Part shown: positions 1 through 64,000 of the stretch, one piece after another
Position numbering within the stretch: the first letter of the stretch is position 1
Layout of the letters: each line of letters starts with the position of its first letter
NCBI GenBank assembly: GCA_964569695.1
Contig: CAZMUA010000002.1
Span: forward strand, 2,185 to 66,184
Reading direction: 5' to 3'
Source of the DNA: an uncultured Woeseiaceae bacterium
GTDB lineage: Bacteria; Acidobacteriota; Vicinamibacteria; Vicinamibacterales; UBA823
DNA length: 64,000 nucleotides
Program-made: the position numbers and the translations under genes
Notes under the pieces: model-generated
Told to the model about the DNA's origin: nothing
The model's input: the letters and a program-made list of their open reading frames with translations, nothing else
Databases searched by the model: none

Positions 1-326
1 TCGATGCTCGAGATAATGACATTGTCTCCAGCTCGCCAATCGAGTCCATTAGCCACGAGCGATAAACCTTGAGTCGTATTTGGAACGAAGGCAATTTCCG
101 ATGCCCTCACACCCAGCAATCTAGCGATTCGAGGCTTGATAACTTCATCAGCGTGTTGGCACCAATTTGAATAGTTGAGACGACCATTTTCTTGAACATC
201 TTTCATAAAGGTATTTACCGCACTGGTGACATCAGTCGAGCAAGCCCCAATGGATGCATTATTTAGATAAATACAGTTGTCCTTGATTGGGAATGTCTTT
301 TGAATCTCCCGGATATGTCGGGGCAT
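1..326 (-). CDS. Class V aminotransferase-fold PLP enzyme (cysteine desulfurase / isopenicillin-N epimerase-like). Only the N-terminal ~108 aa are visible; the gene continues past the left edge.
   Basis: My own translation of the minus strand from the ATG at 326-324 gives MPRHIREIQKTFPIKDNCIYLNNASIGACSTDV...RIARLLGVRASEIAFVPNTTQGLSLVANGLDWRAGDNVIISS. The YLNNAS and NTTxGL motifs are typical of class V aminotransferases. It starts 12 nt after the dctM stop on the same strand. It is not in the ORF track because it is truncated. Confidence 0.5.
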   Translation of the reverse strand, partial: MPRHIREIQKTFPIKDNCIYLNNASIGACSTDVTSAVNTFMKDVQENGRLNYSNWCQHADEVIKPRIARLLGVRASEIAFVPNTTQGLSLVANGLDWRAGDNVIISSI

Positions 327-338
327 AGGTGAAGTTTC

Positions 339-1619
339 TTAATTGTTTAACGCGGTGGTTGGCAGCCAGAGAGAGAGGGAAGGAATTAGAGCCACTAGCA
401 GTGTTGCAATTAAGAGAACTAGATAAAATGGCCACAAAGCTTTCACTAAGGTGCCCATGCGGATATTGGTAGTGGCCATGACGGTGTACAGCACTAGTCC
501 CACGGGTGGAGTTAGAGATCCAATCATAATCGTAAGGACGACCACCACGCCAAGATGAATTGGATCAATGTTGTACTGGGCAGCTAGTACAAGAAAAGTT
601 GGCACTGTGATCAATTGTGCAGGGATGCCCTCCAAGAACATGCCAATTGTGAGCATCGTGACAATGATGAATATCATTACAGTTGTTTGACTGTCAGCAA
701 ATCCTGAAACAAACACCAAGATTAAGTCTGGGACATCTTTTACAACCACAATCCATCCAAAAATCATACTAACGGCGATAATGAAAAGAGTTGCTGAAGT
801 TGTACGTGCTGTATCTCGAATTGCGCATGCCAAATCGGTCGCTGTAAATCTCGCATCGGTCGAACCGATGAGCAGGACATAAAATACGACAACCACACCA
901 GCCTCAGTCGGAGTAAAAATTCCGAATAAAATACCACCGACGAGAATTATGGGCGCTAGTAGAGGCCAAATGGCACGACGAATGGCATGGTGTGTTTCAG
1001 TCATAGTGGCCCGTGGCATTGAAGGAGCAGTGGAACCACTCCGACAGAGGACCATGATGATTGTCATTAATAGTGCTGCCATCAAAAGACCAGGTATAAG
1101 TCCTGCTAGAAAAAGTGCCGCGACGGATTCTTGAGCAATGAAAGCGTAGATCACCATGGCAATTGATGGAGGTACAACGGGACCAATGGTGGCTGAAGCG
1201 GCTGTGACGGCAGCGCTAAACGCCGGAGGGTAGCCCGCTTCGTTCATAGCCTTGATTTCTACGGCGCCAAGTCCTCCAGCATCTGCGATTGAGGATCCAG
1301 ACATTCCAGCAAAAATAAGGGAAGAAAGCACATTCACATGACCGAGACCACCTGAAATATGGCGAACGAGCACATTGGCCAGACCAAAAATGCGTTCCGT
1401 TACTCCAAGGGTATTCATTAAATTCCCAGCCAAGATAAACAATGGAATTGCGAGTAGAGGGAAGGAGTCGACGCCACTGGCAATCTTCTGTGACAGATTA
1501 AGAATCGGTAACTCATCGGTCCAGAGGCTCACCAAGGAAGTTAGGATCATGGCATAGGCAATCGGAAATCTCATGAATAGGAGCGCGACAAAGAGAACAC
1601 ATAGCCAAAGAAGATCCAC
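339..1619 (-). CDS. dctM: TRAP transporter large permease subunit (DctM family)
   Basis: 426-aa polytopic membrane protein with DctM-like sequence throughout. It directly follows the small-permease and binding-protein genes, and its start overlaps the dctQ stop at 1619. Confidence 0.85.
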   Translation of the reverse strand: MDLLWLCVLFVALLFMRFPIAYAMILTSLVSLWTDELPILNLSQKIASGVDSFPLLAIPLFILAGNLMNTLGVTERIFGLANVLVRHISGGLGHVNVLSSLIFAGMSGSSIADAGGLGAVEIKAMNEAGYPPAFSAAVTAASATIGPVVPPSIAMVIYAFIAQESVAALFLAGLIPGLLMAALLMTIIMVLCRSGSTAPSMPRATMTETHHAIRRAIWPLLAPIILVGGILFGIFTPTEAGVVVVFYVLLIGSTDARFTATDLACAIRDTARTTSATLFIIAVSMIFGWIVVVKDVPDLILVFVSGFADSQTTVMIFIIVTMLTIGMFLEGIPAQLITVPTFLVLAAQYNIDPIHLGVVVVLTIMIGSLTPPVGLVLYTVMATTNIRMGTLVKALWPFYLVLLIATLLVALIPSLSLWLPTTALNN

Positions 1620-2134
1620 TACACGATTCTCCTATTGGCTGGCGTTGCGTCATTTCGAAGTAGAAACAGTATCGCCTCGATATTGAACATCACTGTTGCC
1701 AGGCAGCTAATCAACAGTGGTAGGAAATGCAATGTAAACTTTGAGTATCCCAACGTGCCATAAGTAACCCGCTGCATTACGGATTGGGTTTCAAAGATTT
1801 GCACGATGATCAGGCACAAAATGAACGTGATGGTGACCTCTACTGTAATAGCGAGATAGCGAGATACTTGTTCTGAGAAGAGATCTGAAAGACAGTCCAC
1901 CGTTATGTGGCCTCTTTCGCGATAGAGTGCTGCCGCTCCAATGAATGTCAACCAAACCAACGAAGTTTGAGCCAATTCGTCAGTGTGTTCGAGTGGCACT
2001 TGAAGGAGATATCGAAAACACACTTGCGCGCCAAGTGACAAGACGATTAATACCAACGTCAGAAACGCAAGGTAACGCAAGCCGGTTGCAATGATCTGAC
2101 AGATGGAGGAGTAGCTTTCAAGGTGCTTGTTCAT
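1619..2134 (-). CDS. dctQ: TRAP transporter small permease subunit (DctQ family)
   Basis: About 170-aa protein with 4 TM segments, located between dctP and dctM. I trimmed the start to the ATG at 2134 (MNKHLES...) because the longer ORF would overlap dctP. Confidence 0.7.
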   Translation of the reverse strand: MNKHLESYSSICQIIATGLRYLAFLTLVLIVLSLGAQVCFRYLLQVPLEHTDELAQTSLVWLTFIGAAALYRERGHITVDCLSDLFSEQVSRYLAITVEVTITFILCLIIVQIFETQSVMQRVTYGTLGYSKFTLHFLPLLISCLATVMFNIEAILFLLRNDATPANRRIV

Positions 2135-2162
2135 TGTCTCTAGAATAATCAATAGAAAAGAT

Positions 2163-3200
2163 TCATTGAAGAGTCTGAATGCGGTCAAACCAGCCTAAGG
2201 GGATTAAGCCATCAGCCTCCATGCGTGTTACCTGTTGATTTACCATCTGTAAAAATTCATTTTTAGCTTGCGGAGGCAGCATTTGGAACTGTCCACCCTC
2301 TTGTTCGATTTGATTACGGTCGAGTGTAAACCGTTGAGTGACGAGCTCTGTATGTTTGTTACCCGCTTCAAAGGCGGATTTAGAGATGACGGCTTGGTCG
2401 ATTGAATTCAAAGAGCGAAAGGCTTTTTCGGAAACGTAGACTGACACCTGCGGATACATAAGTTCTGCATCTGTTATGAAGGGGGCGACTTCATGCAGTC
2501 GCATAGGATAAATATCGTCGCCCGAAGCTTCCGTCATTTCAACAAGATTCTGACTAAGTGCGAGATATTGTTCCGAAAAGGAAACCTTTACTGGTACCGC
2601 GCCTAAATTCTTCCAGTTAGCAAGAAACATCGGCAAGTTGGGAGCCCGTGCCCGTGCCCCCATTAGCGTTTTCGGGCCTTGGATAAAATGATCTCGATGT
2701 AGTAAATAGCGGGGTTCGCGAAACCAATTCATCGCAAGCACTCTAATACTAAATTCATCGATAAGACGTTGGTTCAGCTCTTTCATCATGCTCGATGCGA
2801 GGAACGCGTTGAAGTGCTGTCGATTTCGAAAAATGAATGCGAGATCGATTACGCCATAAGTGGGAAGAAGAATCGACGGGGCCGATCCAGAACCGACATA
2901 CACCTGCTGGGTTCCGAGGGCTAGCGCCTCAATTTGCTGCTGTCCGTTGCCGAGTGTCGAGCTGTCGTAGTGGCGGATGCGAACACGGCCTTCGGTTTCT
3001 TTCTCTACCAAATGGGAGAAATAGATGGCGGCTTGGGTGGTGGGCGAGTCGCCTGGTGTCAAGGAACCTGCGATCCACTCGTGGTTTGTCGTGATATTGT
3101 CTGCGCGAGAACAAAATGAACAAGCTGCGACGAGACTCGCAACAAGAAAAACTCTTATGAAACGACAATCACGCAAATGAATGAAAGGCTTTTCGAGCAT
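2163..3200 (-). CDS. dctP: TRAP transporter periplasmic substrate-binding protein (DctP family)
   Basis: 345 aa with an N-terminal signal peptide and DctP-like length and sequence. It is the first gene of the dctPQM set. Confidence 0.8.
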   Translation of the reverse strand: MLEKPFIHLRDCRFIRVFLVASLVAACSFCSRADNITTNHEWIAGSLTPGDSPTTQAAIYFSHLVEKETEGRVRIRHYDSSTLGNGQQQIEALALGTQQVYVGSGSAPSILLPTYGVIDLAFIFRNRQHFNAFLASSMMKELNQRLIDEFSIRVLAMNWFREPRYLLHRDHFIQGPKTLMGARARAPNLPMFLANWKNLGAVPVKVSFSEQYLALSQNLVEMTEASGDDIYPMRLHEVAPFITDAELMYPQVSVYVSEKAFRSLNSIDQAVISKSAFEAGNKHTELVTQRFTLDRNQIEQEGGQFQMLPPQAKNEFLQMVNQQVTRMEADGLIPLGWFDRIQTLQ

Positions 3201-3359
3201 GCGAAACTATTCCATAAAGGTTGCTTAAATGCCAACCAATTACTCCGAGTGGTGATAGTCATCTTTGTTACTACACTATAATTCTAAATATGGATTAGGT
3301 TGCGTGCTGACTGAGTCCAACATTTGCATGTAGTTCGGTATGTTGCAGCTTTTATCGTG

Positions 3360-4730
3360 ATGCCAATGATTAAACATTCACTGTGGACTTCTAGATGGAC
3401 GTTTCTGTTCGCAACGGCTGGCGCTGCTGTTGGACTCGGTAATGTCTGGCGATTTTCATTTTTAACAGGACAAAATGGCGGAGCGGCCTTCGTTTTAGTT
3501 TATCTCGCCTTCGTTTTCGTTATTGGGGTGCCGATTATAATGGCGGAACTTGCGATAGGACGAATGGGGCAACTCAGTCCAGTTGGTTCGATCAAAGCCA
3601 TTATTCAACTACAGAACGGGAGTCATTTCTGGCAGGCGATTGGTAAGCTTAGTTTGGTTGTTCCATTCATTGGTTTTACTTTCTATAGCGTGGTCACAGG
3701 CTGGACTCTCTATTATGCAGGTCAGGCAATCACAAACGCGTTCAAGGGTGTTAATTCAGCCGAGGCGCAGTCATTATTTGAAGCATTAACTTTGTCACCG
3801 ATGGTGACGATCATTCTCCAAGGAGTAGCTGTAGTAGCTACTGCGGTGATCGTTGGAAAGGGCCTTCGTCAGGGCATTGAACGTACGACGAAAATTATGG
3901 TGCCCGGGTTAGGTGTCATTCTGTTGTTGATGGTTGTCTATAATATGTTTGCAGCTGATATGAGTAGTGCTATTGAGTTTTTGTTTAGTCCTAACTTTTC
4001 TGAATTAAACGGAACCTCCATTTTGCTAGCGCTCGGGCAGGCCTTTTTTTCAGTTGGTGTCGGAGTGGGGTTCATGATGACCTACGGAGCTTACCTTCCA
4101 AAGGATATTTCTATACCGAAGGCGGCTTTTGTCATCGGATCGGTAGATACAGGAGTAGCATTACTCGCTGGCCTTGCAATATTTCCTATCGTCTTCGCAA
4201 CCGGTTTGGATCCATCGGAAGGGCCCGGATTGGTGTTTGTCACTATGCCGGTCGCCTTTAGTGCGATGCCTTTCGGCTACATACTTGGCGTGACATTTTT
4301 TTTGCTTCTATTTGTAGCGGCATACACGACCACGATTGGGATGCTAGAACCCGTTGTTGCCTACCTCGAAGAACGATGGAACAGAGGACGACTCGCCTTA
4401 GCGATCTGGGCTGGGTTGGTTATATGGTTGATTGGTATCCTGCCAGGATTGTCTGACAATGTCCTAGCTGATGTCAGACCAATGGCATTCATTGCAGGCC
4501 TGGCGGATAAATCTATTTTCGAGACGTTTGACTTTGTGACCGCTTCCGTGTTGATTCCCATTAACGCATTTTTGATCGCGTTATTTGCGGGTTGGGTTGT
4601 TTCGATGGAAAAATTTAAGAGTGAGCTTGATTTCCGTTCCGATGCACTGTTCAAGGTCTGGATAGTCTTAATGCGTTATATGGTGCCTATTGCCGTGCTG
4701 ATTATCACGGTCTCTGGTTTGCTGGGGTAA
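3360..4730 (+). CDS. Sodium-dependent transporter, neurotransmitter:sodium symporter (NSS/SNF) family
   Basis: Carries the NSS signature GAAVGLGNVWRFSFLTGQNGGAAF near the N-terminus and about 11-12 TM segments. The track start at 3324 is TTG; I trimmed it to the ATG at 3360 (MPMIKH). Confidence 0.85.
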   Translation: MPMIKHSLWTSRWTFLFATAGAAVGLGNVWRFSFLTGQNGGAAFVLVYLAFVFVIGVPIIMAELAIGRMGQLSPVGSIKAIIQLQNGSHFWQAIGKLSLVVPFIGFTFYSVVTGWTLYYAGQAITNAFKGVNSAEAQSLFEALTLSPMVTIILQGVAVVATAVIVGKGLRQGIERTTKIMVPGLGVILLLMVVYNMFAADMSSAIEFLFSPNFSELNGTSILLALGQAFFSVGVGVGFMMTYGAYLPKDISIPKAAFVIGSVDTGVALLAGLAIFPIVFATGLDPSEGPGLVFVTMPVAFSAMPFGYILGVTFFLLLFVAAYTTTIGMLEPVVAYLEERWNRGRLALAIWAGLVIWLIGILPGLSDNVLADVRPMAFIAGLADKSIFETFDFVTASVLIPINAFLIALFAGWVVSMEKFKSELDFRSDALFKVWIVLMRYMVPIAVLIITVSGLLG

Positions 4731-4748
4731 TGCATAGTAGCAATTCTT

Positions 4749-6605
4749 CTAGTTGTCCTGGTTGGATATTGGCTCTCGCTTCGGTCGTTGGTTAGCCGCA
4801 AGTATTTTCTTTCGTAAGCGAATATTGGCCGGTGTAATCTCGACAAGCTCATCGTTATTGATGAACTCAATCGCCTGCTCCAGGTTTAAAAGTCTTGGAG
4901 GTATTAGTTTGATGGCTTCGTCAGCTGTCGATGCTCTCATATTTGTCTGTTTCTTTTCTTTTGTAACGTTGACGTCCATATCAGACGATCGGGAATTTTC
5001 TCCAATGATCATCCCTTGATAAACATTTGTGCCTGGAGCAATAAGAATCATTCCACGTTCCTGTAAATTTGATAACGCGAAAGCTGTTGATCGGCCGGGC
5101 CTGTCAGCTACGAGGACGCCAGTCGGTCGATCCTCGATTGGTCCATGCCATGGCTCCCAGCCACTAAAGAGGTGGTTAAGTATACCAGCGCCTCGTGTGT
5201 CAGTCAGAAACTGCGAACGAAAGCCAATCAAACCACGAGTAGGAATACGAAATTCGAGCCGGACTCTTCCGTTTCCTTGCTTCACGCTTTCCATCATATT
5301 TCCTCGGCGGCTGCTTAATTGAGCAATTACCACGCCTTGGCATTCGTCTGGAATGTCTACAATGAGTTCTTCGACTGGCTCTACAGTTTGTTCATCGAGT
5401 TGCCGTGTCACAACCTTAGGGCGAGAGACTTGCAGTTCGTAGCCTTCTCTTCGCATCATTTCAATGAGAATAGCAAGCTGAAGCTCACCTCGTCCGATGA
5501 GCTCCAATTGATCTGAAGCGTCAGTCTCGTTAACGCGTATTGAAACATTTCCAATCAATTCACGTTTCAAGCGATCGCGTAAATTACGTGAAGTAACGTA
5601 TTGCCCATCGAGTCCAGCCATGGGCGAGGTGTTGACACCAATAATGATAGATACGGTTGGCTCATCTATTTCAATGGATGGAACTATTTCCTGACATTCT
5701 GGATCGGAGATGGTTTCACCAATGGTGATGTTTTCTATGCCTGCTAGGCAAACTATATCTCCTGCTGATGCATTATTAACTTCGGTACGTTTTAGACCAT
5801 CAAAGACATAAAGTTTGGTTACCCGTGTAGACTCAATTTGGCCGTTAAGTTTACGCACAGCAACGTTGTCTCCAAGTTTCACATTTCCGTTCACGATTCG
5901 ACCAATTGCGATCCGACCTAAGTAGTCGCTTGAGTCGAGGTTGGCAACTAGTATCTGAAGTGGGGCTTCAGGATCGCCTGTTGGAGGTGGTACGTGAGTT
6001 AAAACTGCTTGAAAAAGAGGTTCTAAGTTTTTACCTGCTCGGCTTGTTTCATCGGTCGCAGTGCCAAGTTTGGCGTTGGTATAGAGCACGGGAAATTCCA
6101 GCTGCTCTTCAGTAGCATCAAGCTCAATAAATAGATCGTAGATCTCGTTTAATACTTCGCTCGGTCTAGCGTCCTGTCGATCAATCTTGTTGATAACAAC
6201 GATCGGTGAAAGATTACGAGCTAACGCTTTTTGCAATACAAATCGTGTTTGCGGGAGCGGTCCTTCTGATGCATCGACCAAGAGAAGTACGCCATCTACC
6301 ATTACCAGCGTTCGTTCGACTTCGCCCCCAAAGTCGGCATGACCTGGTGTATCTACGATGTTTATGACGACATCGTGATATTGGACAGATGTGTTCTTAG
6401 CCATGATCGTTATGCCGCGCTCACGCTCAAGGTCGATGTTGTCGAGCGCGCGTTCAGCTACCCGTTCGTTTAAACGCAATACGCCACCTTGATGGAGCAA
6501 TGCATCCACAAGCGTGGTCTTGCCGTGATCAACGTGAGCAATGATCGCGATGTTCCGTCGCAAGGGGTTTGCCGTATTAGGCGTGGAACGAACTGGTATA
6601 GACAT
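4749..6605 (-). CDS. typA: Translational GTPase TypA/BipA
   Basis: G motifs [20 protein letters not shown] and NKIDR are present. The 618-aa length and EF-G-like domain order match BipA. Confidence 0.95.
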
Positions 6606-6753
6606 CTAGGCAGTATAACGTCTCTTGTTGGGGTAACGCGACGACGTCATTGCAGAACTGAGACATAAGATGGGATGTAGTTATCCTAAGAATCAATTCC
6701 TCAACAATTATTAGTTGCAATTCTTATCAGGCAGTCCAGGGAAGTAATAGCCG

Positions 6754-8004
6754 CTAAAACTTATGATTACGCGTCGCTTGACCGGCGCAAATCACTTCAA
6801 CACAGGGATTTGCTCCCATCCAGTAGCACAATTCAGCTGGTTCTTGGATATCCCAAATGGCAAGGTCGGCTTGGTGTCCTACTTCGAGCATGCCGATTTG
6901 TTTGGAAAGACCAAGCGCACGTGCGGCGTGCCGTGTCACACCCAGTAAGGCTTCCTCGATTGTGAGGCGGAATAGGGTGCAGGCCATATTTAACATAAGT
7001 AGCAAGGACGTGGCTGGAGAGGAACCGGGATTACAGTCGGTCGCAATTGCCATTGGTACCCCATGCGAACGAAAGCCCTCAATAGGGGGCAGTTTCGTTG
7101 AATTAGTGAAGTACCAAGCTCCCGGCAGTAGTACAGCGGTTGTTCCAGAAGACGCCATCGCGGCTATACCTTCTTCCTCAGCGTGTTCAAGATGATCAGC
7201 GGATAAGGCGCCAAAACGTGCCGCTAGTGCGGCGCCCCCCAGATCAGAAAGTTGATCAGCATGTAATTTAATAGGTAGACCGCTCTTTTGCGCTGTTTCA
7301 AAGACGCGTTCTACTTGGTTCGGTGTGAACGCAATGCCTTCGCAAAATGCGTCGACAGCATCAGCGAGTTCCAAGTCGACCACTTGCGGCAACATCTCAC
7401 TGCAGATAATGTCGATATAGTCATCGGGTCGTGAAGTGAACTCTCGCGGCACGGCGTGTGCTCCTAAGAAACTTAATTGAATGGTTCCAGGAAAGTCTTC
7501 TTCAAGTTTGCGGCCAACTTGGAGCATTTTGAGTTCAGTGGCGGTATCTAGTCCATAACCAGACTTTATTTCCACAGTAGTAATGCCTTCTGTATGAAGT
7601 CTTGCGAGTCGTGAGCTTGCAGCAGCCTGTAAAACCGAGGCTGCTGTCTTCCTGGTGGCCGCAACTGTACTGACAATGCCGCCGCCGGCTCGAGCAATAG
7701 ACTCATAACTCTCACCCTGGAGACGACGTTGATACTCATTAGACCGCTGTCCACCGAATATCAAGTGGGTATGGCAATCGATTAGTCCAGGAGTAATCCA
7801 GTGATTTTTTACATCAGTGAAAGTATGCGCCAGATGACTGTGTGGACTCGGCAAGTCATCCATTGAGCCAATCCATGCGATGCGTCCATTGTTTGCCGCG
7901 ATTGCTGCATTTTGAATTAGTCCAAGAGAAGGTGCGAGTGTTGCCATTGTGGCGAGGTTGGCATTGACCCATAAATGTTCCCATTGTGGCATGAATAATT
8001 TCAC
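6754..8004 (-). CDS. hutI: Imidazolonepropionase
   Basis: Amidohydrolase-fold metal motif DCHTHLIFGG. It is HutI-like over its full 416 aa and sits divergently from hutU-hutH. Confidence 0.9.
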   Translation of the reverse strand: MKLFMPQWEHLWVNANLATMATLAPSLGLIQNAAIAANNGRIAWIGSMDDLPSPHSHLAHTFTDVKNHWITPGLIDCHTHLIFGGQRSNEYQRRLQGESYESIARAGGGIVSTVAATRKTAASVLQAAASSRLARLHTEGITTVEIKSGYGLDTATELKMLQVGRKLEEDFPGTIQLSFLGAHAVPREFTSRPDDYIDIICSEMLPQVVDLELADAVDAFCEGIAFTPNQVERVFETAQKSGLPIKLHADQLSDLGGAALAARFGALSADHLEHAEEEGIAAMASSGTTAVLLPGAWYFTNSTKLPPIEGFRSHGVPMAIATDCNPGSSPATSLLLMLNMACTLFRLTIEEALLGVTRHAARALGLSKQIGMLEVGHQADLAIWDIQEPAELCYWMGANPCVEVICAGQATRNHKF

Positions 8005-8160
8005 CTATTTCCGACGAGTGAAGATCGGAGAGTTAAGCTAACATGTATGCATAGGTTTGTATATGGATACGATGCAGAGGCTACTCCTCTATACGGCACT
8101 ACTGCCATATGGATAGGAATGTGATTACATCTCATTGTGTACGAAAGGACGAGTTGTAGG

Positions 8161-9840
8161 ATGACGCAGACCAGTTCAACAACACGGGCCGAACGCCCGG
8201 CAATCACAGCTCCCCGTGGTAATAAGCTGAGCGCTCAGACTTGGCAGACGGAAGCTCCATTGCGGATGATCATGAATAACCTTGATCCGGAAGTCGCCGA
8301 ACGACCAGAGGATTTGGTCGTATACGGTGGTATCGGTCGTGCGGCACGCAACTGGCCTTGTTTCGAACGAATTGTAAGTACGCTGCGTTCGCTTCAGGCG
8401 GACGAAACCTTATTGGTCCAGTCGGGAAAACCTGTTGGGGTATTTCGTACCCATTCTGATGCACCACGGGTGTTGATCGCTAATTCAAACCTGGTTCCTC
8501 ACTGGGCAACTTGGTCGCATTTTAACGAGCTAGATCGGCAAGGACTAATGATGTTCGGCCAGATGACTGCGGGCTCTTGGATTTATATTGGCAGCCAAGG
8601 GATTATTCAGGGAACCTATGAAACATTTGCTGAAGTTGGACGACAACACTTCGGTGGTGACCTCCAAGGGAAGTGGATACTCACGGCTGGTTTAGGGGGC
8701 ATGGGGGCGGCTCAACCGCTTGCAGCGACCATGGCTGGGGCCTCAATGTTAGCAATAGAATGTCGACCCGATCGCATCGACCGACGGCTTGCGACGGGGT
8801 ATTTAGATCGGCGCATCGATGATGTAGATGAAGCGTTATCGGTTATTCAAGAAGCGTGCATTCAACGAAAGCCCTTGTCAGTTGGTGTCCTCGGTAATGC
8901 TGCGGAAATAATTCCGGCCCTTGTGGCTCGGCAAGTGCGGCCCGATGTGGTGACTGATCAAACTTCAGCACACGATCCCATAAATGGATATCTACCAATA
9001 GGCTGGAGTCTTGATGACTGGGATAGTCGACGAGCCGATGACCCTGAAGGAGTTAAAGAAGCAGCTATAAAGTCGATGGTAAAACACGTCGAAGCGATGT
9101 TGAAGTTTTCTGATTTAGGTATACCAACGTTTGATTACGGAAATAATATTCGTCAGATGGCGCTTGAGGGGGGACTGGAACGCGCATTCGACTTTCCAGG
9201 GTTCGTCCCCGCCTATATTCGACCGCTTTTTTGCCGCGGTGTTGGACCATTTCGTTGGGTCGCACTTTCTGGGGACCCTGATGATATTTACAAGACCGAC
9301 GACTGTGTCAAACGTGTCATCCCTGATGATGCCCATCTTCACCATTGGTTAGACATGGCAAGGGAGAAAATTCAATTTCAGGGATTGCCATCCAGAATTT
9401 GTTGGGTTGGCCTTGGGCAGCGACATCGACTCGGTCTAGCATTTAATGAGATGGTAGCCCGAGGTGAATTAAGTGCTCCTGTCGTGATTGGTCGTGACCA
9501 TCTCGATAGTGGCTCAGTCGCAAGTCCGAATAGAGAAACAGAATCAATGAAAGATGGTTCTGATGCGGTGTCCGACTGGCCGTTCTTAAATGCGATGTTG
9601 AATACCGCTAGTGGAGCGACATGGGTATCACTTCATCATGGTGGTGGTGTAGGCATGGGCTATTCTCAGCACGCTGGCTTAGTGATAGTTTGCGATGGGA
9701 CACCAGAAGCAGCCCGCCGGGTCGAACGAGTGCTGTGGAATGATCCTGCTTCTGGGGTTATGCGCCATGCCGATGCTGGTTATGAGGATGCCATTGCTTG
9801 CGCAGAAGAACATCAATTACATTTACCAATGTTAAGGTAA
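8161..9840 (+). CDS. hutU: Urocanate hydratase
   Basis: Urocanase-like along its length, including the NAD-site-like [17 protein letters not shown]. The track start at 8137 is GTG; the ATG at 8161 is preceded by aaaggacgag. Confidence 0.95.
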
Positions 9841-9842
9841 GG

Positions 9843-11402
9843 GTGTCCGTGTCAACAATAAATACAATTCATATTGATACCCCAGGCACAATAGTCGGTT
9901 TGTCCGAATTGCGGTTGGCTTATCTTGGGCCTACTAGCATTACGATTGGCTCTTCAGCGAAAGAAGCGATCGAAAAATCGCAGCAAGTAGTTGAGCAGGT
10001 TGTACGAGATGAGCGTGTGATTTACGGTATTAATACCGGTTTTGGCCAACTAGCGCAAACAGTGGTTCCGGCAAACCGGTTACTCGATTTACAGAAACAC
10101 CTTGTCCATTCACATTCGGCTGGCGTTGGTGAACCCTTGGATGATGCGGTTGTCAGACTAACACTAGTACTAAAAGTGGCTAGTTTGGCACGTGGTCGTT
10201 CTGGTGTTCGAACGGCGATCGTCGACGCACTCAGTCGTCTCCTTGAGCGAGAAATCTATCCGCTGATCCCATCCAAGGGTTCGGTTGGTGCCTCTGGAGA
10301 TCTTGCACCCCTAGCGCATCTTGCTGGCGTGTTAATCGGAGAGGGCCAGGTGCGGATTCAGGGTGAGGTCGTCTCAGCTAGTGAAGGATTACGCGTAGCT
10401 GAGCTTGCTACCCTGGAACTTGGACCTAAAGAGGGGCTGGCGCTGCTTAATGGCACTCAGGTTTCAACAGCCCTCGCACTTGGAGGACTGTTTGAGGCCG
10501 AAGATCTCCTGCAGGCAGCTGTGGTAGCTGGTGCGATGGCAGTTGAGGCGAGCACGAGCAGCCATATCCCTTTCGACGAACGAATTCATCATGCGAGAGG
10601 ACAACGTGGACAGGCGATCATCGCTGCTGCATTTCGTAGATTTCTTGCAGGAAGTGAAATCAATGAATCGCAGGAGAAGTCTGGACGTGTGCAGGATCCC
10701 TATTCAGTTCGATGTCAACCACAGGTGTTAGGAGCCTGCCTCGATTTAATGCGGTCGTCTGCTGAGATGCTTGAGATCGAGGCCAATGCCGCGACCGATA
10801 ATCCACTTATATTTGCGGAAAGTGGTGACATTCTATCCGGTGGAAATTTTCATGCCGAGCCAGTCGGCATGGCTGCTGACGTGCTCGCCTTGGCTATTGC
10901 AGAGATTGGATCATTGTCTGAACGTCGAATTGCATTCATGGTTGACTCCAAAATGAGTGGCTTGCCTCCTTTCTTGACGGAGCATAGTGGAGTTAATTCT
11001 GGGTTCATGATCGGCCATGTCACAGCGGCCGCACTCGCATCTGAGAACAAGTCGCTGGCGCATCCAGCGTCTATTGACAGCCTTCCAACATCGGCAAATC
11101 AGGAAGATCACGTTAGCATGGCCACATTCGCGGGTCGCCGCCTACTGACGATGGCCGACAATACGGCAGGGATACTCGGAGTCGAACTTCTGGCAGCTGC
11201 GCAAGGTCTTGAGTTTCATCATCCGCTAATTTCCTCAAAACCTGTTATGAATGTGCTTCGTGAGATTCGCTCTGAGGTCTCATCATACCGGGATGACCAC
11301 GCCCTTTCCGATGACATTGCCATTATGAAGAGATTTATTCGGTCTGGGCGTTATGGCAAGGATCTCAAGGACTGCGGTATTCCGAGTGCTCCACGTTCCT
11401 GA
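9843..11402 (+). CDS. hutH: Histidine ammonia-lyase
   Basis: The MIO-forming triad lies in GSVGASGDLAPLAH, and the protein is HAL-like throughout. The likely start is the GTG at 9843, just after the hutU stop at 9838-9840. Confidence 0.95.
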   Translation: MSVSTINTIHIDTPGTIVGLSELRLAYLGPTSITIGSSAKEAIEKSQQVVEQVVRDERVIYGINTGFGQLAQTVVPANRLLDLQKHLVHSHSAGVGEPLDDAVVRLTLVLKVASLARGRSGVRTAIVDALSRLLEREIYPLIPSKGSVGASGDLAPLAHLAGVLIGEGQVRIQGEVVSASEGLRVAELATLELGPKEGLALLNGTQVSTALALGGLFEAEDLLQAAVVAGAMAVEASTSSHIPFDERIHHARGQRGQAIIAAAFRRFLAGSEINESQEKSGRVQDPYSVRCQPQVLGACLDLMRSSAEMLEIEANAATDNPLIFAESGDILSGGNFHAEPVGMAADVLALAIAEIGSLSERRIAFMVDSKMSGLPPFLTEHSGVNSGFMIGHVTAAALASENKSLAHPASIDSLPTSANQEDHVSMATFAGRRLLTMADNTAGILGVELLAAAQGLEFHHPLISSKPVMNVLREIRSEVSSYRDDHALSDDIAIMKRFIRSGRYGKDLKDCGIPSAPRS

Positions 11403-12708
11403 CAAGGCCATGCATGACCCAGTATGCTGCTAATGTTATCAGGGACAACATCAGCCATTTTATTGAACCCATAAGCAATCTCACATCCCAAAATGGCCAA
11501 GTAAATTGGTACTGAATCAATTCCGCAGAGTGTTCCCGCATCCAATGCCATCCGGTGTGGGCGATTAGTGCTGACGCAATAATTATTCCGAGTCGTTCAT
11601 TTATCGGGAACTTGCGAATAGCTGTCAATACGAGAATCAGTGAACTCAAAGCTACTAAAAAGCCTAATTCCAGACCTAAGTTAAATGCGAAACGTGAGAG
11701 AGAACTGTATGAACCTGCAAATTGAAGTGTCGGAGTAATCACGGAATCGAACCCGAACCCATAGACGAGTCCAAAGCCAAATGCTGCAGGCCAGCGAAAC
11801 ACAAAATTCGCACCGATAATATTTTCGAAGGCTGCGTAGATAATTGAAATGGCAATAATAGTCTGCAGAAACGATGGAAACCAAAGTCCTGTCGGAATTA
11901 CGTTGTACGCAGAAGCGAAAAAGGTTATGGAGTGTGTAAGTGCAAATGCGGCTGTGACTAGGATCATTGGGCGGATACGAGAAAAGGGTAAGACTAGACA
12001 TATTAAGAAAAGCCAATGATCTAGTGTGCTAAATACGTGAACAAACCCAGACTGAATGAAGTGCCAAGCAGCTTGATGCCAACGTGGCTCAAGTCTCACT
12101 AGGCCAGGATAGCCTTCATACTCGAATGAACGCGCGGTTCCAGATTGGGGTATATATTTCAGATTAGTGAGTACGTTTAGCGCCCGATCTGTAAAGTCTG
12201 CATCAATTGAAAACTTCGCGGTCTCAGAGTGAATATCGTATTCGATTAAAACGTCAAGGAGGCTTTGTTGCCAGTACAAGGAAGTGTCTGGATTCAGTCC
12301 AGGTCCTCGTACATGTGTAACTGCTGTGTCGTAAGTTCTAAAAGAGTTGTTGGATGGCAGAGAGGCTCGTGCAGCAAGAAGACGAGGACCACTGAGGGGC
12401 AAATTGTCTTCGTATATAGTGATCTGGCCTACTACAGCTGATCGTGCAATGTTACGTAACGCGGGTTCAATTCGAGGTAAATCGAGAAATCCTGGATCTA
12501 CTGTTGGAATATCGAAGTCTCCCATTACCCGTAATGGCAAACGCAGCAACAGGTGAAGTTTTTGATTCGCTGGCTTTACGAAGATATGAAAGGTGGCGTC
12601 GTTTGGTATGACTTGAGCTGCTGGATTAATTGGTATCAGGAGAAGCCATACAGATATCAGGAATCCTCTTGAGATATACGATTTCGGTGCGGTCACGTCA
12701 AATTTCAA
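11365..12708 (-). CDS. HupE/UreJ_2-like membrane protein with a large N-terminal periplasmic domain
   Basis: Signal peptide, then a soluble domain of about 200 aa, then about 6 TM segments. The first TM region carries GFVHVFSTLDHWLF, which resembles the G-x-x-H...D-H-x-x-F motif I recall for HupE/UreJ-type Ni/Co transporters. Its 3' end overlaps the hutH 3' end by 38 nt in convergent orientation. Confidence 0.5.
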   Translation of the reverse strand: MKFDVTAPKSYISRGFLISVWLLLIPINPAAQVIPNDATFHIFVKPANQKLHLLLRLPLRVMGDFDIPTVDPGFLDLPRIEPALRNIARSAVVGQITIYEDNLPLSGPRLLAARASLPSNNSFRTYDTAVTHVRGPGLNPDTSLYWQQSLLDVLIEYDIHSETAKFSIDADFTDRALNVLTNLKYIPQSGTARSFEYEGYPGLVRLEPRWHQAAWHFIQSGFVHVFSTLDHWLFLICLVLPFSRIRPMILVTAAFALTHSITFFASAYNVIPTGLWFPSFLQTIIAISIIYAAFENIIGANFVFRWPAAFGFGLVYGFGFDSVITPTLQFAGSYSSLSRFAFNLGLELGFLVALSSLILVLTAIRKFPINERLGIIIASALIAHTGWHWMREHSAELIQYQFTWPFWDVRLLMGSIKWLMLSLITLAAYWVMHGLVRNVEHSEYRSP

Positions 12709-12822
12709 GGGAATTTCCAGGAATCTAAATACCAGTCTGTTTAGTCACTCACTAGGATGGGCTGACTTGGAATTTAACTCCAAGACCAGCCCTTATTCAG
12801 TGGTTGCGAATGGACGGCTCGG

Positions 12823-13263
12823 TCACGAGCCTGATTTAATTTGGTAGCCGTCTTCGGTTTCTTCACGAAAGTCTTGATGACAAGCACCACAAGTCTTTCG
12901 AATTTCTCCAAGCGCACTTCGGGAACCGCTGAAGTCGTTTGCTCTGGCTACAGTAGTCAGGTTGTTAGAGGCAGTGACGGCATCTGCGGCGATTCTTGCT
13001 GCCGCCTCGGTGCCACGGTTCAGCCAGAATTCTTCTACTAGTTGAAACATTGCCGCAAGCCTTTTTCCGTCCTCTTCAGTTTCTGGCCAGTACCGGGCGT
13101 CAATATGACCTTCTGCATCTCCAACAGTCAAACCGATTTCCTTCATGGTTGCAGGAAAGTCAGCCTCGTTGAGTTCTGTTTGACGAGCAACAGTCGGGTA
13201 GGAACCTAAGAGGTAGAACACAGCGATCACTGTGAATATCTTATGAGTATTTATAATCGGCAT
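12823..13263 (-). CDS. Class II cytochrome c (cytochrome c' / c556-like), periplasmic
   Basis: A single haem motif CGACH lies about 20 aa from the C-terminus of a helical protein of about 145 aa with a signal peptide. I trimmed the start to the ATG at 13263 (MPIINTHK), which is preceded by aaggaag. Confidence 0.7.
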   Translation of the reverse strand: MPIINTHKIFTVIAVFYLLGSYPTVARQTELNEADFPATMKEIGLTVGDAEGHIDARYWPETEEDGKRLAAMFQLVEEFWLNRGTEAAARIAADAVTASNNLTTVARANDFSGSRSALGEIRKTCGACHQDFREETEDGYQIKSGS

Positions 13264-13310
13264 CCCATCTTCCTTCTTCGTCAGAACAGAGTAGTAATGC
13301 TGCCGAGCAA

Positions 13311-13961
13311 TTAATTGACAGCGAAACAATAAAAGAGGCCGTCACCTCCGGTGCCGATCAGGTCCTCTTGACTACAGCCACGGCTACCATGTGCGGAATT
13401 CCACGATGTGGGATTGTCTCCACCGCCTTGCCGGTCGTGATGTCCAACTAGAGCACTACCAGCGCCATCACTGGTCCAATTTGCACAGGTTGTATCATCA
13501 CTTCCAGAAGCTGCAGTGCCATCCAATTGTGAACCAGTCAGAATATCGTGTCGGTTTACATCATCACCGCGACCGCTAATGCTTTCGCCAGTCGCGCTAA
13601 TACTGTTTTCTTTACTCAATTTATTGTTATCACTATGTAGGTCAGCGACGCTAGACGCGACTTGCACACCGTTAGCGTTGTGCCATGGACCGCTACCAAT
13701 ACGGTCACGTGCATTCAGACCATCTTGGCCAGTTGTGCTCAGATAGGCATGCCAAGTCCGATTGCTCGAGCCGGCAGCTTCCGCGACCATTTGACAGTAC
13801 TGATCAGCACCTGCAAGACCTCCAAGATTGGCGCCATTCCCTGGCCCTTTGCCTGTGAGGAAGAAGGTCATTTCGCTCTGTGTGGAGGTTTGATGGGCTG
13901 TTGCAAGCAGTAGGGCGAACGCCACCATCAACCATCGTTTTGAGCTCAAATTGGTGTTCAT
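13311..13961 (-). CDS. Secreted endostatin-like / DUF1554-like (C-type-lectin-fold) protein
   Basis: It has a signal peptide. By eye it aligns with my recollection of the collagen XVIII endostatin domain: GLAGADQYCQMVAEAAG...WHAYLST vs GIRGADFQCFQQARAVG...FRAFLSS, CANWTS vs CETWRT, and the C-terminal LFYCFAVN vs IVLCIEN. Four Cys sit in the same order. Confidence 0.5.
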   Translation of the reverse strand: MNTNLSSKRWLMVAFALLLATAHQTSTQSEMTFFLTGKGPGNGANLGGLAGADQYCQMVAEAAGSSNRTWHAYLSTTGQDGLNARDRIGSGPWHNANGVQVASSVADLHSDNNKLSKENSISATGESISGRGDDVNRHDILTGSQLDGTAASGSDDTTCANWTSDGAGSALVGHHDRQGGGDNPTSWNSAHGSRGCSQEDLIGTGGDGLFYCFAVN

Positions 13962-14160
13962 ATTTTCCTCCTAGTAACCCCGAGTTGCCGCATTTGTCAT
14001 GAGTCTGAAACGTAAGTGGCCCAGACGTGCACGAATCATGGATTCTACCGTACTCAAGTGTGTATGCAATGATTCGCCCGTAAATTTCTTTGATAAAAAA
14101 TTTACACAAATGAAACGCTATTCATATGTGGTCGTGAATGTTTTGTCATATTATGAATGA

Positions 14161-15153
14161 ATGAATAAGTTGGAGATTATTTTTGCGGTTTCACTGAGTT
14201 GTTGTCTCGTGATGATTTCGTGCGGAGACCGCGAGAATGTGATTTCTGTGGCTGATACTGTAGAGGATGTTACACAGCTAGGCAGTTTTGGCCCAGCCTC
14301 ACATACCTATCAACTTGCAGGTCCATTGGTGCCTGGACATACGACGATGGTGACTGCTTGGGATATTCCAAGAAACCCATTGACTGATGTCACCTTGAGT
14401 GATTCTAAAAACGCAGAACAGATTAGGCGAGGTTTTAGGTTGTTCACGGCTACGCCGATTGAAACACCAAGATTGACGCCGAGTGGTATGACTTGCGGCA
14501 ATTGTCACTTGAATGCCGGTCAACGCGAGTTAGCATTACCGTTAGTTGGGGCGGCTGGCATGTTTCCGGAATACAACAGACGAGCTGGAAGAATGTTTAC
14601 ACTGGAGGATCGTATTGTTGGATGTTTTATGCGCAGTGAGAATTCAGTGGGTGCGACTAACGTTGATGGAAAGGTTGTCGCACCGGCGCCAGACTTTGAA
14701 GAGGTCGAGGCGTTGGCAGCCTATATTACATGGCTGTCCAGTGATTACCCTGTGGGCCAAAATCCACCGTGGCGAAAAAGGAACCGCATTGTAACTGATG
14801 CTCTAGTCTCAATTGACCAACTTGATCCTGAGCAGGGTGAGTCGTTGTTCACCGAGCATTGTGTCAATTGTCACGGCGCAGATGGCCAAGGGGTGCAGGT
14901 TGGTGACAAGCGGGCTGGACCACTCTGGGGACCGTCCTCGTGGAACGATGGAGCAGGCGCCTCTCGTTACTATACGCTAGCAGGGTTCATTCGCTATGCA
15001 ATGCCGTATCTGAATCCCGGTATTCTTTCCGATGAGGAAGCACAACACGTTGCTGCGTACATAATTGCCCAACCTCGTCCGGAGTATCCCTTCAAGGCGG
15101 ATGATTATCAGAACGAGGAATTGCCGATCGACGCCGTATCCTATAAAGAGTGA
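14161..15153 (+). CDS. tsdA: Dihaem cytochrome c, thiosulfate dehydrogenase TsdA-like (probable lipoprotein)
   Basis: Two CxxCH motifs (CGNCH, CVNCH). Blocks match my recollection of Allochromatium vinosum TsdA: VGAAGMFPEYNRRAGRMFTLEDRIVGCFMRSENS (containing the candidate Cys haem ligand), PLWGPSSWNDGAGA and LSDEEAQHVAAYIIAQPRP. The N-terminus has a lipobox-like ...MISC. Confidence 0.75.
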   Translation: MNKLEIIFAVSLSCCLVMISCGDRENVISVADTVEDVTQLGSFGPASHTYQLAGPLVPGHTTMVTAWDIPRNPLTDVTLSDSKNAEQIRRGFRLFTATPIETPRLTPSGMTCGNCHLNAGQRELALPLVGAAGMFPEYNRRAGRMFTLEDRIVGCFMRSENSVGATNVDGKVVAPAPDFEEVEALAAYITWLSSDYPVGQNPPWRKRNRIVTDALVSIDQLDPEQGESLFTEHCVNCHGADGQGVQVGDKRAGPLWGPSSWNDGAGASRYYTLAGFIRYAMPYLNPGILSDEEAQHVAAYIIAQPRPEYPFKADDYQNEELPIDAVSYKE

Positions 15154-15193
15154 TTGCTTAGCCGTTATGGAAGACTCTTATGCACTCGTAGGT

Positions 15194-16246
15194 CTATCTT
15201 CCAGGCATCATTATGTGAGCACGGTTTGTGCCAGCCTGCATCAGCCAAATGTTATCTGAACTTCTCTCCGTTGGTAATCCGCTTGACGCAGATGTTGCAT
15301 AGGGAAGTCTGACTCCCTTAAAGGAAGTCGCGCTTGCAATATCCTCTCCCCCGAGGAAGTACTGCATCTGCCCAGCGACAGGGAGCGGTATTCGGCCAGC
15401 TTCAACAGACTTGACTCGTGCCGCAAAGACGTCCCCGCGTTCGATTCCTGTGGCGGCTAGTTCTTTCTCAAAATTCAAGCGTGGGACATGACCTTCGTGG
15501 TAACAACTGACTCGGAATCCTTCAACGGCTGGGTCATCGGGTTCGCACACGATGGAGTTGTTGCCTTGCCGAAGGATATCTCGCTTACCGTTATCGTTAT
15601 ATCGAACGACGGTTGCCCCGGAACGAAGTGTTGGTGCAAGGGGGCTGACTGCTTCTGCTATGGAGTCGCCATTCGTTCCTTCAGTCTGACCGGTCTCGCC
15701 ACCGTTACCAACAATCATGATGTGGGCACGGTTTGTCCCTGCCTGCATTAGCCAGACACCGTCTTGCCCACGTTCGGTCGGTAGACCAGTAGATTCTGCG
15801 GTCGCGTAGGGGAGTCGGACTGATCGTGTCGGCGTTGCTGAGGCTTCGTCAGCGCCTGCAAGAAAGTATGCCATTTGTCCTGCAACCGGCAAGGGAAGTA
15901 AACCAGTATCTACTTTGGCGCTGCGAGCTTGAAATATCTCAGCAGCCGATTTTCCAGTTGCGGCAAGCTGACGCTCAAAATTTAGTCGTGCAATTCTATT
16001 TTGATGGTAGCAGCCGACACGGAAACCTTCCACATTTGGGTCGTCTGGTTCACAAACTAAGGAGTTGCTGCCTTCCCTTAGCACCGTGCGATAACCGTCT
16101 GCGTCATATTCTACGACTGCAGCACCCTCTCTCATTGATTCCGGGAGAGCCTTGACGGCATCGGAAATTTTCTGTTCATTCGTTTGCGTGCTGACTGCTA
16201 TTGTGGCTCCTAGCACGAAAATACATACGACAAGGGTGCTTCTCAT
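15194..16246 (-). CDS. Secreted protein of unknown function built from two tandem copies of a ~150-aa module
   Basis: It has a signal peptide. Residues ~28-179 and ~197-348 align without gaps at an offset of 169 aa. Both copies share CEPDDPxVEGFRVxCYH, LPLPVAGQMxYFL, VRLPYAT, GLPTER and WLMQAGTNRAHIM. Confidence 0.7.
   Translation of the reverse strand: MRSTLVVCIFVLGATIAVSTQTNEQKISDAVKALPESMREGAAVVEYDADGYRTVLREGSNSLVCEPDDPNVEGFRVGCYHQNRIARLNFERQLAATGKSAAEIFQARSAKVDTGLLPLPVAGQMAYFLAGADEASATPTRSVRLPYATAESTGLPTERGQDGVWLMQAGTNRAHIMIVGNGGETGQTEGTNGDSIAEAVSPLAPTLRSGATVVRYNDNGKRDILRQGNNSIVCEPDDPAVEGFRVSCYHEGHVPRLNFEKELAATGIERGDVFAARVKSVEAGRIPLPVAGQMQYFLGGEDIASATSFKGVRLPYATSASSGLPTERSSDNIWLMQAGTNRAHIMMPGR
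15203..16165 (-). repeat. Intragenic tandem duplication with a period of 507 nt (169 codons), two copies
   Basis: CEPDDP occurs at aa 65 and 234, and TNRAHIM at aa 171 and 340, so the offset is a constant 169 aa. Well over half of the aligned residues are identical by eye. Confidence 0.8.
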
Positions 16247-16314
16247 GAATGGTCTCCCGTGTGTAAGTTGGTCATAAAAGAGTAGCGGTCTTCTTAGATA
16301 CGAAGCGCCTGATA

Positions 16315-16929
16315 CCGGTGTTTCAGTAGGTCAAGAAATGATATCCCTCTTCTTGAAGATTTACGATGGCTGTCATAGCCGAAAGCGCACTCTTCACCGG
16401 CGTTGCGATTTCGTCAACACCAGCGCCGTTGAGGACTCGGCTTTGTTCACAAAGATAGATGCTTACTCCTGCATCGCTCAATGCGTGCAGTAGCGGCAAA
16501 CTCGGGTTATCGACTTCATATCGCTTACGGTACGCCTCATTCGTCATGGCTGCGCGTGTGCCGCCACCATGCAATACGATGGATAACTGTAGGTTTTCTG
16601 TGGGAACACCTGCATGCGCATGCATGTTCATGAATCGAGCAGCCGCTTCAAGTCTCATATGTGGACGGGTAGGTTCGCCAAGGGCCTGGAGTATTTCAAA
16701 AGCAACCTTGTACACCATGCCAGTGTTCGTCTTGTGGTCTGCATTTGGTAAATCAACATGTCTTCCAAAATTGTGTATAAGAGGGCCATCGTGCAGGTCC
16801 TCGCGAGAGTTTTGTGCGCTCGATGACTTCACTGTCAAGAGTAGTGATGCGAATATGACGAAGCCGAATATAAAAATCTGATTCATTCGAAGTGAATTAA
16901 TCGTCAGCATTTAGTTCCCGTCTCCTGTT
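16315..16929 (-). repeat. Dispersed direct repeat, copy 1 (DsrE-like gene plus about 19 nt of 5' leader and about 8 nt of 3' flank)
   Basis: It aligns collinearly with 58793-59407 at a constant offset of 42478 nt with no net indel. Similarity fades outside these bounds. Confidence 0.85.
16323..16910 (-). CDS. Secreted DsrE/DsrF-like (COG1416-type) protein, copy 1
   Basis: It has a signal peptide. The pattern VYKV-FE...LQLSIVLHGGG...AGVSIYLCEQS...AIVNLQEEGYHFLTY matches the layout I recall for DsrE-like proteins (strand, HG-G loop, conserved Cys, C-terminal QeeGY-y-). A paralog lies at 58786-59388. Confidence 0.65.
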   Translation of the reverse strand: MLTINSLRMNQIFIFGFVIFASLLLTVKSSSAQNSREDLHDGPLIHNFGRHVDLPNADHKTNTGMVYKVAFEILQALGEPTRPHMRLEAAARFMNMHAHAGVPTENLQLSIVLHGGGTRAAMTNEAYRKRYEVDNPSLPLLHALSDAGVSIYLCEQSRVLNGAGVDEIATPVKSALSAMTAIVNLQEEGYHFLTY

Positions 16930-17144
16930 AGTGATCTTGAAAAAAGCGATCTTCGTTGTGAATATCTTACCAAAACATTTTGCGATCGTATCACTAATGG
17001 TCTTCTGATTACGCGTGAGAGAGTCTCAAAGATTGTTTGGGTAGTTGACTCAGCTTGGATGAACAGGGTGGGGGGACGGCCACGGCCGTTTCCATTAGCA
17101 ATGCGTGTTTGATTAGGGTGTGACGAGTAACCGACCCTGGTTTT

Positions 17145-18956
17145 TCAACACGAGACGCACTTGTTGTTGTTTATTGCGCCAAGGCTCACTAATAAATCAA
17201 TTGTTTCTGGATATGGCTCGATTCGTTGCACGGGCCCATTCGCTAGATCTACTGTTGTTTGACCGTTCCTACTAACGAAGGTTACGTCAGCACCCTTCGA
17301 AACTAGGTAGTTGATCATCTCGTTGTCACCACGTGCAGCAGCATGATGTAGCGCTGAGTAGCCACGATGATCTCGTTCGTTGACATCAACCCCCAAGTCC
17401 TCAATTAGATATTTAACCGCGCGTAATTGGCCTGCTGGATGGTATCGGTGGGAATTGGCTGCGAAGCCAAAGCCATAACCAACACCTGCAGCAGCTTGGA
17501 GGGGCGTGACCGCTGGACCACCTAGTGGAACAGGTGGTAATCCGGACAAATCTTCAGTTGGCTGATTTCGTCTTCGACGTTCTGGTGTTTTTTGGGTTGG
17601 TAGGCTGAAGTCAGCACCTCGCGCAACGAGCAACCGCATTGCTTCGACGTCGCTAGCGTATGCGGCCCTCCAAAATACTGTTGCGCCTGTTTCGTTTACG
17701 TTTGACAGGTCAAAATTGTAACCAGAGTACCAAACCTTTTTCGTTAATCTCGCGTTAATGTCTGCACCCGCATCCAGAAATGCATCCATGAGATCTAAAT
17801 ACTCGATGCGTTGTTGTTTATAGGAGGTGGGTTGCGGGTAATCTGCCAACTGCGCATATTTGACATTCAGCACGGCATAGAGAGGCGTACCACCGGCTTC
17901 GCTCGCAATTGTGGGATCCCCCCCAGATTCAAGTAGATACTTGGCGAGATCGAAATGGCCATTGATTGTAGCAATGAGAAGTGGTGTTGTTCCGTCAGAT
18001 GAGGTCGCGTTAATATCTGCGCCACCTGCCAGTAGTGCCCTCACAGAAGCGGTGTGACCCTGTCGCGAAGCGAATAACAGCGGCGTTAGGCCACCTTGCT
18101 TACCAACGAGTTCCGCATACGAGAGGCGTGAGGGGCCTTCCGGCTCTTCAGCCGGCTCCTTTTTGCCTCCACCTGGAATAACCCATGCAAAAAAACGCAG
18201 CAAGAAATGCCTTTTTTTCTCTTCCGGTAACACTTCAGGTTGAGTTTCTTCCTGTGTGGCGCCTACTTCAGGTGACGCCTTTAAGGCCGCCTCCACCAAG
18301 GCCTTGCGTTCCTCTTCAACCCGCTTGTTGCGCTCAGTACGGGCTTCCCGAAATTCCTTGTCTACTTCAATAACGTCAACGGTGTCGCTTGCGATTTCCG
18401 GATCTGCAGCGTTGGCTAGTAAGGCTTCGATGGCTTCGGCGCGATCGTAAGCGGCTGCAAACATTAGTGCAGTTTGTCCGCGACCTGTTTCACGAGCGTT
18501 TACATCAACTCGACCAGCTATTAAGGCTGTGACTGCATCAGCGCTGCCAGATGAGGCTGCTAGCATGAGAGGAGTTACACCAGTGGTAGTTGCGACAGTG
18601 GCATCTGCTCCATTATCCAGAAACAGCTTTACAGTGTCAGCGTGGCCACTTCGACTCGCGAGGTGCAGTGGGTTATAGGCGTGAAGGCGCGTTGTTGCTC
18701 TCAGATTTGCACCGGCATAGAGTAGCATCTTCGCTGTGTCGAGCTGTCCATTCACTGCAGCCCAGTGTAGAGCTGTCATGCCGTCACCTTGTGCAGTATT
18801 CACGTCGGCCCCTTCTTGCAATAGGGACCGCACAGTGTTGTGATCACTATGCATCGCAGCATCGGCAACTGGTGACTCTAGAGCGGCATAAAGTAGGGGG
18901 TGAGCCTGTGCACTGATGCCTATAATGACGGCACCGAGTATCAGTCTATTCATCAT
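17145..18956 (-). CDS. Secreted ankyrin-repeat protein
   Basis: It has a signal peptide (MMNRLILGAVIIGISAQA) and many ANK repeats (e.g. GMTALHWAAVNGQLDTAKMLLYAGANL, TPLMLAASSGSADAVTALI, YSALHHAARGDNEMINYLVSKGADV). A charged Glu/Lys/Pro-rich insert splits the repeats. The track start at 18974 is TTG; I trimmed it to the ATG at 18956. Confidence 0.85.
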   Translation of the reverse strand: MMNRLILGAVIIGISAQAHPLLYAALESPVADAAMHSDHNTVRSLLQEGADVNTAQGDGMTALHWAAVNGQLDTAKMLLYAGANLRATTRLHAYNPLHLASRSGHADTVKLFLDNGADATVATTTGVTPLMLAASSGSADAVTALIAGRVDVNARETGRGQTALMFAAAYDRAEAIEALLANAADPEIASDTVDVIEVDKEFREARTERNKRVEEERKALVEAALKASPEVGATQEETQPEVLPEEKKRHFLLRFFAWVIPGGGKKEPAEEPEGPSRLSYAELVGKQGGLTPLLFASRQGHTASVRALLAGGADINATSSDGTTPLLIATINGHFDLAKYLLESGGDPTIASEAGGTPLYAVLNVKYAQLADYPQPTSYKQQRIEYLDLMDAFLDAGADINARLTKKVWYSGYNFDLSNVNETGATVFWRAAYASDVEAMRLLVARGADFSLPTQKTPERRRRNQPTEDLSGLPPVPLGGPAVTPLQAAAGVGYGFGFAANSHRYHPAGQLRAVKYLIEDLGVDVNERDHRGYSALHHAAARGDNEMINYLVSKGADVTFVSRNGQTTVDLANGPVQRIEPYPETIDLLVSLGAINNNKCVSC

Positions 18957-18970
18957 TGGCAACCATCCAA

Positions 18971-20347
18971 TCAAATTGACAGCGTGCCAGTACTGTCACC
19001 AAACGATTCAAGGTCGTCGCGTCCTAGTTTATGAAGTAGGGTCAGCATCACGTTCGCCATTGGGGTGCGGTCTTCTGTGATGACATGCTGGTTACCTTTT
19101 AGGTGGCCATTGGCATGACCCGCCAAAAATAGTGGACACCGTTTGTGATTATGGATGTTTGAGTTGCCCATTGGTGAACCGTAAACAACCATTGTTCGGT
19201 CTAGCAGACTCGCGTCTCCATCTGGTGTGTTCTTGAGTTTTTCAAGAAAATATGGAATCAAGCTGACATGGTACGTGTTGATCTTGGCAAATTCCAGCAC
19301 GCGGTCTTCACGTTCGCCGTGATGAGAGGCCGGGTGAAAACCCCGTGTTGTGCCGCTTTCAGGGTATACGCGCCCAGAGGCGTCGCGACCCATCTTAAAT
19401 GAGAAAACCCGCGTGAGATCTGACATGAAAGCCAAGGCTTGCAGATCGAACATAACCTCAACATGTTCGCGGAACGAATCCGGCACGCCGATTGGCGCTT
19501 CGGGTAAGTCACGTGGCGCACCGCTTGTATTCTGTGCTTCGATTTTTTGAATTCTTCGCTCGATTTCACGCACGTCCTCGAGATATTCGTTCAACCGGTG
19601 GCGGTCGCTTGGTCCCAGTGATTGTTGTAATTTGGCCACTTCACTAGTGATCCAGTCGAGAATGCTCTGGTCGGTTCGGCGACGGTTACTTCGCTCTTCT
19701 GGCGAGCCTCCGGCACCAAATAACAGGTCAAATGCGACTCGCGGATCACGCACCATCGGTAGTGGTTCAGTTGGCGCAGCCCAACTAATAGTGTCCGTGT
19801 AAACACAGGCGTAGCCGTACGCGCATCCGCCAGATTGGTCGACGTTCTCGATACAGAGTTGCATCGATGGGATTGCCGTTTCCTGTCCGAATTGCTGCGC
19901 GTAAAGTTGATCCATTGAAGTGCCAACGTAAACGTCTGAACCTTCCGTCTGTTTGGGGTGTGCTTGTGTCAGAAAGGTCGCGCTAGCCCGGAAGTGGTCA
20001 CCACCAGTCTCACCTAACGTGAATGCTTCAGCATTACGCACAGCAGTGTTAGTGATAATGGTTAGATGCTCGCGCATTGGGTCGAGTGGGAGAAGGCTCG
20101 TGGGCGTTAGATCAAAATCACTTCCTGCCGCACTTGGGGACCACAAATTGCGTTCGATGCCCACTTTAGTGGCACCGGCTGACCCATGAACCATCTCGAT
20201 CGCAGCAAGGCGAGTCGGGCTGGCCATTGCAGCTTGTGCCGGCAGGGCATGCGCCGGAATCATGGCGTCTAATAAGGGCATGGCCATTGTTACACCCATG
20301 CCTCGAAGGACCGTTCGCCGTGAAAGGTGCTTTTTAGTGAGGTACAT
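18971..20347 (-). CDS. DUF1552-family protein with a twin-arginine signal
   Basis: The N-terminus MYLTKKHLSRRTVLRGMGVTMAMPLLDAM is the characteristic DUF1552 start as I recall it. The ATG at 20347 is preceded by aggaga; the track start at 20371 is TTG. Confidence 0.8.
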   Translation of the reverse strand: MYLTKKHLSRRTVLRGMGVTMAMPLLDAMIPAHALPAQAAMASPTRLAAIEMVHGSAGATKVGIERNLWSPSAAGSDFDLTPTSLLPLDPMREHLTIITNTAVRNAEAFTLGETGGDHFRASATFLTQAHPKQTEGSDVYVGTSMDQLYAQQFGQETAIPSMQLCIENVDQSGGCAYGYACVYTDTISWAAPTEPLPMVRDPRVAFDLLFGAGGSPEERSNRRRTDQSILDWITSEVAKLQQSLGPSDRHRLNEYLEDVREIERRIQKIEAQNTSGAPRDLPEAPIGVPDSFREHVEVMFDLQALAFMSDLTRVFSFKMGRDASGRVYPESGTTRGFHPASHHGEREDRVLEFAKINTYHVSLIPYFLEKLKNTPDGDASLLDRTMVVYGSPMGNSNIHNHKRCPLFLAGHANGHLKGNQHVITEDRTPMANVMLTLLHKLGRDDLESFGDSTGTLSI

Positions 20348-20367
20348 TGCCTTTCTCCTCGCCTTGG

Positions 20368-22839
20368 TCAATGTTGAATTTGCTCCTGTTCCTCGACTGT
20401 CAAACTGTCCTCAAAAAGCGCTGGGCCGTCCGCTTGGCTCGTCCGGAACGCCGGACTATTAACAACGCCAAGTATATAAGCAGACACCCGGTTATCGTGC
20501 TCGGATGCTTCCTGCATGATCGCACGAATTGATGGCATGTCAAAGTATTCAATGCGGCGGCCGAGGGCATAGGACATCAGGTTTTCGGTAAAAGATGTCA
20601 AGAAGATTCGAGGACGAGCGAGCAGTGCTTTTCGCAGATCTGACGCACCGTTGAGTGGTGTGCCATCGTAGAGCTCACCCGAAGCGTCTATAAGGATGTC
20701 ATTGTCTCTGATACGCCAGGCGCCAGTGGGGTCAAAATTCTCAAGGGCTAGACCGAGAGGGTCGATAACTCGATGACACGAACTACACGCTGGATTTGAG
20801 CGATGTTCCTCCATGCGTTCGCGCAAGGTAAGTCGACGGTTGCCGAGAACAGCATCTGTGTCTTCGAGTTCTGGGACATTGGCCGGTGGTGGCGGTGGTG
20901 GACTACCGAGTAATACCTCCATAATCCACTTTCCGCGGAGTACGGGTGAAGTACGGTTGGCAAACGATGTGGAGGCCAGGAAGCTGCCATGTCCAAGGAT
21001 GCCACGGCGTTCACTGGGCAGGTCAACCTGCCGAAATTTGTTGCCAGTTACGTTTGGGATTCCGTAATGCTTCGCGATGCGTTCATTGGCGAAGGTATAG
21101 GGTGCATCGAGAAGTTCAAGGATGTTGCGGTCCTCGCGAACAAGATGTTCAAAAAAGAGTTCGGTTTCTCGACGTAACGCATGAGTAAGAGTACGGTCGT
21201 ATTGAGGGTATTGGATCGCATCTGGGTGTAACTTTTCGAGGTCCTGCAGGCGCAGATACTGTGCGGCAAACCTCGTGCCGAAGGCCTCGGCGCGTGAATC
21301 TGTAAGCATACGCCGTATTTGCAGTTCGACGGCATCTTGATCGTCGAAGCCCTGCTCAATCGCAAAGGTTATCAGCTCTTCATCCGGTATTGTGCCCCAG
21401 AGAAAGTAGGACAGACGAGAGGCCAGTTCGATGTCGCCTATTTGGTATTTCTCTCCTTCCGTCACACCAGATGGCACTTGTTCGAAGCGAAAAATGAATT
21501 GCGGGCTGGCGAGCAGTGCTCGGAGTGCGGTTCGAATGCCACCTTCAAAATCTTCTTCCTCGGCACCTTTTTGGTAAAAAGCCATCAGGCTGTCAACATC
21601 AACGTTATCGACTGGACGCCGGTACGCTTGCGAGGCGAGTCGCGAAATGATCTCCTGCGCACATGAGAGTTCTTCCTCAGGGGAAATGGGCCGGCAGCTA
21701 AAAATTACACGGCGGCTCGGGGTCTCTGAAACTCCCGTGATGTTGGAGGGGCCTCGTATGCTGAAGTCCCGTAGATGTGGGAGCGTCGTGATGCCACGCG
21801 CTCCACCGATCTCTGTGTCCGCCAAAGTGTGTTCGACTGGTTCAATGATGTCGTCGACCGGACCGTCAAAGTGCTTCAAAAACGCAGCGGCAACTCGACG
21901 AGGGCCGGCCTTGATGGCGATTGCATCTGTCTCGATATTCATACCGTTCGGGTCGGCTTCGTGCATAAAGGGATCGATGCTTAAGAGGGCCACTCGTTCA
22001 CCGTCGATTGAGATTTCAATTTGTTCCTGATCGCCAGCTGTCATGCCATACAAAGCACCCACCGGAGTAGGATGCATTTGCACCTTAAAGATGTAGTCGC
22101 CGTCGGCCGGAAAGGTATGCACGATCGCCACGCCACCTCTGGTGCCGAACGGTGCTCCTTCGGCCCTGCGCAGTTGTGATGCGGTGCGAGGGACTTTATA
22201 GTTAGCTTCACTTGCTGAGAGTTTCGGATCACCGACAGCGAGTCGACTGGTGTGGTCGGCTGCACGAAGAAATCCTTGGAGCAAAGTTGCCGAAGAGCCT
22301 TGGACGTCGGCTATATTATCGAATCCTTGACTTAGAGTGTCTGGAGGAAGGAACGCGTTGACGTCGATTTCTACTTTCAATAAAGAGCGCACGGTCCGGG
22401 TGTACTCAGCGCGATTGAGCCGTTGAAAGGTTCGTCTGCCTGGATTCGGCGAAGCGAGAGCCGTTTGATCCATGCGGTCTTCAAGGAGAGTAACAGCCGT
22501 TTCGATATCTTGCTGGTCTGGCCTGCGTGACCCCGGTGGCGGCATCATGCCTGCTGTAAGTTTTCGAATTACCTTTTCTGCGATTTCGGCGTTCTCACTG
22601 GGATGAGTCGCGTCAAAGTCCACCAATGACAAGTTTCCGCGTAGCGCGCGATCATTGTGGCACTGCAGACAATATTGACCGATGAGCTCGGTTGCCTGAG
22701 GTGAGTCTGACGCTGGAACTGTTTCAGGAGCCTGTATTGGTACCGCACCTGTCTGGATGGATGCCGTGGCACCGTTATGCGCCGTAATACCAACGCAGAA
22801 ACATCCAGCGATTAAGACGATCCAGGTAGATTTGCTCAT
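20368..22839 (-). CDS. Large secreted PSCyt/PSD-type protein (DUF1592/1595/1587/1588/1585 architecture) with c-type haem motifs
   Basis: It has a signal peptide, an N-terminal CLQCHNDR and a C-terminal ACSSCHRVIDPLGLALENFD. The 823-aa length and its pairing with a DUF1552 gene match the planctomycete-type gene pair as I recall it. Confidence 0.8.
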   Translation of the reverse strand: MSKSTWIVLIAGCFCVGITAHNGATASIQTGAVPIQAPETVPASDSPQATELIGQYCLQCHNDRALRGNLSLVDFDATHPSENAEIAEKVIRKLTAGMMPPPGSRRPDQQDIETAVTLLEDRMDQTALASPNPGRRTFQRLNRAEYTRTVRSLLKVEIDVNAFLPPDTLSQGFDNIADVQGSSATLLQGFLRAADHTSRLAVGDPKLSASEANYKVPRTASQLRRAEGAPFGTRGGVAIVHTFPADGDYIFKVQMHPTPVGALYGMTAGDQEQIEISIDGERVALLSIDPFMHEADPNGMNIETDAIAIKAGPRRVAAAFLKHFDGPVDDIIEPVEHTLADTEIGGARGITTLPHLRDFSIRGPSNITGVSETPSRRVIFSCRPISPEEELSCAQEIISRLASQAYRRPVDNVDVDSLMAFYQKGAEEEDFEGGIRTALRALLASPQFIFRFEQVPSGVTEGEKYQIGDIELASRLSYFLWGTIPDEELITFAIEQGFDDQDAVELQIRRMLTDSRAEAFGTRFAAQYLRLQDLEKLHPDAIQYPQYDRTLTHALRRETELFFEHLVREDRNILELLDAPYTFANERIAKHYGIPNVTGNKFRQVDLPSERRGILGHGSFLASTSFANRTSPVLRGKWIMEVLLGSPPPPPPANVPELEDTDAVLGNRRLTLRERMEEHRSNPACSSCHRVIDPLGLALENFDPTGAWRIRDNDILIDASGELYDGTPLNGASDLRKALLARPRIFLTSFTENLMSYALGRRIEYFDMPSIRAIMQEASEHDNRVSAYILGVVNSPAFRTSQADGPALFEDSLTVEEQEQIQH

Positions 22840-22906
22840 TCTTTTACCGACCGGTTTAGGTGCGTATCTATCGACATATTAATACCACTCGTTTGGACAA
22901 TGATTG

Positions 22907-23809
22907 TCACTCTTCGGTCATTGTCCTGGCGAGTGCCTTTTTAATGGCTGTCGTAGCCTGTTCAATCCTGAATTGCAGTAATTGTTTTCCAATGGCAATG
23001 GTCTCGGCTTTGTTCGCGATACTTAAGCCGTTAATCGTAGCCTTGCCAGCGGCCAGGCGCTCATTGTAACGAACGGTGCCTGGGTCGATAGTCATCATCA
23101 TAGCTGTAATGACGTAGTCGTCGTGGAGGCCTTCATTGATAGGCTCCGTGATACCAAGTTCGCGTTCCATGTAGTTGAACACTTCTCGATATTCGTAAAA
23201 CTCAGGAATATAGTGAACGATGGTTTGACCCCAGCGTTCATTCAGTGTTGCTGCGGTTTGTGCCATGCCGCGCTGGTTTCCACCGCTATCGCCGATCATA
23301 ACGATGTGTTTGAAGCCATGCGCCTTCAAACTGCTAGCGACGTCGTTCAAGACCATTTCAAATGTTTCGTTTCTGAGGCTAAGAGTGCCCGGATAGCGCA
23401 TGTGTCCCGAAGGTTCATCAAAGCTCCCTTCCGGGACGAGTTTTATGATTGGAGTACAGAGTGCCGTGCCGAGATCCCGTGCGATCCCTTCACAAGCGGC
23501 TTCCAAAACGTAATTGTGTTTACCGAGGGCTAGGTATGGGCCGTTCTGCTCGATGCCACCGGTCGGAATAATTACGGTGTTCTTACCAGATGCAAGAGCA
23601 TCACGAATTTCCATCCATGTCAGTTCCTCAATCCACACAGAATCAATGGCAGCAATAGGCCGCTCGGAGGCAAGGGCAGCTTGCACGCGTTTCTCCCGTT
23701 CTGCCTGTCGACGTGCCTGTTCTTCTGGGCTCAGAGTAGTGCCCTGTTGGGCGAAACTAAGAGAACTGAGGAGAACCGCCAGCGTGAGAACCGAGCAGCT
23801 TTTTCGCAT
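22907..23809 (-). CDS. Secreted creatininase-family (creatinine amidohydrolase fold) protein, divergent
   Basis: It has a Sec signal (MRKSCSVLTLAVLLSSLSFAQQ). IIPTGGIEQNGPYLALGKHN and MIGDSGGNQRG resemble the family blocks I recall as ...EQHGPHLP... and ...NGHGGN..., but with the His positions replaced. The ATG at 23809 is preceded by gagga. Confidence 0.55.
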   Translation of the reverse strand: MRKSCSVLTLAVLLSSLSFAQQGTTLSPEEQARRQAEREKRVQAALASERPIAAIDSVWIEELTWMEIRDALASGKNTVIIPTGGIEQNGPYLALGKHNYVLEAACEGIARDLGTALCTPIIKLVPEGSFDEPSGHMRYPGTLSLRNETFEMVLNDVASSLKAHGFKHIVMIGDSGGNQRGMAQTAATLNERWGQTIVHYIPEFYEYREVFNYMERELGITEPINEGLHDDYVITAMMMTIDPGTVRYNERLAAGKATINGLSIANKAETIAIGKQLLQFRIEQATTAIKKALARTMTEE

Positions 23810-23991
23810 GATGAATCCTCGCAAAGAACTGAAATAAATTGAATTACACCTGTAACCCTACCACACCTGATTGCAAGAATGAGTCTCGAATTCTCACTCT
23901 GATACACGCTTGCTTTAACCTAAAAATATGGGGCCAGGCGGACCGGTCCGTGTTGTCTGTCATTGACGACCCGGAGAGCGAGGAGTGCTCC

Positions 23992-25236
23992 TCAGAAAGT
24001 TTCCTGTTTAATTCTGAACGTGGTATCAAGCTCGGCGTCAGTCGTGAGCCCAACGACCCGCCGCGCGACGTATTCACCCAGCATGATTCCGTGTTTAAAG
24101 CCGTGTCCTGAGCCTGCACCCATCAGCCACACATTGCTCAACTCTGGATGTCGATCGACCATAAAGTGAGCATCGACGCTGTTAGTTCTAGGGCTGATAC
24201 GTGTTTCCAGAAGGGGTTGATTCGCTAAGGAGGGGAATGCGTTACTAGTAAAGGTTTGTATGCGGCGAACCTCTTCAGCCGTGACGGTTCTTTGATCCGT
24301 GTCCGGTTCGAGGCCTCCAGAGTCCCAATAGGGGCCAAGCTTTAAACCTTTACCTTCAATATTTGGGAAACCATAAACGCCTTTCGTTACGAACGTGGGA
24401 CAGTTAGGAAACACAAACTCACTACCATCCATTGGTGTACCCATGAAAAAGATCACTCGTCGGTTTAGCTTGAGTTTGTTTCCCAGGATTTCAGGGAACA
24501 TCTTTAGGTGCCAAGGGCCACAGGCAAAAACAAAACTTTGGGCAGAAACTATTTCTCCAGTTGAGAGCAAAATGGATTGTAGTTGGCCACCGGCGCGTTG
24601 ATTTGGGGTTCCTCGGGCGATTGTCAACTGGCCGCCAGCCTCTTTGAAAGCTTCTGCGACAGCGAGACATCCTTCCCGACATTTCAAGACACCGGTGCTA
24701 GGAACCCAATGACCAACAGTTGCTTCGTCAAGATTGAACTGGGGATATCGATATGCCAATTCATCGTACTCAACACGCTCGTTCTCCACACCAAGTCGGT
24801 CGAGTACACTTTTGGTGGCCCGCAGCGTGTTTGTCCACTCGCGACTCAAGGTGATCTGTCCGGTTGGATAGAGGAGGCGCCGTCCCCATTCTTGCTCGCG
24901 GGTCTTCCATCGTTTGAGCGCTTCGACTGCCCATCGTGAGTAGAGTTCCCGTTCACCGTAGCTGGCTCGGATTTGACGTGTCTCTCCTCCTGAACTTGAT
25001 CGAGCATTGCCTGGACCGTAGGCGTCAACGAGCCTGACGGAATGTCCCATCTCTTGCAGGTAGAGGGCGGTCCAGCCACCAAAGGCTCCAGCGCCGATAA
25101 CCACGACTTCTGGATTCTTGGATTGGAGAGCCGAAACGCGTCGGTCAAAGTAGGTGTTACTAGGAAGTGCGATTGAGCAGGCACTTCCACCCGTCACCTG
25201 CAGAAACGTGCGCCTCGTGAGGATGTTTTTCTTCAT
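23992..25236 (-). CDS. FAD-dependent oxidoreductase (DAO / sarcosine-oxidase-like) with a twin-arginine signal
   Basis: Tat motif LTRRTFLQV, dinucleotide-binding VVVIGAGAFGG, and C-terminal GAGSGHGFKHG. It is a paralog of 26129-27472. Confidence 0.8.
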   Translation of the reverse strand: MKKNILTRRTFLQVTGGSACSIALPSNTYFDRRVSALQSKNPEVVVIGAGAFGGWTALYLQEMGHSVRLVDAYGPGNARSSSGGETRQIRASYGERELYSRWAVEALKRWKTREQEWGRRLLYPTGQITLSREWTNTLRATKSVLDRLGVENERVEYDELAYRYPQFNLDEATVGHWVPSTGVLKCREGCLAVAEAFKEAGGQLTIARGTPNQRAGGQLQSILLSTGEIVSAQSFVFACGPWHLKMFPEILGNKLKLNRRVIFFMGTPMDGSEFVFPNCPTFVTKGVYGFPNIEGKGLKLGPYWDSGGLEPDTDQRTVTAEEVRRIQTFTSNAFPSLANQPLLETRISPRTNSVDAHFMVDRHPELSNVWLMGAGSGHGFKHGIMLGEYVARRVVGLTTDAELDTTFRIKQETF

Positions 25237-25405
25237 GGTGTGTCAAGGATGCCTTGAGAGAGTCTCAGTATACAACTGAATATCTTCCTGGGTTCTTGAG
25301 AACAGATATCGTGGAACTTTCAATATGGAAATAAACTACACGCGTAGGCTTGCCCACACTTTTTATACATGCTAGTTTCTGAGTTCGTCCGTTCTTGGAG
25401 AAGGT

Positions 25406-26119
25406 ATGACTAATACGACAGACAACAGAGTTGCGATTGTCACAGCATCAGGGAAAGGAATGGGGGCAGCGATAGCTGGCGAATTAGCAGCCAGTTCCTA
25501 CCAACTAGCGCTCATGTCGGTTTCTGGTGGGGCCGAGAAACTCGCCAGTGAGCTGAACGTGATTGGTTTGACTGGTTCGGTGACCGTTCCTGACGATCTT
25601 AAGCGACTTGTGGACACGACGATGGAGCGTTACGGGCGAATTGATGCGGTTGTGAACAACACTGGGCACCCGCCCGCAGGGCCGTTGCTTGAGCTAACGG
25701 ATGATGAGTGGCGGATAGGGCTGGACCTTGTTCTGCTTAACGTTATACGGATTTCGCGGTTAGTTACCCCAATAATGAAAAGCCAAGGTGGTGGTGCCAT
25801 TGTGAACATCTCGACGTTCGCAGCGTTTGAGCCGTCTTCGACTTTTCCAATTTCCGCGAGCCTTCGAGCCGCCCTTGGGAGCTTCACGAAACTCTATGCT
25901 GATACACACGCTCAGGATGGCATTCGAATGAACAATATTTTGCCGGGCTTTGTAGACTCATATCCCGTGTCTGATGATGTCGTTAAGCAGATTCCCATGG
26001 GTCGGTATGGTTCCGTACAGGAAATCGCGAAGACGGCACGGTTTTTACTGTCTGAGGAAGCCGGTTATATTACTGGTCAGAATATTCGAGTAGATGGTGG
26101 AATTACTCGTGGAGTGTGA
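25406..26119 (+). CDS. Short-chain dehydrogenase/reductase (SDR), no signal peptide
   Basis: N-terminal VAIVTASGKGMGAAIA (Rossmann glycine motif), NNTG, and SDR length of 237 aa. Confidence 0.85.
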   Translation: MTNTTDNRVAIVTASGKGMGAAIAGELAASSYQLALMSVSGGAEKLASELNVIGLTGSVTVPDDLKRLVDTTMERYGRIDAVVNNTGHPPAGPLLELTDDEWRIGLDLVLLNVIRISRLVTPIMKSQGGGAIVNISTFAAFEPSSTFPISASLRAALGSFTKLYADTHAQDGIRMNNILPGFVDSYPVSDDVVKQIPMGRYGSVQEIAKTARFLLSEEAGYITGQNIRVDGGITRGV

Positions 26120-26128
26120 AAGTCAATT

Positions 26129-27472
26129 ATGAAGAAACAGCAACCAGTTGAGAAAATCTCGCCCTCTTCGAAGGTCAGTCCTGTGACGAGGCGGTCGGTG
26201 TTAAAAGCAACAGCAGCTTCGTTCATTGGCTATCGGTTCGCCGGCGATGCGGCAACATTGAATGCTTCACCATCGGAAAGCAAGACGCGTTCCGGTTATC
26301 AGCAGCCCCACGTTGCTGTGATTGGAGCTGGTGGCTTTGGTGGTTGGACCGCGTTGAACTTACTCCGAAAAGGTGCGAAGGTCACTTTGCTCGATACATG
26401 GGGCCCTGGAAACGCTCGTGCTAGTTCTGGCTGTGAACGGCGAATGATTCACAGCCAACTGTATGCTGTGGGTAGCACAGGTTCAAATAAGGAGGTCTAT
26501 CGACCACTCTATATGGACATGATCACGCGCTCTCTTCAACTGTGGCGTGAAAACGAAGAACGCTGGAAACGGCAATTATATTTTCCATGTGGGTCATTAA
26601 CGCTTCAACCTGAGGAAGCCCCAAATGGCAGGGAAGCCCTTGCTTATATGCGTGAGCGGGGGACGGCAGTAGAGGAGCTCTCATTGCAGGACTTAGAGAG
26701 TCGGTACCCTCAAATCAATTTAGAAGGAGTGTCGTGGGGATTACTCGATGTTGATAGTGGATATTTGCGGTCACGGGTTGCATGTCAAGAGGTCTTTCGA
26801 GGATTTCTTGAAGAGGGAGGTGAGTACCGGCAGGTTGCTGTCAAAGCTCCTGAGATAGAAGGTGGTGGACTTGATAGCCTCAGTCTATCCGATGGTTCTC
26901 AGCTATCGGCTGACCACTACATCTTTGCGTGTGGGCCATGGCTTGGTCAGATGTTTCCAGGCACGATTCGAATCCGTGCGTCTCGTCAAGAGGCATTCTT
27001 CTTTGGAACCCCAGTTAACGATCATCGGTACGATGATAAACACCTGCCGATTTGCTTAGACGGCACTCGAAGTCCCAGCGCTGCTGTCCTTCCGGATGGC
27101 GACTTTCGCGGACTGTTAGTTGAAGGAGGACCTCCACGAGTAAGGATTATTAATCCGACTACTGAAGACCGTGGTCCAACACCGGAGCTACTGGCTTTTC
27201 ATCGCGAGTATCTGGCTTTTCGTTTTCCAGGTATGAAAGACGCGCCATTGCTTTCGATGAGAGTGTGTCAATACGAAAACAGTGATGATCAGAACTTTGT
27301 CATTGATCGACATCCTGAGGCGGAGAATGTGTGGCTTGTGGGTGGGGGTTCTGGCCACGGATTCAAGCACGCACCAGTCATTGGGGAGTGGACGGCTGAT
27401 ATGGTCTTTGGGGATAAGGCCGTTGAACCTTTGTTTGGGCTGCAACGTTTCAGAAGGCGACGGGCAGTCTAA
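26129..27472 (+). CDS. FAD-dependent oxidoreductase (DAO / sarcosine-oxidase-like) with a twin-arginine signal
   Basis: Tat motif VTRRSVLKA, then VAVIGAGGFGG and GGGSGHGFKHA. It starts 9 nt after the SDR gene. Confidence 0.8.
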   Translation: MKKQQPVEKISPSSKVSPVTRRSVLKATAASFIGYRFAGDAATLNASPSESKTRSGYQQPHVAVIGAGGFGGWTALNLLRKGAKVTLLDTWGPGNARASSGCERRMIHSQLYAVGSTGSNKEVYRPLYMDMITRSLQLWRENEERWKRQLYFPCGSLTLQPEEAPNGREALAYMRERGTAVEELSLQDLESRYPQINLEGVSWGLLDVDSGYLRSRVACQEVFRGFLEEGGEYRQVAVKAPEIEGGGLDSLSLSDGSQLSADHYIFACGPWLGQMFPGTIRIRASRQEAFFFGTPVNDHRYDDKHLPICLDGTRSPSAAVLPDGDFRGLLVEGGPPRVRIINPTTEDRGPTPELLAFHREYLAFRFPGMKDAPLLSMRVCQYENSDDQNFVIDRHPEAENVWLVGGGSGHGFKHAPVIGEWTADMVFGDKAVEPLFGLQRFRRRRAV

Positions 27473-27664
27473 GGCGTTTAGGTTCTGATGATTGCAACCA
27501 CGATTGCTGGCGAAAACATGCCCTAAAGAATTATTCCTCAGTGGGATTGTCTCGCGCTGCCAGCGGGTGTAGTATCAACCGGTCTTAGATGTCAGCGAGT
27601 GAGTGAAATCTCGAGGTGTGGACTCGTGAAACTTGGTCATCGTTTATTAAGGTAGGAGTAAGGA

Positions 27665-29035
27665 ATGTCACAAAACCTTTGGTTAAATCGAAGAACGTTC
27701 ATTAGGAATGCTGGAATGACGGCATTGGTGGGCGCCGCAAGTTCGGGAAATTCCCTAGCATCTCCAATGACGAATCTTCCCTCGGGACAAACGGGCAGCA
27801 CCACGTACGATTTTGACACTGTGTATGATCGGACCGGCACCAATAGCGTTAAATGGGATTCTGCGATTGCTCGATATGGACGCGAGAACATTGATGTTGG
27901 CATGGGTATCGCCGACATGGATTTTCAAGCTCCACCATGCATCACTCAAGCTCTTGCAGAACGCCTCAAGCATGAAAACTGGGGCTACATGAGTACGCCT
28001 CGGAGTTTCTATCAGCAGATTGCCGACTGGGACATGAGGAGAAATGGTCTTGAGGTAGACCCTGAGTCCATCACACTTTCGGACGGTGTCCACCCAGCAT
28101 TGATTGCAGCCCTGAAGGCGGTTTCGCCACCTGGAAGTAAGGTGCTTCTGACGACGGCTGTGTACAGTGGTTTTTATATGGACCTACGTCAGAGTCGGAC
28201 TCTTGAAGAAAATAGTCCGATGATTGTGGAAAATGGTCGCTATCGCATTGATTTTGATGACTTTGAATCTCGGATGAGTCACGACACCGATGCGTTGATT
28301 CTTTGTAATCCACAGAACCCAACGGGCAACTGCTGGTCGGAAGAGGATTTGTTAAGGTTGGGGCGGATGTGCCTTGAGCATCGCGTGGTGGTTCTGTCTG
28401 ATGAAATTCATTGCGATTTTGTGATGAAGGGCCAGAAGTATACGCCATTTGCTAGTTTGCCCGATAAGGAGGTCGTAGATAACAGCATTACCTTCAAGGC
28501 AGCCAGTAAGAGTTTTAGTCTTGCGGCCATGAAGATTGCCTGGTTCTTTTCCACGAATCCTGAGTTGCTTGCGCTGGTTCGTGCGCAACATCGAGCCAAT
28601 ACGAATTCGCTGGGTGTGGTGGCGAACCAGGGAGCTCTGACTGACGAGGGCGCGGACTGGTTAGACCAGGTGAATGCCTACATTGACGGGAACCATGATT
28701 TTGCTGAGCAATACATTCGAGAAAACCTGCCAGGAGTGGAATATACAAAAGCGCAGGGCACATACCTTGCGTGGCTTGACATTGGCGGAGTCGCTGAACG
28801 CCTTGACGCAAAGCGATTAGCTGAGGAGGCTACGGCGAACAGTGAAACGGGTCGACCAGTTTCTCCAGAGACTATCGTCGGAAATTGGTTGATCGAAAAT
28901 GCCAAAGTCCAGTTGAATGCTGGGTCGTCGTATGGACCAGGTGGCGAGAATCATATGCGGATGAATGTAGCCACGTCTCGTCAAACACTTAAGCTGGCGC
29001 TGGATAATATGGCGGCTGCTTTAAACGACCTGTAG
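27665..29035 (+). CDS. PatB/MalY-type PLP-dependent C-S beta-lyase (class I/II aminotransferase fold) with a twin-arginine signal
   Basis: The N-terminus MSQNLWLNRRTFIRNAGMTALVGAASSGNSLA is a Tat signal. It is followed by YDFDTVYDRTGTNSVKWD, the hallmark start of PatB/MalY enzymes, and SKSFSLAAMK (PLP-Lys region). Confidence 0.8.
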   Translation: MSQNLWLNRRTFIRNAGMTALVGAASSGNSLASPMTNLPSGQTGSTTYDFDTVYDRTGTNSVKWDSAIARYGRENIDVGMGIADMDFQAPPCITQALAERLKHENWGYMSTPRSFYQQIADWDMRRNGLEVDPESITLSDGVHPALIAALKAVSPPGSKVLLTTAVYSGFYMDLRQSRTLEENSPMIVENGRYRIDFDDFESRMSHDTDALILCNPQNPTGNCWSEEDLLRLGRMCLEHRVVVLSDEIHCDFVMKGQKYTPFASLPDKEVVDNSITFKAASKSFSLAAMKIAWFFSTNPELLALVRAQHRANTNSLGVVANQGALTDEGADWLDQVNAYIDGNHDFAEQYIRENLPGVEYTKAQGTYLAWLDIGGVAERLDAKRLAEEATANSETGRPVSPETIVGNWLIENAKVQLNAGSSYGPGGENHMRMNVATSRQTLKLALDNMAAALNDL

Positions 29036-29062
29036 GCTTGTCAGAATACTGCATTTAATAAG

Positions 29063-29095
29063 AAGGTCCGGCTCTGAAGAGGGCCGGACCTTTTT
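29063..29095 (+). terminator. Rho-independent terminator after the C-S lyase gene
   Basis: Stem aaggtccggc(t)c / g(g)gccggacctt with a 10-nt loop, followed by ttttt, located 28 nt after the stop codon. Confidence 0.8.
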
Positions 29096-29266
29096 GGTAC
29101 CATACCAGCCAGTAGGCCGGTTACCGTCCCCACACCTTTAAAGCTATAAAATGGAACGGCTCCGTGGTAACCGGTGTATTCTGTCTGCTCCTGTGGACAT
29201 CTGACAGAGGTTTCCACCGGTAGTCGTGCTCGGCATAACCAAACACACTTGAGGGGAAAGTTTCAG

Positions 29267-30820
29267 ATGAATAAGTCTAAGTCGATGTTGGGCCTGTCCA
29301 TTATTGCTGCGATTTTTCTTATTCCCTCATCCACAGCAGCACAAGAACCCGTTTACTGGGACATCGTCGATGACATTAGGTCCGAAGGGTTTGACAACTC
29401 TCACGTGATGGAGAGCGCGAGCTATCTGTCCGATGTCATCGGCCCACGTTTCACCGGTTCTCCCAACATGCGCCAAGCACAAGATTGGGCTTTGGAGCGC
29501 ATGGTTGAATTCGGTCTCTCTAGCGTTGAGAAGGAAGCTTGGGGTGAGGAGACCGTGGGTTGGGAGATTCAACGAGTGTCTGTGCACATGACTGTACCAG
29601 ATTACCAGATGGTGATTGCCTACCCATTCGCCTTGACTCCTGGCACGAGTGATCCCATCGTGACGAACGCTGTTATCGCGACCATCCAGAGCTCTGAAGA
29701 TTTCGATCGGTATCGCGGTAAGCTCGACGGAGCTGTCGTGTTAGCCACGCCACCGATGCCCATGAGCCCACGCTTCACACAAGACGCGTTCCGGCACGAC
29801 GAGGAATCGCTAGGAGTCTTTGAAACCGAGGGCATTGACCTCTTGATTCGCCGCCATGCGAGAGGCCAGATCGAGCAATCGAGCTTTCGACGGGAGGATA
29901 TTTCTGCTGACGAAGTTGAAGAGTTCTACAAGGTTGAAGGGGTGGCTGTGGTGCTGATGGCGAGCATCGGAAGTGATGGAACTGTGTATGCGACCGGACA
30001 TCCGACGACTCGGAACAGACGAACCCGCGCAGGAGTCCTGAGCGCACTACCAACACTCGCCGTTGCGACGGAGCACTATAATCGTATCTACCGGATTCTC
30101 GAGCGCGGCATCCCAGTCACAATGGACGTCGACGTTCGTATCGGGCTCGATGAATCAGACCCGACAGGCTACAACATCCTCGGGGAAATTCCTGGAACTG
30201 ACCTAGCCGATGAAGTCGTGATGATCGGTGCGCACATGGATTCCTGGCACACCGGCACTGGCGCTACTGACAACGCGAGTGGTGTGTCCGTTGTACTCGA
30301 GGCAATGCGTATTCTTAAGGCTATCGGCGCACAGCCACGGCGCACGATTCGCGTAGCGCTCTGGAGTCAGGAAGAGCTTGGCCTCAGGGGTTCTCGGGGC
30401 TACATCCGACACCACTTTGGAGAAGATGGTGTCTACACGCCTGACTACGATAAGTTTTCTGTTTATTTCAACATGGACAACGGCACAGGCCAGTTCCGTG
30501 GCGTCCACACTCAGGGCAACGCCCAAGCGACACCGATCCTACAAGCCTGGATGACTCCGTTTCATGACCTACAGGTTAAGACAATCTCTCTCTTCAGTAA
30601 CACGGGAACCGATCATCTGTCGTATAACAGGGTGGGGCTACCCGGGTTTCAGTTCATCCAAGACCGGATCGACTACCGAGCAAGAACCCACCACTTCAAC
30701 ATGGACGTCTACGATAGACTCCTTCCACGCGACCTGATGATTAACTCGGTAGTCATGGCGAGCTTCGCCTATCACGCCGCGATGAGAGAGGGAACGTTCC
30801 CGCGGCCCCGTACAGACTAA
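29267..30820 (+). CDS. Secreted M28-family metallo-aminopeptidase
   Basis: It has a signal peptide (MNKSKSMLGLSIIAAIFLIPSSTAAQ) and Zn-ligand blocks GAHMDSWHTGTGATDNASG and WSQEELGLRGS. The ATG at 29267 is preceded by gagggga. Confidence 0.8.
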   Translation: MNKSKSMLGLSIIAAIFLIPSSTAAQEPVYWDIVDDIRSEGFDNSHVMESASYLSDVIGPRFTGSPNMRQAQDWALERMVEFGLSSVEKEAWGEETVGWEIQRVSVHMTVPDYQMVIAYPFALTPGTSDPIVTNAVIATIQSSEDFDRYRGKLDGAVVLATPPMPMSPRFTQDAFRHDEESLGVFETEGIDLLIRRHARGQIEQSSFRREDISADEVEEFYKVEGVAVVLMASIGSDGTVYATGHPTTRNRRTRAGVLSALPTLAVATEHYNRIYRILERGIPVTMDVDVRIGLDESDPTGYNILGEIPGTDLADEVVMIGAHMDSWHTGTGATDNASGVSVVLEAMRILKAIGAQPRRTIRVALWSQEELGLRGSRGYIRHHFGEDGVYTPDYDKFSVYFNMDNGTGQFRGVHTQGNAQATPILQAWMTPFHDLQVKTISLFSNTGTDHLSYNRVGLPGFQFIQDRIDYRARTHHFNMDVYDRLLPRDLMINSVVMASFAYHAAMREGTFPRPRTD

Positions 30821-31683
30821 GAGATTGGTGTACTTGGTTCAGATGGCTCGAACACTACGTTGACTTGGCCGGTCCCAGAACTGCCAAAGTAATCCCCAAT
30901 GATCTCTCCAGAACCTTCGTAAGTATCCCAGCCCAGTACTCCAAACAGGTGGGCCGTATCGATCATGCCTCCTTCACCGAAACAGCGGTCTCGGTAGTCC
31001 GGTAGCATGGCAAGAAACTCTTTTATGCGTCCGGTTTGCCAGAGTTCCAGCACGCGCAGGTCAACTTGGCGGTTGAACTCCGTGTTGACTTCATTGATGC
31101 CTGCAGCCGACAGGTGGTTCGGCCAGAACTGATGCGACAACGAACCGCTTGCGAGTACTGCTACTCGACGATCGGACTCCCGAATTGCATCGGCCACCAC
31201 TTCGCCAAACTGGCGACCCTCCTCAATACTCGCAAATTGATTGCCTGCGATACTCAGAACACGGGCGGAGCCATCTGCATTCATATGGTGCATCGGAATT
31301 AGTGTGCCGTACTCAAAACCCAGACCAGGCACCTGGTGCGCCATGACCCGAAGGTTGCGTGCATTACCGAGTTCGGAAATTTTTTCTGCCAGTTCTGGAT
31401 CACCTCTGAAGTGATAGTCCATGCCGTTCAGAAAGTGCGGCAATTCGTGGCTGGTGAAGGTGCCGTCGTGCTCGGCGTTAGCGTTGAGGTGGAATCCTTG
31501 GTTCACGACCCAATGGATATCAAAAATAAGATAAGTATCAACCTTGCGATCATGTGCACGTCGCCCGATCTCGACGAGGCCATCGATTGCATTTTGACGA
31601 ATCCCTTTAAATTTCTTTGAGTGTTCAGAAAGCCAAATCGACGGGACGTGTGTGATTTTCGCGGCTAACACGATTTCGCCCAT
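30817..31683 (-). CDS. hpaD: 3,4-dihydroxyphenylacetate (homoprotocatechuate) 2,3-dioxygenase, LigB-type
   Basis: It aligns nearly end to end with my recollection of E. coli HpaD/HpcB (LAAKITHVPS..., VAVLASGSLSH, GEGGMIDTAHLFG, SSGTGQVN-VF). It is adjacent to hpaE and hpaF. Confidence 0.9.
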   Translation of the reverse strand: MGEIVLAAKITHVPSIWLSEHSKKFKGIRQNAIDGLVEIGRRAHDRKVDTYLIFDIHWVVNQGFHLNANAEHDGTFTSHELPHFLNGMDYHFRGDPELAEKISELGNARNLRVMAHQVPGLGFEYGTLIPMHHMNADGSARVLSIAGNQFASIEEGRQFGEVVADAIRESDRRVAVLASGSLSHQFWPNHLSAAGINEVNTEFNRQVDLRVLELWQTGRIKEFLAMLPDYRDRCFGEGGMIDTAHLFGVLGWDTYEGSGEIIGDYFGSSGTGQVNVVFEPSEPSTPIS

Positions 31684-31707
31684 GAGTTCTCCTATTTGCT
31701 TTGGGTT

Positions 31708-33228
31708 CTACGATCCTAACTTCGGAATGGCATGATTACCGAGGGCCACACACACATTCTTTGTTTCCATGTAGAAGTCAAAGCTATAGTCGCCGCCGTC
31801 TCGTCCGATGCCACTCGCCTTGAATCCACCGAATGGGGCTGATAGGTGACGTACGTTTTCAGAATTTACCCAGATCATACCGGCATCCAGACCTTGTGCA
31901 AGACGATGTCCACGCGTTGCATTCGAAGTCCAGACGTAACCTGCCAAGCCGTACGGTGTGTCATTAGCGATTTGGAGAGCCTGGTCTTCATCATCGAAAC
32001 TGACGACTGTCAACACGGGTCCAAAAATTTCTTCACGGGCTATCCGCATATTATTTCGAGCTTCAGTAAACAAGGTTGGGGCTATAAAATTTCCCTCATT
32101 TGGTAGCTTTGTACTGCTTTGCTGAACCTTGGCGCCTTCCTTTTCGGCGAGGGTCACATAACTTTGCACTTTCTCCCAATGCGTCCGATGTATGAGCGGT
32201 CCCAGTTCAGTCGCTGGATTTAGCGGGTCTCCGACCTTGATCCGCTTGATGCGTTCACGGAGCCGAGTAACAAACGCATCGTGGATAGAATGTTGCACTA
32301 GAAGACGACTACTTGAGGTGCATCGCTCGCCATTTAGGCTGTAAATCATAAACATTACTGCGTCAGCAGCGCGATCAAGATCGGCATCTTCAAAAACAAT
32401 AACTGGATTCTTGCCGCCAAGCTCAAAATGGACACGCTTGAGGGTTTCCGCGCCTTGGCGCATTATTTGGCTACCTGTTGACGATTCTCCGACAAATGCA
32501 ATCGCCTTGATGGCTGAATGTTCAGTAAGAATTCTGCCGACGTCTTCACCGATTCCGTTGACTAAGTTAGCCACACCAGGAGGTACGCCTGCTTCCAGTA
32601 GGATTTCAGCCAGGAGAGTTGCAGTTAGAGGGCTCCACTCAGCCGGTTTATGAACGACTGTGCAACCCGAGGCAAGAGCCGGCGCGATCTTCCATGTGGA
32701 CAACATGAACGGCGTATTCCATGGCGTAATAATTGCTACCGGCCCAATCGGCTGCCGTAGCGTGTAGTTGAAGTGCTGTCCGGCTGGCAATGACACCCCA
32801 TCCCGTGCGTCAGGCGCCCGGTCTGCAAAGAATCGAAAATTTTCGGCCGCTCGAAGGGCAGCCTTCTTCATGAATCGGATCGGCTGGCCTGTGTCGAGAC
32901 TCTCGATAAGTGCGATTTCCTCACCTCTGGCTTCGATCAAGTCGGCCGCTCGGTGGAGTATTTGCTTTCGCTCCGTTCCAGGCATAGTCCGCCAATTAGG
33001 AAATGCATCATGGGCGGCGGAGACGGCACGGTCCACGATGCCGGCATCGCCTAATAGCATTTGATTGAGTTGAGAATTGTCTGTCGGGTTGATGTTTTCG
33101 AACGTTGTGTCACCGGAATGATCGGACTTCCCATTGATAAAATGGGGCAGTGGACTCTGCTGGAAACGCTCCAGATATCTGGATGCTTTTTCTTGGTTCC
33201 GCTTAAGTTCCTCAGACCATTCGGTCAC
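31708..33228 (-). CDS. hpaE: 5-carboxymethyl-2-hydroxymuconate semialdehyde dehydrogenase (ALDH superfamily)
   Basis: ALDH catalytic blocks FELGGKNP and NGERCTSSSR. It lies between hpaF and hpaD, and its start overlaps the hpaF stop by 4 nt. Confidence 0.8.
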   Translation of the reverse strand: MTEWSEELKRNQEKASRYLERFQQSPLPHFINGKSDHSGDTTFENINPTDNSQLNQMLLGDAGIVDRAVSAAHDAFPNWRTMPGTERKQILHRAADLIEARGEEIALIESLDTGQPIRFMKKAALRAAENFRFFADRAPDARDGVSLPAGQHFNYTLRQPIGPVAIITPWNTPFMLSTWKIAPALASGCTVVHKPAEWSPLTATLLAEILLEAGVPPGVANLVNGIGEDVGRILTEHSAIKAIAFVGESSTGSQIMRQGAETLKRVHFELGGKNPVIVFEDADLDRAADAVMFMIYSLNGERCTSSSRLLVQHSIHDAFVTRLRERIKRIKVGDPLNPATELGPLIHRTHWEKVQSYVTLAEKEGAKVQQSSTKLPNEGNFIAPTLFTEARNNMRIAREEIFGPVLTVVSFDDEDQALQIANDTPYGLAGYVWTSNATRGHRLAQGLDAGMIWVNSENVRHLSAPFGGFKASGIGRDGGDYSFDFYMETKNVCVALGNHAIPKLGS

Positions 33229-33635
33229 GATGACTCCTTAGGTTGTTCGGCGCGGCGCTGAACAATTCCGTGCAGGTTATTTTTCTTAAAGCTCAGTGTT
33301 TGCTCAATTTCCTGAATTTCAAATGAAATTCCCAAGGGTGTCGTTTCGAACAAGGGCTGCAGCTCATCGCAGATGGCATCAAAGATCGCTTCACCTACTC
33401 GTCGTTTAGCTTGGGTTTCACGACCTTGGGCAATTCGAAGTACCAAATGAATGAATCCATTGTCTGGATGACCATCGGCAATCCGGTAGATGTCGCGGGC
33501 CGTTGCACGGGTTCTTACGGCGCCGAGCTTGAACATACCAGTTTCGAGTGCTGCGGTATGGACGCGGTCAACAAGCGTCTGGACCTCAATTTTTCCAGCT
33601 AAATTCGATGAGTACTCGATGATTATGTGTGGCAT
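33225..33635 (-). CDS. hpaF: 5-carboxymethyl-2-hydroxymuconate delta-isomerase
   Basis: From the ATG at 33635 the protein reads MPHIIIEYSSNL...ISFEIQEIEQTLSFKKNNLH. It is collinear with E. coli HpaF/HpcD as I recall it (MPHFIVECSDNI...LSFEIEELHPTLNFKQNNVH). The upstream 96 codons of the track ORF are an artefact. Confidence 0.9.
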   Translation of the reverse strand: MPHIIIEYSSNLAGKIEVQTLVDRVHTAALETGMFKLGAVRTRATARDIYRIADGHPDNGFIHLVLRIAQGRETQAKRRVGEAIFDAICDELQPLFETTPLGISFEIQEIEQTLSFKKNNLHGIVQRRAEQPKESS

Positions 33636-33663
33636 TTGATAGAAAATACTTGCAGTGTTGATT

Positions 33664-33677
33664 GTTAACATGTTAAC
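33664..33677. promoter_or_regulatory. Perfect 14-bp palindrome GTTAACATGTTAAC in the divergent hpaF / dapA-like intergenic region. It is a candidate operator.
   Basis: Read directly from the sequence. It is self-complementary over all 14 nt and lies 29 nt upstream of the hpaF start and 71 nt upstream of the 33748 start. MarR-family regulators bind short palindromes. Confidence 0.4.
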
Positions 33678-33747
33678 TATGTTGTCGTCAAGTCGATTCG
33701 ATTTACATGAGGAATAACGTCGCGTTTGTTTTAGGGAGGCTCGTTGT

Positions 33748-34650
33748 ATGGTCATGTCGATTGATCGTTTAAAAGGTTCGATACCGCCGATTATCACACC
33801 ATTCCACTCGGATACCCTTGAGATCGATGAAGAGACTTTTGCAGGGTTGGTTGAGCACCAGATTAAGAATGGTTCGCACGGTGTCTTGATTAATGGAACT
33901 TCCGCCGAACCGTCTACACTCACGGTCGATGAACGAAACCGACTTGTGACTCTAGCGGTTCAAGTTGCTGACGGTCGGGTGCCGGTGGTCGCAGCTACGG
34001 GTTCGCAATCCTTGGTCGAGACCCAGGCACTGACTGACCATGCCGTGCGGATAGGAGCGGATGCACTCTTGATCGTCACGCCGTACTACATTAAGCCTCC
34101 TCAACGAGGCCTCATTCAGTATTACCTTGAACTGACTGCTTCGCATGATGTTCCTTGGATGATTTATCACATTCCTGGACGTGCTTCGGTAAGTGTGACG
34201 CAAGAAACGCTTGGAGCGATAGCTGAGGCTTCACCAAACTTCGTGGGAATGAAGCAAGCAGTCAACAATCTCGGATTCATCTCAGAATGCCTTGCAGCTC
34301 GGGGACCACAGTTTCGAATTTTTGTTGGCCTGGAAGAGTTGAGCTATCCAGGCATGGCAACAGGAGCCTGTGGCCTGATGAACGCGGTGGGAAACCTTCG
34401 GCCACGGGTTTTGGTTGAATTATGTGAGGCCATCTGGAATAACGATCTAAAGTTGGCGCGGTCGCTTCACGAGCGTTTGCTTGAAGTTAATCAGGCAGTA
34501 TTTTTTGAAACTAATCCGATTCCAATTAAGTACATGATGAAACGGTTGGGTCTCATCCAGTCGAATGTTCATCGACTTCCCATGTCCCCGGCTCCTCCAG
34601 AGCTAGAGCGACGTCTGGACCAGGTTTTGGACCGAGCTGGTTTGCTCTAA
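33748..34650 (+). CDS. DapA/NAL-family class I (Schiff-base) aldolase-type lyase
   Basis: GTSAEPSTLT (compare GTTGES), a Tyr-containing TPYY block and VGMKQA (catalytic Lys region). The 300-aa length is typical of the DHDPS family. Confidence 0.75.
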   Translation: MVMSIDRLKGSIPPIITPFHSDTLEIDEETFAGLVEHQIKNGSHGVLINGTSAEPSTLTVDERNRLVTLAVQVADGRVPVVAATGSQSLVETQALTDHAVRIGADALLIVTPYYIKPPQRGLIQYYLELTASHDVPWMIYHIPGRASVSVTQETLGAIAEASPNFVGMKQAVNNLGFISECLAARGPQFRIFVGLEELSYPGMATGACGLMNAVGNLRPRVLVELCEAIWNNDLKLARSLHERLLEVNQAVFFETNPIPIKYMMKRLGLIQSNVHRLPMSPAPPELERRLDQVLDRAGLL

Positions 34651-34659
34651 TGGGAGCTA

Positions 34660-35553
34660 TTGGTGAAACTTTTAAGTTTTGAAATTGCATCCAAAGCATC
34701 ATTTGGCGTAATCGTTCAGGATGGTGTTTTGGAACTAGCGGACCGATTGGGGAGTGAGGTGCACTCCGTTCAATCACTCTTCGAGTTGCAGGCGCTTGGG
34801 CTGGTCCAGGAGTTGATTGAACATTCAGAACCGGACCACTCTCTAGACGCTATCGAATTTCTACCGCCAGTGCCCACTCCTCAGAAGATCTTCTGTGTTG
34901 GAGTTAACTACACCAACCGCAATGAAGAGTATAAGGATGAGTCAACGCTTCCGAAATACCCAAGTATCTTTATGCGGACGCCTGGGTCATTCGTTGGGCA
35001 CCACGGTTCCATCGCTCGTCCGCCGGAATCCAACAAACTAGACTACGAAGGTGAGATTGCTATTGTAATTGGAATCGGGGGACGTCGAATTTCTCAACAG
35101 GATGCTGCACGGCATATTGGCGGCTTGACCTGCATGAATGAGGGTACGATTCGGGATTGGACACGGCACGGAAAATTCAACGTCACTCAAGGGAAAAACT
35201 TTGACAGAACGGGGTCGTTTGGTCCGTGGATTGTGACAGGCGATGAATTTAGTAGTTTTGAAAACCTTAGTGTGACCACTCGGGTCAACGGAGAAATACG
35301 ACAGAACGATTCCACGGCCAACCTGCTATTTCCATTCAGCTATCTAATTTCCTATATTTCGACATTTTCGGAACTGGTTCCAGGAGATGTCATTGCGACA
35401 GGGACTCCAACAGGTGCCGGTGTTCGCTTTGATCCGCCAAGGTATCTTGAACCGAACGATCTACTTGAAGTTGAAGTGTCGGGAGTAGGAACGCTAGTAA
35501 ACCGTGTTGTTGACGAAGCTGTCCGTAATCCGCTCAGTGGAGTTAAAGAATGA
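34660..35553 (+). CDS. Fumarylacetoacetate hydrolase (FAH) family protein, HpaG-like single catalytic domain
   Basis: Carries the FAH-domain blocks KIFCVGVNY, DYEGEIAIVIG and GDVIATGTPTG. The start is TTG at 34660 or GTG at 34663, after tgggag. Confidence 0.8.
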   Translation: MVKLLSFEIASKASFGVIVQDGVLELADRLGSEVHSVQSLFELQALGLVQELIEHSEPDHSLDAIEFLPPVPTPQKIFCVGVNYTNRNEEYKDESTLPKYPSIFMRTPGSFVGHHGSIARPPESNKLDYEGEIAIVIGIGGRRISQQDAARHIGGLTCMNEGTIRDWTRHGKFNVTQGKNFDRTGSFGPWIVTGDEFSSFENLSVTTRVNGEIRQNDSTANLLFPFSYLISYISTFSELVPGDVIATGTPTGAGVRFDPPRYLEPNDLLEVEVSGVGTLVNRVVDEAVRNPLSGVKE

Positions 35554-37460
35554 GCCGCAAGCGAGGCACGGTCGATACGTCGTTGCGGGATTTCTCTCGC
35601 TCGTTGCCAATGGCCTTGATGCGTACTCGTGAGTCTGTAATGGAGCAGTTTCGGCCGCTTCTCCGCGAGCATGGTCTTACTGAGCAACAGTGGCGTGTGC
35701 TAAGGGCGCTATCCGGGGTGAAGAAAGTAAGCGCTAGTGAATTGGCTGAGATCACTTGTATTAGCATGCCCAGTCTTTCGCGCATTCTCGGTCACCTTGA
35801 GGAAACCGGTCTGATTGTTCGTCGGGCCCGCCCGAAGGATCGACGGAGCATGTTTGTTTCGCTCGAGGCAAAAGGGCGAACGTTGATTAAGAAGGTCGGT
35901 GTTCAGTCTGAGTGGCGCTATGTCGAGATCAGCAAGTGTTTCGGGAGTGATCGTTTGGCAATTCTCTACGAATTACTTGAAGAGTTGGAGACGAGTCTGA
36001 AACCGGGCAGCCCGGCGGTCGAACCTGCAGGCGCACAACGCCCTGACAATATAGCTCTACCTCCTAAGAAGATGAGGGAACTTGGTTATGCTGCGGTCGA
36101 CATGCTGGTCGAGCATTTCCAAACTGTGTCTGAGAAACGGGTCATCGACGACTATGAGTGGAAACCTGCAGACAGCATACTGACCAGGCCGTTCAGTGAG
36201 TCGGGGAAAGACCCGCACGAAGTCATGAAACTGGCGATGGATGAAATCTTTAATCACTCGATGCAGTTGAATCATCCTAGATACTTTGCCTATGTGCCAG
36301 GTTCGGGAAACTTCATTGGAGCATTGGCTGAACAACTCATTTCTGGTTTCAATCCTAATTGTGTGACCAATCAGGGAAATTTGGGGCCGATTATGGTCGA
36401 GCGTAATACCGTCAGCTGGTTGTGCCAACAATTCGGCTTACCGGATGGAGCGAGTGGTCTGTTTACTAGCGGTGGATCATCGGCGAATCTGATCGCTCTG
36501 ACTGCTGCGCGCCATATGAAATTGAATGATGAAATTGAAAATGCCGTGGCCTACTGCACTAAGGAAACTCACCGTTGCATAGGTCGAGCCTTGCGTATCT
36601 TGGGTTTTAAGGATGAACAACTTCGGATGCTGGAACCTGATCAAGATTTGCGCATGGTTCCGGACCGTCTAATTGCAGCTATTCAGCAGGATCGTGCTGC
36701 TGGAAAACGTCCTTTCTGCGTAGCAGTCAGTGCAGGTACTACCAGCAGTGGGGCAGTAGATCCTCTTGACGACATGGCTTCTATTTGTCGGACCGAATCC
36801 TTATGGCTGCATGTAGATGCAGCTTTTGGTGGAGGAACTATCCTCACCAAGCGAGGCCAAATTCGTATGAAGGGGATTGACAAGGCAGACACTATTGCTG
36901 TCGACCCCCATAAATGGTTTTTTCAGCCATATGAGTGCGGCTGTGTGCTGTCCAGAGATCCAGCTTGGTTATACGAAACCTTTCGGGACGTGGCTGTGTA
37001 TGAACGGGACACCGATGCTGGTGGAGCGAACATGAACTATCGGGATATGGGAGTGCAGCGGTCACGAAACTTTAAGGCATTCAAGCTCTGGATGTCCCTA
37101 CAAGTGTTTGGTGTTGAAGCATTTCGTCGTGCTGTAGACCACGGACTGGACTTGGCAGAAAAGGCTGAGCAAATTCTTCGTAGTAGACCACATTGGGAGA
37201 TTGTGACACCCGCAACACTCGGCATTGTGACTTTTCAATACCGGTTACCCGATCTCACTGAGGATGAAATTGAGAACATGAATGAAGCTATGACCACCGC
37301 GTTGTGCCGGACAGGCTACGCGTATATGAGTACGACTCTCATCTATGGGCGCAGGGTTCAACGGTTGTGTCTCAACCGTCACGATGCGATTGAAGAGGAT
37401 TTACTGGAGACGGTCAGCCGGCTGGAGTCGATCGCGAAGAACCTAGGACTCGCTCGCTGA
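35550..37460 (+). CDS. Fusion protein: HpaR-like MarR-family winged-helix regulator (aa ~20-150) joined to a group II PLP-dependent (aromatic-L-amino-acid / tyrosine-type) decarboxylase (aa ~175-636)
   Basis: One uninterrupted 636-codon frame. The N-terminal part resembles E. coli HpaR as I recall it (FRP...HGLTEQQWRVLRAL..., PSLSRILGHLEETGLIVRR, DRRSMFVSLEAKG). The C-terminal part has SGGSSANL, HVDAAFGG and VDPHKWFF (Lys455, nt 36912-36914). The ATG overlaps the upstream stop (ATGA at 35550-35553). Confidence 0.8.
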   Translation: MSRKRGTVDTSLRDFSRSLPMALMRTRESVMEQFRPLLREHGLTEQQWRVLRALSGVKKVSASELAEITCISMPSLSRILGHLEETGLIVRRARPKDRRSMFVSLEAKGRTLIKKVGVQSEWRYVEISKCFGSDRLAILYELLEELETSLKPGSPAVEPAGAQRPDNIALPPKKMRELGYAAVDMLVEHFQTVSEKRVIDDYEWKPADSILTRPFSESGKDPHEVMKLAMDEIFNHSMQLNHPRYFAYVPGSGNFIGALAEQLISGFNPNCVTNQGNLGPIMVERNTVSWLCQQFGLPDGASGLFTSGGSSANLIALTAARHMKLNDEIENAVAYCTKETHRCIGRALRILGFKDEQLRMLEPDQDLRMVPDRLIAAIQQDRAAGKRPFCVAVSAGTTSSGAVDPLDDMASICRTESLWLHVDAAFGGGTILTKRGQIRMKGIDKADTIAVDPHKWFFQPYECGCVLSRDPAWLYETFRDVAVYERDTDAGGANMNYRDMGVQRSRNFKAFKLWMSLQVFGVEAFRRAVDHGLDLAEKAEQILRSRPHWEIVTPATLGIVTFQYRLPDLTEDEIENMNEAMTTALCRTGYAYMSTTLIYGRRVQRLCLNRHDAIEEDLLETVSRLESIAKNLGLAR

Positions 37461-37502
37461 CTTGTTACGTGATTTGTTAATGCTTTTTGTTAGAGAAATA
37501 TT

Positions 37503-39563
37503 ATGAGTACTATCAGGATAGGAATTGATATTGGAGGTACGTTCACTGACATCATTCTGTTTGATGAGACCGAAGGTATCTATCATTCAGCAAAAACACA
37601 TTCCACCCCACCTGACCAGTCACGTGGTGCTGTGATCGGTATTGACAAGATACTGAAGCAAACGGGGTGTCAGGGTTCACAGGTTGGGTACCTCAGCCAT
37701 GGCACGACAGTGGGTGCCAACGCGGTCCTTGAAGGCAAACTAGCGAGAACCGCCCTGATTACGACAAAAGGATTCAGGGACGTACTCGAAATCGGTCGCC
37801 AGCGCCGGCCGCGTCAATATGACTTTCAGGCTGTCAAGGACCGCTTATTGGTGCCAAGAGAGTTACGCTTTGAAGTGACCGAACGTGTCGATTACGCAGG
37901 TAATGTGATTGTTCCTCTCGAAGACAGCGAGCTCACGACTATCATTGCAACGCTGAAAGAAAAGAAAGTTGAGGCAGTTGCGGTCTCTTTCCTATTTTCC
38001 TTTTTGAATGGTCAACACGAACAGACAGTTAAAGAAATACTTCAGGAATCGTGCCCTGAGATGAGTGTGTTCATCTCATCAGAAGTGTTACCGGAATATC
38101 GGGAATATGAACGCACATCCACCGTTGCGCTTAATGCGGCTGTGTCTCCTGTAGTTTCACGATATGTGGAAAATCTCCAATCTCGAATTTCTGCAGAAGC
38201 CGACATCAGCGTGGGTCTGAACTTAATGAAATCCTCTGGTGGTCTGATGCCGTCAACTCAGGTCAGCAGTCGAGCGGTGGAAACCGTGCTGTCTGGCCCA
38301 GCTGCCGGTGCCATCGCGATTGCTTTTTTTGGTGGCATGGCAGGATACGAAAACCTCATTGGATTTGATATCGGCGGTACGAGTACTGACATTAGTATCG
38401 TAACCGGTGGTAAACCTCGGGTCACTTCAGAAGGGCGGATTGGAGGCTATCCGTTTGCCTTGCCGATTATCGATATCAATACTATTGGAGCTGGTGGTGG
38501 CAGCCTAGCCTATTTGGATGTGGCAGGTGGTTTGCATGTTGGTCCTGAGAGTGCCGGTGCAGCACCAGGCCCAATTTGTTATGACGCGGGAGGTAAGACT
38601 CCGACGATTACCGATGCGAACTTGTGCATGGGTCGCTTGAATCCAGAATTCTTTTTGGGTGGAGAGATGAAGGTTGATAAGGCGGCTGCGGAACGTGAAA
38701 TAGAGAAGCAGATCGCCAAGCCAATGAATAAAACTCTGGCACAGGCTTGCCAGGGAATTTTTGATGTGAGCCTTGCAAATATGGTTAGGGCTGTCAGGGT
38801 CTCGTCTATTGAAAAAGGACTAGATCCGCGAGAGTTTGCGTTAGTGGCGTTTGGGGGTGGGGGAGCGCTGTTTACGGCAGACGTGGCGACGGAACTGGGA
38901 ATTGGTACAGTGGTCGTGCCTGAAGAGGCGGGTTTACTATCAGCAAAAGGTTTATTGGTGACCGATCACAAGAATGACTACAGCATAACCCGGATTTCCC
39001 TTCTCGATGAGACTGACAAAGATGAACTCGTAAAGCAATTTGAAGAAATGAAAGGGCAAGCGATTGAGGACTTCAGGAACGATGGAGTTAATGTCGATAA
39101 GACCCATTTCTTGTATAGCCTCGATTTACGTTATTCGGGTCAAGCTTATGAGATCACGATACCCATCCCTGGGGAGATTCAGAATCTGTCGTTTAAAGAA
39201 ATTAAAAAGCTGTTTAATGCGACTCACAAGCGTCTCTACTGGTGGAGCGACCCCGAACGAGTACTTGAAATTGTGAACCTTCGTATTTCCGCTATTTCGT
39301 TTGTGCCAAAAGGGACGCCTGTGGTAAACAAGCTTTCCACGGCGGATAGCACCCATGCGATTAAGGCAACTCGCCCTGTGTATTTCAAGCACTATGGTGA
39401 TTTTCATGACACCAGTATCTATGACCGTACTCAGCTGCTCTCTGGAAACCAGATTACCGGGCCGGCCATCATCGAGAGCTATGACACGACAGCCGTTGTG
39501 CTGCCGGATAATAACGCCAGCATTGACAGCTATGGCAACATCATCATTTCCATCGGGAGTTAA
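37503..39563 (+). CDS. hyuA: Hydantoinase/oxoprolinase family, A (ATP-binding) subunit
   Basis: N-terminal IGIDIGGTFTD, a second DIGGTSTD block, 686 aa, and a B subunit immediately downstream. Confidence 0.85.
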   Translation: MSTIRIGIDIGGTFTDIILFDETEGIYHSAKTHSTPPDQSRGAVIGIDKILKQTGCQGSQVGYLSHGTTVGANAVLEGKLARTALITTKGFRDVLEIGRQRRPRQYDFQAVKDRLLVPRELRFEVTERVDYAGNVIVPLEDSELTTIIATLKEKKVEAVAVSFLFSFLNGQHEQTVKEILQESCPEMSVFISSEVLPEYREYERTSTVALNAAVSPVVSRYVENLQSRISAEADISVGLNLMKSSGGLMPSTQVSSRAVETVLSGPAAGAIAIAFFGGMAGYENLIGFDIGGTSTDISIVTGGKPRVTSEGRIGGYPFALPIIDINTIGAGGGSLAYLDVAGGLHVGPESAGAAPGPICYDAGGKTPTITDANLCMGRLNPEFFLGGEMKVDKAAAEREIEKQIAKPMNKTLAQACQGIFDVSLANMVRAVRVSSIEKGLDPREFALVAFGGGGALFTADVATELGIGTVVVPEEAGLLSAKGLLVTDHKNDYSITRISLLDETDKDELVKQFEEMKGQAIEDFRNDGVNVDKTHFLYSLDLRYSGQAYEITIPIPGEIQNLSFKEIKKLFNATHKRLYWWSDPERVLEIVNLRISAISFVPKGTPVVNKLSTADSTHAIKATRPVYFKHYGDFHDTSIYDRTQLLSGNQITGPAIIESYDTTAVVLPDNNASIDSYGNIIISIGS

Positions 39564-39566
39564 GAG

Positions 39567-41204
39567 ATGCCCCAAATCGATCAAGTAGAAGTAGAGGTTT
39601 TGAGTAACCACTTGATTTCAATCGTCCACGAGATGGGAGCGATTCTCAGGAGAACTTCGTATTCCCCAAACATTCGTGAGCGTGAGGACTGTTCGTGTGT
39701 ATTGGCTGACACGACAGGACAAATTATTGCCCAAGCTGAACATATTCCTGGTCATTTAGGAATGCTAACGGTCGGCATACCTTATCTGCTCAAGCACTTT
39801 CCACCTAATACGCTGAATGAGGGCGACGTGTTTATGTTCAACACGCCGGAAGGTGGTTCGCACTTACCAGATATTCGGATTGTAGTACCGATTTATCACG
39901 ATGGTGAACTAGTTGGTCTTTCAGCGAATTTGGCTCACCATGCGGATGTAGGTGGCATGGTGCCGGGCAGTATGCCGTCCAAATCAACTGAAATATGGCA
40001 GGAGGGTCTCATTCTTCCGCCGTTAAAGCTGTATAGCAAGGGTGTTCTAAATAAGCCGGTGATGGACATCCTTATGTACAACGTTCGTACGCCCACCGAA
40101 CGGGAGGGGGATCTGAATGCCCAGATTGCGGCCGCACAACTCGGACAGCGTCGAGTACAAGAAGTGATTCGGAAGTCTGGGTTGTCTTACTGGAAAACCT
40201 ATACCGAGGGCATTCTGGATTATTCCGAGCGGTTGATGCGGGCCAAAATTAGAGAGAGATTTCCTGACGGAAAGTACTATTCGGAGTTGTTTATTGATGA
40301 TGATGGTATGGATGATGAACGGATCAAGATTGCGGTCACCGTGACGGTCAAGGATGACTCAGTCAAGGTTGACTACAGCGGGACAGACAAACAGAGAGCA
40401 TCTGGCGTGAATTGCATTCTGGCTAATTGTGTGTCTGCAGCCTACTTTGTCGTCAAGGCAGTGGCTGACCCAACAATTCCAGTAAATTCTGGCTGCTATC
40501 GCCCAATTGAAGTGTATTGCCCGGAAGGTACTATCATTAGTCCTGATCCCACAGCGGCTATTGGTGCTGGAAACGAGACGTGGCAACGAATTGCAGAGAC
40601 TTTGGTGGGAGCCGTGTTACAGGCTGATCCCTCTATCGTGAAGGCCCATTCACACGGGTGCATGAATAACACGGTATTTGGTGGCACTGACCCAAGAACC
40701 GGAAAGGTGTACACCTACTATGAGACTATTGGCGGCGGTGATGGAGCGCGGGCATTAGCTGATGGGATGGATGGTGTGCATGTCATGGGTACCAACACGA
40801 TGAATACGCCGGTTGAAGTTGTGGAGATGTACTATCCGCTCACGATTGAGGAATATAGCCTGCGACGGGACACAGGTGGTGTTGGAAAACATCGCGGTGG
40901 CCTCGGGATTAAACGGAAGTATCGTGTTGAAGGTCACACCTCCACCTTGACTGCTAATAGTGATTGGATCAAGCAGAAGCCAGATGGCACTGAGGGCGGG
41001 GGCAGAGGCGCCATGACTCGTTTAGTCATTAATGAAGGAACCGATAGGGAAGTCATCCCGGGGTTTTGTAAAGTAATGCAAAAGCTGCAACACGGTGAAA
41101 CCTTCACTGTCTATAGTGGAGGTGGTAATGGCTATGGCGATCCCGCTGATCGAGATCAGACTCTAGTCGAACGTGATCTGCTCGATGACAAGATTAGTTC
41201 ATAA
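39567..41204 (+). CDS. hyuB: Hydantoinase B / oxoprolinase family, B subunit
   Basis: HyuB-like throughout (e.g. REREDCSCVLAD, GGGDGARA, GGGNGYGDP). It starts 3 nt after the hyuA stop. Confidence 0.85.
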   Translation: MPQIDQVEVEVLSNHLISIVHEMGAILRRTSYSPNIREREDCSCVLADTTGQIIAQAEHIPGHLGMLTVGIPYLLKHFPPNTLNEGDVFMFNTPEGGSHLPDIRIVVPIYHDGELVGLSANLAHHADVGGMVPGSMPSKSTEIWQEGLILPPLKLYSKGVLNKPVMDILMYNVRTPTEREGDLNAQIAAAQLGQRRVQEVIRKSGLSYWKTYTEGILDYSERLMRAKIRERFPDGKYYSELFIDDDGMDDERIKIAVTVTVKDDSVKVDYSGTDKQRASGVNCILANCVSAAYFVVKAVADPTIPVNSGCYRPIEVYCPEGTIISPDPTAAIGAGNETWQRIAETLVGAVLQADPSIVKAHSHGCMNNTVFGGTDPRTGKVYTYYETIGGGDGARALADGMDGVHVMGTNTMNTPVEVVEMYYPLTIEEYSLRRDTGGVGKHRGGLGIKRKYRVEGHTSTLTANSDWIKQKPDGTEGGGRGAMTRLVINEGTDREVIPGFCKVMQKLQHGETFTVYSGGGNGYGDPADRDQTLVERDLLDDKISS

Positions 41205-41235
41205 TCTCGGGTTTGAGGTGTAGCGGATAAGCGGT

Positions 41236-42594
41236 ATGTCCAATCGAGAGAGTTTTTCCTCCAGGTCAGCCTTTATGCTGACGGCCATTGGAATGGCTGT
41301 TGGTCTCGGCAATATCTGGCGATTTCCTTACATAATGGGCACCAATGGTGGTGCTGGCTTCCTCTTTATCTACTTAGTGACTGTTTTTTCTGTCTCCATG
41401 CCTATTTTGATCATGGAGCTCATCATTGGTCGCCGTGGCCAGGCTAATCCGGTTGATAGCGTCATTAACGTTGCCAGAGAATCTGGAGTTTCATCAAAAT
41501 GGAAAATTATTGGCTTGGTAGGAGTGTTGAACAACGTCCTGACGCTCTCTTTCTATTTTGTTGTAGCTGGTTGGGTATTGGCCTATGTGCCCAAACTGCT
41601 TAACGGTTCTTTGATTACCGATTCAAGCGACACCGTCTCTTCCAGTTATTACAGTCTGTTGTCGAATCCGCTACTGGTTATCTTTTGGCAAACTCTCTGC
41701 ATCGTGTTTGTCGCAGGCATGCTTCTTAGGGGTGTCAAGGGTGGACTGGAAAGAGCTATGAAGATCATGATGCCCGCTCTATTCGTGTTACTTCTGGCAC
41801 TTGTCGTCATTTCCTGCAGTGTTGGTAATTTCACTGCAACACTGAACTTTCTGTTTAGGCCCAGCACTTCGGGTATCACTTCCGAAGTGTTTCTGGTGGC
41901 CTTGGGTCAAGCATTCTTTACGATGGGTGTGGGTGGAAGCGCTGGGATCGTGTTTGGCAGCTACCTCAAAAAGAATCAGACCTCTCTCGCCTCCTCGGGA
42001 CTGGGCATCGCTCTTGCTGACACCAGCGTCGCAGCCTTGGCCGGATTTGCCGTGTTTCCAATTGTGTTTGCTAGAGGCATCTCCCCTGCACTTGGCGAGG
42101 AGTTAGTTTTTATTACGATGCCTTTAGCCTTTTCCGAAGTGCCGTTTGGTGCCTTTCTCTACACGCTATTTATGGCGATGTTGTCAATGGCTGCTCTGAC
42201 TTCTGCCATCGCGATTTTTGAGATACCGCTCACATGGATTACGGAGCGCCTTCAAGTGGCTCGTAGGAAGGCGATTGTACTGTTAGCCGGTTTTCTCTGG
42301 CTAGCAACAATGCTGGTGTCATTCTCATTTAACCTATTGAGTGAATTTCATCCGCTGGTATTCATTAATAGATTTGAAACGAGCACTCTTTTCGATTTGG
42401 TGATGTTTGCCAATCTTGAGGTGTTCTTTCCGTTGGGCGCGCTGCTGGTAGTTATTTTCTTTGCATACAGGTTGGATAAAACAATCGCTTTGGATGAATT
42501 GAACTGGAAGGAGAGTCGCATTACTGCCCTTCTTTACATCCATGCCAGGTATTTGATTCCATTAGCCATCGTCATTATGATGGCTGCCAGTTAG
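41236..42594 (+). CDS. Sodium-dependent transporter, NSS/SNF family (second copy in the window)
   Basis: Carries the signature GMAVGLGNIWRFPYIMGTNGGAGF and about 12 TM segments. Confidence 0.85.
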   Translation: MSNRESFSSRSAFMLTAIGMAVGLGNIWRFPYIMGTNGGAGFLFIYLVTVFSVSMPILIMELIIGRRGQANPVDSVINVARESGVSSKWKIIGLVGVLNNVLTLSFYFVVAGWVLAYVPKLLNGSLITDSSDTVSSSYYSLLSNPLLVIFWQTLCIVFVAGMLLRGVKGGLERAMKIMMPALFVLLLALVVISCSVGNFTATLNFLFRPSTSGITSEVFLVALGQAFFTMGVGGSAGIVFGSYLKKNQTSLASSGLGIALADTSVAALAGFAVFPIVFARGISPALGEELVFITMPLAFSEVPFGAFLYTLFMAMLSMAALTSAIAIFEIPLTWITERLQVARRKAIVLLAGFLWLATMLVSFSFNLLSEFHPLVFINRFETSTLFDLVMFANLEVFFPLGALLVVIFFAYRLDKTIALDELNWKESRITALLYIHARYLIPLAIVIMMAAS

Positions 42595-42640
42595 AGATGG
42601 TAACTGCCAAGTAGGTGTTTGCCTGTAGGAGAGTAATGTC

Positions 42641-44344
42641 ATGTTTGACCGCATGCAGTTATTACGATGGACTGTTTGCCTCGGCCTCGTATTCTTCGGC
42701 GCCTGTTCGACAGGGAACGAAAATGTCGAAGAAGAGCCATCCAATACAACCACGACCCAATCGACCCGTCCCAACATCCTTTTGATCGTTGCTGACGATT
42801 TAGGGTATGGAGACATCGGTGCTTTTGGCAGTGAGATTGATACCCCAGAGCTTGATGCACTCGCCCGGGACGGGGCGCGTTTTACTAGGTTTTACACGCA
42901 GGTCTCCTGTTCGCCCACGCGGGCGCTGCTCATGACCGGTGTGGATAATCATCTTAATGGTTTGGGAACGATGGCTGAAGATCTCTTGCCGCATCACGAT
43001 GGAGTGCCAGGGTATGAGGGTTACCTGAATGACAGGGTGGTCACTGGTGCCCAGTTACTCAAGGACGCAGGCTACCATACCTACCTGACCGGGAAGTGGC
43101 ACTTAGGGTTGACTCCCGACAAGTATCCCTCTCAGCGTGGCTTTGAGCGTACATACGCCTCGTTGGTTGGAAACGTGAATCACTTTAATGGCCGTTACCT
43201 TGAGGATGGAAAAATTATCAATGGAGATGGATATTCAAGCAATCTATTTACTGACAAATTAATTGAAGCGATTGAAAGTAATCATGGGGATGGGCGTCCA
43301 TTTTTTGGAGCGCTTCTGTTTACTGCACCGCATTGGCCGCTCCAGGCACCGCCGGCATTGATTGAGAAGTACTTGAATCGTTATGTAGACGGTTGGGATG
43401 TGACGCGGCAGGGACGCTTCGAACGTCTGAAGGAGATGGGTTTGGTGCCCGCCGATATGGGGTTACCACCAAGAATAGAAGAGGTTCCGGATTGGAGTGA
43501 TCTGACAGACAAGGAACGTCAGATTGAGACCAAGAAGATGGCAATATATGCGGCGATGGTCGACAATCTTGACACCAACGTCGGTCGTATTCTTGACCTA
43601 CTTGAGACACTCGGTGAGTCCGAGAATACACTGGTCGTGTTTATGTCAGACAATGGCACCGATCCCTATGATAGAAGTCAACGACCCATGTACGTCGCAC
43701 GCCGAACAGAACTAGGTCTCAATACCAGCTATGAGGACATGGGAACAGACAAGTCGTACGTCTTCTACGGGCTTGGTTGGGCTCAGGTTGGTTCAGTGCA
43801 TCATCGGCACTACAAATTCTTACCATCGGAAGGTGGCATGCATGCTCCGATGATTGCTCGTTTTCCAGGGGTGTTGATACCGGGTGATGACCTGGATGCA
43901 TTTGCTAGTGCTGTCGATATCACGCCGACATTCCTGGACGTTGCTAATGTGGAACACCCTGGGACGGAATACCGTGGGCGAGAAATCTACCCAATGCGAG
44001 GACGTTCGCTACTACCTTACATGAGCGATAGTCTGAATGTTCCCTACGGTGACGACGACCCGGTTGCGTTTGAAATCTATGGGCACAAAGTTGTTTTTAT
44101 GGGTCCGTGGAAAGCTGTTCAGTTGCGCCAGCCGTGGGATCAAAGTATTTGGCGCCTATACAACTTAAATCTGGATCCTGGTGAACAGCAAGACCTCGCG
44201 TACGACGAGCCTGAGGTGTTAACGATACTGATAGACGCGTATGAAAGTTTTGCAAAAGAAAATGGCGTAGTGGATGAGCCAGCCGATGTGCCGCCCTTTC
44301 CTTACAAGCCTGGTCATCTTGGGGACCTGATTGTTGAACGTTAG
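42641..44344 (+). CDS. Arylsulfatase (formylglycine-dependent sulfatase family), probable lipoprotein
   Basis: LLIVADDLGYGD and the C-x-P-x-R maturation motif in CSPTRALLMTG. The signal peptide ends with a lipobox-like FFGAC. Confidence 0.9.
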   Translation: MFDRMQLLRWTVCLGLVFFGACSTGNENVEEEPSNTTTTQSTRPNILLIVADDLGYGDIGAFGSEIDTPELDALARDGARFTRFYTQVSCSPTRALLMTGVDNHLNGLGTMAEDLLPHHDGVPGYEGYLNDRVVTGAQLLKDAGYHTYLTGKWHLGLTPDKYPSQRGFERTYASLVGNVNHFNGRYLEDGKIINGDGYSSNLFTDKLIEAIESNHGDGRPFFGALLFTAPHWPLQAPPALIEKYLNRYVDGWDVTRQGRFERLKEMGLVPADMGLPPRIEEVPDWSDLTDKERQIETKKMAIYAAMVDNLDTNVGRILDLLETLGESENTLVVFMSDNGTDPYDRSQRPMYVARRTELGLNTSYEDMGTDKSYVFYGLGWAQVGSVHHRHYKFLPSEGGMHAPMIARFPGVLIPGDDLDAFASAVDITPTFLDVANVEHPGTEYRGREIYPMRGRSLLPYMSDSLNVPYGDDDPVAFEIYGHKVVFMGPWKAVQLRQPWDQSIWRLYNLNLDPGEQQDLAYDEPEVLTILIDAYESFAKENGVVDEPADVPPFPYKPGHLGDLIVER

Positions 44345-45333
44345 ACGTCGTTGGTGAAGCGTGAAGCAATTTTCTTTGACGCGTATTGTCCTGTGAGCAA
44401 GAGGGTCAATCCAAGGGCTAAGGAAATGCCTGCGATTGAAGCCGCATAAACCGTTCCCATCGAGACGACAACGACGCGATAGGTTCCTCTCACCCAGAAC
44501 AAATATTGCACTGCTACATTAGCCACGATGATTTTATTTAGACGTCCAGCGTAAGCACACATAATTAGAGCCCACGCCACTAGAAACAGGTTGGCTGGTA
44601 ATTTTGCGAAGACCGTACCAAGGCCTGCTGTGTATTGAGGTTCCCAACAATCCCAACATGCGACACGCATGAGCCACATCCACAGGCGATGGATAGCTGG
44701 ATCAAAAGTCCAGAAAAGTATCATCAAGGCATGGTCTTTATGCAGAAGAAAATTTTTCCGCCTGGCATATGCCACGGCTAGAATCGTATTAATAGCGACC
44801 CCAAAACCCATAATCCAGGTGTAAATACCTGCCTGAAAGAAGGGGCCGTTCACTCCTTCGCTAAAATCATGAATAAAGGTCCAAACCCAGCCACCAGCGA
44901 GTGCGGTACCGACAAGAGCGGTAAAGGCGACGATCCTGCCATTGATGCGATGGGTCTTAAGTCCTGATTTTTTGTCTCCAGTCAGTAGTTGGATGCCGAT
45001 TAGGCAAAGAAAAATTGAGGTTAAGACGATATGGACCCAGAGAGGTCCGTCAACGTCTATGTGGGGTTTTTGTTGATTGACCGACCATACAACACCTGTA
45101 GTCAGAATGATGTAAAGGGAAGGGGCAAATCCTGCTGCACTCATCAGTAGTAGCAGGAGACCTCCTCGTTTATACGCGACAGTTTGACGGAGATTTTTCC
45201 CTGATTGATCTGAAAAAATCCAGGATGACTTCTTGTGGTCTAAAAAAAACCAGATTGCTAGGACTAAACAAGTCCAGGTAATCACAGCTAGTACTAGAGG
45301 GAACTCTCTTACGAAAAATCCGGTATTTGTCAT
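44341..45333 (-). CDS. Polytopic membrane protein of unknown function
   Basis: 330 aa with about 8 hydrophobic segments and no motif I recognise. Its 3' end overlaps the sulfatase stop by 4 nt in convergent orientation. Confidence 0.6.
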   Translation of the reverse strand: MTNTGFFVREFPLVLAVITWTCLVLAIWFFLDHKKSSWIFSDQSGKNLRQTVAYKRGGLLLLLMSAAGFAPSLYIILTTGVVWSVNQQKPHIDVDGPLWVHIVLTSIFLCLIGIQLLTGDKKSGLKTHRINGRIVAFTALVGTALAGGWVWTFIHDFSEGVNGPFFQAGIYTWIMGFGVAINTILAVAYARRKNFLLHKDHALMILFWTFDPAIHRLWMWLMRVACWDCWEPQYTAGLGTVFAKLPANLFLVAWALIMCAYAGRLNKIIVANVAVQYLFWVRGTYRVVVVSMGTVYAASIAGISLALGLTLLLTGQYASKKIASRFTNDV

Positions 45334-45599
45334 ATCCTTGGTCTTCTCAAGAACAAATTTATAAGAACCATTTTTACTGCACCCAGATTATGTGTTTCGT
45401 TGCAGGTGTCTATTAATAACAGTCAATAAAGTATCTTATTCTTGTGGGCTAATGTTTGTGTTTTATTGATTGTTAATGTTTTATCGATACTTGGCGTACA
45501 AGGGCCCTGCATCTAGGTCATGTTCTGAACTCAATTAATGGACTGCAAATGGTAGAATTTTGGATGTGTGAATTATCCTTGGATGGGTAAGGCTGAGAT

Positions 45600-46922
45600 A
45601 TGCAGGAATATATATCCAAACTGTTAGACCGAAATGAAATGCGCATCGTTGACCGAGAGGTCAACCCCAAACACGAGCTAGCAGCAGTTGTTGCTAGATC
45701 TCAAAAGGAAAGTGCGCTTCCCATTTTGTTTAAACGGGTCCAGGGAACCGAGTTTCCGGTGGTATGCAATCTTTACGGTAGTAGGTCGCGCCTGAAAGAA
45801 ATGGTTGGTGCCGGTGAGAGAGGTTTTTGTGAACACTGGGCGGAAACGATTAACGACGGGATGTTGCTGGGTGATGATTATCCGACAGTCGTGGATATGT
45901 CCGGGGAACTTCAGAAGGGCCAGCTTTCAGATCTGCCGCAAATAGTCTGGCGCGAGAAGGACGCGGGACCTTATATCACTGCCGGTGTTGCAATTGCTAA
46001 GGACCCTGAAACTGGCGTGCCCAATCTAGCTTTTAGTCGGGCGATGATGATTGATGATAAGGAAATGCGTTGTTGCATAGATGTGGTGCAAGATCTTGCT
46101 AAGTATCATGCGAAAGCAGCAGCCATGAATAAACCATTGGAAATGGCTTGGTTAATCGGTGTCTCGCCGGCCGTATTCATGGCGGCATGCACCTCGATCT
46201 CTCTTGACCAGGATGAACTGAAAATTGCGGCTCAGCTGAATGGGGGCACTTTACCGATGCGTCAGTGTCAAGAACTGGATTTATTGATTCCAGCGGACAC
46301 CGGAATCGTTATCGAAGCACGGATCCGTCCTGACGAGCGCCGACCGGAAGCCCCATTTGGCGAGTTCATGGGTTATTACTGTAAAGAGAACAGGGGTTAC
46401 GTTGCTGACATTGCTGCAGTCAGTTGGCGCACTGGTTCATATTTTCAGGGATTATTATGCGGTTCAAGAGATGACCTCACGGCGATCTACGCGACTTATG
46501 CGACTCGGGTATACCGGAACCTAATTGGAGAGCTTCCAGGGATCATTGATGTTGCCTGTAACACCACGCTGTACTGCACAATTGTGAAGATCGACAAACA
46601 GTATGAAGGCCATCCGCAGCACGTCATGCTTAAGGTGTTCGCGACGAATCCTCATTACAATTTTGCATGCATGGTGGTAGACAGTGATATCGACATTAAT
46701 AATCTCAACGATGTGTGGTGGGCCTTTTTGGCGCGTGGCCCCGTCGATAAGCGCACCATGCTGATTGAGAACATACCGGGGGGATATGAATACCCTGAGG
46801 ACAACCCGCACAGGGGGCGTATCGGGATTGATGCTACCGCACCCTATGGCAGACTCGATGAGTTCCGACGGACCAGCACCCCGGGGGAAGACACGCTGGA
46901 TCTTTCTGAGTACTTGGCTTAA
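45600..46922 (+). CDS. UbiD-family (prenyl-FMN-dependent) decarboxylase
   Basis: The N-terminus ...LLDRNEMRIVDREVNPKHELAAVVARS...PILFKRVQG and the overall layout are UbiD-like. No ubiX is present in the window. Confidence 0.8.
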   Translation: MQEYISKLLDRNEMRIVDREVNPKHELAAVVARSQKESALPILFKRVQGTEFPVVCNLYGSRSRLKEMVGAGERGFCEHWAETINDGMLLGDDYPTVVDMSGELQKGQLSDLPQIVWREKDAGPYITAGVAIAKDPETGVPNLAFSRAMMIDDKEMRCCIDVVQDLAKYHAKAAAMNKPLEMAWLIGVSPAVFMAACTSISLDQDELKIAAQLNGGTLPMRQCQELDLLIPADTGIVIEARIRPDERRPEAPFGEFMGYYCKENRGYVADIAAVSWRTGSYFQGLLCGSRDDLTAIYATYATRVYRNLIGELPGIIDVACNTTLYCTIVKIDKQYEGHPQHVMLKVFATNPHYNFACMVVDSDIDINNLNDVWWAFLARGPVDKRTMLIENIPGGYEYPEDNPHRGRIGIDATAPYGRLDEFRRTSTPGEDTLDLSEYLA

Positions 46923-46957
46923 CAATTACAGCCGTACGGTGGTCGGGTCTCAAGCTT

Positions 46958-47221
46958 CTACCCGCCTTCGATGGCGGGAATAAAGTGTATTTCACTGTCT
47001 TCGTCAAGAGGGGCGTAAAGACCAAGATGGTCAACCGAACCGTTGATGGCAACGGTCATTCCAGGAGTGAGCGTATCTCCTTCACGTAACTGCTCCCCGA
47101 GGCCAGGGTATTTATTGTCTAATGCTCGAATGACCTGGCGGATGTTGGAGCCTGAGATTTCAACTCTTTCGTTGCCATTGGTGAAATGCTGTAGGTGAGT
47201 TGGTATCCAGATCCGATTCAT
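46958..47221 (-). CDS. MoaD/ThiS-superfamily ubiquitin-like sulfur-carrier protein, CysO-like, ending in Gly-Gly
   Basis: 87 aa. IWIPTHLQHFTNGNERVEISGSNIRQVIRALDNKYPGL...IHFIPAIEGG parallels my recollection of M. tuberculosis CysO (VSIPTILRPHTGGQKSVSASGDTLGAVISDLEANYSGI...VTILPAVAGG). Its ATG overlaps the stop of the Mo-subunit gene (ATGA at 47221-47218). Confidence 0.7.
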   Translation of the reverse strand: MNRIWIPTHLQHFTNGNERVEISGSNIRQVIRALDNKYPGLGEQLREGDTLTPGMTVAINGSVDHLGLYAPLDEDSEIHFIPAIEGG

Positions 47222-49503
47222 GATCCGCATCCGCGCTGTTTCTTCTTTAACTTTTCCAGGACGGCCCCGGGCGTCATGGGTAAGGCTGTCATTCGGATTC
47301 CGACGGCGTCATACAGAGCGTTTGCAAGAGCACCAGCTGGTGGCATGATGGAAGATTCTCCGACACCGCGAACACCAAAAGGATGGTTCGGGTTGGGTGT
47401 CTCTAATATTACGGTTTCGATGTCCGGCAGGTCTAGGGACGTGGGCATTCGGTAATCCAAGAGCGTAGTGTTCAAGAGGTGTCCTGCGTTATCGTACTGG
47501 TAGGCTTCACTTAAAGCCCAGCCAACTCCTTGGGCGACACCGCCTTGCATTTGGCCAGACACATAATCTGGATGAATGGCCTTGCCGACGTCCTGAAAAG
47601 CCGTGTAGCGTTGTATTTCAATTTTTCCAGTCTCAGTATCCACATCGATATCGACGAGGTGGACAGTCAACTGCGCCCCATTGGATTTTGGTGTCACACT
47701 GGATTGCACGGTGATGGGTCCACCAAGCTTTTCGAGTAAATGAGCCATCTCTGTGAATGTAAGCGTTGAGGTGGAATCTTTCTGATGGTTAAACACTCCC
47801 TCAGAGAATGTCACGTCAGTTTCATTAACATCCCAGTAGAGAGCTGCTCGTTCCGTCATCTGCCTCAGTAATTGCTGGGCCGCCTCGTAGACGGCAAGAC
47901 CGGTAGAGTGTGTGGTTCGGCTACCAACAGCCATAAAAGAAAATGCGATGGAGTCGGTATCAGGAATGGACACGGAGATAGAAGATACCGGTATGCCAAG
48001 GGTCTCCGCCGCTTGCATGGCCAGTGTCATTCGTGTGCCGCTAAGATCCGGAGTGCCGACGGAAAGCTTGACGCTACCATCAGGGTTAGCCGTAAGCACG
48101 GCACTAGACGTCATGCCAGCGCCAAACCACATTGCGTACGCGAGACCCCGTCCAGGGTTCTTACCTGTAAGAGGCGAGGTAAAGTGTGGATGTTTTTGGA
48201 CGGCTTTTAGTAAATTTTTTCCGCCAATTTTCTGGCAAGGGATTGCCGTGATCATGCGGTCGCCCGTCACCATGGCATTTGTGAGTCGTAATTCCAGTGG
48301 GTCAAGTTCCAGTTTACGCGCCAGAATATCTAGCATTGATTCCATCGCAAAGTTAACCGGCAGACCACCTGGTGCTCGGTACTGTTTCATTTTTGGTTTA
48401 TTTAGAAGCACATCATGGCCCAGTATTTTTTGGTCTGGTATGTTGTATCGTGCTGTGGCTTGCAGCGCGGCGGAGGTAACAGGTCCACCTGGATAGGCAC
48501 CCGCTTCATAGGCGAGAGTTAGGTCCGCTCCGAGCAAAGTTCCATCCTTCTTGGCAGCAAGCTTGACCCGAATGTTTGCACCCGGGCTAGGACCCGTGCC
48601 ACGTAACATGTCAGCACGAGACATCGCGATTTTGACCGGCCGTCCGGTTTGTTTTGCAAACATCGCAGCAATGGGTTCAATGTAGACTTGGTCCTTGCCT
48701 CCAAAGCCGCCGCCGATTTCCATCGGGGTCACTTTCACTTTGTTTAAGGGATGTCCCAAGATAAACGCCAACTGTTCACGAATGGCAAAATGTCCCTGAG
48801 TGCTGGTCCAGACACTCATGATGTCGTTGTGACTCCATTCTACGGTGACCGAGTGAGGTTCGATATACCCCTGATGTAAACAGCGAGTTTGAAAGTTTTC
48901 TTCTAGAACGTGGTCCGCGTTTTGAAATGCACGGTCAGTATCCCCGAGCTTGAGTTTAAAGCTGCCAGCATTGCTGTGGGATTTTTCGGTTTGCAGTATG
49001 AAGCGACCCGGCGAAAACGTTTCATGCAGAACAGGCGCATCATCTTTCAGAGCGTCTTCAATTTCTAGTACTGGTTCAAGTATTTCGTAATCGACCTCAA
49101 TCAGTTCCAGGGCTTGTTCTGCAATGTGGTAGTTGTCGGCGACAGCTGCTGCCACTGCATGACCATCATAGAGAGTCTTGTCACGCGCGATACAGTTTTC
49201 AGCAAGGTCTCTGATGTCGATTGTACTGGCACCACCATGGGGAATGACCGTGGATTCAAGTTGTGGAAAGTCTCCACCGGTCAAGACACCGTGAACGCCT
49301 GGCAAGGCGCGCGCTTTACTAGTATCAATATCTTTAATGATGGCGTGGGCATGAGGGCTTCGCAAAATCTTGCCAAATAACATTCTTGGTAAATGGATGT
49401 CATCAGCAAAACGTGCACGACCGGTGACTTTTTCGATGCCATCAGGTCGTTCGGGTGTCGTACCAATCACCTTGAAATCAACCTGACCCTCAGCGTGTTT
49501 CAT
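47218..49503 (-). CDS. Xanthine dehydrogenase/aldehyde oxidase-family molybdopterin-binding large subunit (substrate unknown)
   Basis: 761 aa with the a/b-hammerhead and MoCo-binding layout. The active-site-region loop reads QYRAPGGLP, the general hydroxylase type rather than the CO-dehydrogenase loop. Confidence 0.9.
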   Translation of the reverse strand: MKHAEGQVDFKVIGTTPERPDGIEKVTGRARFADDIHLPRMLFGKILRSPHAHAIIKDIDTSKARALPGVHGVLTGGDFPQLESTVIPHGGASTIDIRDLAENCIARDKTLYDGHAVAAAVADNYHIAEQALELIEVDYEILEPVLEIEDALKDDAPVLHETFSPGRFILQTEKSHSNAGSFKLKLGDTDRAFQNADHVLEENFQTRCLHQGYIEPHSVTVEWSHNDIMSVWTSTQGHFAIREQLAFILGHPLNKVKVTPMEIGGGFGGKDQVYIEPIAAMFAKQTGRPVKIAMSRADMLRGTGPSPGANIRVKLAAKKDGTLLGADLTLAYEAGAYPGGPVTSAALQATARYNIPDQKILGHDVLLNKPKMKQYRAPGGLPVNFAMESMLDILARKLELDPLELRLTNAMVTGDRMITAIPCQKIGGKNLLKAVQKHPHFTSPLTGKNPGRGLAYAMWFGAGMTSSAVLTANPDGSVKLSVGTPDLSGTRMTLAMQAAETLGIPVSSISVSIPDTDSIAFSFMAVGSRTTHSTGLAVYEAAQQLLRQMTERAALYWDVNETDVTFSEGVFNHQKDSTSTLTFTEMAHLLEKLGGPITVQSSVTPKSNGAQLTVHLVDIDVDTETGKIEIQRYTAFQDVGKAIHPDYVSGQMQGGVAQGVGWALSEAYQYDNAGHLLNTTLLDYRMPTSLDLPDIETVILETPNPNHPFGVRGVGESSIMPPAGALANALYDAVGIRMTALPMTPGAVLEKLKKKQRGCGS

Positions 49504-49985
49504 GGCTTCTGGTGGAGCTCTTTCGCAGCTTGAGCAACAGCTTTAATAATCCTGGTATATCCAGTGCATCGACACAGATTGTTGGCCAACCAAAGTCGAA
49601 TTCTTTCGTTCGATGGAAGAGGTTCGTGTGCCAATAAATCTTTGGCTGCCATGATGAGACCTGGAGTGCAGTAACCGCATTGCAAGGCGGTTTCTCGGAT
49701 GAACGCCTGCTGTAGAGGATGAAGCCTGTCTCCATCAGCCAGACCTTCAATGGTTTCGATGGATGCATTTTCTGTTTCAACTCCAAGTACGCAGCATGAA
49801 TTGACGGACACACCATCCAGAATGACTGTGCAAGCGCCACAGTTACCGTCATTACAGCCTTCTTTGGTGCCAGTTAATTGCAACCTATCTCGCAATATTT
49901 CAAGCAAGCTTTCTCGAGGTTCACAAAAGAATGTTTCTTCCTGACCATTAATGACAGTGGTAATCCGTGTGGTGTAGTCAGTCAT
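49500..49985 (-). CDS. [2Fe-2S]-binding small subunit of the molybdenum hydroxylase
   Basis: Cys clusters CNDGNCGACTV, CGYCTPG and NLCRCTGY. I trimmed the start to the ATG at 49985 (MTDYTT). The stop overlaps the large-subunit ATG (ATGA). Confidence 0.9.
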   Translation of the reverse strand: MTDYTTRITTVINGQEETFFCEPRESLLEILRDRLQLTGTKEGCNDGNCGACTVILDGVSVNSCCVLGVETENASIETIEGLADGDRLHPLQQAFIRETALQCGYCTPGLIMAAKDLLAHEPLPSNERIRLWLANNLCRCTGYTRIIKAVAQAAKELHQKP

Positions 49986-50862
49986 CAGTAACCGTCCCAC
50001 CAGCCCTGCGTACAGCCCTTTCAAGGGCACGTATTGTCATAATTCGCGTCAAGTCTCTTCGCTGGTCCGCTGTGCCCCGCAGGTCACTAATGGGTTTCGC
50101 GCAAGACATGGCAACATCTCCAGCATGGTCGATCGTCTTTCGATTGACAGGCTTATTTTTAATGGCATTACCAGCTTCGCTCACGAAGAGCGGCGTAGGG
50201 GCTACAGCACCAATGGCAATTCTCACGTCGACGAATCTGGTATGACTGGAGTCTAATTCAACTTCGGCAGCGGCATTGACTACCGCTATATCCATCTCAT
50301 TACGCGGAATGAAACGGTTGAAGGCTCCACCACTGTGTTTAGGTGGAGGAGGGAAGTGTAATTGTAGAAGCAGTTCATCATCTGCAAGCACATTTTTACG
50401 AGGACCTAGACAAAAATCTTTCACTGGAAGTGTTCGTGTGCCTCTTGAGCTCACGATTGTAGCCACAGCTCGCATTACGATAAGCGTTGGAATACTGTCG
50501 GCACTTGGCGATGCGTTACACAAGTTACCTCCTACTGAGGCGCGTCCCTGAATAGATGTGCCGCCGATGAGGCTTACTGAGTCAATCAGAGCAGGGTAGG
50601 TCTCCGCCACTTTGCGGGTGTCCCAAATGCGTCGACAGGAGGTTGCTGCGCCAAGGGTGAGTCCATCATCCTCCAATTCTATTTTGACCATTGTTGGAAT
50701 CTTCTTAGCGTCAATAACGACTAGGGGACGCAAATTACCTGACCGCATACCCACAATGAGGTCTGTGCCGCCTGCGAGCAATCGCGCATCCCGCCCGTAA
50801 CTGGTCATCATTGTTGTCAGTTCGGTTAGAGAAGACGGTGTCTTAAAATCAAAATTATGCAT
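49978..50862 (-). CDS. FAD-binding medium subunit of the molybdenum hydroxylase
   Basis: CoxM/XdhB-like with LLAGGTDLIVGMR, 294 aa. It overlaps the small-subunit start by 8 nt. Confidence 0.85.
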   Translation of the reverse strand: MHNFDFKTPSSLTELTTMMTSYGRDARLLAGGTDLIVGMRSGNLRPLVVIDAKKIPTMVKIELEDDGLTLGAATSCRRIWDTRKVAETYPALIDSVSLIGGTSIQGRASVGGNLCNASPSADSIPTLIVMRAVATIVSSRGTRTLPVKDFCLGPRKNVLADDELLLQLHFPPPPKHSGGAFNRFIPRNEMDIAVVNAAAEVELDSSHTRFVDVRIAIGAVAPTPLFVSEAGNAIKNKPVNRKTIDHAGDVAMSCAKPISDLRGTADQRRDLTRIMTIRALERAVRRAGGTVTDD

Positions 50863-50900
50863 AAGGTGGTGACCTAGACTGTTAGGAACGCCACATTCGG

Positions 50901-51842
50901 TTAATCCAAGAATACGTATTCTGGCAGAAAGGCGGAGACCAGCCAGTTTGGTGGGCTGACGACTTCATTTATCTTAAGATCGACACAAACCGAACATAGG
51001 ACATAGGCTTCTTCTCGACTTAAACCTTTTTTATTCACAAGGTAATCGATCATGTAGCGCACCGCTCTTTGTGAACATTCATAGAGATCTGGACCATGCG
51101 CCGTGGTTGCAAACAATTCACTGTCAGTAGTTACGTTGTTGACCGCGCCGTGAACTCTTAACTGTGGTTCAGAAATGTGGTGGGAGTCCAACAATCTAAA
51201 ACGTAATGTAATTTTTGCGGCCATTTCAATGGCAGTAATACAGACTTCACCATCACCTTGTGCGGCGTGGGCATCACCTACACAGAACAGGGCGCCCTCG
51301 ACAAACACTGGTAGGTACAGAGTGCTGCCAGCGCACAGATATTTAATATCCATGTTTCCACCGTTCTGGCGGGGTGGGATAGTGCTGTGTGACCCAGATT
51401 CATTTAAGGCGGTACCTAGAATTCCAGGAAATGGCATGATAGAGACCGCGATATCCGATCGCTGTTTCATTCGGGCCATTTTTTGGTCAGACAGGTCCCA
51501 TATTTGCAGATAATGATTCGGGAATTCTTCCTTAGGTAATAGTCCACGGCCAGGTCGTATTGCCGTCCAGCCAAATCCTAAGCTAGGGCGAACCTCAAGA
51601 ATTTCAACGGCTAGTGTATCGCCTGGTTTAGATCCGCGTATAAAAACAGGACCAGTGAGTGGATGGCCCACTAAAGGTCCTTTTTCTTTTACGTCTCTGG
51701 CTGTAGAGTTCTCGCTGTAATAGTGATCTGCTGAATCCCTAGTATCAAATACTACGGTGTCGCCTGACTCAATTGTGAGTCTGGCTGGAGTGCTTTGATC
51801 CCAGCTGTAAGAGACCACGCTATCATCAAGATAGTGTTCCAC
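50901..51842 (-). CDS. Acetamidase/formamidase-family amidohydrolase
   Basis: FmdA/AmdA-type blocks HPLTGPVFIRGSKPGDTLAVEI and GGNMDIK...VGDAHAAQGDGEVC. Confidence 0.8.
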   Translation of the reverse strand: MEHYLDDSVVSYSWDQSTPARLTIESGDTVVFDTRDSADHYYSENSTARDVKEKGPLVGHPLTGPVFIRGSKPGDTLAVEILEVRPSLGFGWTAIRPGRGLLPKEEFPNHYLQIWDLSDQKMARMKQRSDIAVSIMPFPGILGTALNESGSHSTIPPRQNGGNMDIKYLCAGSTLYLPVFVEGALFCVGDAHAAQGDGEVCITAIEMAAKITLRFRLLDSHHISEPQLRVHGAVNNVTTDSELFATTAHGPDLYECSQRAVRYMIDYLVNKKGLSREEAYVLCSVCVDLKINEVVSPPNWLVSAFLPEYVFLD

Positions 51843-51846
51843 GATT

Positions 51847-52689
51847 CTACAAAACCTTTGGCCACACTACCCATCCCGAGCTGCAACGCCAGGAATAGGA
51901 TTTTACATAATCGAGTACTGTTGCGGGGCCTTTGGTCGCCGCCATCACTAGAATCCACGCTATCAATTCTGCGGTGCCACCTGAGCCTGCCTCTTCCATT
52001 TTCTCAAGAGTGCATTCTCTAAGCACCTTCTGGTGGTCTCCTTCGGCCATTAGATCGAGAAACCATTGATCGAACTCATCATCAATGTGGAAATAGCGAG
52101 GTCCTCCAGGTTCGTGAGAGAGCCCACCAGATCCTACAAATACAACGCGGTCGTCACTAGAAAAACTTTCGACAATCTTAACCATTAACTTGCCAACTTC
52201 GTATGCTTCCGTTGGAGTTGGAATAGGGGGACATGCGAAATTAATGCTGATTGGAACCATTGTTATTTTGTTGTCAGGATTGAGCCAGCATGTAGGAACT
52301 GAGATGCCATCATCAAATTTCATATCTCTGAGATGCGCCATAGGAAGCCCATTCTTTGCAGAGGCGTTGACAATGTGACGGGCAAGTTCCGGGTGACCAG
52401 CGACGCGATATTTTTTTTCTTGGTTTAACCAGCTGTCATACCAGTCCGCTGGCCCAACGTGTTCTGACCCAATACCTACGGTGTAAGAAGGTAGGTTGTT
52501 AATAGGCCAGTTCAACAAATGGTCATTCGAAAATACGATCATTACATTTGCATCTCTATCCGCCATGTAAGCTCGCATTTTAGAAAAAGCATTAATGGCA
52601 GCTTCCTGTTGTTCTTCTGGTGCGTCCTTAAACCAACCTAAAAGACCAGGGGTATGAGTGGTTGCCATAGCGCCAACGATTTCAGCCAT
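51847..52689 (-). CDS. Class III extradiol ring-cleavage dioxygenase, catalytic (LigB-like) subunit
   Basis: MAEIVGAMATTHTPGL..., VFSNDHL and GSGGLSHEPGG are LigB-type blocks. I trimmed the start to the ATG at 52689, which overlaps the upstream small-subunit stop by 8 nt. Confidence 0.7.
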   Translation of the reverse strand: MAEIVGAMATTHTPGLLGWFKDAPEEQQEAAINAFSKMRAYMADRDANVMIVFSNDHLLNWPINNLPSYTVGIGSEHVGPADWYDSWLNQEKKYRVAGHPELARHIVNASAKNGLPMAHLRDMKFDDGISVPTCWLNPDNKITMVPISINFACPPIPTPTEAYEVGKLMVKIVESFSSDDRVVFVGSGGLSHEPGGPRYFHIDDEFDQWFLDLMAEGDHQKVLRECTLEKMEEAGSGGTAELIAWILVMAATKGPATVLDYVKSYSWRCSSGWVVWPKVL

Positions 52690-53062
52690 TCTTTTCCTCC
52701 GCCACGTCCCATTTACTACCACCGATAGCGGCCTTAGATTCATCTGGAAAGGCTTTCTGGTAGGCAGTCAGTGCTGGGTGGGTATTGGTCATTCCAGTCT
52801 CACCGTAGGTAAGTCGCAGAATGTGTGGAATTAGATATTGGTGTACCCCAATATCCATCAGAACTCTTGGGCTGGGCTCACCTATGAGTGCATCTATTTC
52901 AACTTGACTGAGACCAAATTGTCTACATACTCCTTCTCGGTCAGTATTCCAACGTTTCCGAAGTTCAGGATCTTTTCTGACGTAATAAACCATTTCGTTG
53001 GTTGGAAGCGTTTTATCTACGCGATCAACATTTCCCATATCCTTATCCGTCACCCTTAACAT
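52682..53062 (-). CDS. Small (LigA-like) subunit of the extradiol dioxygenase
   Basis: A 126-aa helical protein immediately upstream of, and overlapping, the LigB-like gene. Size and position fit LigA. The sequence assignment itself is weak. Confidence 0.5.
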   Translation of the reverse strand: MLRVTDKDMGNVDRVDKTLPTNEMVYYVRKDPELRKRWNTDREGVCRQFGLSQVEIDALIGEPSPRVLMDIGVHQYLIPHILRLTYGETGMTNTHPALTAYQKAFPDESKAAIGGSKWDVAEEKNG

Positions 53063-53091
53063 GAACTAAAAAACTTAACTCTCTTTATAGT

Positions 53092-54339
53092 TTAACTCGA
53101 ATGTTTGCCAGGGGCGATTAAACCATCGTTAGTCCAGCGGTCAAATATTTCTAGCGCTTTCTCTGTAAACCGGCTGTCGTTGATGTGATGATCGAGTGGG
53201 TGATATTCGACAGCGGTTGAAAGTTCGGCCTCAATGGTCCTTGCAAAGGTTGCGAGGCCATCAGGGTCTCTAAAGGGCTGTCCCACACGGTCCCATTCAT
53301 CAATACCTTTCAGTGGCATGATAAATGCTGTAGGTCCGATCGCCTGATTGAGTTTCTTGGCTATTGTTTCAGCCGCACTTACTTTTTCTTCCTTCGTCAA
53401 GATGGCAGAAGAGATTAGTCGATTATGTATATGAGTTCCTCTTTCACGGAGCAGTTTTTGCGGGGCGTCCCAACTCTGGAAATCAACCAAGGTCACACCA
53501 CCAGGCGCGACGATCTGCGGAATACCATTCTTTCCAGCTTTTTGAAGGCGATCGTTGCCGGCAGTAACAACGGAGCCCAATTGATGGTTGCTTACCTCCA
53601 CCAAGCAGAAATCTAGGACGGCCGCTAATTCACCTTTCGCCAACATGGACTCCATAGCTCGTCCACCCATACCAGTGGCATGAAAGACTGCGACATCATA
53701 GCCCCGGTGTTCAAGTTCGGGTTTGAGTTCTACCATGTATTTGAGCGAGCTCTTCCCAAGTGAGGAGATGCCGACAATAGGACGTTCGATCAGAATTTGT
53801 GTAGAGAACTGACATGCGCCAACAATGGCGCTTGCAGCTTGTCTCAGGATCGATTCACAAATTGGGTTGAGCCCGTATAACCCACCCGACCATAAAATCA
53901 TCATAACATCTGCGGAAATTCGATCTGGAGGGAGCAAGGGAGAGTAGGCGACCGTGGAAGCTATTAACTTTGGGAAGCCCAGCGGTAGAGCGGCAACCAC
54001 ATCCAGCGCAAGGTCCGTGGCCATCGTGCCACCTATCGCGAGCACTCCATCGATTTTTCCAGATTGCTGGAGCGATCGAACTAGCAACGCGGCGCCTTCC
54101 GCTTGCCGAGTCATCGCGAGATTTTCGTTACCTAGGGCGATAATAGCTTCGTTAGTGGTATTAGCAGCGGCAGCCACATCATGCTTGCTGTAATCGGCTT
54201 CAAAGTTCGGAGTCCCTAGAACTCCTATATCCATGACTCTTGGGAGAGCGCCAGCTTCTTCAACACATGATTTGAGAAATAGTAGCTCATCACCCTTGGT
54301 GTCAGCGGTTCCGATAATCAGGACGACTTTTTTATCCAT
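53092..54339 (-). CDS. UPF0261 (Tm-1-like, putative nucleotide-binding) family protein
   Basis: The N-terminus MDKKVVLIIGTADTKGDELLFLKSCVEEAG matches the characteristic UPF0261 start (…GTxDTKGxEL…). The 415-aa length fits. Confidence 0.75.
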   Translation of the reverse strand: MDKKVVLIIGTADTKGDELLFLKSCVEEAGALPRVMDIGVLGTPNFEADYSKHDVAAAANTTNEAIIALGNENLAMTRQAEGAALLVRSLQQSGKIDGVLAIGGTMATDLALDVVAALPLGFPKLIASTVAYSPLLPPDRISADVMMILWSGGLYGLNPICESILRQAASAIVGACQFSTQILIERPIVGISSLGKSSLKYMVELKPELEHRGYDVAVFHATGMGGRAMESMLAKGELAAVLDFCLVEVSNHQLGSVVTAGNDRLQKAGKNGIPQIVAPGGVTLVDFQSWDAPQKLLRERGTHIHNRLISSAILTKEEKVSAAETIAKKLNQAIGPTAFIMPLKGIDEWDRVGQPFRDPDGLATFARTIEAELSTAVEYHPLDHHINDSRFTEKALEIFDRWTNDGLIAPGKHSS

Positions 54340-55693
54340 GCTGCTTGGTTAGCGCAGACAATCCAGCGTCAATCGCGTCAATAATGTTTTTGATGTGCTG
54401 ATTTGTGATGATAAGTGGTGGTGACAAGATAATATTGTTTCCAGAAATTCGAACCATCACGCCGTCGTTGTAAATTTCCTTCCCCACAAGCGCCATTGAG
54501 TTTTTATCTAATGCAGTTTTTGTGCTTCTGTCGCTAACTAGTTCCAATGCATGCATCAGTCCAATGCCTCTTGCGTCACCAATCCAGCGATGCAGTTTCT
54601 TAAGTTTCGTAAGACCTTGAGCTAATTCTTTACCACGCTCCCTAGAATTATTCGCCAAGTCGTTTGTTTTTAGTTCTTCTAGCATAGCTAGGGCGGCTGC
54701 CGCGCCTACAGGATGACCTGAATAGGTGTATCCATGATTGATTTCCCCCGCACCATCTGTGTTAGTTTCGAAAGTCTCAACGAGCCTCTCGCTGATCATA
54801 GTGGCCCCAAGTGGAAAGTAACCGTTAGTGAGAGCCTTCGCAATGCAAATGAGATCAGGGTGTACATTCCATAATCGTGAGCCGGTCCAGGCTCCAGTGC
54901 GTCCGAAAGCGGTAATGACCTCGTCTGCAATCAGTAAAATTCCGTGAGTGTCGCAGATTTGTCTGACGAGTGGCATAAAGCTGCTATCCGGAACGATGAC
55001 CCCGCCCGCGCCTAAAACGGGCTCCATAATAACCGCTGCAACCGTGTCAGGACTTTGCGAGGCAATCTCATCATCCAATTGCTGGGCACAGAGTTGGGCC
55101 AGACGATCTGATTTTTCTTCGTTAAATGGATTACGGTAGGTCCATGGGCAGGACACATGAAAACAACCTGGTAGGTAGGGCTCGTAATTGCGACGGAATT
55201 TGACATTACCATTAACTGAGGCTCCACCAAAGTGAGTGCCATGGTAGCCTTTTTTGAGAGCGATAAATTTGTAGCGGTCCTTGTCACCACGTATCTTGTG
55301 GTATTGCCTGGCCAATCGAAGAGCCGTTTCGACAGAATCTGAACCACCGGACGTAAAAAAGGCTCTCCTCATCTGTTCCTTGCCGAACCAGTTAGTAAGG
55401 TTTCGGGATAATTCCAATGTTTTGTCTGTCGTCACACCACGAAAAGAAGAGTAGTAGGGAAGTTCCTGCAGTTGTTGAGCTATTGCGTCTTTAATGGTTT
55501 GACAGGAATAACCTAAGTTGACATTCCACAGTCCGCCAACTGCGTCAAGGACTGTCTGGTTGTTAGTGTCTGTAACGAACACACCTTTCGCCGATTTGAT
55601 TGCGATTGGTGGGTCGTCTTGGACAGTTCCAGGGTGAGTCATGGGCTGCCAGAGTTCTTGCGTTTTTGTTTCCACGGAATAACTCCTAATCAA
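54332..55693 (-). CDS. Class III (omega-type) PLP aminotransferase
   Basis: FTSGGSDSVETA, the LLIADEVITAFGRTG block and the PDLICIAKALTNGY (Lys) block. It overlaps both neighbouring genes by 8 nt. Confidence 0.9.
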   Translation of the reverse strand: MIRSYSVETKTQELWQPMTHPGTVQDDPPIAIKSAKGVFVTDTNNQTVLDAVGGLWNVNLGYSCQTIKDAIAQQLQELPYYSSFRGVTTDKTLELSRNLTNWFGKEQMRRAFFTSGGSDSVETALRLARQYHKIRGDKDRYKFIALKKGYHGTHFGGASVNGNVKFRRNYEPYLPGCFHVSCPWTYRNPFNEEKSDRLAQLCAQQLDDEIASQSPDTVAAVIMEPVLGAGGVIVPDSSFMPLVRQICDTHGILLIADEVITAFGRTGAWTGSRLWNVHPDLICIAKALTNGYFPLGATMISERLVETFETNTDGAGEINHGYTYSGHPVGAAAALAMLEELKTNDLANNSRERGKELAQGLTKLKKLHRWIGDARGIGLMHALELVSDRSTKTALDKNSMALVGKEIYNDGVMVRISGNNIILSPPLIITNQHIKNIIDAIDAGLSALTKQHG

Positions 55694-56336
55694 TAGAGAG
55701 CAGATTCAACACCTGCTGATAGCTCGCTTTTGGTTGTTGGACCTTGAAATGTAGAGTTTGCATACCGATATTTCTAGCTCCTACAATATTGCGATATTGA
55801 TCGTCGACAAATACACAATGCGATGCTGGGATGGCTAATTCATCAAGACATTCTTGGAATGCACGTGGGTCAGGTTTCAGAATATTAGAGTAGCTGGCAT
55901 CCACTATCACGTTGAACAATTCCATGAATGGCAATTGCTTTCGAAAGTTGGCCCCATAGAACAGATCTAGATCATTAGACAAAATTGCCAACTTGCAACC
56001 CACAGCACTTGCTTTCTTGATCGCACTCAAGGCTTCTGGGCGAATAAACTGAGCGGGTTCTGCGCCGCGGGAGGCTTGAACAAAATCTGATACGGTGTTC
56101 CAATTCTTGCCACAGAGCGAGCCCACTTCCCGAGTGCGGGTCATCCAGTAATCCCGTTCTTCTATTTCTTCATTCTGAACAGCACGCCAAAGGGGATCCG
56201 ATTCGAGATCAAAGGGCCCGCGCCAGGTCAAAGTGCCTGCAGGTAAACCTAACGCTTGTTCGGTGAGGGCATGTGTTTCAAAAAGCGTACGGCTAATAAC
56301 GCCACCGAAATCTAATACCAAGGCTTTCTGAGTCAT
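55686..56336 (-). CDS. HAD-superfamily hydrolase
   Basis: MTQKALVLDFGGVISRT (motif I variant), LSND (motif II region) and VFVDDQ (motif IV). I trimmed the start to the ATG at 56336. Confidence 0.7.
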   Translation of the reverse strand: MTQKALVLDFGGVISRTLFETHALTEQALGLPAGTLTWRGPFDLESDPLWRAVQNEEIEERDYWMTRTREVGSLCGKNWNTVSDFVQASRGAEPAQFIRPEALSAIKKASAVGCKLAILSNDLDLFYGANFRKQLPFMELFNVIVDASYSNILKPDPRAFQECLDELAIPASHCVFVDDQYRNIVGARNIGMQTLHFKVQQPKASYQQVLNLLSID

Positions 56337-56516
56337 CAATATGTCGGTTCCCGATCGGACTAGAACGCAACTCGCGGCCAATAACAATCTTTAATGATAA
56401 GAATGCCATAGGAGGTCGCCGATTTTGTCGACCTTCCACATGATATGCTGATCTCATTATATTGAAACGATAGTAAGAATTATTGGATCAGAAGATATTT
56501 TATTAGCCGGATCGTA

Positions 56517-58022
56517 ATGATGACGAAAGCAACGACACCTGTGAAGCTAAGTGAACGCCCTCTGGCGCCAGGCCAGCATCTAATAGATGGGACTTGGATG
56601 GATAGTGTGGATGGATCTACCAAGGAAGTGATAAGCCCTATTGATGGGAAAGTTCTAACACGTATCGCGACAGGCGGAGAAGAAGACGTTGATCTCGCGG
56701 TTAGGGCAGCTCGGCGGTCCTTTGACTCAGGGGTATGGTCATTCATGTCACCGGCCCACCGTAAAAATGTGCTGACTCGACTTGCGGATCTTATCGACTT
56801 ACACAAGGAGGAGCTCGCCGTACTTGGTGTCCGAGATAACGGCACTGAGCTCAGAATGGCTCTTAAGGCAGAGTCGGGCAGTGCTGCTGGATCTTTTCGT
56901 TACTATGGAGAGGCAGTTGACAAGATCTATGGACAGATAGCCCCAACCGCTGAAGGGAGTATCGGCCTGATCTCTCGGGAGCCACTTGGTGTTGTTGGTG
57001 CAATTGTTCCTTGGAATTTTCCTCTTATGATCGCGGCCTGGAAAATTGCCCCTGCACTCGCTGCTGGTAATTCTGTTGTATTGAAACCCGCACAGTCGGC
57101 CTCTCTCAGTTTATTGGAACTGGCGCGGCTGGCCATGGAAGCTGGTATACCGAAGGGCGTCCTTAATGTTGTTACTGGAAGCGGGAGCGTTGTTGGGGAA
57201 GCTCTGGGCGTACATCCAGATGTCGACGTGCTAGCTTTCACAGGTTCGGGTGAGGTCGGACGACGTTTGTTGAACTATGCTGCCCAGTCCAATCTGAAAC
57301 GTGTCCATTTAGAATTGGGTGGGAAATCACCCAACATTGTTTTTGCGGACACACCAGATATCGATGTTGCGGCGGCTACGGCGGTTAACGGAATCTTCAG
57401 AAACTCTGGTCAGGTGTGCACTGCCGGCTCTCGCTTATTGGTGCAAGAGACTATTTATGAAGAATTTTTGGAGAAGGTAATTTCTGGAGCCGAACAGCTT
57501 GTTGTTGGCGATCCGCTAGACCCCGCTACTGATATTGGAGCAGTGCACACTTTGGATCAGTTGAAGAGCAACCTTGCGTATGTAGAAACGGCGATCGCTG
57601 AAGGTGCTGTGCTTCGTACGGGTGGAAAACGTCTCCATGAAAGTAGCGGTGGTTATTATATGGAGCCTACGGTTTTCAGCGAGGTCAGACCAGAAATGCG
57701 TATCGCTCAGGAAGAAGTGTTTGGGCCTGTTTTGGCGGTCACTTCGTTTAAGAACGAACAAGAGGCTATTGAACTTGCGAACTCTACCTCTTATGGTCTG
57801 GCTGCTGCGGTGTGGACTGGTGATTTGTCGCGAGCGCACCGCATGGTTCGCAGGATTAAGGCTGGATTGATTCATGTGAATTGCTATGGTGGTTCAGATA
57901 TTACCGTGCCTCTAGGGGGTATGAAACAGTCTGGAAGTGGGCATGATAAGTCACTGTTAGCTTTAGATAAATATACCGAGATCAAAACGGCCTGGATCAG
58001 CTTAAACGAAGGAACAAATTGA
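56517..58022 (+). CDS. NAD(P)-dependent aldehyde dehydrogenase
   Basis: VPWNFPL, LELGGKSP and GQVCTAGSR (catalytic Cys). 501 aa. It is divergent from the 10-gene operon. Confidence 0.9.
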   Translation: MMTKATTPVKLSERPLAPGQHLIDGTWMDSVDGSTKEVISPIDGKVLTRIATGGEEDVDLAVRAARRSFDSGVWSFMSPAHRKNVLTRLADLIDLHKEELAVLGVRDNGTELRMALKAESGSAAGSFRYYGEAVDKIYGQIAPTAEGSIGLISREPLGVVGAIVPWNFPLMIAAWKIAPALAAGNSVVLKPAQSASLSLLELARLAMEAGIPKGVLNVVTGSGSVVGEALGVHPDVDVLAFTGSGEVGRRLLNYAAQSNLKRVHLELGGKSPNIVFADTPDIDVAAATAVNGIFRNSGQVCTAGSRLLVQETIYEEFLEKVISGAEQLVVGDPLDPATDIGAVHTLDQLKSNLAYVETAIAEGAVLRTGGKRLHESSGGYYMEPTVFSEVRPEMRIAQEEVFGPVLAVTSFKNEQEAIELANSTSYGLAAAVWTGDLSRAHRMVRRIKAGLIHVNCYGGSDITVPLGGMKQSGSGHDKSLLALDKYTEIKTAWISLNEGTN

Positions 58023-58070
58023 AACGGTGCGGTGGAGTAATAAACAGTAGTTAATGAAGAGGAGTAAATA

Positions 58071-58559
58071 ATGAGAAAAAATAAAATACAGTGGGCATTT
58101 TGCCTAATGGCAGCATTGGCTCTAGGTGCTGCCCCAATGGCCCATGCCGATGACCGGGATGATGTTGAAGCCGTAATTAATCAATATATCGATTCAGAAG
58201 GTTTTGATTTAGCAGAACAAACAAAACTCATGGCAAGTGATCGGACCTATATTTTCGGCGGTATGAGATATTCAAATAACGATAAATCCATGGCTTTGCA
58301 AACCGCTGGTAACGCAGTCATTACAGCAGCAAATCCTGACGCTCAAAGGATCGCTACCATTGAAGATTTAGAAATTCGCGTAAATGGCAATGCGGCTCTT
58401 GCCAGTTTCTATAGAACAATCAATGACACAAATAGTGTAGAGAATGTTCGTGCTGGACAAGATGCGCTGATCACTATTTATCAAACTGCAACGATGGTGT
58501 TATTTAAAATGGATGATGGTTGGAAAATAGTACACACACATTTATCTCCAACCAAGTAA
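58071..58559 (+). CDS. Secreted NTF2-fold protein (SnoaL/DUF4440-like)
   Basis: It has a signal peptide, a size of about 135 aa mature, and the C-terminal ...LFKMDDGWKIVHTHLSP ending typical of DUF4440/SnoaL-type proteins. Confidence 0.55.
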   Translation: MRKNKIQWAFCLMAALALGAAPMAHADDRDDVEAVINQYIDSEGFDLAEQTKLMASDRTYIFGGMRYSNNDKSMALQTAGNAVITAANPDAQRIATIEDLEIRVNGNAALASFYRTINDTNSVENVRAGQDALITIYQTATMVLFKMDDGWKIVHTHLSPTK

Positions 58560-58572
58560 GTTTATTCTACTA

Positions 58573-58607
58573 GCAGTGATAGCCAGTCAATTCCTGGCTA
58601 TCACTGC
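58573..58607 (+). terminator. Perfect 14-bp stem-loop 14 nt after the 58071-58559 stop, without a canonical U tract
   Basis: gcagtgatagccag / tcaattc / ctggctatcactgc, read directly from the sequence. No T run follows, so a terminator function is not certain. Confidence 0.45.
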
Positions 58608-58785
58608 CATGTGGAATCCGTTCTCTACTTTCAATACTTTCCAACCTTGTTTCATTCTGAAAATCTCTATGAAAAAAGCCTCGCCTTGAAGGAGACGGTC
58701 ACTTATGTGGAAGCCTGAAATAAAGGGCACTGTCCGGTTAGCCAGTTAGCTGAGTGTTCGGCAAAACTTGCTCTCTCCTAAACAT

Positions 58786-59388
58786 TTAAAAGCCCGTGGT
58801 TTGGTAGGTCAGGAAATGGTATCCCTCTTCCTGAAGATTTACGATGGCTGTCATAGCCGAAAGCGCACTCTTCACCGGCGCTGCGACTTCATCCGCACCA
58901 GTGCCGCTGAAGATTCGACTTTGTTCACAGAGGTAGATATTTACCCCTGCGTCACTTAATGCGTTTAAGAGTGGTAGATTCGGATTGTCGACCGTATGTC
59001 GCTTCCGGTAGGCTTCATTCGTCAATGCTGTTTGAGTGCCGCCACCATGCAACACGATGGCTAGCTGTATATTTTCTGGCTGCACGCCCGCATGCGCATG
59101 CAAATTCACAAATCGAGCAGCCGTTTCAAGTCTCATATGAGGACCGGTAGGGTCGCCAAGGGCTTGGAATATTTCAAATACAACCTTGTACACCATGTCA
59201 GTGTTCGTCTTGAATGCTGCATTTGGTAGATCAACATGCTGTCCAAAATTGTGTATAAGCGGGCCATTATGTAGGTCGTTGCGAGAGTTTTGCGCGCTCG
59301 AGGACTTTACTGTCAAAAGTATTGATGCGAATATGACGACACCGAATATAAAAATGTGGTTCATTCGTAGTGAATTAAGGGTCAGCAT
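58786..59388 (-). CDS. Secreted DsrE/DsrF-like (COG1416-type) protein, copy 2
   Basis: I counted 36 mismatches across the 195 residues aligned with copy 1 (16323-16910), and the signal peptide is included in that alignment. The copy-1 stop codon position reads CAA here, which adds QTTGF. Confidence 0.65.
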   Translation of the reverse strand: MLTLNSLRMNHIFIFGVVIFASILLTVKSSSAQNSRNDLHNGPLIHNFGQHVDLPNAAFKTNTDMVYKVVFEIFQALGDPTGPHMRLETAARFVNLHAHAGVQPENIQLAIVLHGGGTQTALTNEAYRKRHTVDNPNLPLLNALSDAGVNIYLCEQSRIFSGTGADEVAAPVKSALSAMTAIVNLQEEGYHFLTYQTTGF

Positions 59389-59407
59389 TTAGTTCTCGGC
59401 TCCTATT
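58793..59407 (-). repeat. Dispersed direct repeat, copy 2
   Basis: Collinear with 16315-16929 at an offset of 42478 nt. Confidence 0.85.
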
Positions 59408-59482
59408 CTGAACAGTGTGCATAGAGGGCGAAGTTTGACTTGCTGGCTAAGCAGTCTTCCATCCAGGGAATTGGAACACGCC

Positions 59483-59698
59483 TTACTCGGTCGTTGGTGG
59501 ATCGTTAGTCAATGGCCGACAAGTCATATCTTGACTGCCACACCCCCACACTTGACCGGTCACGGTGTCAATTTTCCAGACTCCAGCGCCAGAACTCGAC
59601 GTGAATTGGTCTCGTCCATTCCACCCGACCAGAAAGTATGACACCACGAAAAGAAACGCGATCAGCATCATCCCAAACATCCACATCTTATTCTGCAT
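59483..59698 (-). CDS. Small (71-aa) membrane-anchored protein of unknown function
   Basis: The ATG at 59698 is preceded by a strong ggaggg. One N-terminal TM segment (MWMFGMMLIAFLFVVSYFLVGW) is followed by a short tail with two Cys (VWGCGSQDMTC). Confidence 0.45.
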   Translation of the reverse strand: MQNKMWMFGMMLIAFLFVVSYFLVGWNGRDQFTSSSGAGVWKIDTVTGQVWGCGSQDMTCRPLTNDPPTTE

Positions 59699-59784
59699 AA
59701 TCCCTCCAGTGTGATTGCCCATACGGTATCCCGGTTTGGAGATTAATTCTAGGAGACCGAATGTCCGGTTAGCGTTGAAAGTCT

Positions 59785-59831
59785 TTATAAAAACAAAAGG
59801 TCCCGCCTTGAAACAAGACGAGACCTTTTTT
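59785..59831 (-). terminator. Rho-independent terminator after the HisC-like gene
   Basis: On the minus strand the stem is ggtctcg...cgggacc (one mismatch), extended by A/T pairs, and is followed by ttttgttttta. It begins about 18 nt after the stop at 59849. Confidence 0.75.
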
Positions 59832-59848
59832 CTGATAGTAAATGAAGG

Positions 59849-60994
59849 TTATGTTTCCAGCACTCTCTTGAAAACCTCCATCGCCTGTTCCATGTTTTCC
59901 ATGGTGCCGAGCGAGATTCGGGCGTGTGTATTTTCCATCGGAGGGAAGTCACGTCCGACCCTGATACCGTGCGTCCGGCACGCGTCCCTGAACTCTGACG
60001 CCGGACGATCGATATTGACAAACACAAAGTTTGTTTGCGAATCAGGGGCGTCAAACCCCATCGCTTCGAATTGCGAAAGAGTCCAGTCGCGGATACGTTT
60101 GTTTTCCTGGCGTTCCCACTCCATGTGAGCGGTATCCTCGATGGCTGCAATCCCGGCGACAGATTGGAGTTCGTTAATGCTACCCAGGCCCCAAGATTGA
60201 CGGAGTTTGGTGAGTGTTTCAGGCTGTCCAATTCCGTAACCCATGCGCATTCCAGCCATGCCGAAGGCTTTTGAAAATGTTCGAGTCATGAACACGTCAG
60301 GGTACTCAAGTGAAATCTGGTCGCCTGACCCAATACCCGGCGCGGTGGAGTAATGAATGTACGCTTCGTCAATGAGAATAGCTGTGTCTGGGGAGCGTTG
60401 CTTGATCGCCCGGACTGCCGCTTCAATTTCTGCGAGTGTATGGATCGTTGAAGTCGGGTTATTGGGGTTGCAAAGAAATACCAAACCGGCGCCTACTGAC
60501 ACGTCAACCATGGCGTCGATGTCGAGATAGAGATCAGGTCTGACCGGAATCGATCGTTCAGCGCCGCGCATGTAGGAGGGATCTCCCGAAACGAGCGGAC
60601 GTGAATCCGTTACGTAAGCGCGCTGCGCTGCCTGTAAAATTGCTCCTGACCCGGTTGCCGTAATCACGTTCTCAGGTTCAACGTTGTGGGCTTTTGCAAG
60701 AGCGGCGCTAAATGCACGACTACTCAGTACGGGGTACCCGTAACCAAGTTCGATTGAGGGATGTTGTTTTAAGACTTCTATGACTTTGGGGCTGGGTCCT
60801 CGGAGATTTTCATTACTACTCAGTTTAATGTCAGTGGAACCAGTTGAAGCCTGCAGAGCGCTCTCGAGCGCTAAATCCTCATATCCAAGTGCGGTTAATT
60901 CTTCGTGTCCGTGTCCAATGATAAAAGAAGCTGAAGCAAGTCCGGCAGTACCTCTGCCGAGTTGCTGGACAAATGCACGACGTGAGAGTGCCAT
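59849..60994 (-). CDS. HisC-like class I/II PLP aminotransferase with a twin-arginine signal
   Basis: Tat signal MALSRRAFVQQLGRGTAGLASASFIIG, then KLSSNENLRGPSP (histidinol-phosphate aminotransferase-type block), LCNPNNPT and TRTFSKAFGMAGMRMGY (PLP-Lys block). Confidence 0.8.
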   Translation of the reverse strand: MALSRRAFVQQLGRGTAGLASASFIIGHGHEELTALGYEDLALESALQASTGSTDIKLSSNENLRGPSPKVIEVLKQHPSIELGYGYPVLSSRAFSAALAKAHNVEPENVITATGSGAILQAAQRAYVTDSRPLVSGDPSYMRGAERSIPVRPDLYLDIDAMVDVSVGAGLVFLCNPNNPTSTIHTLAEIEAAVRAIKQRSPDTAILIDEAYIHYSTAPGIGSGDQISLEYPDVFMTRTFSKAFGMAGMRMGYGIGQPETLTKLRQSWGLGSINELQSVAGIAAIEDTAHMEWERQENKRIRDWTLSQFEAMGFDAPDSQTNFVFVNIDRPASEFRDACRTHGIRVGRDFPPMENTHARISLGTMENMEQAMEVFKRVLET

Positions 60995-61153
60995 ATGGTC
61001 CTCCTAGAACCTACGTATCGTGGATGTCACGATGACTAGGGTTTCTTTAATAAATGCCCAAATGTGGACCCTATCTTTAAAAGTCCTCGTTTACAGAGAT
61101 ACCACAGTAATCTTCCAAAGAACTTCGGTCAAGTGTGATCTCATTAAGGTGTA

Positions 61154-61951
61154 TTAGTTCCCAGGATCACGCCACGGTGGACTAAATGGTTTGATCCGAC
61201 CCTCCCACAGGGAGCGGTTGTTCTCTTGGCAGACATATTCCATTAGTTCCCCTTCGAATGGGGTAAAAATGCGCTCATTCGTCCAGGGTTTGGTGTACGT
61301 TTTTGGATCATCTATTGTTACTGTGAAATGGATATTGCCATTTTCGAGTAAATCAAAGGTTTGCACCAGATGTAGTTCATTGCTATGCGGATGTCCTCTT
61401 GTGTCGAGTCTGGTGTAGCCATTGAATCCAGTTGTTTCAATGATCAGGGTGTCGTCTTCCCAGCGCCCGAGGGAGTGTCCGTACCAGGCAGGTTCTTGAT
61501 AGTCCGGTAGTCCGCGTCCATCGAGAGGTACGACATGAAACCAATATCCGATCTCATATAGGAATGAGAGGTGGGTCTCATTTTGCATGATCCGCATCGG
61601 AAACGGTCCGCTGATAGATCGAGGCAGACCGAACGGCATACAGTTTGCCGTATAGTCTCCGTCTCGTGGGTCGTAATCCGTCCAATTCTCTAGACCCCAT
61701 TGTGTATACGGGAGTTCCGAAGGCCCTTCATGCCCAGGTCTAGCCTGAGTCATATCTGGCACGTACGGCCGTGCCCAGATACCGTTAAAATCAGGTTTGC
61801 CATTTGAAAGGCGTGGAATGCTCTTCGAAGGTAACGAAGGATCATTTAAGGCTGTTAGTTGAGAACTGCCCAGCAGCGCCACGTTGAAATTTTGAGTTAG
61901 CAACCCAATAGCAATGCCAGCAATCAGACCGAAAAGCACGCGCATATTCAT
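61154..61951 (-). CDS. Secreted/anchored protein of unknown function
   Basis: 265 aa with an N-terminal hydrophobic segment. The Trp/Tyr-rich body carries CMPFGLP and YVCQENN. I cannot name the family. Confidence 0.6.
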   Translation of the reverse strand: MNMRVLFGLIAGIAIGLLTQNFNVALLGSSQLTALNDPSLPSKSIPRLSNGKPDFNGIWARPYVPDMTQARPGHEGPSELPYTQWGLENWTDYDPRDGDYTANCMPFGLPRSISGPFPMRIMQNETHLSFLYEIGYWFHVVPLDGRGLPDYQEPAWYGHSLGRWEDDTLIIETTGFNGYTRLDTRGHPHSNELHLVQTFDLLENGNIHFTVTIDDPKTYTKPWTNERIFTPFEGELMEYVCQENNRSLWEGRIKPFSPPWRDPGN

Positions 61952-62141
61952 AAGGTGCGCCTCCTTGGCGATTTATTATCTTCCTTAATATAAATTACAC
62001 TTTTGGTTGGTTGCATGTGCATAGTAGTCTACACCGTCAGGCCTTTATTTGGACACTTGCGTTATAGTCCGCGCGATGAGAAAATGCATTTCGTCTATGG
62101 GATTGGTGTAATTTCCTAACCTTGGGTAGTAGGAGGTAACA

Positions 62142-62543
62142 ATGAGCAGCACACAATCTATTTGTTTAGTGGGCCTTGGCTTGCTTCTCCTGTGTGTGCC
62201 GGTTGTGGGACACCATTCTTTTGCTGCAGAATTTGACAGAAATTCTCCTGTCAATGTAACTGGTCCAGTTACAAAGATTGAGTGGTTCAATCCTCATGTC
62301 TGGTTCTTTATGGACAGTACGGATGATGCTGGCGAGGTGACGAGCTGGGCGATGGAGATGGGGAGCCCTAATCAACTTGTGCGGGCCGGATGGACTCGGC
62401 AAACTATGAGTATTGGTGACGTCGTCACTGTAGAGGGTAGTCGTGCTTATGACGAGACCAATAATGCGAGTGCCCGCGTTGTAACACTGGCTGAGACCGG
62501 TCAGCGATTATTCGCAGCCTCAAGTCAAGGTCGTACGCCGTAA
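62142..62543 (+). CDS. Small secreted protein, DUF6152-like
   Basis: It has a signal peptide, and the mature N-terminus HHSFAAEFD...PV-VTGPVTKIEWFNPHVWF is the pattern I recall for DUF6152. Confidence 0.55.
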   Translation: MSSTQSICLVGLGLLLLCVPVVGHHSFAAEFDRNSPVNVTGPVTKIEWFNPHVWFFMDSTDDAGEVTSWAMEMGSPNQLVRAGWTRQTMSIGDVVTVEGSRAYDETNNASARVVTLAETGQRLFAASSQGRTP

Positions 62544-62560
62544 GACTGATTGCCTACATA

Positions 62561-62605
62561 AAAAAGGTCGGGGCCCTCACGTGGAGAACCCCGACGCTTT
62601 ATTTT
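62561..62605. terminator. Bidirectional rho-independent terminator between convergent genes
   Basis: Stem gtcgggg / ccccgac flanked by aaaaa on the left and gctttatttt on the right, so a U tract follows the hairpin on either strand. Confidence 0.7.
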
Positions 62606-62621
62606 CTCGTGTAACCAACCG

Positions 62622-63788
62622 CTACGCGATTAGCACCTTCCGCGGAAATTGCCCGTTACGTTCGAGGAAGGTTTTCTTGGTTTCTTGTTCTGCGGCTGTC
62701 GGCTGCACCTTCCCTGTGCTATCCGTCACACGCGACACAATTGTGTGCTCTCCTGCCGTTGCGTCATTCCAGTCATACGTGAAGAACTTCCAAGAGTACT
62801 TGGAGTTTGTCCGTGAATCCAAAGTCGCCGGCTGCCACGTACCATCATCTATTTTCACTTCGACAGACTGGAGGGGCGTTCCATCGTGTAGCACGATTCC
62901 AAAGATCTTGTGACGATTACCGTCGTGCGTCACACGCGCAATGAAGGATTTCAGCCGCATACGGGTAATTGCGGTTTCTTTCCATTTCATTTCGCCATTC
63001 ACCATGACTCCTCGCAAGGTTCGATATTGCCGAGCTTGGTGTTTGCCAAGATACTGGTCTTCTTGAACATGGATTTCAGCAAGCCACTTCACTTGCGCCA
63101 TTCCATACCATCCAGGAACAAGTAGTCGAAGGGGAAAACCCTGATGACGAGTGAGAGGTTCTCCGTTCAGTGCGTAGGCGAGCATTGGTTCAGATGAGAG
63201 TGCCTTCTCTCGAGAGAGGCTGCGGCCATACTGCTGGTCAACCGGAAAAGTCGTTCCTCGGAAGGGAACCTCTTCTTCACCTCGGTCTGCTCCAAAAAAG
63301 ACAACGTCTTTTGCCGAGGAAGATACACCGGCTTTGTCCAACACGGTCCGCAGTGGGACGCCGGTCCAGCTTCCGTTACCACAGAGTCCATTGACTGGAC
63401 CACCATTACCAGAACATTCGAATCCGAAGACAAGGTCCTTGCTTGGCATCTCTCTAAGATCATCGAGTGAAAGTGAGAGTGGTTCATTGACAAGTCCCGA
63501 GACATGAAGACGGTAAGAGTCTCCGTCGACAACTGGGTGTCCGTAATGTTGTGTCGTCGCCCATTGGTCTGCAGGAGGGTAGATGACGCCATCAATATTC
63601 CGAATATCAATCATGCGACGTTCAGCACCACGAACGAGACGCATATTGTCTGGCAGGTCGAGGAAGTCGACCAGGGTTTCATTTTGCGCCAAGGCTGGCA
63701 AAACCCATTCAGGAACTCCAAAGGCTCCTAAACCTGCCAATGCCAGGCTACTTTTCAGAATGTCGCGACGTGTGCTTGATGTGGTCAT
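62622..63788 (-). CDS. Sulfite-oxidase-family molybdoenzyme (SorA-like, with C-terminal dimerisation-type domain) and a twin-arginine signal
   Basis: Tat signal MTTSSTRRDILKSSLALAGLGAFG and a Mo-ligand Cys block FGFECSGNGG. The length allows a C-terminal Ig-like domain. The ATG at 63788 is preceded by aaagga; the track start at 63806 is TTG. Confidence 0.8.
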   Translation of the reverse strand: MTTSSTRRDILKSSLALAGLGAFGVPEWVLPALAQNETLVDFLDLPDNMRLVRGAERRMIDIRNIDGVIYPPADQWATTQHYGHPVVDGDSYRLHVSGLVNEPLSLSLDDLREMPSKDLVFGFECSGNGGPVNGLCGNGSWTGVPLRTVLDKAGVSSSAKDVVFFGADRGEEEVPFRGTTFPVDQQYGRSLSREKALSSEPMLAYALNGEPLTRHQGFPLRLLVPGWYGMAQVKWLAEIHVQEDQYLGKHQARQYRTLRGVMVNGEMKWKETAITRMRLKSFIARVTHDGNRHKIFGIVLHDGTPLQSVEVKIDDGTWQPATLDSRTNSKYSWKFFTYDWNDATAGEHTIVSRVTDSTGKVQPTAAEQETKKTFLERNGQFPRKVLIA

Positions 63789-64000
63789 CTTTGGTCCTTT
63801 CCGCAACCAAAAGTCGTTTGAAATTATAGCCGAATGCCTTATCGTGGTTCGGCTTCATGAATTCCACTTCTAATACATAAGTTATTGTTGCCACTACTCT
63901 CCGTTATTGTTGTTCTCCCGCAAGTTCCGTGAGTGTATTTGCGAGTGAACGGAGGCGTGACGCACCCCCTGGCAATAAATTGGCATCATCGTTCAATTCG

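Follow-up and report, generated by a model that had tools for sequence, protein, structure and literature searches.

The six genes at positions 22,907-30,820 of the window (the whole stretch of 64,000 nucleotides that was analysed) probably belong to a mosaic island of exported proteins of about 18 kb, in which three units were inherited independently. The first would be a cassette headed by a creatininase-fold variant and continued by a DUF1592 protein (haem-c/PSD), a Tat-type DUF1552 protein and an exported ankyrin protein. The second would comprise two flavoproteins resembling monomeric sarcosine oxidase (MSOX), an SDR and a PatB-like enzyme, which appear to be neighbours only in this genus-level lineage, and the third an M28 peptidase in a variable slot. 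The genome is that of a free-living marine member of the Acidobacteriota, Vicinamibacteria-like in affiliation.

Gene content of the exported-protein island

All six ORFs were recovered at the coordinates and with the families given in a preliminary description of this DNA, and its motifs (TRRTFLQV, TRRSVLKA, NRRTFIRNAG, EQNG and DSGGN) were found verbatim. The minus strand carries the creatininase-fold variant (22,907..23,824; PF02633, 114.8 bits) and MSOX/MTOX-like flavoprotein 1 (23,992..25,236; PF01266 DAO), and the plus strand carries the SDR (25,406..26,119; SDR family match), MSOX/MTOX-like flavoprotein 2 (26,129..27,472; PF01266 DAO), the PatB/MalY-type PLP C-S lyase (27,665..29,035; PF00155 and TIGR04350) and the M28 aminopeptidase (29,267..30,820; PF04389). 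Gaps of 170-230 bp separate genes of the stretch. Export signals were predicted for five of the six, of the Sec type for the creatininase-like protein and the M28 peptidase and of the twin-arginine type for both flavoproteins and the PLP enzyme; the SDR bears no signal, its Rossmann motif lying right at the N-terminus. M28 peptidases are usually secreted, so the earlier remark that these families are normally cytoplasmic holds for four of the five signal bearers and not for M28.

With a simple classifier based on hydrophobicity and the RR motif, supplemented by inspection, signals were assigned to 13 of 14 consecutive non-membrane ORFs at 12,823-30,820, compared with 7 of 35 in the rest of the window (Fisher p = 3e-6). 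The enrichment reaches about 10 kb past the left edge of the stretch first described, and the actual feature is an island spanning about 18 kb, with export predicted for 13 of its 14 soluble proteins. Its left part encodes cytochrome c' (12,823-13,329), a DUF1554 protein (13,311-13,961), a SoxA/TsdA-like dihaem cytochrome c (14,161-15,153, plus strand), an exported 350-aa protein with no family match (15,194-16,246) and an exported DsrE-like protein (16,323-16,910). Elsewhere in the window are a second exported DsrE-like protein (58,786-59,388), a PtaA-like transaminase (59,849-60,994; NF051461, 198.6 bits) and a SorA-like molybdoenzyme (62,622-63,806; match far under the family cutoff). The last two carry Tat signals, which indicates that the organism encodes canonical-type Tat substrates. 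Hydantoinase A/B genes are also present elsewhere in the window.

The creatininase-fold variant and its cassette

The creatininase-like protein probably starts at the ATG at 23,809, with the signal MRKSCSVLTLAVLLSSLSFA/QQ, and a hydrophobic N-terminus was found in 111 of 120 homologues. HMM alignment to PF02633 bore out the earlier suggestion that EQNG and GDSGGN replace His-containing metal blocks. In creatininase numbering (1J2T/1V7Z), the changes are H36 to N, D45 to H, H120 to S (in an ambiguous register, for which two HMMER alignments differ) and E122 to G, leaving Glu34 as the only one of the five ligands of the binuclear centre, whose identities we take to be those of the 1J2T/1V7Z papers. 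Because only one ligand of five is kept, the variant, judged by its sequence, is not a creatininase in mechanism; it scored 56 bits against the creatininase model TIGR04448 (cutoff 235).

Within the variant subfamily, E92, N94, H103, D179-S180-G181-G182-N183 and H234 are invariant, and GDSGGN occurs in 126 of 127 domains. C111 and C123 are both invariant, consistent with a disulfide outside the cytoplasm. The 26 best Foldseek PDB matches of the AF2 model (pLDDT 78) are all creatininase-family structures. The variant has in common with the P. putida creatininase (1J2T/1V7Z/3A6x) and the PF02633 family (MftE, ArfB and IolN) the Pfam match and a similar predicted fold (TM 0.5-0.6), and H234 (GLHDD) is a candidate equivalent of the catalytic His178 of creatininase. 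It differs in its Sec signal, the two cysteines, a coiled N-terminal helix, tandem-duplicated forms and its gene linkage.

The cassette runs on along the minus strand to 17,145 through a DUF1592/PSD/PSCyt multidomain protein (20,368..22,839; PSD2-5 and PSCyt1/3, Sec signal, CxxCH haem motif), a DUF1552 protein (18,971..20,371; HXXSHH, twin-arginine signal HLSRRTVLRGMG) and an exported ankyrin-repeat protein (17,145..18,974), with 4-bp overlaps between cassette genes, including that of the ankyrin and DUF1552 genes. The DUF1592-DUF1552-ankyrin trio was located within 10 kb of the variant in 35-38 of 80 species-level loci (DUF1592 relatives in 35); in L034, L037 and L060 it comes directly after the variant in the same orientation, which is also the arrangement of the window. 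The DUF1552 proteins are 62-69% identical across loci assigned to Gemmatimonadota, Acidobacteriota and one Planctomycetota MAG, and a sequence search for a solved homologue returned none. Pairs of PSCyt/PSD and DUF1552 genes in Planctomycetes and Verrucomicrobia have been assigned no function (PMC5615132). The cassette resembles them in domain architecture and pairing but represents a specific, highly conserved orthogroup with an exported ankyrin protein, additionally joined by the creatininase variant in about 45% of loci.

Flavoproteins, peptidase and the Tat-signal lyase

The two flavoproteins are 35% identical to each other; for both, the nearest NCBIfam model is N-methyl-L-tryptophan oxidase and the nearest solved structure is MSOX. 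Both fall below the NF008425 and TIGR01377 cutoffs. Compared with MSOX and N-methyltryptophan oxidase (1EL5, 7EXS and 2UZZ), they share the PF01266 fold and N-terminal GxGxxG and differ in extensions of 40-60 residues carrying Tat signals. The covalent-FAD cysteine, presumably Cys315 in MSOX, is retained in flavoprotein 2 (RVCQYENS), whereas flavoprotein 1 has Ser. The signal of flavoprotein 1 (residues 1 to ~26, TRRTFLQ) is kept by its orthologues in L010 and L091 and is otherwise seen in the wider family; that of flavoprotein 2 (residues 1 to ~42, TRRSVLK) has RR counterparts in 27 of 76 full-length representatives of its family, in which other members are signal-less. Both h-regions are weakly hydrophobic, and that of flavoprotein 2 is broken by an Arg in the window genome, where orthologues have Gln. 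The SDR, encoded 10 bp upstream of flavoprotein 2, is atypical, with SxxxR in place of the catalytic YxxxK, and its closest solved relative is the uncharacterised 4O6V. The listed M28 ORF begins at an upstream GTG (29,174), the likely start being the ATG at 29,267 (MNKSKSMLGLSIIAAIFLIPSSTAAQEP); with its zinc-ligand motifs present (HMDSW, TDNASG, QEELG, MDNG and TDHLSY), the protein is a secreted aminopeptidase of the usual kind, and its gene occupies a variable slot.

The lyase shows full-length homology to PatB of B. subtilis (6QP3, E = 5e-78) and scored 334.2 bits against TIGR04350 (PatB C-S lyase), 6 bits under the cutoff of 340. The SKSF lysine that binds PLP (K282), the DEIH aspartate and the C-terminal RMN arginine are conserved with PatB, MalY of E. 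coli (1D2F) and cystalysin of T. denticola (1C7N). The characterised enzymes of this type are cytoplasmic, whereas the window lyase has an insertion of ~22 residues (~376-400) and an N-terminal extension of 48 residues that includes a conserved Tat signal (residues 1-32, LNRRTFIR...SLA/S; nt 27,665-27,760). Alignments to the solved relatives begin at the first residues of these (chain residues 1-16) and at lyase residues 26-52, so that they offer no counterpart of the RR motif.

The signals do not stem from wrongly chosen start codons, a possibility that the preliminary description itself raised. Of 120 database homologues of the PLP enzyme, 115 retain RRxF[LI], as do 78 of 79 independent loci; R9, R10 and F12 are invariant in 28 sequences down to 61% identity, and RR stays unchanged while the h-region varies down to ~53% identity. 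The homologues without the motif are only 439-aa calls from an internal Met on short contigs. Metatranscriptome contigs (27,597-27,937 and 27,646-27,972) span the ATG and cover the extension. Word depth over the PLP gene was 3-22 in four metatranscriptomes, and ~0 in most bins of the flavoprotein and SDR genes (maximum 2.6), although contig depth reflects expression only poorly and DNA may contribute to it. The PLP gene stands alone and is transcribed separately; its product belongs to a large clade in which a twin-arginine signal is always present. An alternative in which the extensions are artefacts of annotation, or membrane anchors that stay uncleaved, and the enzymes act in or at the cytoplasm is very unlikely, even though the ORF listing was mechanical, the flavoprotein h-regions are weak and have no clear AxA site, and roughly half of the flavoprotein-2 family lacks an extension. 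The cysteine pair of the creatininase variant also speaks against this, and even with an anchor left uncleaved, the domain would lie outside the cytoplasm.

Tat export of enzymes folded around FAD or PLP, as proposed earlier, is mechanistically sensible and has a PLP precedent in PvdN and PtaA of Pseudomonas pyoverdine maturation, shown by experiment to be exported folded with the cofactor bound and to act in the periplasm (PMC6206403). The companion remark that periplasmic PLP C-S lyases are not known to be described needs narrowing: a full-text literature search turned up no exported C-S lyase of the PatB type, but PLP enzymes in general do have such cases in PvdN and PtaA. The window lyase shares the twin-arginine signal with these siderophore-tailoring enzymes and differs in having no siderophore context, in being a PatB/MalY-type beta-lyase rather than a transaminase of the HisC-like branch (PtaA), and in belonging to a clade found mainly in Acidobacteriota of sea water and soil. 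By analogy, the flavoproteins would take up FAD in the cytoplasm, covalently in the case of paralogue 2, and the lyase would acquire PLP at K282 in that compartment; once folded, the holo-enzymes would be exported via Tat. In the periplasm, the lyase would catalyse beta-elimination on S-substituted L-cysteines to yield pyruvate, ammonium and a thiol or persulfide; such a reaction regenerates PLP at each turnover and so would suit a compartment without free cofactor. The flavoproteins may oxidise N-substituted or secondary amino acids. What the data show directly are gene content, the signals with their conservation, synteny, the indel polymorphism and transcription in situ; Tat dependence, periplasmic location, these substrates and any coupling between the enzymes we infer from sequence.

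Synteny and competing explanations

The six genes had been proposed to form one extracytoplasmic module, with the M28 and creatininase-like proteins trimming peptides or amides and the flavoproteins and lyase oxidising or cleaving the products. The neighbourhoods make this unlikely. None of the 80 creatininase-variant loci contained relatives of DAO, SDR, PLP or M28 genes within 10 kb, and the variant co-occurs with the DUF1592-DUF1552-ankyrin trio, not with the flavoproteins. DAO relatives were found in just 4 of 90 PLP-enzyme loci, all with at least 85% identity, and the flavoprotein and SDR genes adjoin the PLP gene only in relatives of that closeness; its neighbours otherwise vary widely. 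Locus L091, colinear with the window at 87-94% nucleotide identity, lacks 16,998-23,890 as a single block and has different DNA in place of 29,166-30,824 (the M28 gene), so that cassette and peptidase behave as indels; the use of both strands, the gaps and the unequal transcript coverage point the same way. The module reading draws on the physical adjacency of exported enzymes all acting on amino or amide compounds, on L010, which keeps five of the six genes (creatininase-DAO1-SDR-DAO2-PLP) without M28 at that position, on 7 loci that have exported M28 genes (only 26-42% identical) no more than 10 kb from the PLP gene, and on an exported RidA (imine/enamine deaminase) near PLP-DAO2 in L009. 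In L009 and L092, PLP precedes DAO2, the reverse of the window order, and this adjacency surviving a rearrangement could reflect a genuine connection in function to which the mosaic reading gives too little weight. Other loci have the PLP enzyme near the trio (L007, L135, L141, L145 and L160) or near the creatininase variant (L100-102 and L163), and the units may be loosely connected in function.

A periplasmic route of organosulfur mineralisation is a possibility to which we give limited weight. The lyase would free thiol, persulfide, sulfite or thiosulfate from cystine, S-conjugates or S-sulfocysteine, and the product might be oxidised by the DsrE-like carrier, SoxA/TsdA-like cytochrome, SorA-like sulfite dehydrogenase and rhodanese, with electrons passing to the respiratory chain. 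Consistent with this, the window holds the two exported DsrE-like proteins, the SoxA/TsdA-like cytochrome and the Tat-signal SorA-like enzyme; PF00174 molybdoenzymes are encoded in the vicinity of the PLP gene in 7 loci; L009, L091 and L092 have DsrE and a SoxA-like cytochrome, L003 has rhodanese and a sulfatase, L001 has gamma-glutamyl transpeptidase, and L003 and L008 have an M19 dipeptidase. The associations are loose, however (7 of 45 loci of at least 8 kb, several kb apart), proteins without a known family and, in 13 loci, PQQ dehydrogenases with cytochrome c are also frequent neighbours, the SorA-like and SoxA-like matches are far under family cutoffs, and the lyase substrates are putative. 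A relocated classical pathway from creatinine through creatine to sarcosine, oxidised by the flavoproteins, is highly improbable: although a creatininase-family gene adjoins two MSOX-like genes and hydantoinase genes occur in the window, no creatinase (M24) was found among 49 window ORFs of at least 150 aa, four of the five metal ligands are replaced, the variant has no DAO genes nearby in 80 of 80 loci, and the flavoproteins are under the equivalog cutoffs. Under the mosaic reading, the most notable pieces of the island are a widespread PLP C-S lyase with putative Tat export and a protein of the creatininase fold that appears to have lost its metal ligands.

Gene content and export signals of the six-gene stretch

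Six open reading frames were found at 22907–30820 as in the preliminary description, and their families were borne out by Pfam and NCBIfam. They encode a creatininase-fold variant (22907–23824, minus strand), flavoprotein 1 (23992–25236, minus strand), an SDR (25406–26119, plus strand), flavoprotein 2 (26129–27472, plus strand), a PatB-like PLP enzyme (27665–29035, plus strand), and an M28 peptidase (29174–30820, plus strand). The translations contain every sequence quoted in the first reading, both the N-terminal strings and the EQNG and DSGGN motifs. Export signals on five of the proteins were well supported by sequence evidence, less clearly for the two flavoproteins, and the SDR, as claimed, carried none, beginning at its own nucleotide-binding motif. 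The five signal-bearing families had also been described as normally cytoplasmic; because M28 peptidases are normally secreted, the surprise holds for four families, not five. For all genes, it is by inference that function is assigned past family membership.

Based on a simple classifier combined with inspection, 13 of the 14 consecutive soluble proteins at 12823–30820 were called exported, compared with 7 of 35 elsewhere in the window (Fisher p = 3e-6). The predicted enrichment of export signals is real, but it is a property of an island of ~18 kb whose left edge lies ~10 kb beyond that of the six genes. Outside this stretch, the window carries genes for the catabolism of histidine, homoprotocatechuate, and hydantoin/oxoproline-type compounds, for transporters, and for more exported proteins; no tat genes were found within the window. 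One protein of 636 aa (35550–37460, plus strand) fuses an N-terminal MarR-type DNA-binding domain to a group II PLP decarboxylase domain; its gene is upstream of those for hydantoinase/oxoprolinase A and B and for an SNF-family transporter. Named homologues come from Acidobacteriota and Vicinamibacteria MAGs, and the window DNA was nearly intact in many sea-water metagenomes.

The two flavoproteins, which are 35% identical, belong to PF01266 and are nearest to N-methyltryptophan oxidase (MTOX) and monomeric sarcosine oxidase (MSOX). Both fell under the MTOX/MSOX cutoffs (197 and 166 bits vs. 257 for NF008425; 150 and 127 bits vs. 480 for TIGR01377). Enzymes of this family usually act on N-substituted or secondary amino acids. 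The position of MSOX Cys315, the residue that forms 8-alpha-S-cysteinyl FAD in sarcosine oxidases, is occupied by Cys in flavoprotein 2 (RVCQYENS) and by Ser in flavoprotein 1 (RISPRTNS). The Tat-type motifs (TRRTFLQ and TRRSVLK in flavoproteins 1 and 2, respectively) are followed by weak h-regions in both proteins and are kept in close orthologues, which is the scope of the observation for flavoprotein 1. For flavoprotein 2, cluster representatives were searched exhaustively; of the 76 full-length members, 42 were extended at the N-terminus and 27 had a clear RR signal, while the others started at GxGxxG.

The SDR gene lies 10 bp upstream of the flavoprotein 2 gene, and its product is atypical for the family. 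Relative to FabG, the catalytic YxxxK aligns with SxxxR, that is, Ser and Arg replace Tyr and Lys, and the closest solved relative, the uncharacterised structural-genomics entry 4O6V (E = 3e-80), also has SxxxR. The signal-less SDR would be cytoplasmic, or it could in principle be a candidate for Tat hitch-hiker export. For the M28 peptidase, the listed ORF starts at an upstream GTG, and the ATG at 29267 yields a textbook Sec signal; the protein scored 112.6 bits against PF04389, and inspection of the translation revealed the co-catalytic zinc-ligand motifs H, D, E, D, and H together with the Sec signal.

The creatininase-fold variant and its DUF1592-DUF1552-ankyrin cassette

The product of 22907–23824 scored 114.8 bits against PF02633 (cutoff, 31.3), and its AF2 model (pLDDT 78) gave significant structure matches exclusively to creatininase-family proteins (top 26 Foldseek matches), including E122Q metal-type creatininase entries. 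It fell short of the TIGR04448 creatininase equivalog (56.1 bits vs. a cutoff of 235) and far under the MftE and IolN equivalog cutoffs. The binuclear metal ligands of creatininase (1J2T/1V7Z) are taken to be Glu34, His36, Asp45, His120, and Glu122; a search of the open-access literature for these residues did not find them. Compared with the P. putida creatininase, the variant kept Glu34 alone, with His36 replaced by Asn, Asp45 by His, His120 by Ser, and Glu122 by Gly, where the register at 120/122 is ambiguous in that one profile alignment moves the last block by two residues. The preliminary suggestion that the metal site may differ was borne out by alignment, with four of the five ligands replaced. 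By sequence and predicted fold, the protein is a member of the fold family without the defining creatininase metal site.

The replacements are not decay: E-[QP]-N-G...G-K-H-N and G-D-S-G-G-N were essentially invariant in 120 homologues (46–94% identity), tandem forms included. In 111 of the 120 homologues, the N-terminus is hydrophobic and closes with an AQQ-type site. C111 and C123 were invariant across the subfamily, which is consistent with a disulfide formed outside the cytoplasm. Seven database proteins (P0122–P0126, P0148, and P0197) of ~460–530 aa comprise two tandem domains, both of which retain ExNG...GKHN and GDSGGN.

The positions that jointly ligate metal 1 (Glu34, Asp45, and His120) correspond to Glu92, His103, and Ser180 in the variant, all invariant, and the metal-2 ligand positions are now Asn and Gly. 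One reading is a candidate mononuclear metal site formed by E92, H103, D179, and H234. Ser180 lies within GDSGGN, reminiscent of serine hydrolase nucleophile and oxyanion motifs, and the family might instead comprise metal-independent periplasmic hydrolases, with a Ser-His-acid site in place of the binuclear centre, that act as the enzymatic partner of the DUF1592 (PSCyt/PSD)/DUF1552 pair; we consider this combined proposal improbable.

The variant alignment, scanned against one genome per species, detected at least 578 loci, of which the best 80 were examined for neighbours. Most of these 80 loci belong to Gemmatimonadota (Candidatus Palauibacter and Longimicrobiales among them) or Acidobacteriota, and one comes from a Planctomycetota MAG. 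A trio of genes for DUF1592 (PSCyt/PSD), Tat-DUF1552, and exported ankyrin proteins was located within 10 kb of the variant in 35–38 of the 80, and DUF1552 was 62–69% identical among the trio-bearing loci. In three of the homologous loci (L034, L037, and L060), the trio comes immediately after the variant and shares its strand. The window has the same arrangement: DUF1592 (20368–22839), DUF1552 (18971–20371), and the ankyrin protein (17145–18974) form with the variant a cassette of four minus-strand genes (17145–23824), in which two pairs of neighbours overlap by 4 bp and the remaining pair is separated by 67 bp. Comparison of the DUF1552 sequence with solved structures gave no match. The function of the DUF1592-DUF1552 gene pair was still called unknown in 2017 (PMC5615132), and the linkage of the variant to the cassette provides a rare experimental handle on such pairs.

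The variant is routinely annotated as 'creatininase family protein' or 'creatinine amidohydrolase', although it is without the metal ligands, and creatinine use deduced from it in metabolic reconstructions is probably wrong. A literature search for creatininase interpretations in sponges or Gemmatimonadota found nothing relevant. A classical creatinine-sarcosine pathway, which would join the variant to the sarcosine-oxidase-like flavoproteins, was rejected: no creatinase was found among the 49 window ORFs of at least 150 aa, the variant's ligands are lost, and the genes do not co-occur in the 80 variant loci.

One module or a mosaic

The preliminary description had combined the six genes into one extracytoplasmic module. 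Co-occurrence across genomes did not bear this out: flavoprotein, SDR, PLP enzyme, or M28 relatives were found within 10 kb in none of the best 80 variant loci. The neighbourhood of the PLP enzyme, surveyed at 90 loci (45 of them at least 8 kb long), contained flavoprotein relatives in 4 loci only, all at least 85% identical to the window enzyme, and in two of these four the order was PLP enzyme then flavoprotein 2, not the reverse. M28 relatives were found in 7 loci at only 26–42% identity, the creatininase variant in 5, and the DUF1592-DUF1552-ankyrin trio in 5–6. Other recurrent neighbours were PQQ dehydrogenases accompanied by a small cytochrome c (13 loci) and sulfite-oxidase-type molybdoenzymes (7 loci). 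Naive ORF calling yields spurious antisense ORFs in high-GC loci, and one 'neighbour cluster' (11 loci) was dropped as such, since it ran antisense to the PLP gene itself.

The clearest single result against one module is the comparison with L091, a locus colinear with the window at 87–94% nucleotide identity. It lacks 16998–23890 as a single block comprising the ankyrin, DUF1552, DUF1592, and creatininase variant genes, and has unrelated DNA where the window has 29166–30824 with the M28 gene. Among close relatives, the position after the PLP gene varies, being occupied by M28 in the window, by small membrane and thioredoxin-like ORFs in L091 (11510–12848), and by an unrelated 211-aa gene in L010, which otherwise keeps the genes from the creatininase variant to the PLP enzyme. 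A tRNA scan of the window found none, hence no integration-site clue for the cassette indel, and promoter and terminator counts at 16800–31000 were not above those in shuffles. A single conserved six-gene operon was rejected on the two neighbour surveys and L091; from the same co-occurrence data and indels, the six-gene stretch is a mosaic that combines the cassette with a flavoprotein/SDR/PLP neighbourhood specific to the lineage and with a variable slot. As a point of method, where a genome is rich in periplasmic proteins, an apparent cluster of exported enzymes should be checked for synteny before it is taken for a pathway.

A Tat-signal-bearing PatB-like PLP enzyme

The PLP enzyme (27665–29035) carries a Tat-type motif, LNRRTFIR, at residues 7–14 (motif class S/T-R-R-x-F-L-K), followed on inspection by a moderately hydrophobic h-region and an AxA-type cleavage site between NAGMTALVGAASSGNSLA and SP. 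In an alignment of 28 diverse members, R9, R10, and F12 were invariant and the h-region was variable, a combination that is the signature of a predicted functional Tat signal; the h-regions of the homologues vary in sequence and are uncharged throughout. LNRRxF[LI][KR] was present at the same place in 115 of the 120 best database homologues (61–95% identity, 439–465 residues), the five exceptions being 439-residue calls begun at the internal Met18, and of the 79 metagenome loci whose N-terminus could be read, with identities as low as ~53%, 78 kept the motif. In metatranscriptome contigs from four marine runs, the PLP gene was the best covered in its region; two contigs (27597–27937 and 27646–27972) cross its ATG and signal-coding part, one of them beginning 68 nt upstream of the ATG. 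Misassigned start codons, raised in the preliminary description as a way in which the signals could prove illusory, were rejected on this signal conservation and transcript coverage, and no conserved downstream starts were observed.

The enzyme fits the class I/II aminotransferase fold (Pfam), and its entire mature sequence can be aligned to B. subtilis PatB (6QP3, E = 5e-78) and other solved C-S lyases, to which it adds a 48-residue leader and an insertion of ~22 residues. It marginally missed the TIGR04350 (PatB C-S lyase) cutoff (334.2 vs. 340 bits), probably due to the insertion at ~376–400. The Schiff-base lysine K282 (ASKSF), D246 (DEIH), N215/N218, and the C-terminal R432 were invariant among homologues. 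The putative reaction of this PatB-like enzyme is beta-elimination of cystathionine, cystine, or cysteine S-conjugates. A beta-lyase restores its PLP at each turnover, unlike a transaminase, so on chemical grounds such an enzyme would be a good fit for a compartment that has no free cofactor. A full-text literature search for an exported PatB-type lyase or a Tat-exported PLP lyase found no description, in line with the preliminary remark that periplasmic PLP C-S lyases are not known to be described; Tat-exported PLP enzymes as such are known, however, export with the cofactor bound being established for PvdN and PtaA (PMC6206403).

A second PLP enzyme with a Tat signal (MALSRRAFVQQLG...) is encoded at 59849–60994 (minus strand). 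It is PtaA-related, scoring below the cutoff of NF051461 at 198.6 bits, and lies two genes from a Tat-signal SorA/SoxC-like molybdoenzyme of the sulfite-dehydrogenase type (62622–63806, minus strand); its relatives adjoin the PatB-like gene in two homologous loci, L136 and L143. An exported protein of ~350 aa at 15194–16246 (minus strand), internally repeated (AVLPLPEDLKADATVV...) and with no Pfam or NCBIfam match, represents a family with members adjoining the Tat PLP lyase at 11 loci, and tandem copies of it occur beside sulfite-oxidase-type genes; besides the window, it was found in the homologous loci L006, L009, L092, L093, L116, L128, L135, L145, and L151. Two exported DsrE-like proteins (16323–16910 and 58786–59388, both minus strand) are 82% identical and lie 42 kb apart; each belongs to a group of genes for exported proteins, some of which are related to sulfur. 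In L009, a RidA/YjgF-family protein (PF01042; 17556–18032) with an N-terminal signal or anchor is encoded near the PLP lyase and flavoprotein 2; an imine/enamine deaminase exported in this way would match the chemistry of a periplasmic PLP lyase or amino-acid oxidase. The loosely recurring sulfur-related exported neighbours of the lyase (DsrE-like, SoxA/TsdA-like cytochrome, SorA-like enzyme, rhodanese, sulfatase, gamma-glutamyl transpeptidase, and M19 dipeptidase) suggest cysteine-derived substrates, a lead rather than a result.

Overall, a large, expressed clade of putative PatB-type lyases was recognised here, in which the predicted Tat signal is always present and which is widespread (>500 loci in sea-water and soil metagenomes) and transcribed in the ocean. 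With this clade, the few known Tat-exported PLP enzymes (PvdN and PtaA) would be joined by others, and their range would widen from siderophore tailoring to catabolism; the C-S cleavage of dissolved organic sulfur or nitrogen compounds would then sit outside the cytoplasm in abundant uncultured Acidobacteriota.

Follow-up and report, generated by a model that had tools for sequence, protein, structure and literature searches.

A seven-gene block with an HpaR-decarboxylase fusion in an uncultured Woeseiaceae bacterium: a probable weld of a homoprotocatechuate operon end and a peripheral module

The window, a 64,000-nucleotide stretch of DNA from an uncultured marine Woeseiaceae bacterium, contains seven closely packed genes on the plus strand at positions 33748–34650, 34660–35553, 35550–37460, 37503–39563, 39567–41204, 41236–42594, and 42641–44344. 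The gaps between them are 9, −4, 42, 3, 31, and 46 nt, exactly as the first-pass annotation had reported, and each of the seven starts is preceded by a Shine-Dalgarno-like motif. The domain order from gene 1 to gene 7 is DHDPS family, FAH, HpaR plus Pyridoxal_deC, Hydantoinase A, Hydantoinase B, SNF, and sulfatase. A terminator scan gave 15 sites against 12.3 ± 3.9 in shuffled sequences; all the plus-strand sites were intragenic and none fell in the six gaps, in agreement with the earlier statement that no terminator separates the genes. No Rfam element was found between 30000 and 58500. Gaps of 42, 31, and 46 nt would suit an operon without proving one, and intragenic promoters are possible. 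HpaB and amine oxidase are absent from the block, as had been claimed for hpaBC and amine oxidase; the sole HpaB-like gene of the genome is on a different contig, in an unrelated cluster, and scores under the family cut-off. On the minus strand, a convergent gene (44341–45333) for a polytopic membrane protein of 330 aa, with a hydrophobic sequence and a weak, sub-threshold DUF2306 match, closes the block; it is conserved solely in contigs of the same lineage.

Three minus-strand genes diverge from the block, and their profile matches bear out the earlier assignment to hpaF-hpaE-hpaD. The LigB-type, Fe-dependent homoprotocatechuate (HPC) 2,3-dioxygenase gene hpaD (30817–31683; TIGR02298, 389.9 bits, cut-off 315.95) and the 5-carboxymethyl-2-hydroxymuconate semialdehyde dehydrogenase gene hpaE (31708–33228; TIGR02299, 762.2 bits, cut-off 638.35) exceed the thresholds of their models. 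The match of hpaF, for CHM isomerase (33225–33635), aligns positions 1–125 of the 126 in NF011605 to residues 97–221 of the long ORF; the score, 96.3 bits, is below the cut-off. The true start of hpaF is at about 33635, internal to this longer ORF (33225–33923), and the intergenic region thus becomes 112 nt long. Within this divergent promoter region lies a perfect 14-bp palindrome, GTTAACATGTTAAC (33664–33677), a candidate HpaR operator. It occurs once in the window; when up to three mismatches are allowed, one match is found against 2.39 expected, which is within chance. The intergenic region of a genome from the same order (G022) keeps just a half-site-like ATGTTAAGTAT, and conservation of the palindrome is partial.

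Gene 1 (33748–34650) encodes a DHDPS/NAL-family class I aldolase (PF00701, 235.8 bits), putatively acting on 2,4-dihydroxyhept-2-ene-1,7-dioate. Its best match is TIGR02313, named "HpaI-NOT-DapA", at 272.6 bits against a cut-off of 396.7; it scores 243.3 against the dapA model TIGR00674, above that model's cut-off. An ortholog occupies the equivalent position in G022. Gene 2 (34660–35553) encodes a single-domain FAH-family enzyme (PF01557, 216.5 bits), which might be an HpaG-C-like OPET decarboxylase/isomerase or a hydratase; its TIGR02303 score of 156 bits is below the cut-off of 276.4. The arrangement resembles the hpa/hpc cluster of E. coli W/C in that HpaD, HpaE, and the HpaR domain exceed their equivalog cut-offs in NCBIfam, the alignment of HpaF is full-length, and the catabolic genes diverge from a promoter region with a palindrome. 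However, the MarR-type repressor HpaR of E. coli is here fused to an enzyme and followed by four extra genes, and hpaBC, hpaX, and hpaA are missing. By family models, the lower HPC pathway is incomplete: one FAH domain is present instead of the two of HpaG, a DHDPS-type class I aldolase stands in for the class II HpaI, and no HpaH was found above the cut-off in the genome.

Gene 3 carries both domains in one frame of 636 aa. The N-terminal half (residues 1 to about 149; 35550–35996) is a complete HpaR-type MarR winged-helix domain (TIGR02337, 140.6 bits, cut-off 121.2, model positions 1–129 of 130) with 59% identity to the standalone 152-aa HpaR of G022. The C-terminal half (36039–37460) is a full-length group II PLP decarboxylase (PF00282, 214.9 bits), short of the unfused forms by just about four N-terminal residues and 76%, 69%, and 62% identical to unfused proteins of L011, L020, and L013, respectively. 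According to the alignment and residue map, the linker LKPGSPAVEPAGAQ (35997–36038) is the weld of two ancestral genes, joined end to end with each part complete. His341, Asp423, and Lys455 (in DPHKW) align with solved decarboxylases, so that the PLP His/Asp/Lys set is conserved. The closest PDB entry is the tryptophan decarboxylase 4OBU (304.9 bits; also 4OBV), and the best NCBIfam match is a diaminobutyrate decarboxylase model, far under its cut-off. Between strains, dN/dS was 0.066 for the HpaR half and 0.13–0.16 for the decarboxylase half: purifying selection acts on both.

Gene 3 is similar to the MocR/GabR regulators (GntR wHTH plus fold-type I PLP domain) and to trigger enzymes such as PutA in its N-terminal winged helix, short linker, and dimeric fold-type I PLP domain. 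Unlike MocR/GabR, its DNA-binding domain is of the MarR/HpaR and not the GntR type, and its PLP domain is not a degenerate aminotransferase but a group II decarboxylase with intact catalytic residues, 69–76% identical to free-standing enzymes. Furthermore, the fusion is restricted to a single lineage. The 636-aa protein belongs to a cluster of 87 members (NCBI, Tara, MGnify, JGI) and is also present in L023 and L028, and no other HpaR-decarboxylase fusion was found among the top matches from 1.84 billion representatives.

A sequencing or assembly error that deleted the hpaR stop codon would produce the same picture, the "operon" then being an assembly chimera. The assembly is MAG-like, with 43 contigs, and the G010 copy is on a probably mis-binned contig. 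Nevertheless, the frame and gene order recur in independent assemblies from other samples at strain identities of 93–100% (L023, L026, L028; Tara, MGnify, JGI, NCBI), and the junction DNA is identical to that of G010 across 181 nt. Such an artefact is extremely improbable, and it was rejected because independent assemblies share the frame and the gene order.

Genes 4 and 5 encode the two subunits of an ATP-dependent lactamase of the hydantoinase/oxoprolinase/caprolactamase family, namely the ATPase subunit HyuA (37503–39563; PF05378, PF01968, PF19278) and the hydrolytic subunit HyuB (39567–41204; PF02538, 608.6 bits). The caprolactamase equivalog models gave 561.6 (CapA, HyuA) and 242.1 against cut-offs of 1000. 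The closest PDB entries to HyuA are N-methylhydantoinase (469 bits) and 6YRA (titled 5-oxoprolinase; 404 bits). HyuAB resembles CapAB, N-methylhydantoinase, and 2-oxoindoleacetyl-CoA γ-lactamase in its two subunits, its hyuA-hyuB order, and the lack of a γ subunit, and it shares with these Hyd-family lactamases the full Pfam domain set and a genomic linkage to a Mo-hydroxylase. Within the peripheral module, it is the core with the strongest conservation: HyuA is 77% and 71% identical to its orthologs in L022 and L020, and HyuB 85%, 81%, and 70% to those in L022/L029, L020/L037, and L030. No paper was found describing a Hyd-family lactamase whose genes are linked to those for a sulfatase and a carrier of the NSS family.

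Gene 6 (41236–42594) encodes an MhsT-like, Na+-coupled amino-acid carrier of the NSS/SLC6 family (PF00209, 131.8 bits; NF037979, 101.5 bits, cut-off 50). The top PDB match is MhsT itself (4US3, 270.3 bits), described as a tryptophan/hydrophobic amino-acid transporter. Its ortholog in L022 (71%) adjoins HyuB, and among 40 relatives only paralogs of at most 38% identity were found, G010 excepted. Gene 7 (42641–44344) encodes a lipoprotein arylsulfatase of the formylglycine (Cys) type (PF00884, 180.8 bits) that aligns over its full length (residues 41–546, 456.1 bits) with the P. aeruginosa enzyme PAS/AtsA (1HDH) and shares its CxPxR motif. PAS is a cytoplasmic sulfur-scavenging enzyme. In contrast, the gene 7 protein bears a conserved lipoprotein signal, and its gene belongs to a carbon-catabolic cluster, not to a regulon for sulfate starvation. 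The lipobox (FFGAC, with Cys22) and the CSPTR motif are unchanged in eight orthologs; this invariant lipobox means that the sulfatase probably acts outside the cytoplasm. The genome has three FGE-domain genes, one about 2.7 kb past the window end. An ortholog (68%) heads the HyuAB-NSS block in L022, and two of the four sulfatase orthologs examined are in unrelated contexts.

The block lies inside an accessory aromatic-catabolism island of about 25.7 kb (window about 30.8–56.5 kb). The bin of a sister species (G001) has matches to the window as far as 30821 and again from 56525 onward; its contigs stop at these points, and nothing of the island interior was found in it. Positions 45600–52743 hold a UbiD gene on the plus strand, followed on the minus strand by a CysO-like gene, a Mo-hydroxylase trio, FmdA/AmdA, and LigB. 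These seem to have been the original neighbours of the module made up of the decarboxylase and HyuAB, as the set adjoins the unfused decarboxylase in L011 (61–79%) and Dec-HyuA-HyuB in L020/L037 (52–72%). Farther along are genes for a class III aminotransferase (54332–55693, minus), a HAD protein (55686–56387, minus), and an aldehyde dehydrogenase (56517–58022, plus), with orthologs of 75%, 64%, and 76% identity in L029, where they directly adjoin Sulf-HyuAB-NSS. The naming of the aminotransferase and the dehydrogenase as candidates for an amine-to-acid step is thus strengthened by synteny in a relative. The HpaR domain is the only recognisable regulator of the island, and no enzyme that makes HPC from a monophenol was found there.

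Comparison with relatives divides the block inside gene 3. In G022, hpaDEF diverges from DHDPS-FAH-hpaR; the standalone HpaR gene is the last one, and convergent genes come next. The identities are 83% for hpaD, 72% for hpaE, 64% for hpaF (136-aa match), 78% for DHDPS, and 64% for FAH, in addition to that of HpaR given above. A conserved hpa operon end (module A) is therefore made up of genes 1 and 2 together with the HpaR portion of gene 3. The remainder is found elsewhere. A Dec(69%)-HyuA(71%)-HyuB(81%) trio lies directly beside UbiD and Xdh/CysO/FmdA in L020, L027, and L037, and genes for a flavin amine oxidase and for an ABC importer of amino acids (Liv type) come next. L022 and L029 have Sulf(68%)-HyuA(77%)-HyuB(85%)-NSS(71%), in an order unlike that of the window, with ALDH (76%), HAD (64%), AT3 (75%), UPF0261 (72%), and an hpaE-like gene as neighbours; this block and the LigAB-FmdA-Xdh/UbiD/Dec(76%) set of L011 are on one contig. 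The decarboxylase half, HyuAB, the MhsT-like carrier, and the surface sulfatase accordingly form a conserved peripheral set (module B) with intact catalytic and targeting motifs.

The complete seven-gene order was seen in one lineage only among the relatives and metagenome contigs compared, where at least six independent contigs carry it (L023, L024, L026, L028, L031, L041). Conservation of gene order, which the first-pass annotation had suggested checking, thus holds within the lineage, whereas relatives carry the sub-modules separately. Likewise, its single operon stands as a compact co-directional unit spanned at the module boundary by the fused gene 3, but not as one conserved operon: judged from these comparisons, the block is a chimera welded inside gene 3 and not an ancient operon. 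A rearrangement probably inverted module B against its old UbiD/Mo-hydroxylase neighbours and placed the decarboxylase gene 3' of hpaR; loss of the hpaR stop would have yielded the HpaR-linker-decarboxylase protein. The fusion physically forces co-transcription across the boundary between the hpa genes and the peripheral module. Given the chimeric origin, such joint transcription may have arisen by chance through the rearrangement and need not mean that the genes serve one pathway.

Taken further, module B might have no functional relation to the lower-pathway hpa operon and their fusion might be fortuitous, with the downstream genes carried along or expressed from internal promoters of their own; module B would then serve another substrate, for instance a non-aromatic lactam (5-oxoproline, valerolactam, or a hydantoin) together with the corresponding amino acid. 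Restriction of the complete order to one lineage agrees with this, as do the separate operons of the modules in relatives with other regulators (an IclR gene in L022), the nearest solved structures of HyuA, and the diaminobutyrate decarboxylase match of gene 3. We nevertheless consider it quite unlikely. The 636-aa frame is kept in all the cluster members and several strains, with both halves under purifying selection. In the L029/L011 relative, hpaE-like and LigB genes, AT3, ALDH, and module B lie within one stretch of about 38 kb, which means that aromatic ring-cleavage genes stay linked to module B despite the different arrangement. In relatives, the hpa genes are close to module B yet outside its operon. 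Furthermore, the G022 sulfatase ortholog lies directly 3' of a LigB dioxygenase gene.

It is reasonably probable that the seven genes constitute a single compact transcription unit, recently welded from two older modules, and that they serve a common pathway, whose substrates and regulation we infer. Outside the cytoplasm, the lipoprotein sulfatase would desulfate an aryl sulfate ester, and the carrier would take up the freed aromatic amino-acid-like compound. The decarboxylase domain would convert this to an arylethylamine, and the aminotransferase and aldehyde dehydrogenase of the island would carry it on to an arylacetate; for a catechol ring, this arylacetate is HPC. Its cleavage to central metabolites would fall to HpaD/E/F, the FAH enzyme, and the aldolase. 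The HpaR domain would bring the whole unit under HPC-responsive control exerted at the divergent promoter. The first-pass annotation had proposed funnelling of a sulfated aromatic amine or amino acid into HPC, with dopamine-, L-DOPA-, or tyrosine-sulfate-like compounds as possible substrates. The PAS-type sulfatase, the MhsT-like carrier, and the tryptophan-decarboxylase-like enzyme are in line with the general idea; however, that scheme indeed leaves HyuAB without a role, as the annotation itself had remarked.

A Mo-hydroxylase and UbiD accompany HyuAB in three separate contexts, namely the window itself, L020/L037, and L030. In the last, XdhMo-HyuA-HyuB comes with two UbiD genes as well as genes for a CoA ligase, enoyl-CoA hydratase, and an arylmalonate-decarboxylase-like protein. 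These partners suggest a lactam-opening step, for which the Hyd-family lactamases cited below offer a precedent. HyuAB would most likely perform ATP-driven opening of a cyclic amide. This amide might be an oxindole- or pyrrolidone-type lactam formed by the neighbouring Mo-hydroxylase, or else the amino acid in lactam or hydantoin form, and the step may belong to the same or a parallel branch.

The same linkage would be expected if module B, together with the Mo-hydroxylase, UbiD, LigAB, and FmdA, degraded an indole- or DOPA-derived N-heterocycle. The Mo-hydroxylase would oxidise the carbon adjoining the ring nitrogen to give a lactam, HyuAB with ATP would open it to an aminophenylacetate-type acid, and the hpa-like meta-cleavage genes would consume this acid instead of dopamine-derived HPC. 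The arylacetic acid would come from the combined action of the decarboxylase, aminotransferase, and ALDH, for instance from tryptophan through tryptamine to indoleacetate, and the sulfatase would act on a sulfated indole or phenol to release the precursor. The nearest decarboxylase structure, a tryptophan decarboxylase, and the description of MhsT as a tryptophan/hydrophobic amino-acid transporter fit this route. A Mo enzyme reportedly produces the 2-oxo intermediate of the anaerobic indoleacetate pathway (Ebenau-Jehle and colleagues, 2012). In addition, Hyd-family γ-lactamases act on 2-oxoindoleacetyl-CoA in indoleacetate breakdown (PMC5214803), and SktIJ is reported as a skatole-induced, caprolactamase-like pair linked to skatole breakdown (bioRxiv 10.1101/2024.12.29.630347). 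The route seems unlikely, however. HpaD, HpaE, and HpaR pass the cut-offs of HPC-specific models, which points to genuine HPC; the known indoleacetate pathway is anaerobic and CoA-dependent, whereas the present setting is aerobic, and the island has dioxygenases but lacks a CoA ligase; and the match of HyuA to lactamases of known substrate tops out at about 470 bits.

The proposed route from an aromatic amino acid to HPC resembles the known one from tyramine or dopamine through the arylacetaldehyde to 4-HPA/HPC and the hpa enzymes, in having a decarboxylase, an amine-to-aldehyde enzyme, ALDH, and hpa genes. It differs in that it would begin at an amino acid, possibly as a sulfate ester, with an NSS carrier, and HyuAB, the Mo-hydroxylase, and UbiD have no place in the known route. 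The amine-to-aldehyde enzyme of the island would be the class III aminotransferase, whereas in relatives the unfused decarboxylases adjoin flavin amine oxidase or aromatic-amine-dehydrogenase-like genes; those of 62% identity lie between pairs of the latter.

Seven plus-strand open reading frames occupy 33748-44344, exactly the positions proposed in the first-pass annotation. The tight packing described there was reproduced (gaps of 9, -4, 42, 3, 31 and 46 nt), and a Shine-Dalgarno-like motif is located upstream of each of the seven starts. The proposed gene content was supported by Pfam and NCBIfam assignments: a DHDPS-family aldolase (gene 1, 33748-34650), a single-domain FAH enzyme (gene 2), one 636-aa frame in which an HpaR-type MarR domain is followed by a group II PLP decarboxylase domain (gene 3, 35550-37460), HyuA and HyuB (genes 4 and 5), an NSS carrier (gene 6), and a sulfatase (gene 7). 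A simple terminator scan, whose count was no higher than that of shuffled sequence (15 versus 12.3 +/- 3.9), gave no site in the intergenic gaps of the block, in line with the earlier reading. No Rfam family, riboswitches and leader RNAs included, matched within 30000-58500. The block is divergent from hpaF-hpaE-hpaD, as had been stated; since hpaF in fact starts near 33635, the intergenic region measures 112 nt. At its other end, the sulfatase stop is overlapped by 4 nt by a gene in convergent orientation (44341-45333, minus strand), which encodes a 330-aa membrane protein. This layout is consistent with a putative operon transcribed as a single unit. It should be mentioned that the polytopic 330-aa protein has a weak DUF2306 match only, and is kept only in contigs of the same lineage.

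Conservation of the gene order, which had been suggested as a check, held in part: the order is repeated in metagenome contigs of the same lineage, but outside the lineage only sub-blocks in other orders were found. Scanning metagenomes with HyuB yielded several contigs, from different samples, that have the same order and 93-100% protein identity. In the same-lineage loci L023 and L028, the 636-aa frame of the fused gene 3 is intact. The corresponding scan of GTDB species genomes returned two loci only. The block is reproducible but lineage-specific.

Three comparisons of related sequences show that the block is a chimera. The first is with G022, a genome of the same taxonomic order but from another family: hpaD (83% identity), hpaE (72%) and hpaF (64%) are divergent from the genes for the DHDPS-family aldolase (78%), the FAH enzyme (64%) and a standalone 152-aa HpaR (59%), after which convergent, unrelated genes follow. 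Therefore, hpaR was the last gene of the ancestral hpa operon. The second is with the closest decarboxylases, which are unfused proteins of ~480-490 aa (62-76% identity). The 76% ortholog, in locus L011, is divergent from UbiD and adjoins a CysO-like gene, a Mo-hydroxylase trio, FmdA and LigAB; the same UbiD/CysO-like/Mo-hydroxylase/FmdA/Lig gene set is located just downstream of the block in the window. Three further loci (L020, L027 and L037) have Xdh-CysO, UbiD, and decarboxylase (69%)-HyuA (71%)-HyuB (81%) in this order, followed by a flavin amine oxidase and a Liv-type amino-acid ABC importer. The third is with L022/L029, on the same contig as L011, where the order is sulfatase (68%)-HyuA (77%)-HyuB (85%)-NSS carrier (71%). 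After the carrier come an aldehyde dehydrogenase (76%), an IclR gene, a HAD gene (64%), a class III aminotransferase (75%), a UPF0261 gene (72%), a LigB gene and an hpaE-like gene. Judging from these loci, decarboxylase-HyuAB and sulfatase-HyuAB-NSS are each conserved outside the lineage with differing internal orders, which is the pattern expected of functionally coupled genes.

The segment from the decarboxylase to the sulfatase is inverted in the window relative to L020, and by this inversion the decarboxylase gene came to lie with its 5' end behind hpaR. Only short, chance-level repeat matches were found at the inversion and island boundaries, and no tRNA gene was found in the window. What had appeared as an odd mix of genes can be described as a defined step in evolution, made up of units that can be tested. 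It is a very recent case of operon building, in which rearrangement and in-frame fusion brought a peripheral pathway under the regulator and promoter that belong to a central ring-cleavage operon.

The decarboxylase fusion was aligned with three unfused decarboxylases and with the HpaR that stands alone in G022. Its HpaR domain is complete, a linker of about 14 residues (LKPGSPAVEPAGAQ) follows, and the decarboxylase is complete except for about four residues at its N-terminus. A junction-spanning query (residues 1-300) was searched exhaustively against 1.84 billion representative proteins; each of the 150 best matches aligned to one half only, so that within that library the architecture is confined to this lineage. 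The 90%-identity cluster of the fusion has 87 members, nearly all of 636 aa, from NCBI, Tara, MGnify and JGI, one of them labelled by NCBI as "HpaR [Acidobacteria bacterium]". An assembly artefact as the origin of the fusion was ruled out by this cluster and by the 636-aa frame kept in independent contigs. Comparison of strains gives dN/dS values of 0.066 (HpaR half) and 0.13-0.16 (decarboxylase half); both halves are therefore maintained. Gene 3 differs from the MocR/GabR transcription factors with a PLP domain, which combine a GntR-type wHTH with an aminotransferase-like AAT fold: its N-terminal domain is of the MarR/HpaR type and its C-terminal domain is a decarboxylase, so the architecture is analogous only. 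A literature search returned nothing on MarR-decarboxylase fusions. Two other rare fusions of the same half-families were observed, a 615-aa protein with a hemerythrin domain fused to Pyridoxal_deC (P0032) and a 452-aa protein whose C-terminal domain is HpaR-like (P0337).

The decarboxylase half matches PF00282 (214.9 bits) and retains the PLP-binding Lys, the Asp facing the pyridine nitrogen and the stacking His. Its DPHKW, HVDAAFGG and ETH motifs align with the matching residues of 4OBU, 4RIT and 7XIN; no NCBIfam equivalog cut-off was reached by this half. Since the His, Asp and Lys in contact with PLP are conserved, the decarboxylase half looks catalytically competent rather than reduced to a mere sensor. 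The closest structure is 4OBU/4OBV (305 bits), a tryptophan decarboxylase from the gut microbiota (PMC7306523). The relatives with 62% identity sit between aromatic-amine-dehydrogenase-like gene pairs. In two ENA contigs (L012 and L013), the 62% decarboxylase is accompanied by an MFS gene, with pairs for the heavy and light chains of methylamine/aromatic-amine dehydrogenase on both sides; the surroundings also include a homocysteine S-methyltransferase-like gene and one of the arginase family.

The sister species G001 (91% complete) is 90-93% identical in nucleotide sequence to the window up to 30821 and again from 56525, and both G001 contigs end there. Nothing matching 30822-56524 was found in G001 or in a second compared genome, G002; as the G001 bin is incomplete, this does not prove absence from the organism. 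The positions at which the G001 match stops and restarts place the seven genes within an accessory island of ~25.7 kb, from hpaD to the HAD gene. No regulator-type gene other than the fused HpaR is evident in the island. The fusion lends itself naturally to testing whether a MarR repressor can be modulated by an enzyme domain.

A copy of the block in the bin G010 was rejected as an independent genome: its island contig shows ~97% protein identity, and its other contigs only 65-71% nucleotide identity to the window flanks. The 21.3-kb contig (PBHT01000009.1) is likely to be mis-binned or very recently transferred. NCBI labels the G010 MAG as Acidobacteria, and SP340, a relative carrying the decarboxylase-to-sulfatase genes, as Proteobacteria.

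A 14-bp palindrome, considered as a candidate operator, occurs as a single site, and one match is within chance expectation. No second copy was found upstream of the other island operons at up to 3 mismatches. The palindrome is only half-conserved in G022, in whose intergenic region no inverted repeat was found.

The hpa part was compared with family models. The extradiol dioxygenase HpaD (TIGR02298, 389.9 bits; cut-off 315.95) and the dehydrogenase HpaE (TIGR02299, 762.2 bits; cut-off 638.35) exceed their equivalog thresholds. The isomerase HpaF aligns over 1-125 of the 126 positions of NF011605 with 96.3 bits, under the cut-off of 215, and its position is kept in G022. HpaR, present only as the N-terminal domain of the fusion, scores 140.6 bits with TIGR02337 over residues 18-146 (cut-off 121.2). 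Gene 2 has a single FAH domain instead of the two of HpaG, and scores 156 bits with TIGR02303 (cut-off 276.4) and 137.7 with PRK15203 (cut-off 811). For the hydratase HpaH, the best TIGR02312 match in the whole genome, on another contig, has 108.7 bits (cut-off 351.5). No HpcH/HpaI domain, that of the class II HpaI aldolase, was found among the window genes scanned. The top model for gene 1 is TIGR02313 (272.6 bits, under the cut-off of 396.7), and the dapA model TIGR00674 gives ~243 bits (242.9-243.3), over its cut-off of 206.15. A role of gene 1 as the pathway aldolase is favoured because the hpa context is conserved in G022. By these models, the lower homoprotocatechuate pathway is incomplete, with HpaH below cut-off genome-wide, one FAH domain in place of two, and a DHDPS-type aldolase. 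Gene 1 is also the sole gene passing the dapA model in this 97%-complete genome; the next best scores 156.7 bits, below the cut-off (compare G000:C12:61880-62713). The explanation is either an unassembled or divergent true dapA, or a wrong name given to gene 1 by automatic annotation.

The operon had been said to lack hpaBC, which encodes the 4-hydroxyphenylacetate 3-hydroxylase; this was confirmed, and no hpaBC was found anywhere in the window. No hydroxylase that would convert a monophenol for the homoprotocatechuate route is linked to the island. A hydroxylase elsewhere in the genome, through which tyrosine or tyramine might feed the pathway, was rejected: the sole TIGR02309 match (contig G000:C4) has 336.9 bits against a cut-off of 480.2 and lies in an unrelated MFS-UbiD-HpaB-LigB cluster. 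In full, this second aromatic cluster (L044, G000:C4:104000-122000, minus strand) consists of a 516-aa protein without assignment, MFS, UbiD, an HpaB-family monooxygenase, a 295-aa protein without assignment and a LigB-like dioxygenase. Another group II PLP decarboxylase is located ~6 kb from it.

HyuAB has the domain composition described for ATP-dependent lactamases (PMC5214803): Hydant_A_N, Hydantoinase_A and Hydant_A_C in the alpha subunit and Hydantoinase_B in the beta subunit, in the order A-B. The two genes are separated by 3 nt and are followed directly by the NSS carrier; there is therefore no acxC-like gene for a gamma subunit. The scores are far below the caprolactamase CapAB equivalogs (NF050156, 561.6 versus 1000; NF050157, 242.1 versus 1000). 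HyuA is closest to N-methylhydantoinase (469 bits), then to 6YRA (404 bits). The carrier matches PF00209 (131.8 bits; cut-off 27) and NF037979 (101.5 bits; cut-off 50), with similarity across the LeuT/MhsT core. [quoted passage not shown] The sulfatase matches PF00884 (180.8 bits) and has the formylglycine-type motif C-x-P-x-R as CSPTR at residue 90, as in the S1 PAS-type enzymes. It aligns over its full length with 1HDH (456 bits), which we take to be the Pseudomonas aeruginosa arylsulfatase. CSPTR and the lipobox cysteine are invariant in eight orthologs, and three genes with the formylglycine-generating-enzyme domain (PF03781) are available in the genome for maturation. Gene 7 is best read as an extracytoplasmic lipoprotein arylsulfatase. 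The neighbourhoods of two orthologs, P0125 and P0134, are unrelated and uninformative.

In a scheme that elaborates the proposal of the first-pass annotation, the sulfatase would cleave an extracellular aryl-sulfate ester, and the freed aromatic amino-acid-like product would be imported with Na+ and decarboxylated to an amine. The class III aminotransferase of the island would then give an aldehyde, which the aldehyde dehydrogenase would convert to an arylacetate for meta-cleavage by the hpa gene products. The aminotransferase and the aldehyde dehydrogenase are syntenic with sulfatase-HyuAB-NSS in a relative, and L020 has an amine oxidase in the equivalent place. The scheme is coherent and now better grounded, and is still an inference. 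It leaves HyuAB without a role, though HyuAB is the best-conserved core of the decarboxylase-to-sulfatase genes.

Mo-hydroxylases convert N-heterocycles to lactams. HyuAB, Mo-hydroxylase and UbiD are linked in three separate contexts, and in the distant locus L030 the Mo-hydroxylase large subunit directly precedes HyuA. Enzymes of the Hyd family are ATP-dependent lactamases (PMC8453981), and include a gamma-lactamase for 2-oxoindoleacetyl-CoA (PMC5214803) and a skatole-induced pair (bioRxiv 10.1101/2024.12.29.630347). From this linkage, chemistry and precedent, HyuAB is proposed to open a lactam, which might lie on the same branch or on a parallel one; the main rival to the sulfate-ester scheme is an indole/oxindole version of this step. 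In the boldest reading, the sulfatase, HyuAB, NSS carrier and decarboxylase, with the Mo-hydroxylase and UbiD that are always close by, would constitute an undescribed aerobic pathway for a sulfated, N-containing marine aromatic compound of indole/oxindole type or derived from DOPA. A lactam made by the Mo-hydroxylase would be opened by the ATP-dependent lactamase to an aminophenylacetate-type acid for homoprotocatechuate-like meta-cleavage. In this lineage, the pathway would be governed by a new trigger enzyme, a MarR-family repressor fused to an active PLP decarboxylase, which would couple the flux of the first cytoplasmic step to transcription. This combined reading seems rather unlikely to be correct as a whole. 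Should the substrate be found, the physiological roles of the ATP-dependent lactamase would extend further than oxoproline, hydantoins and caprolactam.

The family of each single protein and the pathway type of the hpa part are already known. Four features are new: the conserved association of a PAS-type lipoprotein arylsulfatase with an ATP-dependent lactamase, an NSS carrier and an aromatic-type decarboxylase; its steady proximity to Mo-hydroxylase and UbiD; its recent capture by an hpa operon; and the MarR-decarboxylase fusion that records this capture. A literature search gave nothing on any of these, nor on an arylsulfatase linked to homoprotocatechuate. The small conserved module of arylsulfatase, lactamase, MhsT-like carrier and decarboxylase occurs in at least three uncultured marine lineages, and no described function was found for it. 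This makes the module a candidate for a route by which sulfated aromatic metabolites are turned over in the ocean, a well-defined lead rather than a demonstrated new pathway.

Two further neighbourhoods should be mentioned. L030 (Ga0214473_10003004, 1-20021) contains Mo-hydroxylase subunits, an arylmalonate-decarboxylase-like protein, a fumarate-reductase-like flavoprotein, HyuA-HyuB and a class I/II aminotransferase, together with an enolase-superfamily enzyme, an enoyl-CoA hydratase, two UbiD, a CoA ligase and TctC. This cluster looks like an uncharacterised CoA-dependent pathway for a heterocycle or an aromatic acid. In G022, a 68% sulfatase ortholog (P0126) comes after PALP (CysM-like), Prok-JAB and LigB genes, and in the window the CysO-like carrier adjoins the Mo-hydroxylase. 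Sulfur-carrier components of the CysO/CysM/JAB type seem to travel with aromatic genes and the sulfatase.

Follow-up and report, generated by a model that had tools for sequence, protein, structure and literature searches.

Does a tightly packed ten-gene operon from an uncultured marine bacterium encode one pathway, or several activities brought together in one operon? The operon lies at 46958-56336 on the minus strand of the 64,000-nucleotide stretch of DNA analysed here (the window), and the initial annotation had read it as a single route of N-heteroaromatic catabolism, of the nicotinate or picolinate type.

Operon architecture and expression

All ten open reading frames (ORFs) were present and tightly packed (Table 1), and Pfam and NCBIfam profile searches upheld every family assignment. 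Eight of the nine junctions re-measured as originally given (-8, 29, -8, 4, 38, -8, -4, and -4 nt); the remaining HAD-to-transaminase junction is -8 nt only with a TTG start, whereas the GTG start at 55675, which is preceded by AGGAG and was picked by gene callers, gives +10. An identical copy of the UPF0261 protein occurred on 21 contigs from marine metagenomes, and gene order was the same in all six places shown of these contigs (JGI, ENA, and Logan samples), so an assembly artefact is ruled out because independent contigs share it. A sister lineage at ~90% amino-acid identity had the same ten-gene order and spacing, and the existence of the operon is confirmed.

Metatranscriptome contigs matched operon genes (given as seven, with FeS, FAD, Fmd, LigB, LigA, and UPF0261 named) and the UbiD gene, and one spanned the UPF0261/LigA junction, though these RNA-derived contigs are few and short, and DNA carry-over may contribute. 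Reading the genes as one tightly coupled unit was supported, and the neighbours were also as reported, with UbiD converging on the 3' end across a 35-nt gap and the aldehyde dehydrogenase (ALDH) diverging from the 5' end. On the minus strand, 56545-56497 gave two sigma-70-like matches, both weak and not above chance. The operon itself has no regulator, as stated, although the window does contain an HpaR domain 11 kb away, and in the closest relative an IclR gene sits directly upstream of HAD; this IclR gene of the relatives' divergent region is absent from the window.

Table 1. Features of the operon and its surroundings in the window
Feature	Position	Strand	Evidence or remark
HpaD, Fe LigB-type 3,4-dihydroxyphenylacetate 2,3-dioxygenase	30817..31683	-	TIGR02298 389.9 bits, cut-off 316
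HpaE, 5-carboxymethyl-2-hydroxymuconate semialdehyde dehydrogenase	31708..33216	-	TIGR02299 734 bits, cut-off 638
CHMI (HpaF-like) isomerase	33225..33755	-	Pfam CHMI 142 bits
DapA-family HpaI-like aldolase and HpaG-like FAA-hydrolase-family protein	33748..35553	+	Both under curated equivalog cut-offs
HpaR (MarR) domain fused to group II PLP aromatic amino-acid decarboxylase, single ORF	35550..37460	+	
HyuA-HyuB, SNF sodium symporter, lipoprotein sulfatase	37503..44344	+	Pfam
UbiD-family (de)carboxylase, convergent on operon	45600..46922	+	Pfam UbiD N, core, and C domains
MoaD/ThiS-like protein, 87 aa, free C-terminal GG (cassette C)	46958..47221	-	Pfam ThiS 33.2 bits
Molybdopterin-binding large (Mo) subunit (cassette C)	47218..49503	-	Ald_Xan_dh_C, MoCoBD_1/2
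Two-[2Fe-2S] (FeS) subunit (cassette C)	49500..49985	-	Fer2 and Fer2_2
FAD-binding subunit, XDH-family molybdoenzyme (cassette C)	49978..50862	-	FAD_binding_5 and CO_deh_flav_C
Short FmdA/AmdA-family amidase (Fmd), formamidase/acetamidase type (cassette B)	50901..51842	-	Pfam FmdA_AmdA 203 bits
LigB-type class III extradiol dioxygenase catalytic subunit (cassette B)	51847..52689	-	Pfam LigB 132.7 bits
LigA-like small subunit (cassette B)	52682..53062	-	Weak Pfam LigA, 23.5 bits, cut-off 25.3
UPF0261 / Tm-1-like ATP-binding protein, predicted phenol-OH kinase (cassette A)	53092..54339	-	Pfam UPF0261 N and C domains
Class III (omega/amine) transaminase (AT; cassette A)	54332..55675	-	Aminotran_3 320.9 bits; GTG start, AGGAG ribosome-binding site
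HAD-superfamily hydrolase (cassette A)	55686..56336	-	Pfam Hydrolase/HAD_2
Divergent intergenic region, presumed promoter of operon and ALDH	56337..56516	.	180 nt
NAD(P)-aldehyde dehydrogenase (ALDH), divergent partner of cassette A	56517..58022	+	Aldedh 560 bits

Three cassettes with separate histories

The ten-gene operon exists, yet it is not one conserved unit. In the nearest relative (L087/L090, 72-79% identity), cassette A and cassettes B+C each form an operon, with 7 kb between the two: the first runs IclR-HAD-AT-UPF0261-LigA'B'-CMD, 6 kb of hpa genes follow on the other strand, and then comes LigA-LigB-Fmd-(amine-DH-like)-FAD-FeS-Mo-87aa, followed by a convergent UbiD gene and the decarboxylase gene. 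In L087, cassette A is translationally linked to its LigAB pair and faces the hpa operon. A further lineage, L100, has the order HAD-LigA-LigB-Fmd-FAD-FeS-Mo-ThiS, without AT or UPF0261. UPF0261, LigAB, formamidase, and Mo enzyme do not form one conserved neighbourhood; apart from the lineage of the window and its ~90% sister, no lineage was seen with the fused state. The trio of Mo enzyme, LigAB, and formamidase-family protein does recur, together with UbiD, in three lineages (window, L090, and L100), and UbiD keeps its convergent position in L090 and L100. Decarboxylase, HyuAB, and SNF genes adjoin the cassettes in relatives even where these are unfused. Homologues of IclR, LigA'B', CMD, and HpcH were not found in the window.

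Together with the divergent ALDH, HAD-AT-UPF0261 makes up a cassette of its own, whose conservation reaches much further than that of the other operon genes. This cassette was present in 80 GTDB loci (UPF0261 homologue at 50-67% identity), most of which also hold HAD, AT, and ALDH, typically at 55-67%, with 63-67% identical ALDH partners adjoining the cassette. None of these loci yielded a LigA, Fmd, ThiS, or UbiD homologue, and LigB, FAD, FeS, and Mo queries reached at most 26% identity. At least one hpa gene lay within 10 kb of the cassette in 38 of 82 analysed loci, at least two in 24, and none was found within that distance in 44; the hpa-linked loci span Alpha- and Gammaproteobacteria, Bacteroidota, and Acidobacteriota. 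Rhizobiales cassettes are accompanied by an APC-family permease. The view that HAD, AT, and UPF0261 have no obvious place in known pathways is not supported, given this conserved, hpa-linked association with ALDH.

Nor is UPF0261 a family lacking any assigned function: MarK, described in 2025, is an ATP-dependent phenol kinase with conserved phenol and ATP sites (G195, H219, H304, and D14-T15-K16), and the substrates known for it are phenols whose side chain carries a keto or aldehyde group, rather than amines (PMC12624787). MarK was the top PDB match of the window protein (9MPY, 156 bits), in which D13-T14-K15, G195, H220, and H305 correspond to MarK D14, T15, K16, G195, H219, and H304. In place of the MarK substrate side-chain contacts I285 and H348, the window protein has D286 and W349, which were invariant in an alignment of 60 homologues and, to judge from the alignment, may act at the substrate side chain. 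The transaminase scored 691 bits against NF005683 (cut-off 575), and its best PDB matches were the amine transaminases 6S54 and 5LH9 (~425 bits). Top PDB matches of ALDH were KauB 6B4R, 5IUU, and PuuC 4LIH, KauB and PuuC being aminoaldehyde dehydrogenases. HAD was nearest to TIGR02247, under its cut-off; its motif I (L-D9-F-G11-G-V) has no Asp+2, the usual general acid, and D-F-G was invariant across 39 homologues; Asp+2 is typical of phosphatases, and HAD might not be one.

Cassette B is likewise found alone, as a LigA-LigB-Fmd triad, in L091, L092, L095, L176, and L177, where its partners vary (ALDH in L177, two AFOR enzymes in L092, a Rieske ring hydroxylase in L095). Orthologues of the LigA-like protein elsewhere do match LigA, and all 74 of the 74 loci that left space for it had a LigA homologue upstream of their LigB homologue. 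LigB scored under all curated NCBIfam equivalogs; its iron ligands are intact by alignment (H57, H192, and E241 for LigB H61, H195, and E242), and H12 was invariant (alignment A2). Top PDB matches of Fmd were the short acetamidases 2II1 and 2F4L. Of 55 metagenome loci, 36 had Fmd no more than 1.2 kb from the LigB homologue, and 27 had it directly downstream; the gap was 4 nt in the window and 8-49 nt in 26 of the 27 directly adjacent cases. In Bosea, isochorismatase-family and Amidohydro_2 genes come after a LigAB pair of 40% identity, and another XDH-family large subunit lay within 10 kb of LigAB at 18 further loci. PydA sets a precedent for a pyridinediol as substrate of a class III dioxygenase.

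The FAD-FeS-Mo-MoaD/ThiS arrangement of cassette C recurs in unrelated contexts on Sinorhizobium (S. meliloti pSymA) and Marivivens plasmids (Mo subunit at 44% identity), the latter adjoining LacI, gluconolactonase, and ALDH genes. A ThiS-like gene follows the Mo subunit there and in L090 and L100, and all ThiS-like proteins of such cassettes end in GG; this protein goes with the Mo-enzyme clade and not with the pathway, which gives it the place it had seemed to lack. The Mo subunit scored under all NCBIfam cut-offs, and among curated families the Mo and FAD subunits came nearest to XdhA and XdhB. Top PDB matches of the Mo subunit were 4-HBCR alpha, CoxL, KdhL, and Qor; the motifs GGGFGGK, YRAPG, and GVGE were present, and a CSFR loop was not found in its sequence. 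The FeS subunit has cysteines at 44/49/52/64 and 103/106/138/140, with the glyceraldehyde dehydrogenase gamma subunit as best curated match. We would put hydroxylase activity at a little under even; aldehyde oxidation is a tentative second possibility, which fits because of the Marivivens context, the FeS match, and the ALDH and AFOR partners of LigAB-Fmd. Top PDB matches of UbiD were HmfF (6H6V) and indole-3-carboxylate decarboxylase (7P9Q), both heteroaromatic acid decarboxylases.

An hpa island and the possible roles of the cassettes

The window also contains a set of hpa genes for meta-cleavage and a decarboxylase of the aromatic amino-acid type, both overlooked in the initial annotation. 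HpaE homology reaches 33216. The HpaR::decarboxylase ORF matched HpaR TIGR02337 (140.6 bits, cut-off 121.2) and Pyridoxal_deC, and its decarboxylase part was closest in the PDB to 4OBU (305 bits), followed by DOPA and tyrosine decarboxylases. HyuA-HyuB belong to the ATP-dependent hydantoinase/lactamase/carboxylase family, with a weak caprolactamase-beta match, and HyuA-HyuB, SNF, and sulfatase genes adjoin the cassettes in L087 and L100 too.

The comparisons show the operon to be a fusion of three uncharacterised cassettes, each conserved on its own, with hpa genes in the window and beside cassette A elsewhere and with the MarK ATP- and phenol-binding residues kept in the UPF0261 protein. As the best overall reading we suggest, with about even confidence, that the fusion is recent and that the ~28-kb island (30.8-58 kb) around it serves catabolism of amines derived from aromatic amino acids via homoprotocatechuate. 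Cassette A would take a phenolic or catecholic arylalkylamine (tyramine or dopamine type), supplied by the island decarboxylase or by import. Its predicted kinase would O-phosphorylate the ring hydroxyl, the transaminase would convert the amine to an arylacetaldehyde for oxidation to the arylacetate, and HAD would remove the phosphate last, for which the missing Asp+2 may be tolerable because an aryloxide is a good leaving group. The phosphate could be a transient protecting group against quinone or aldehyde side-reactions, and the product, homoprotocatechuate, would feed HpaD/HpaE. An N-containing aromatic acid would be handled by a second branch, made up of cassettes B+C and UbiD, with ring cleavage of the N-heteroaromatic type: the Mo enzyme would hydroxylate next to the ring nitrogen, UbiD decarboxylate, LigAB cleave the resulting diol, and the amidase take off the formyl or amide group, with the ThiS-like protein as a probable accessory (cofactor sulfur carrier or fourth subunit). 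Counting against this proposal, only HpaD, HpaE, and HpaR among island enzymes passed curated equivalog cut-offs; UbiX, XdhC, MoaE, and MoeB were not found among scanned window ORFs; and no downstream enzymes for the deformylated ring-fission product were evident. The amine substrate of the predicted kinase also sits uneasily with the amine-free substrates of MarK and with the KauB and PuuC relatives of ALDH.

The single linear route first proposed, which would make HAD, transaminase, UPF0261, and the ThiS-like protein new steps in the breakdown of one N-heteroaromatic, draws on the tight coupling, the RNA contig across the A/B joint, and the shared Mo-LigAB-Fmd-UbiD set of three lineages. Comparative data have already weakened it, and we regard it as very doubtful: cassette A stands without homologues of the other cassettes, tied to hpa, in 80 GTDB loci, the nearest relative keeps the halves as separate operons with their own regulator, L100 holds B+C without AT or UPF0261, the ThiS-like gene follows Mo enzymes in unrelated contexts, and Pfam and NCBIfam searches found no NicC/NicX/NicD/NicF or PicB-G type genes. 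A more serious contender, though still on the unlikely side, is that B+C is an ordinary meta-cleavage branch for carbocyclic catechols, the Mo enzyme oxidising the semialdehyde in the role of HpaE or LigC and FmdA/AmdA removing an exocyclic amide or N-acyl group, as from an arylacetamide or N-acyl catecholamine. Dioxygenase followed by semialdehyde dehydrogenase is standard pathway logic, and the ALDH and AFOR partners of the triad, the FeS match, and the neighbours of the Marivivens homologue agree with it. However, the closeness of Fmd to LigB suggests that Fmd acts on the ring-fission product, which would need a C-N bond at the cleavage site; the XdhA- and XdhB-like Mo and FAD subunits, the heteroaromatic relatives of UbiD, and the Rieske hydroxylase (not an aldehyde oxidiser) in L095 also speak against it.

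Cassette A could instead handle an aliphatic amino alcohol or polyamine-like compound, with a phosphorylated alcohol, AT and ALDH turning the amine end into a carboxylate, HAD dephosphorylating, and hpa proximity incidental. Such a substrate is conceivable because ALDH has KauB and PuuC among its structural relatives, and the NCBIfam PuuC model, the Rhizobiales permease, and the 44 loci without nearby hpa genes point the same way; yet the UPF0261 subfamily of the window does not vary at the phenol-binding residues of MarK (G195, H219, and H304), AT is nearest to amine transaminases, hpa genes adjoin the cassette in four phylum-level groups, and L087 links it translationally to a LigAB pair opposite an hpa operon, leaving this reading equally hard to credit as the single route. 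Rather improbable, too, is a neutral rearrangement in which a deletion took IclR, LigA'B', CMD, and the hpa block and left accidental co-transcription with no shared substrate or regulatory logic. The unfused relative, the absence of homologues of IclR, LigA'B', CMD, and HpcH from the window, and the confinement of the fusion to two lineages would suit it. Against it, the cassettes, where unfused, lie at most 7 kb apart and have decarboxylase, HyuAB, and SNF neighbours in common, which indicates one island, and frames and short junctions have stayed intact through ~10% protein divergence.

Operon structure and composite origin

We found the ten genes of the operon head to tail on the minus strand, as the initial annotation had described, and Pfam and NCBIfam matches upheld every family named there, the LigA match being weak and the UPF0261 product matching in both domains. 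Eight of the nine junction spacings were exactly as claimed; the overlap of 8 nt between the HAD hydrolase and class III amine transaminase genes holds only with a TTG start, while the start chosen by gene callers (GTG at 55675, with an AGGAG ribosome-binding site) makes that junction +10 nt. The convergent UbiD gene at the 3' end and the divergent aldehyde dehydrogenase (ALDH) gene at the 5' end were also confirmed. The locus is not a chimera; an identical UPF0261 protein occurs on 21 contigs, gene order is the same in all six places shown (JGI, ENA and Logan), and a sister lineage with about 90% protein identity keeps the order and spacing of the operon unchanged. Thin RNA evidence comes from short metatranscriptome contigs, which match seven of the operon genes as well as UbiD, one of them crossing from UPF0261 into LigA. 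A promoter and terminator scan of the locus gave nothing above chance, with no internal terminator standing out. Two sister-lineage loci, L097 and L098, carry an additional gene (see table) between the ThiS-like gene and UbiD, which in the window are only 35 nt apart.

The operon divides into three cassettes: A (HAD, transaminase and UPF0261, with the divergent ALDH), B (LigA, LigB and an FmdA/AmdA amidase, Fmd) and C (the FAD, FeS and Mo subunits of a xanthine dehydrogenase (XDH)-family enzyme plus a small MoaD/ThiS-like protein). With the UPF0261 protein we retrieved 80 GTDB loci (50–67% identity), against which every window protein was compared. Conservation of the whole operon was not seen, as none of these loci held homologues of cassette B or C: LigA, Fmd, ThiS and UbiD had no homologues among the 80, and LigB, FAD, FeS and Mo queries returned nothing above 26% identity.

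L087/L090 (72–79% identity), the closest relative with a long contig, shows the unfused state. Its first part has the ALDH gene divergent from IclR-HAD-transaminase-UPF0261, followed by a different LigAB pair (LigA'B', 29% identical to the LigB of the window) and a CMD-family gene; the middle, on the opposite strand, is taken up by a six-gene hpa meta-cleavage operon; and the last part runs LigA-LigB-Fmd, a 2,4-diaminopentanoate-dehydrogenase-like gene, FAD-FeS-Mo and an 87-aa ORF, with UbiD convergent and then an aromatic amino-acid decarboxylase. Homologues of its IclR, LigA'B', CMD and HpcH are absent from the window, from which it follows that about 7 kb were lost or relocated when the ten-gene operon formed. 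A third lineage, L100, carries HAD (41% identity)-LigA-LigB-Fmd-FAD-FeS-Mo-ThiS with UbiD convergent, then decarboxylase-HyuA, and contains neither transaminase nor UPF0261. The locus is a mosaic operon for aromatic catabolism, assembled from three cassettes that are uncharacterised but individually widespread. The gene arrangement first reported stands, and its interpretation is supported in part. We also considered a UPF0261-LigA fusion protein (P0071) as a functional link between cassettes A and B and rejected it: it is probably a frameshift artefact, since its contig has 1.97x coverage and split transaminase and ALDH genes, and its LigA portion is of the other type (LigA').

Coordinates of the operon, related features and flanking genes (window positions unless a comparison locus is named)
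Feature	Position	Strand	Content
Ten-gene operon	46958-56336	-	HAD through MoaD/ThiS-like gene
HAD hydrolase	55686-56336	-	Motif I L-D-F-G-G-V
Metatranscriptome contig	53046-53257		Spans UPF0261/LigA junction
HpaR::decarboxylase fusion	35550-37460	+	636-aa ORF: HpaR/MarR DNA-binding plus complete group II PLP aromatic amino-acid decarboxylase
Fusion protein P0071	L089, 1661-3235		UPF0261-LigA
Inserted gene	L097 and L098, 15775-16770	-	Secreted, metallo-beta-lactamase fold; between ThiS-like gene and UbiD
Transport and histidine-utilisation region	339-11402		TRAP transporter (DctPQM), second SNF symporter, BipA; HutI-like amidohydrolase, urocanase, histidine ammonia-lyase
DsrE-like protein, second copy	16323-16910
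Ankyrin-repeat region	17145-22839	-	603-aa protein, almost all ankyrin repeats, adjoining DUF1552 (HXXSHH) and DUF1592/PSCyt 'planctomycete-type' proteins
Creatininase region	22907-27472		Creatininase-family protein, two DAO-family FAD oxidoreductases, SDR; upstream of hpa genes
Secreted-protein set	58786-63788		Secreted DsrE-like protein, DUF6152, sulfite-oxidase-like Oxidored_molyb protein
Class I/II aminotransferase	59849-60994		Tat-type signal peptide

Cassette A, its hpa neighbours and a predicted phenol kinase

HAD, transaminase and divergent ALDH genes were co-located in most of the 80 GTDB loci, typically at 55–67% identity. Carriers include Rhizobiales (Ensifer, Rhizobium, Mesorhizobium, Bradyrhizobium and Brucella anthropi), Halieaceae, Porticoccaceae, Flavobacteriaceae, Saprospirales, Burkholderiales and one Bryobacteraceae MAG, the best GTDB relatives being Halieaceae and other Gammaproteobacteria (64–67% identity). 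Our literature search found no description of a HAD-transaminase-UPF0261 cassette. At least one hpa gene lies within 10 kb of cassette A in 38 of 82 loci and at least two in 24, among them HpaB, HpaC, VOC-type HpaD (415 bits against a cut-off of 321), HpaR (144 against 121), HpaG-like and CHMI genes; these hpa-linked loci span four phylum-level groups, and a PLP decarboxylase was present in 8 of the 82. Mainly from this hpa association, we infer as the best reading that cassette A feeds (hydroxy)phenylacetates derived from arylalkylamines. The nearest matches of the transaminase are bona fide amine transaminases (6S54 and 5LH9); those of the ALDH are KauB, PuuC and 5IUU, the last being the indole-3-acetaldehyde dehydrogenase AldA.

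The window itself holds a bona fide partial hpa pathway. Fe-type HpaD (389.9 bits, cut-off 316), HpaE (734, cut-off 638) and an HpaR domain (140.6, cut-off 121.2) reach equivalog level; CHMI isomerase, HpaG-like FAA-hydrolase-family and DapA-family HpaI-like genes score below curated cut-offs, and no clear HpaH candidate was found in the window. HyuA-HyuB, an SNF symporter and a lipoprotein sulfatase complete this island. The HpaR-decarboxylase ORF may encode regulator and enzyme as a one-component protein, or may result from a recent read-through fusion; structurally, its decarboxylase matches 4OBU best (305 bits), the tryptophan decarboxylase of Ruminococcus gnavus, with DOPA and tyrosine decarboxylases next. 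In L090 and L100 the decarboxylase stands alone (481–491 aa). Classical feeder routes run from amine to aldehyde to arylacetate, the order that the transaminase and ALDH would give here. Hpa pathways with a tyramine or dopamine feeder share with the window the Fe-type HpaD, HpaE, the HpaR domain and HpaF/G/I-like genes, but the window uses a transaminase instead of an amine oxidase, adds a kinase and a HAD hydrolase, lacks the HpaBC hydroxylase, and has a DapA-family aldolase rather than HpcH.

UPF0261 had been described as a family with no known assigned function, yet an activity is now known through MarK (Saro_1862, PDB 9MPY) of Novosphingobium aromaticivorans, a multiple aromatic kinase that acts ATP-dependently on phenolic hydroxyls; its ATP site is D14-T15-K16, with Lys16 needed for activity, and its phenol site (G195, H219 and H304) is kept by over 90% of homologues (PMC12624787). 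The window protein shares the two-domain architecture (PF06792, 147 bits; PF23189, 212.9 bits) and has 9MPY as its best PDB match (156 bits), with modest sequence similarity. The ATP motif is present as D13-T14-K15, invariant in the aligned homologues that cover the N-terminus, and the phenol-site counterparts G195, H220 and H305 are invariant in 60 homologues; judged by these residues, the protein is a predicted phenol-OH kinase. The MarK residues contacting the keto side chain of acetovanillone are not retained: H348 becomes W349, I285 becomes D286, F283 becomes L284, and Thr196 is replaced by Lys. Asp286 and Trp349 are invariant in the 60 homologues examined, where the F283 position is Leu, Met, Ile or Cys, and such a pairing of an acidic with an aromatic residue, as read from the alignment, would be expected for a cationic amine.

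MarK is partnered by an AcvCDE/HpeCBA-type carboxylase and an AcvF/HpeD-type phosphatase, whereas the window protein is accompanied by an amine transaminase, ALDH and HAD hydrolase. No carboxylase families corresponding to the co-located biotin-type enzyme of acetovanillone and hydroxyphenylethanone catabolism were found among the scanned window ORFs, and the AcvF/HpeD-type phosphatase is absent from the window, the partner here being a HAD hydrolase. The operon nevertheless resembles the acetovanillone pathway in holding a dedicated hydrolase gene, as that pathway does its phosphatase, and the logic of phosphorylation, transformation and dephosphorylation there is analogous to the cycle that we propose for cassette A. 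In this cycle, the UPF0261 kinase would O-phosphorylate the ring hydroxyl of a phenolic or catecholic arylalkylamine (tyramine, dopamine or similar), the transaminase would convert the phosphorylated amine to a phospho-arylacetaldehyde, ALDH would oxidise this to the phospho-arylacetate, and the HAD enzyme would strip the aryl phosphate to release an arylacetate that enters HpaD/HpaE. Kinase and hydrolase would thus form a transient protecting-group cycle, masking the ring during side-chain transamination and oxidation. HAD phosphatases typically carry a general acid/base at Asp+2; here Gly replaces it, in 39 of 39 homologues. The Gly is compatible with an aryl phosphate substrate because such a substrate has a good leaving group; the enzyme may also be no phosphatase at all, and HAD, transaminase and ALDH fit the aromatic-amine reading only in part.

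If this reading is correct, LigA-LigB-FmdA/AmdA and FAD-FeS-Mo-MoaD-like would be two more uncharacterised recurrent units in soil and marine bacteria, and the UPF0261 phenol-kinase family would have a second physiological role in the catabolism of biogenic aromatic amines, one much more widespread than acetovanillone use and with cultured carriers in Ensifer, Brucella anthropi and Pelagibacterium. It would also hint at the consumption of dopamine- or tyramine-type amines by marine heterotrophs, with the adjacent sulfatase possibly freeing the amines from their sulfate esters. The most interesting testable element is the tie of a phenol-kinase family to aromatic-amine catabolism; if the reading fails, the locus is an ordinary mosaic aromatic catabolic island.

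Beside cassette A in many Rhizobiales and one Halieaceae MAG, we detected an APH-family kinase and/or a PRK06148-type class III 'aminotransferase' (L008, L019, L022, L031, L033, L036, L037, L041, L046, L052, L065, L067, L068, L070 and L078), with both present in 12 loci. These two genes are reminiscent of amino-alcohol kinase/phospho-lyase pairs, and their products might act on beta-hydroxylated amines, e.g., octopamine.

Putative ring-cleavage and molybdenum cassettes

Cassettes B and C also exist as independent units. For cassette B, we examined 80 metagenome loci found through LigB, with tblastn counts for the high-GC soil loci: a LigA homologue precedes LigB in all 74 loci with room for one, Fmd is the next gene after LigB in 27 of 55 loci and within 1.2 kb of it in 36 of the 55, and an XDH-family large subunit of some kind occurs within 10 kb in 18 LigB loci outside the window's own lineage. 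The company of LigA-LigB-Fmd varies, from CMD, a TPP enzyme, Amidohydro_3 and an MFS transporter (L091, L176 and L177) to a decarboxylase, two AFORs, P450 and cupin (L092) or a pair of UbiD genes with two HyuAB pairs and a Rieske oxygenase (L095). In Bosea, a LigAB pair at 40% identity has isochorismatase-family and Amidohydro_2 genes downstream, the families of PicF and PicC. LigB retains the active-site set of the LigAB protocatechuate 4,5-dioxygenase/gallate dioxygenase family as H12 (invariant in alignment A2), H57, E241 and H192, judged against reference Fe(II) ligands His12, His61 and Glu242 and catalytic His195. It falls below curated cut-offs (best NF009901, 137 bits against 290), with structural matches to 1B4U and 3WKU at about 80 bits. 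Fmd scores 203 bits to Pfam FmdA_AmdA (cut-off 27) and 142.9 to NF045496 FmdA (cut-off 500), and is a short form of about 300 aa like 2II1 and 2F4L. A LigAB-formamidase unit was not described in the literature that we searched.

The Mo enzyme has the features of the XDH/CODH family, namely Mo-pterin, two [2Fe-2S] and FAD subunits, eight cluster cysteines, GVGE at 713 and GGGFGGK. It was rejected as a CO dehydrogenase because the CODH CSFR loop is absent. All curated equivalogs for substrate class (xanthine, nicotinate, quinoline, 4-HBCoA and aldehyde) scored below cut-off, the best being XdhA (464 bits against 780). Among neighbourhoods of close Mo-subunit orthologues, drawn only from plasmids and LigB loci, the four-gene cassette stands alone on Sinorhizobium meliloti pSymA (L093) and adjoins LacI and gluconolactonase genes on a Marivivens plasmid (NZ_CP127166, L180), at 44% Mo-subunit identity.

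The ThiS-like protein (87 aa; match to the beta-grasp ThiS fold, PF02597, 33.2 bits against 22.5) ends in IEGG, with the free C-terminal Gly-Gly kept at four orthologous positions. This protein, earlier labelled a 'CysO-like carrier', belongs to the Mo-enzyme clade rather than to a pathway, since the same gene follows the Mo subunit in the unrelated contexts of S. meliloti and Marivivens. Its closest plasmid relatives (Ralstonia and Burkholderia) lie in MoeZ/JAMM peptidase thiocarboxylate clusters, which are unrelated to Mo enzymes and therefore uninformative here. Scanned window ORFs included no MoeB/ThiF/MoeZ adenylyltransferase or MoaE, and no XdhC-family gene was found in the operon or among those ORFs. 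XdhC-type chaperones are usually required for XDH-family enzymes (PMC2997495). The window enzyme shares with XdhC-matured ones the FAD, two [2Fe-2S] and Mo-pterin subunits and the GVGE and GGGFGGK motifs, but a MoaD/ThiS-like gene occupies the position after its Mo subunit. The literature search gave no description of a MoaD-like partner for XDH-family enzymes. In the cultured bacteria of L093 and L180, no XdhC is annotated within the 9–10 kb shown on each side, making them convenient hosts for study of MoaD-like function.

Judging from the genes present, the locus falls outside the nic/pic clusters, the lig and acetovanillone pathways and the phenylphosphate carboxylase system, because their defining features were looked for and not found. 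No downstream lig pathway genes (LigC/I/J/K) are present, and a phenylphosphate synthase/carboxylase-like reading of kinase, UbiD and HAD was rejected as membership because UbiD scores far below the cut-offs (phenyl_P_beta, 90 bits against 469; phenyl_P_alpha, 85 against 565) and its gene is on the opposite strand. Structurally, UbiD matches HmfF (6H6V) best and is also close to an indole-3-carboxylate decarboxylase. In the furan pathway, HmfABC (a Mo furoyl-CoA dehydrogenase) works with the UbiD/UbiX decarboxylase HmfF/G on a heteroaromatic acid; UbiD is likewise paired with a three-subunit XDH-family enzyme in the window, which lacks the CoA ligase and HmfE-type hydrolase, shows no UbiX among its scanned ORFs, and has LigAB and Fmd without counterpart in that pathway. 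The pic and nic pathways use a three-subunit Mo hydroxylase, a non-oxidative decarboxylase, a ring-cleaving dioxygenase and a deformylase, and the window candidates follow the same chemical order, as originally proposed. Only the Mo hydroxylase is of the same family, however: UbiD stands against the Amidohydro_2 enzyme PicC, LigAB against NicX/PicD and FmdA/AmdA against the alpha/beta hydrolases NicD/PicE, and the window set has no monooxygenase, maleamate amidase or maleate isomerase. Among operon and flanking proteins, we found none of the NicC/PicB, NicX/PicD, NicD/PicE, NicF/PicF or NicE/PicG families.

A nearer parallel for the dioxygenase comes from PydA/PydB of Rhizobium sp. TAL1145, which degrade 3-hydroxy-4-pyridone (3,4-dihydroxypyridine): PydA is a class III (LigB-type) extradiol dioxygenase that opens the pyridinediol, a hydrolase acts next, and formate is among the metabolites detected (PMC3637104). 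This order parallels LigAB then Fmd, but the window has a LigA subunit and an FmdA/AmdA-family hydrolase, and the PydA motifs DDHFENH and EWICGM are unmatched (NDHLLNW and ELIAWI in the window); LigB is at most a candidate orthologue. Together with the Bosea neighbours, this precedent supports the N-heteroaromatic logic originally proposed, for the B and C half of the operon. In this weaker branch of our proposal, the Mo enzyme would hydroxylate an N-containing aromatic acid, UbiD would decarboxylate it, LigAB would cleave the ring, and Fmd would de-formylate or de-amidate the product. We hold such a hydroxylase role at slightly under an even chance. The enzyme might instead be an aldehyde oxidoreductase acting on the ring-fission aldehyde, a somewhat less likely role with which ALDH or AFOR enzymes in other LigAB-Fmd loci, the sugar-like context of the Mo cassette in Marivivens and the best curated match of the FeS subunit (glyceraldehyde dehydrogenase gamma subunit) all agree. 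As speculation, three kinds of substrate may be considered for the B and C branch: hydroxypicolinate-type compounds formed when ring-fission semialdehydes react with ammonia, the dihydroxyindole(-carboxylate)s that oxidation of DOPA or dopamine gives, and hydroxyquinolines arising from kynuramine-type amines.

Taken jointly, HAD-transaminase-UPF0261-ALDH would be a widespread undescribed phospho-protected phenolic-amine route, spread over Rhizobiales, Brucella/Ochrobactrum, marine Gammaproteobacteria and Bacteroidota, with a MarK-like kinase bearing an amine-binding Asp/Trp pocket, and LigAB-Fmd would open N-heteroaromatic diols supplied by a clade of Mo hydroxylases in which a MoaD-like protein stands in for the XdhC chaperone; that all of this holds together is rather unlikely.

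Flanking genes of the window

The window as a whole is rich in amino-acid catabolism genes. The creatininase, DAO and SDR genes, with HyuAB, recall what may be creatinine/N-methylhydantoin-type metabolism. The secreted-protein set, the Tat-type aminotransferase included, remains next to the operon in all source contigs and may form a periplasmic sulfur or molybdenum module.
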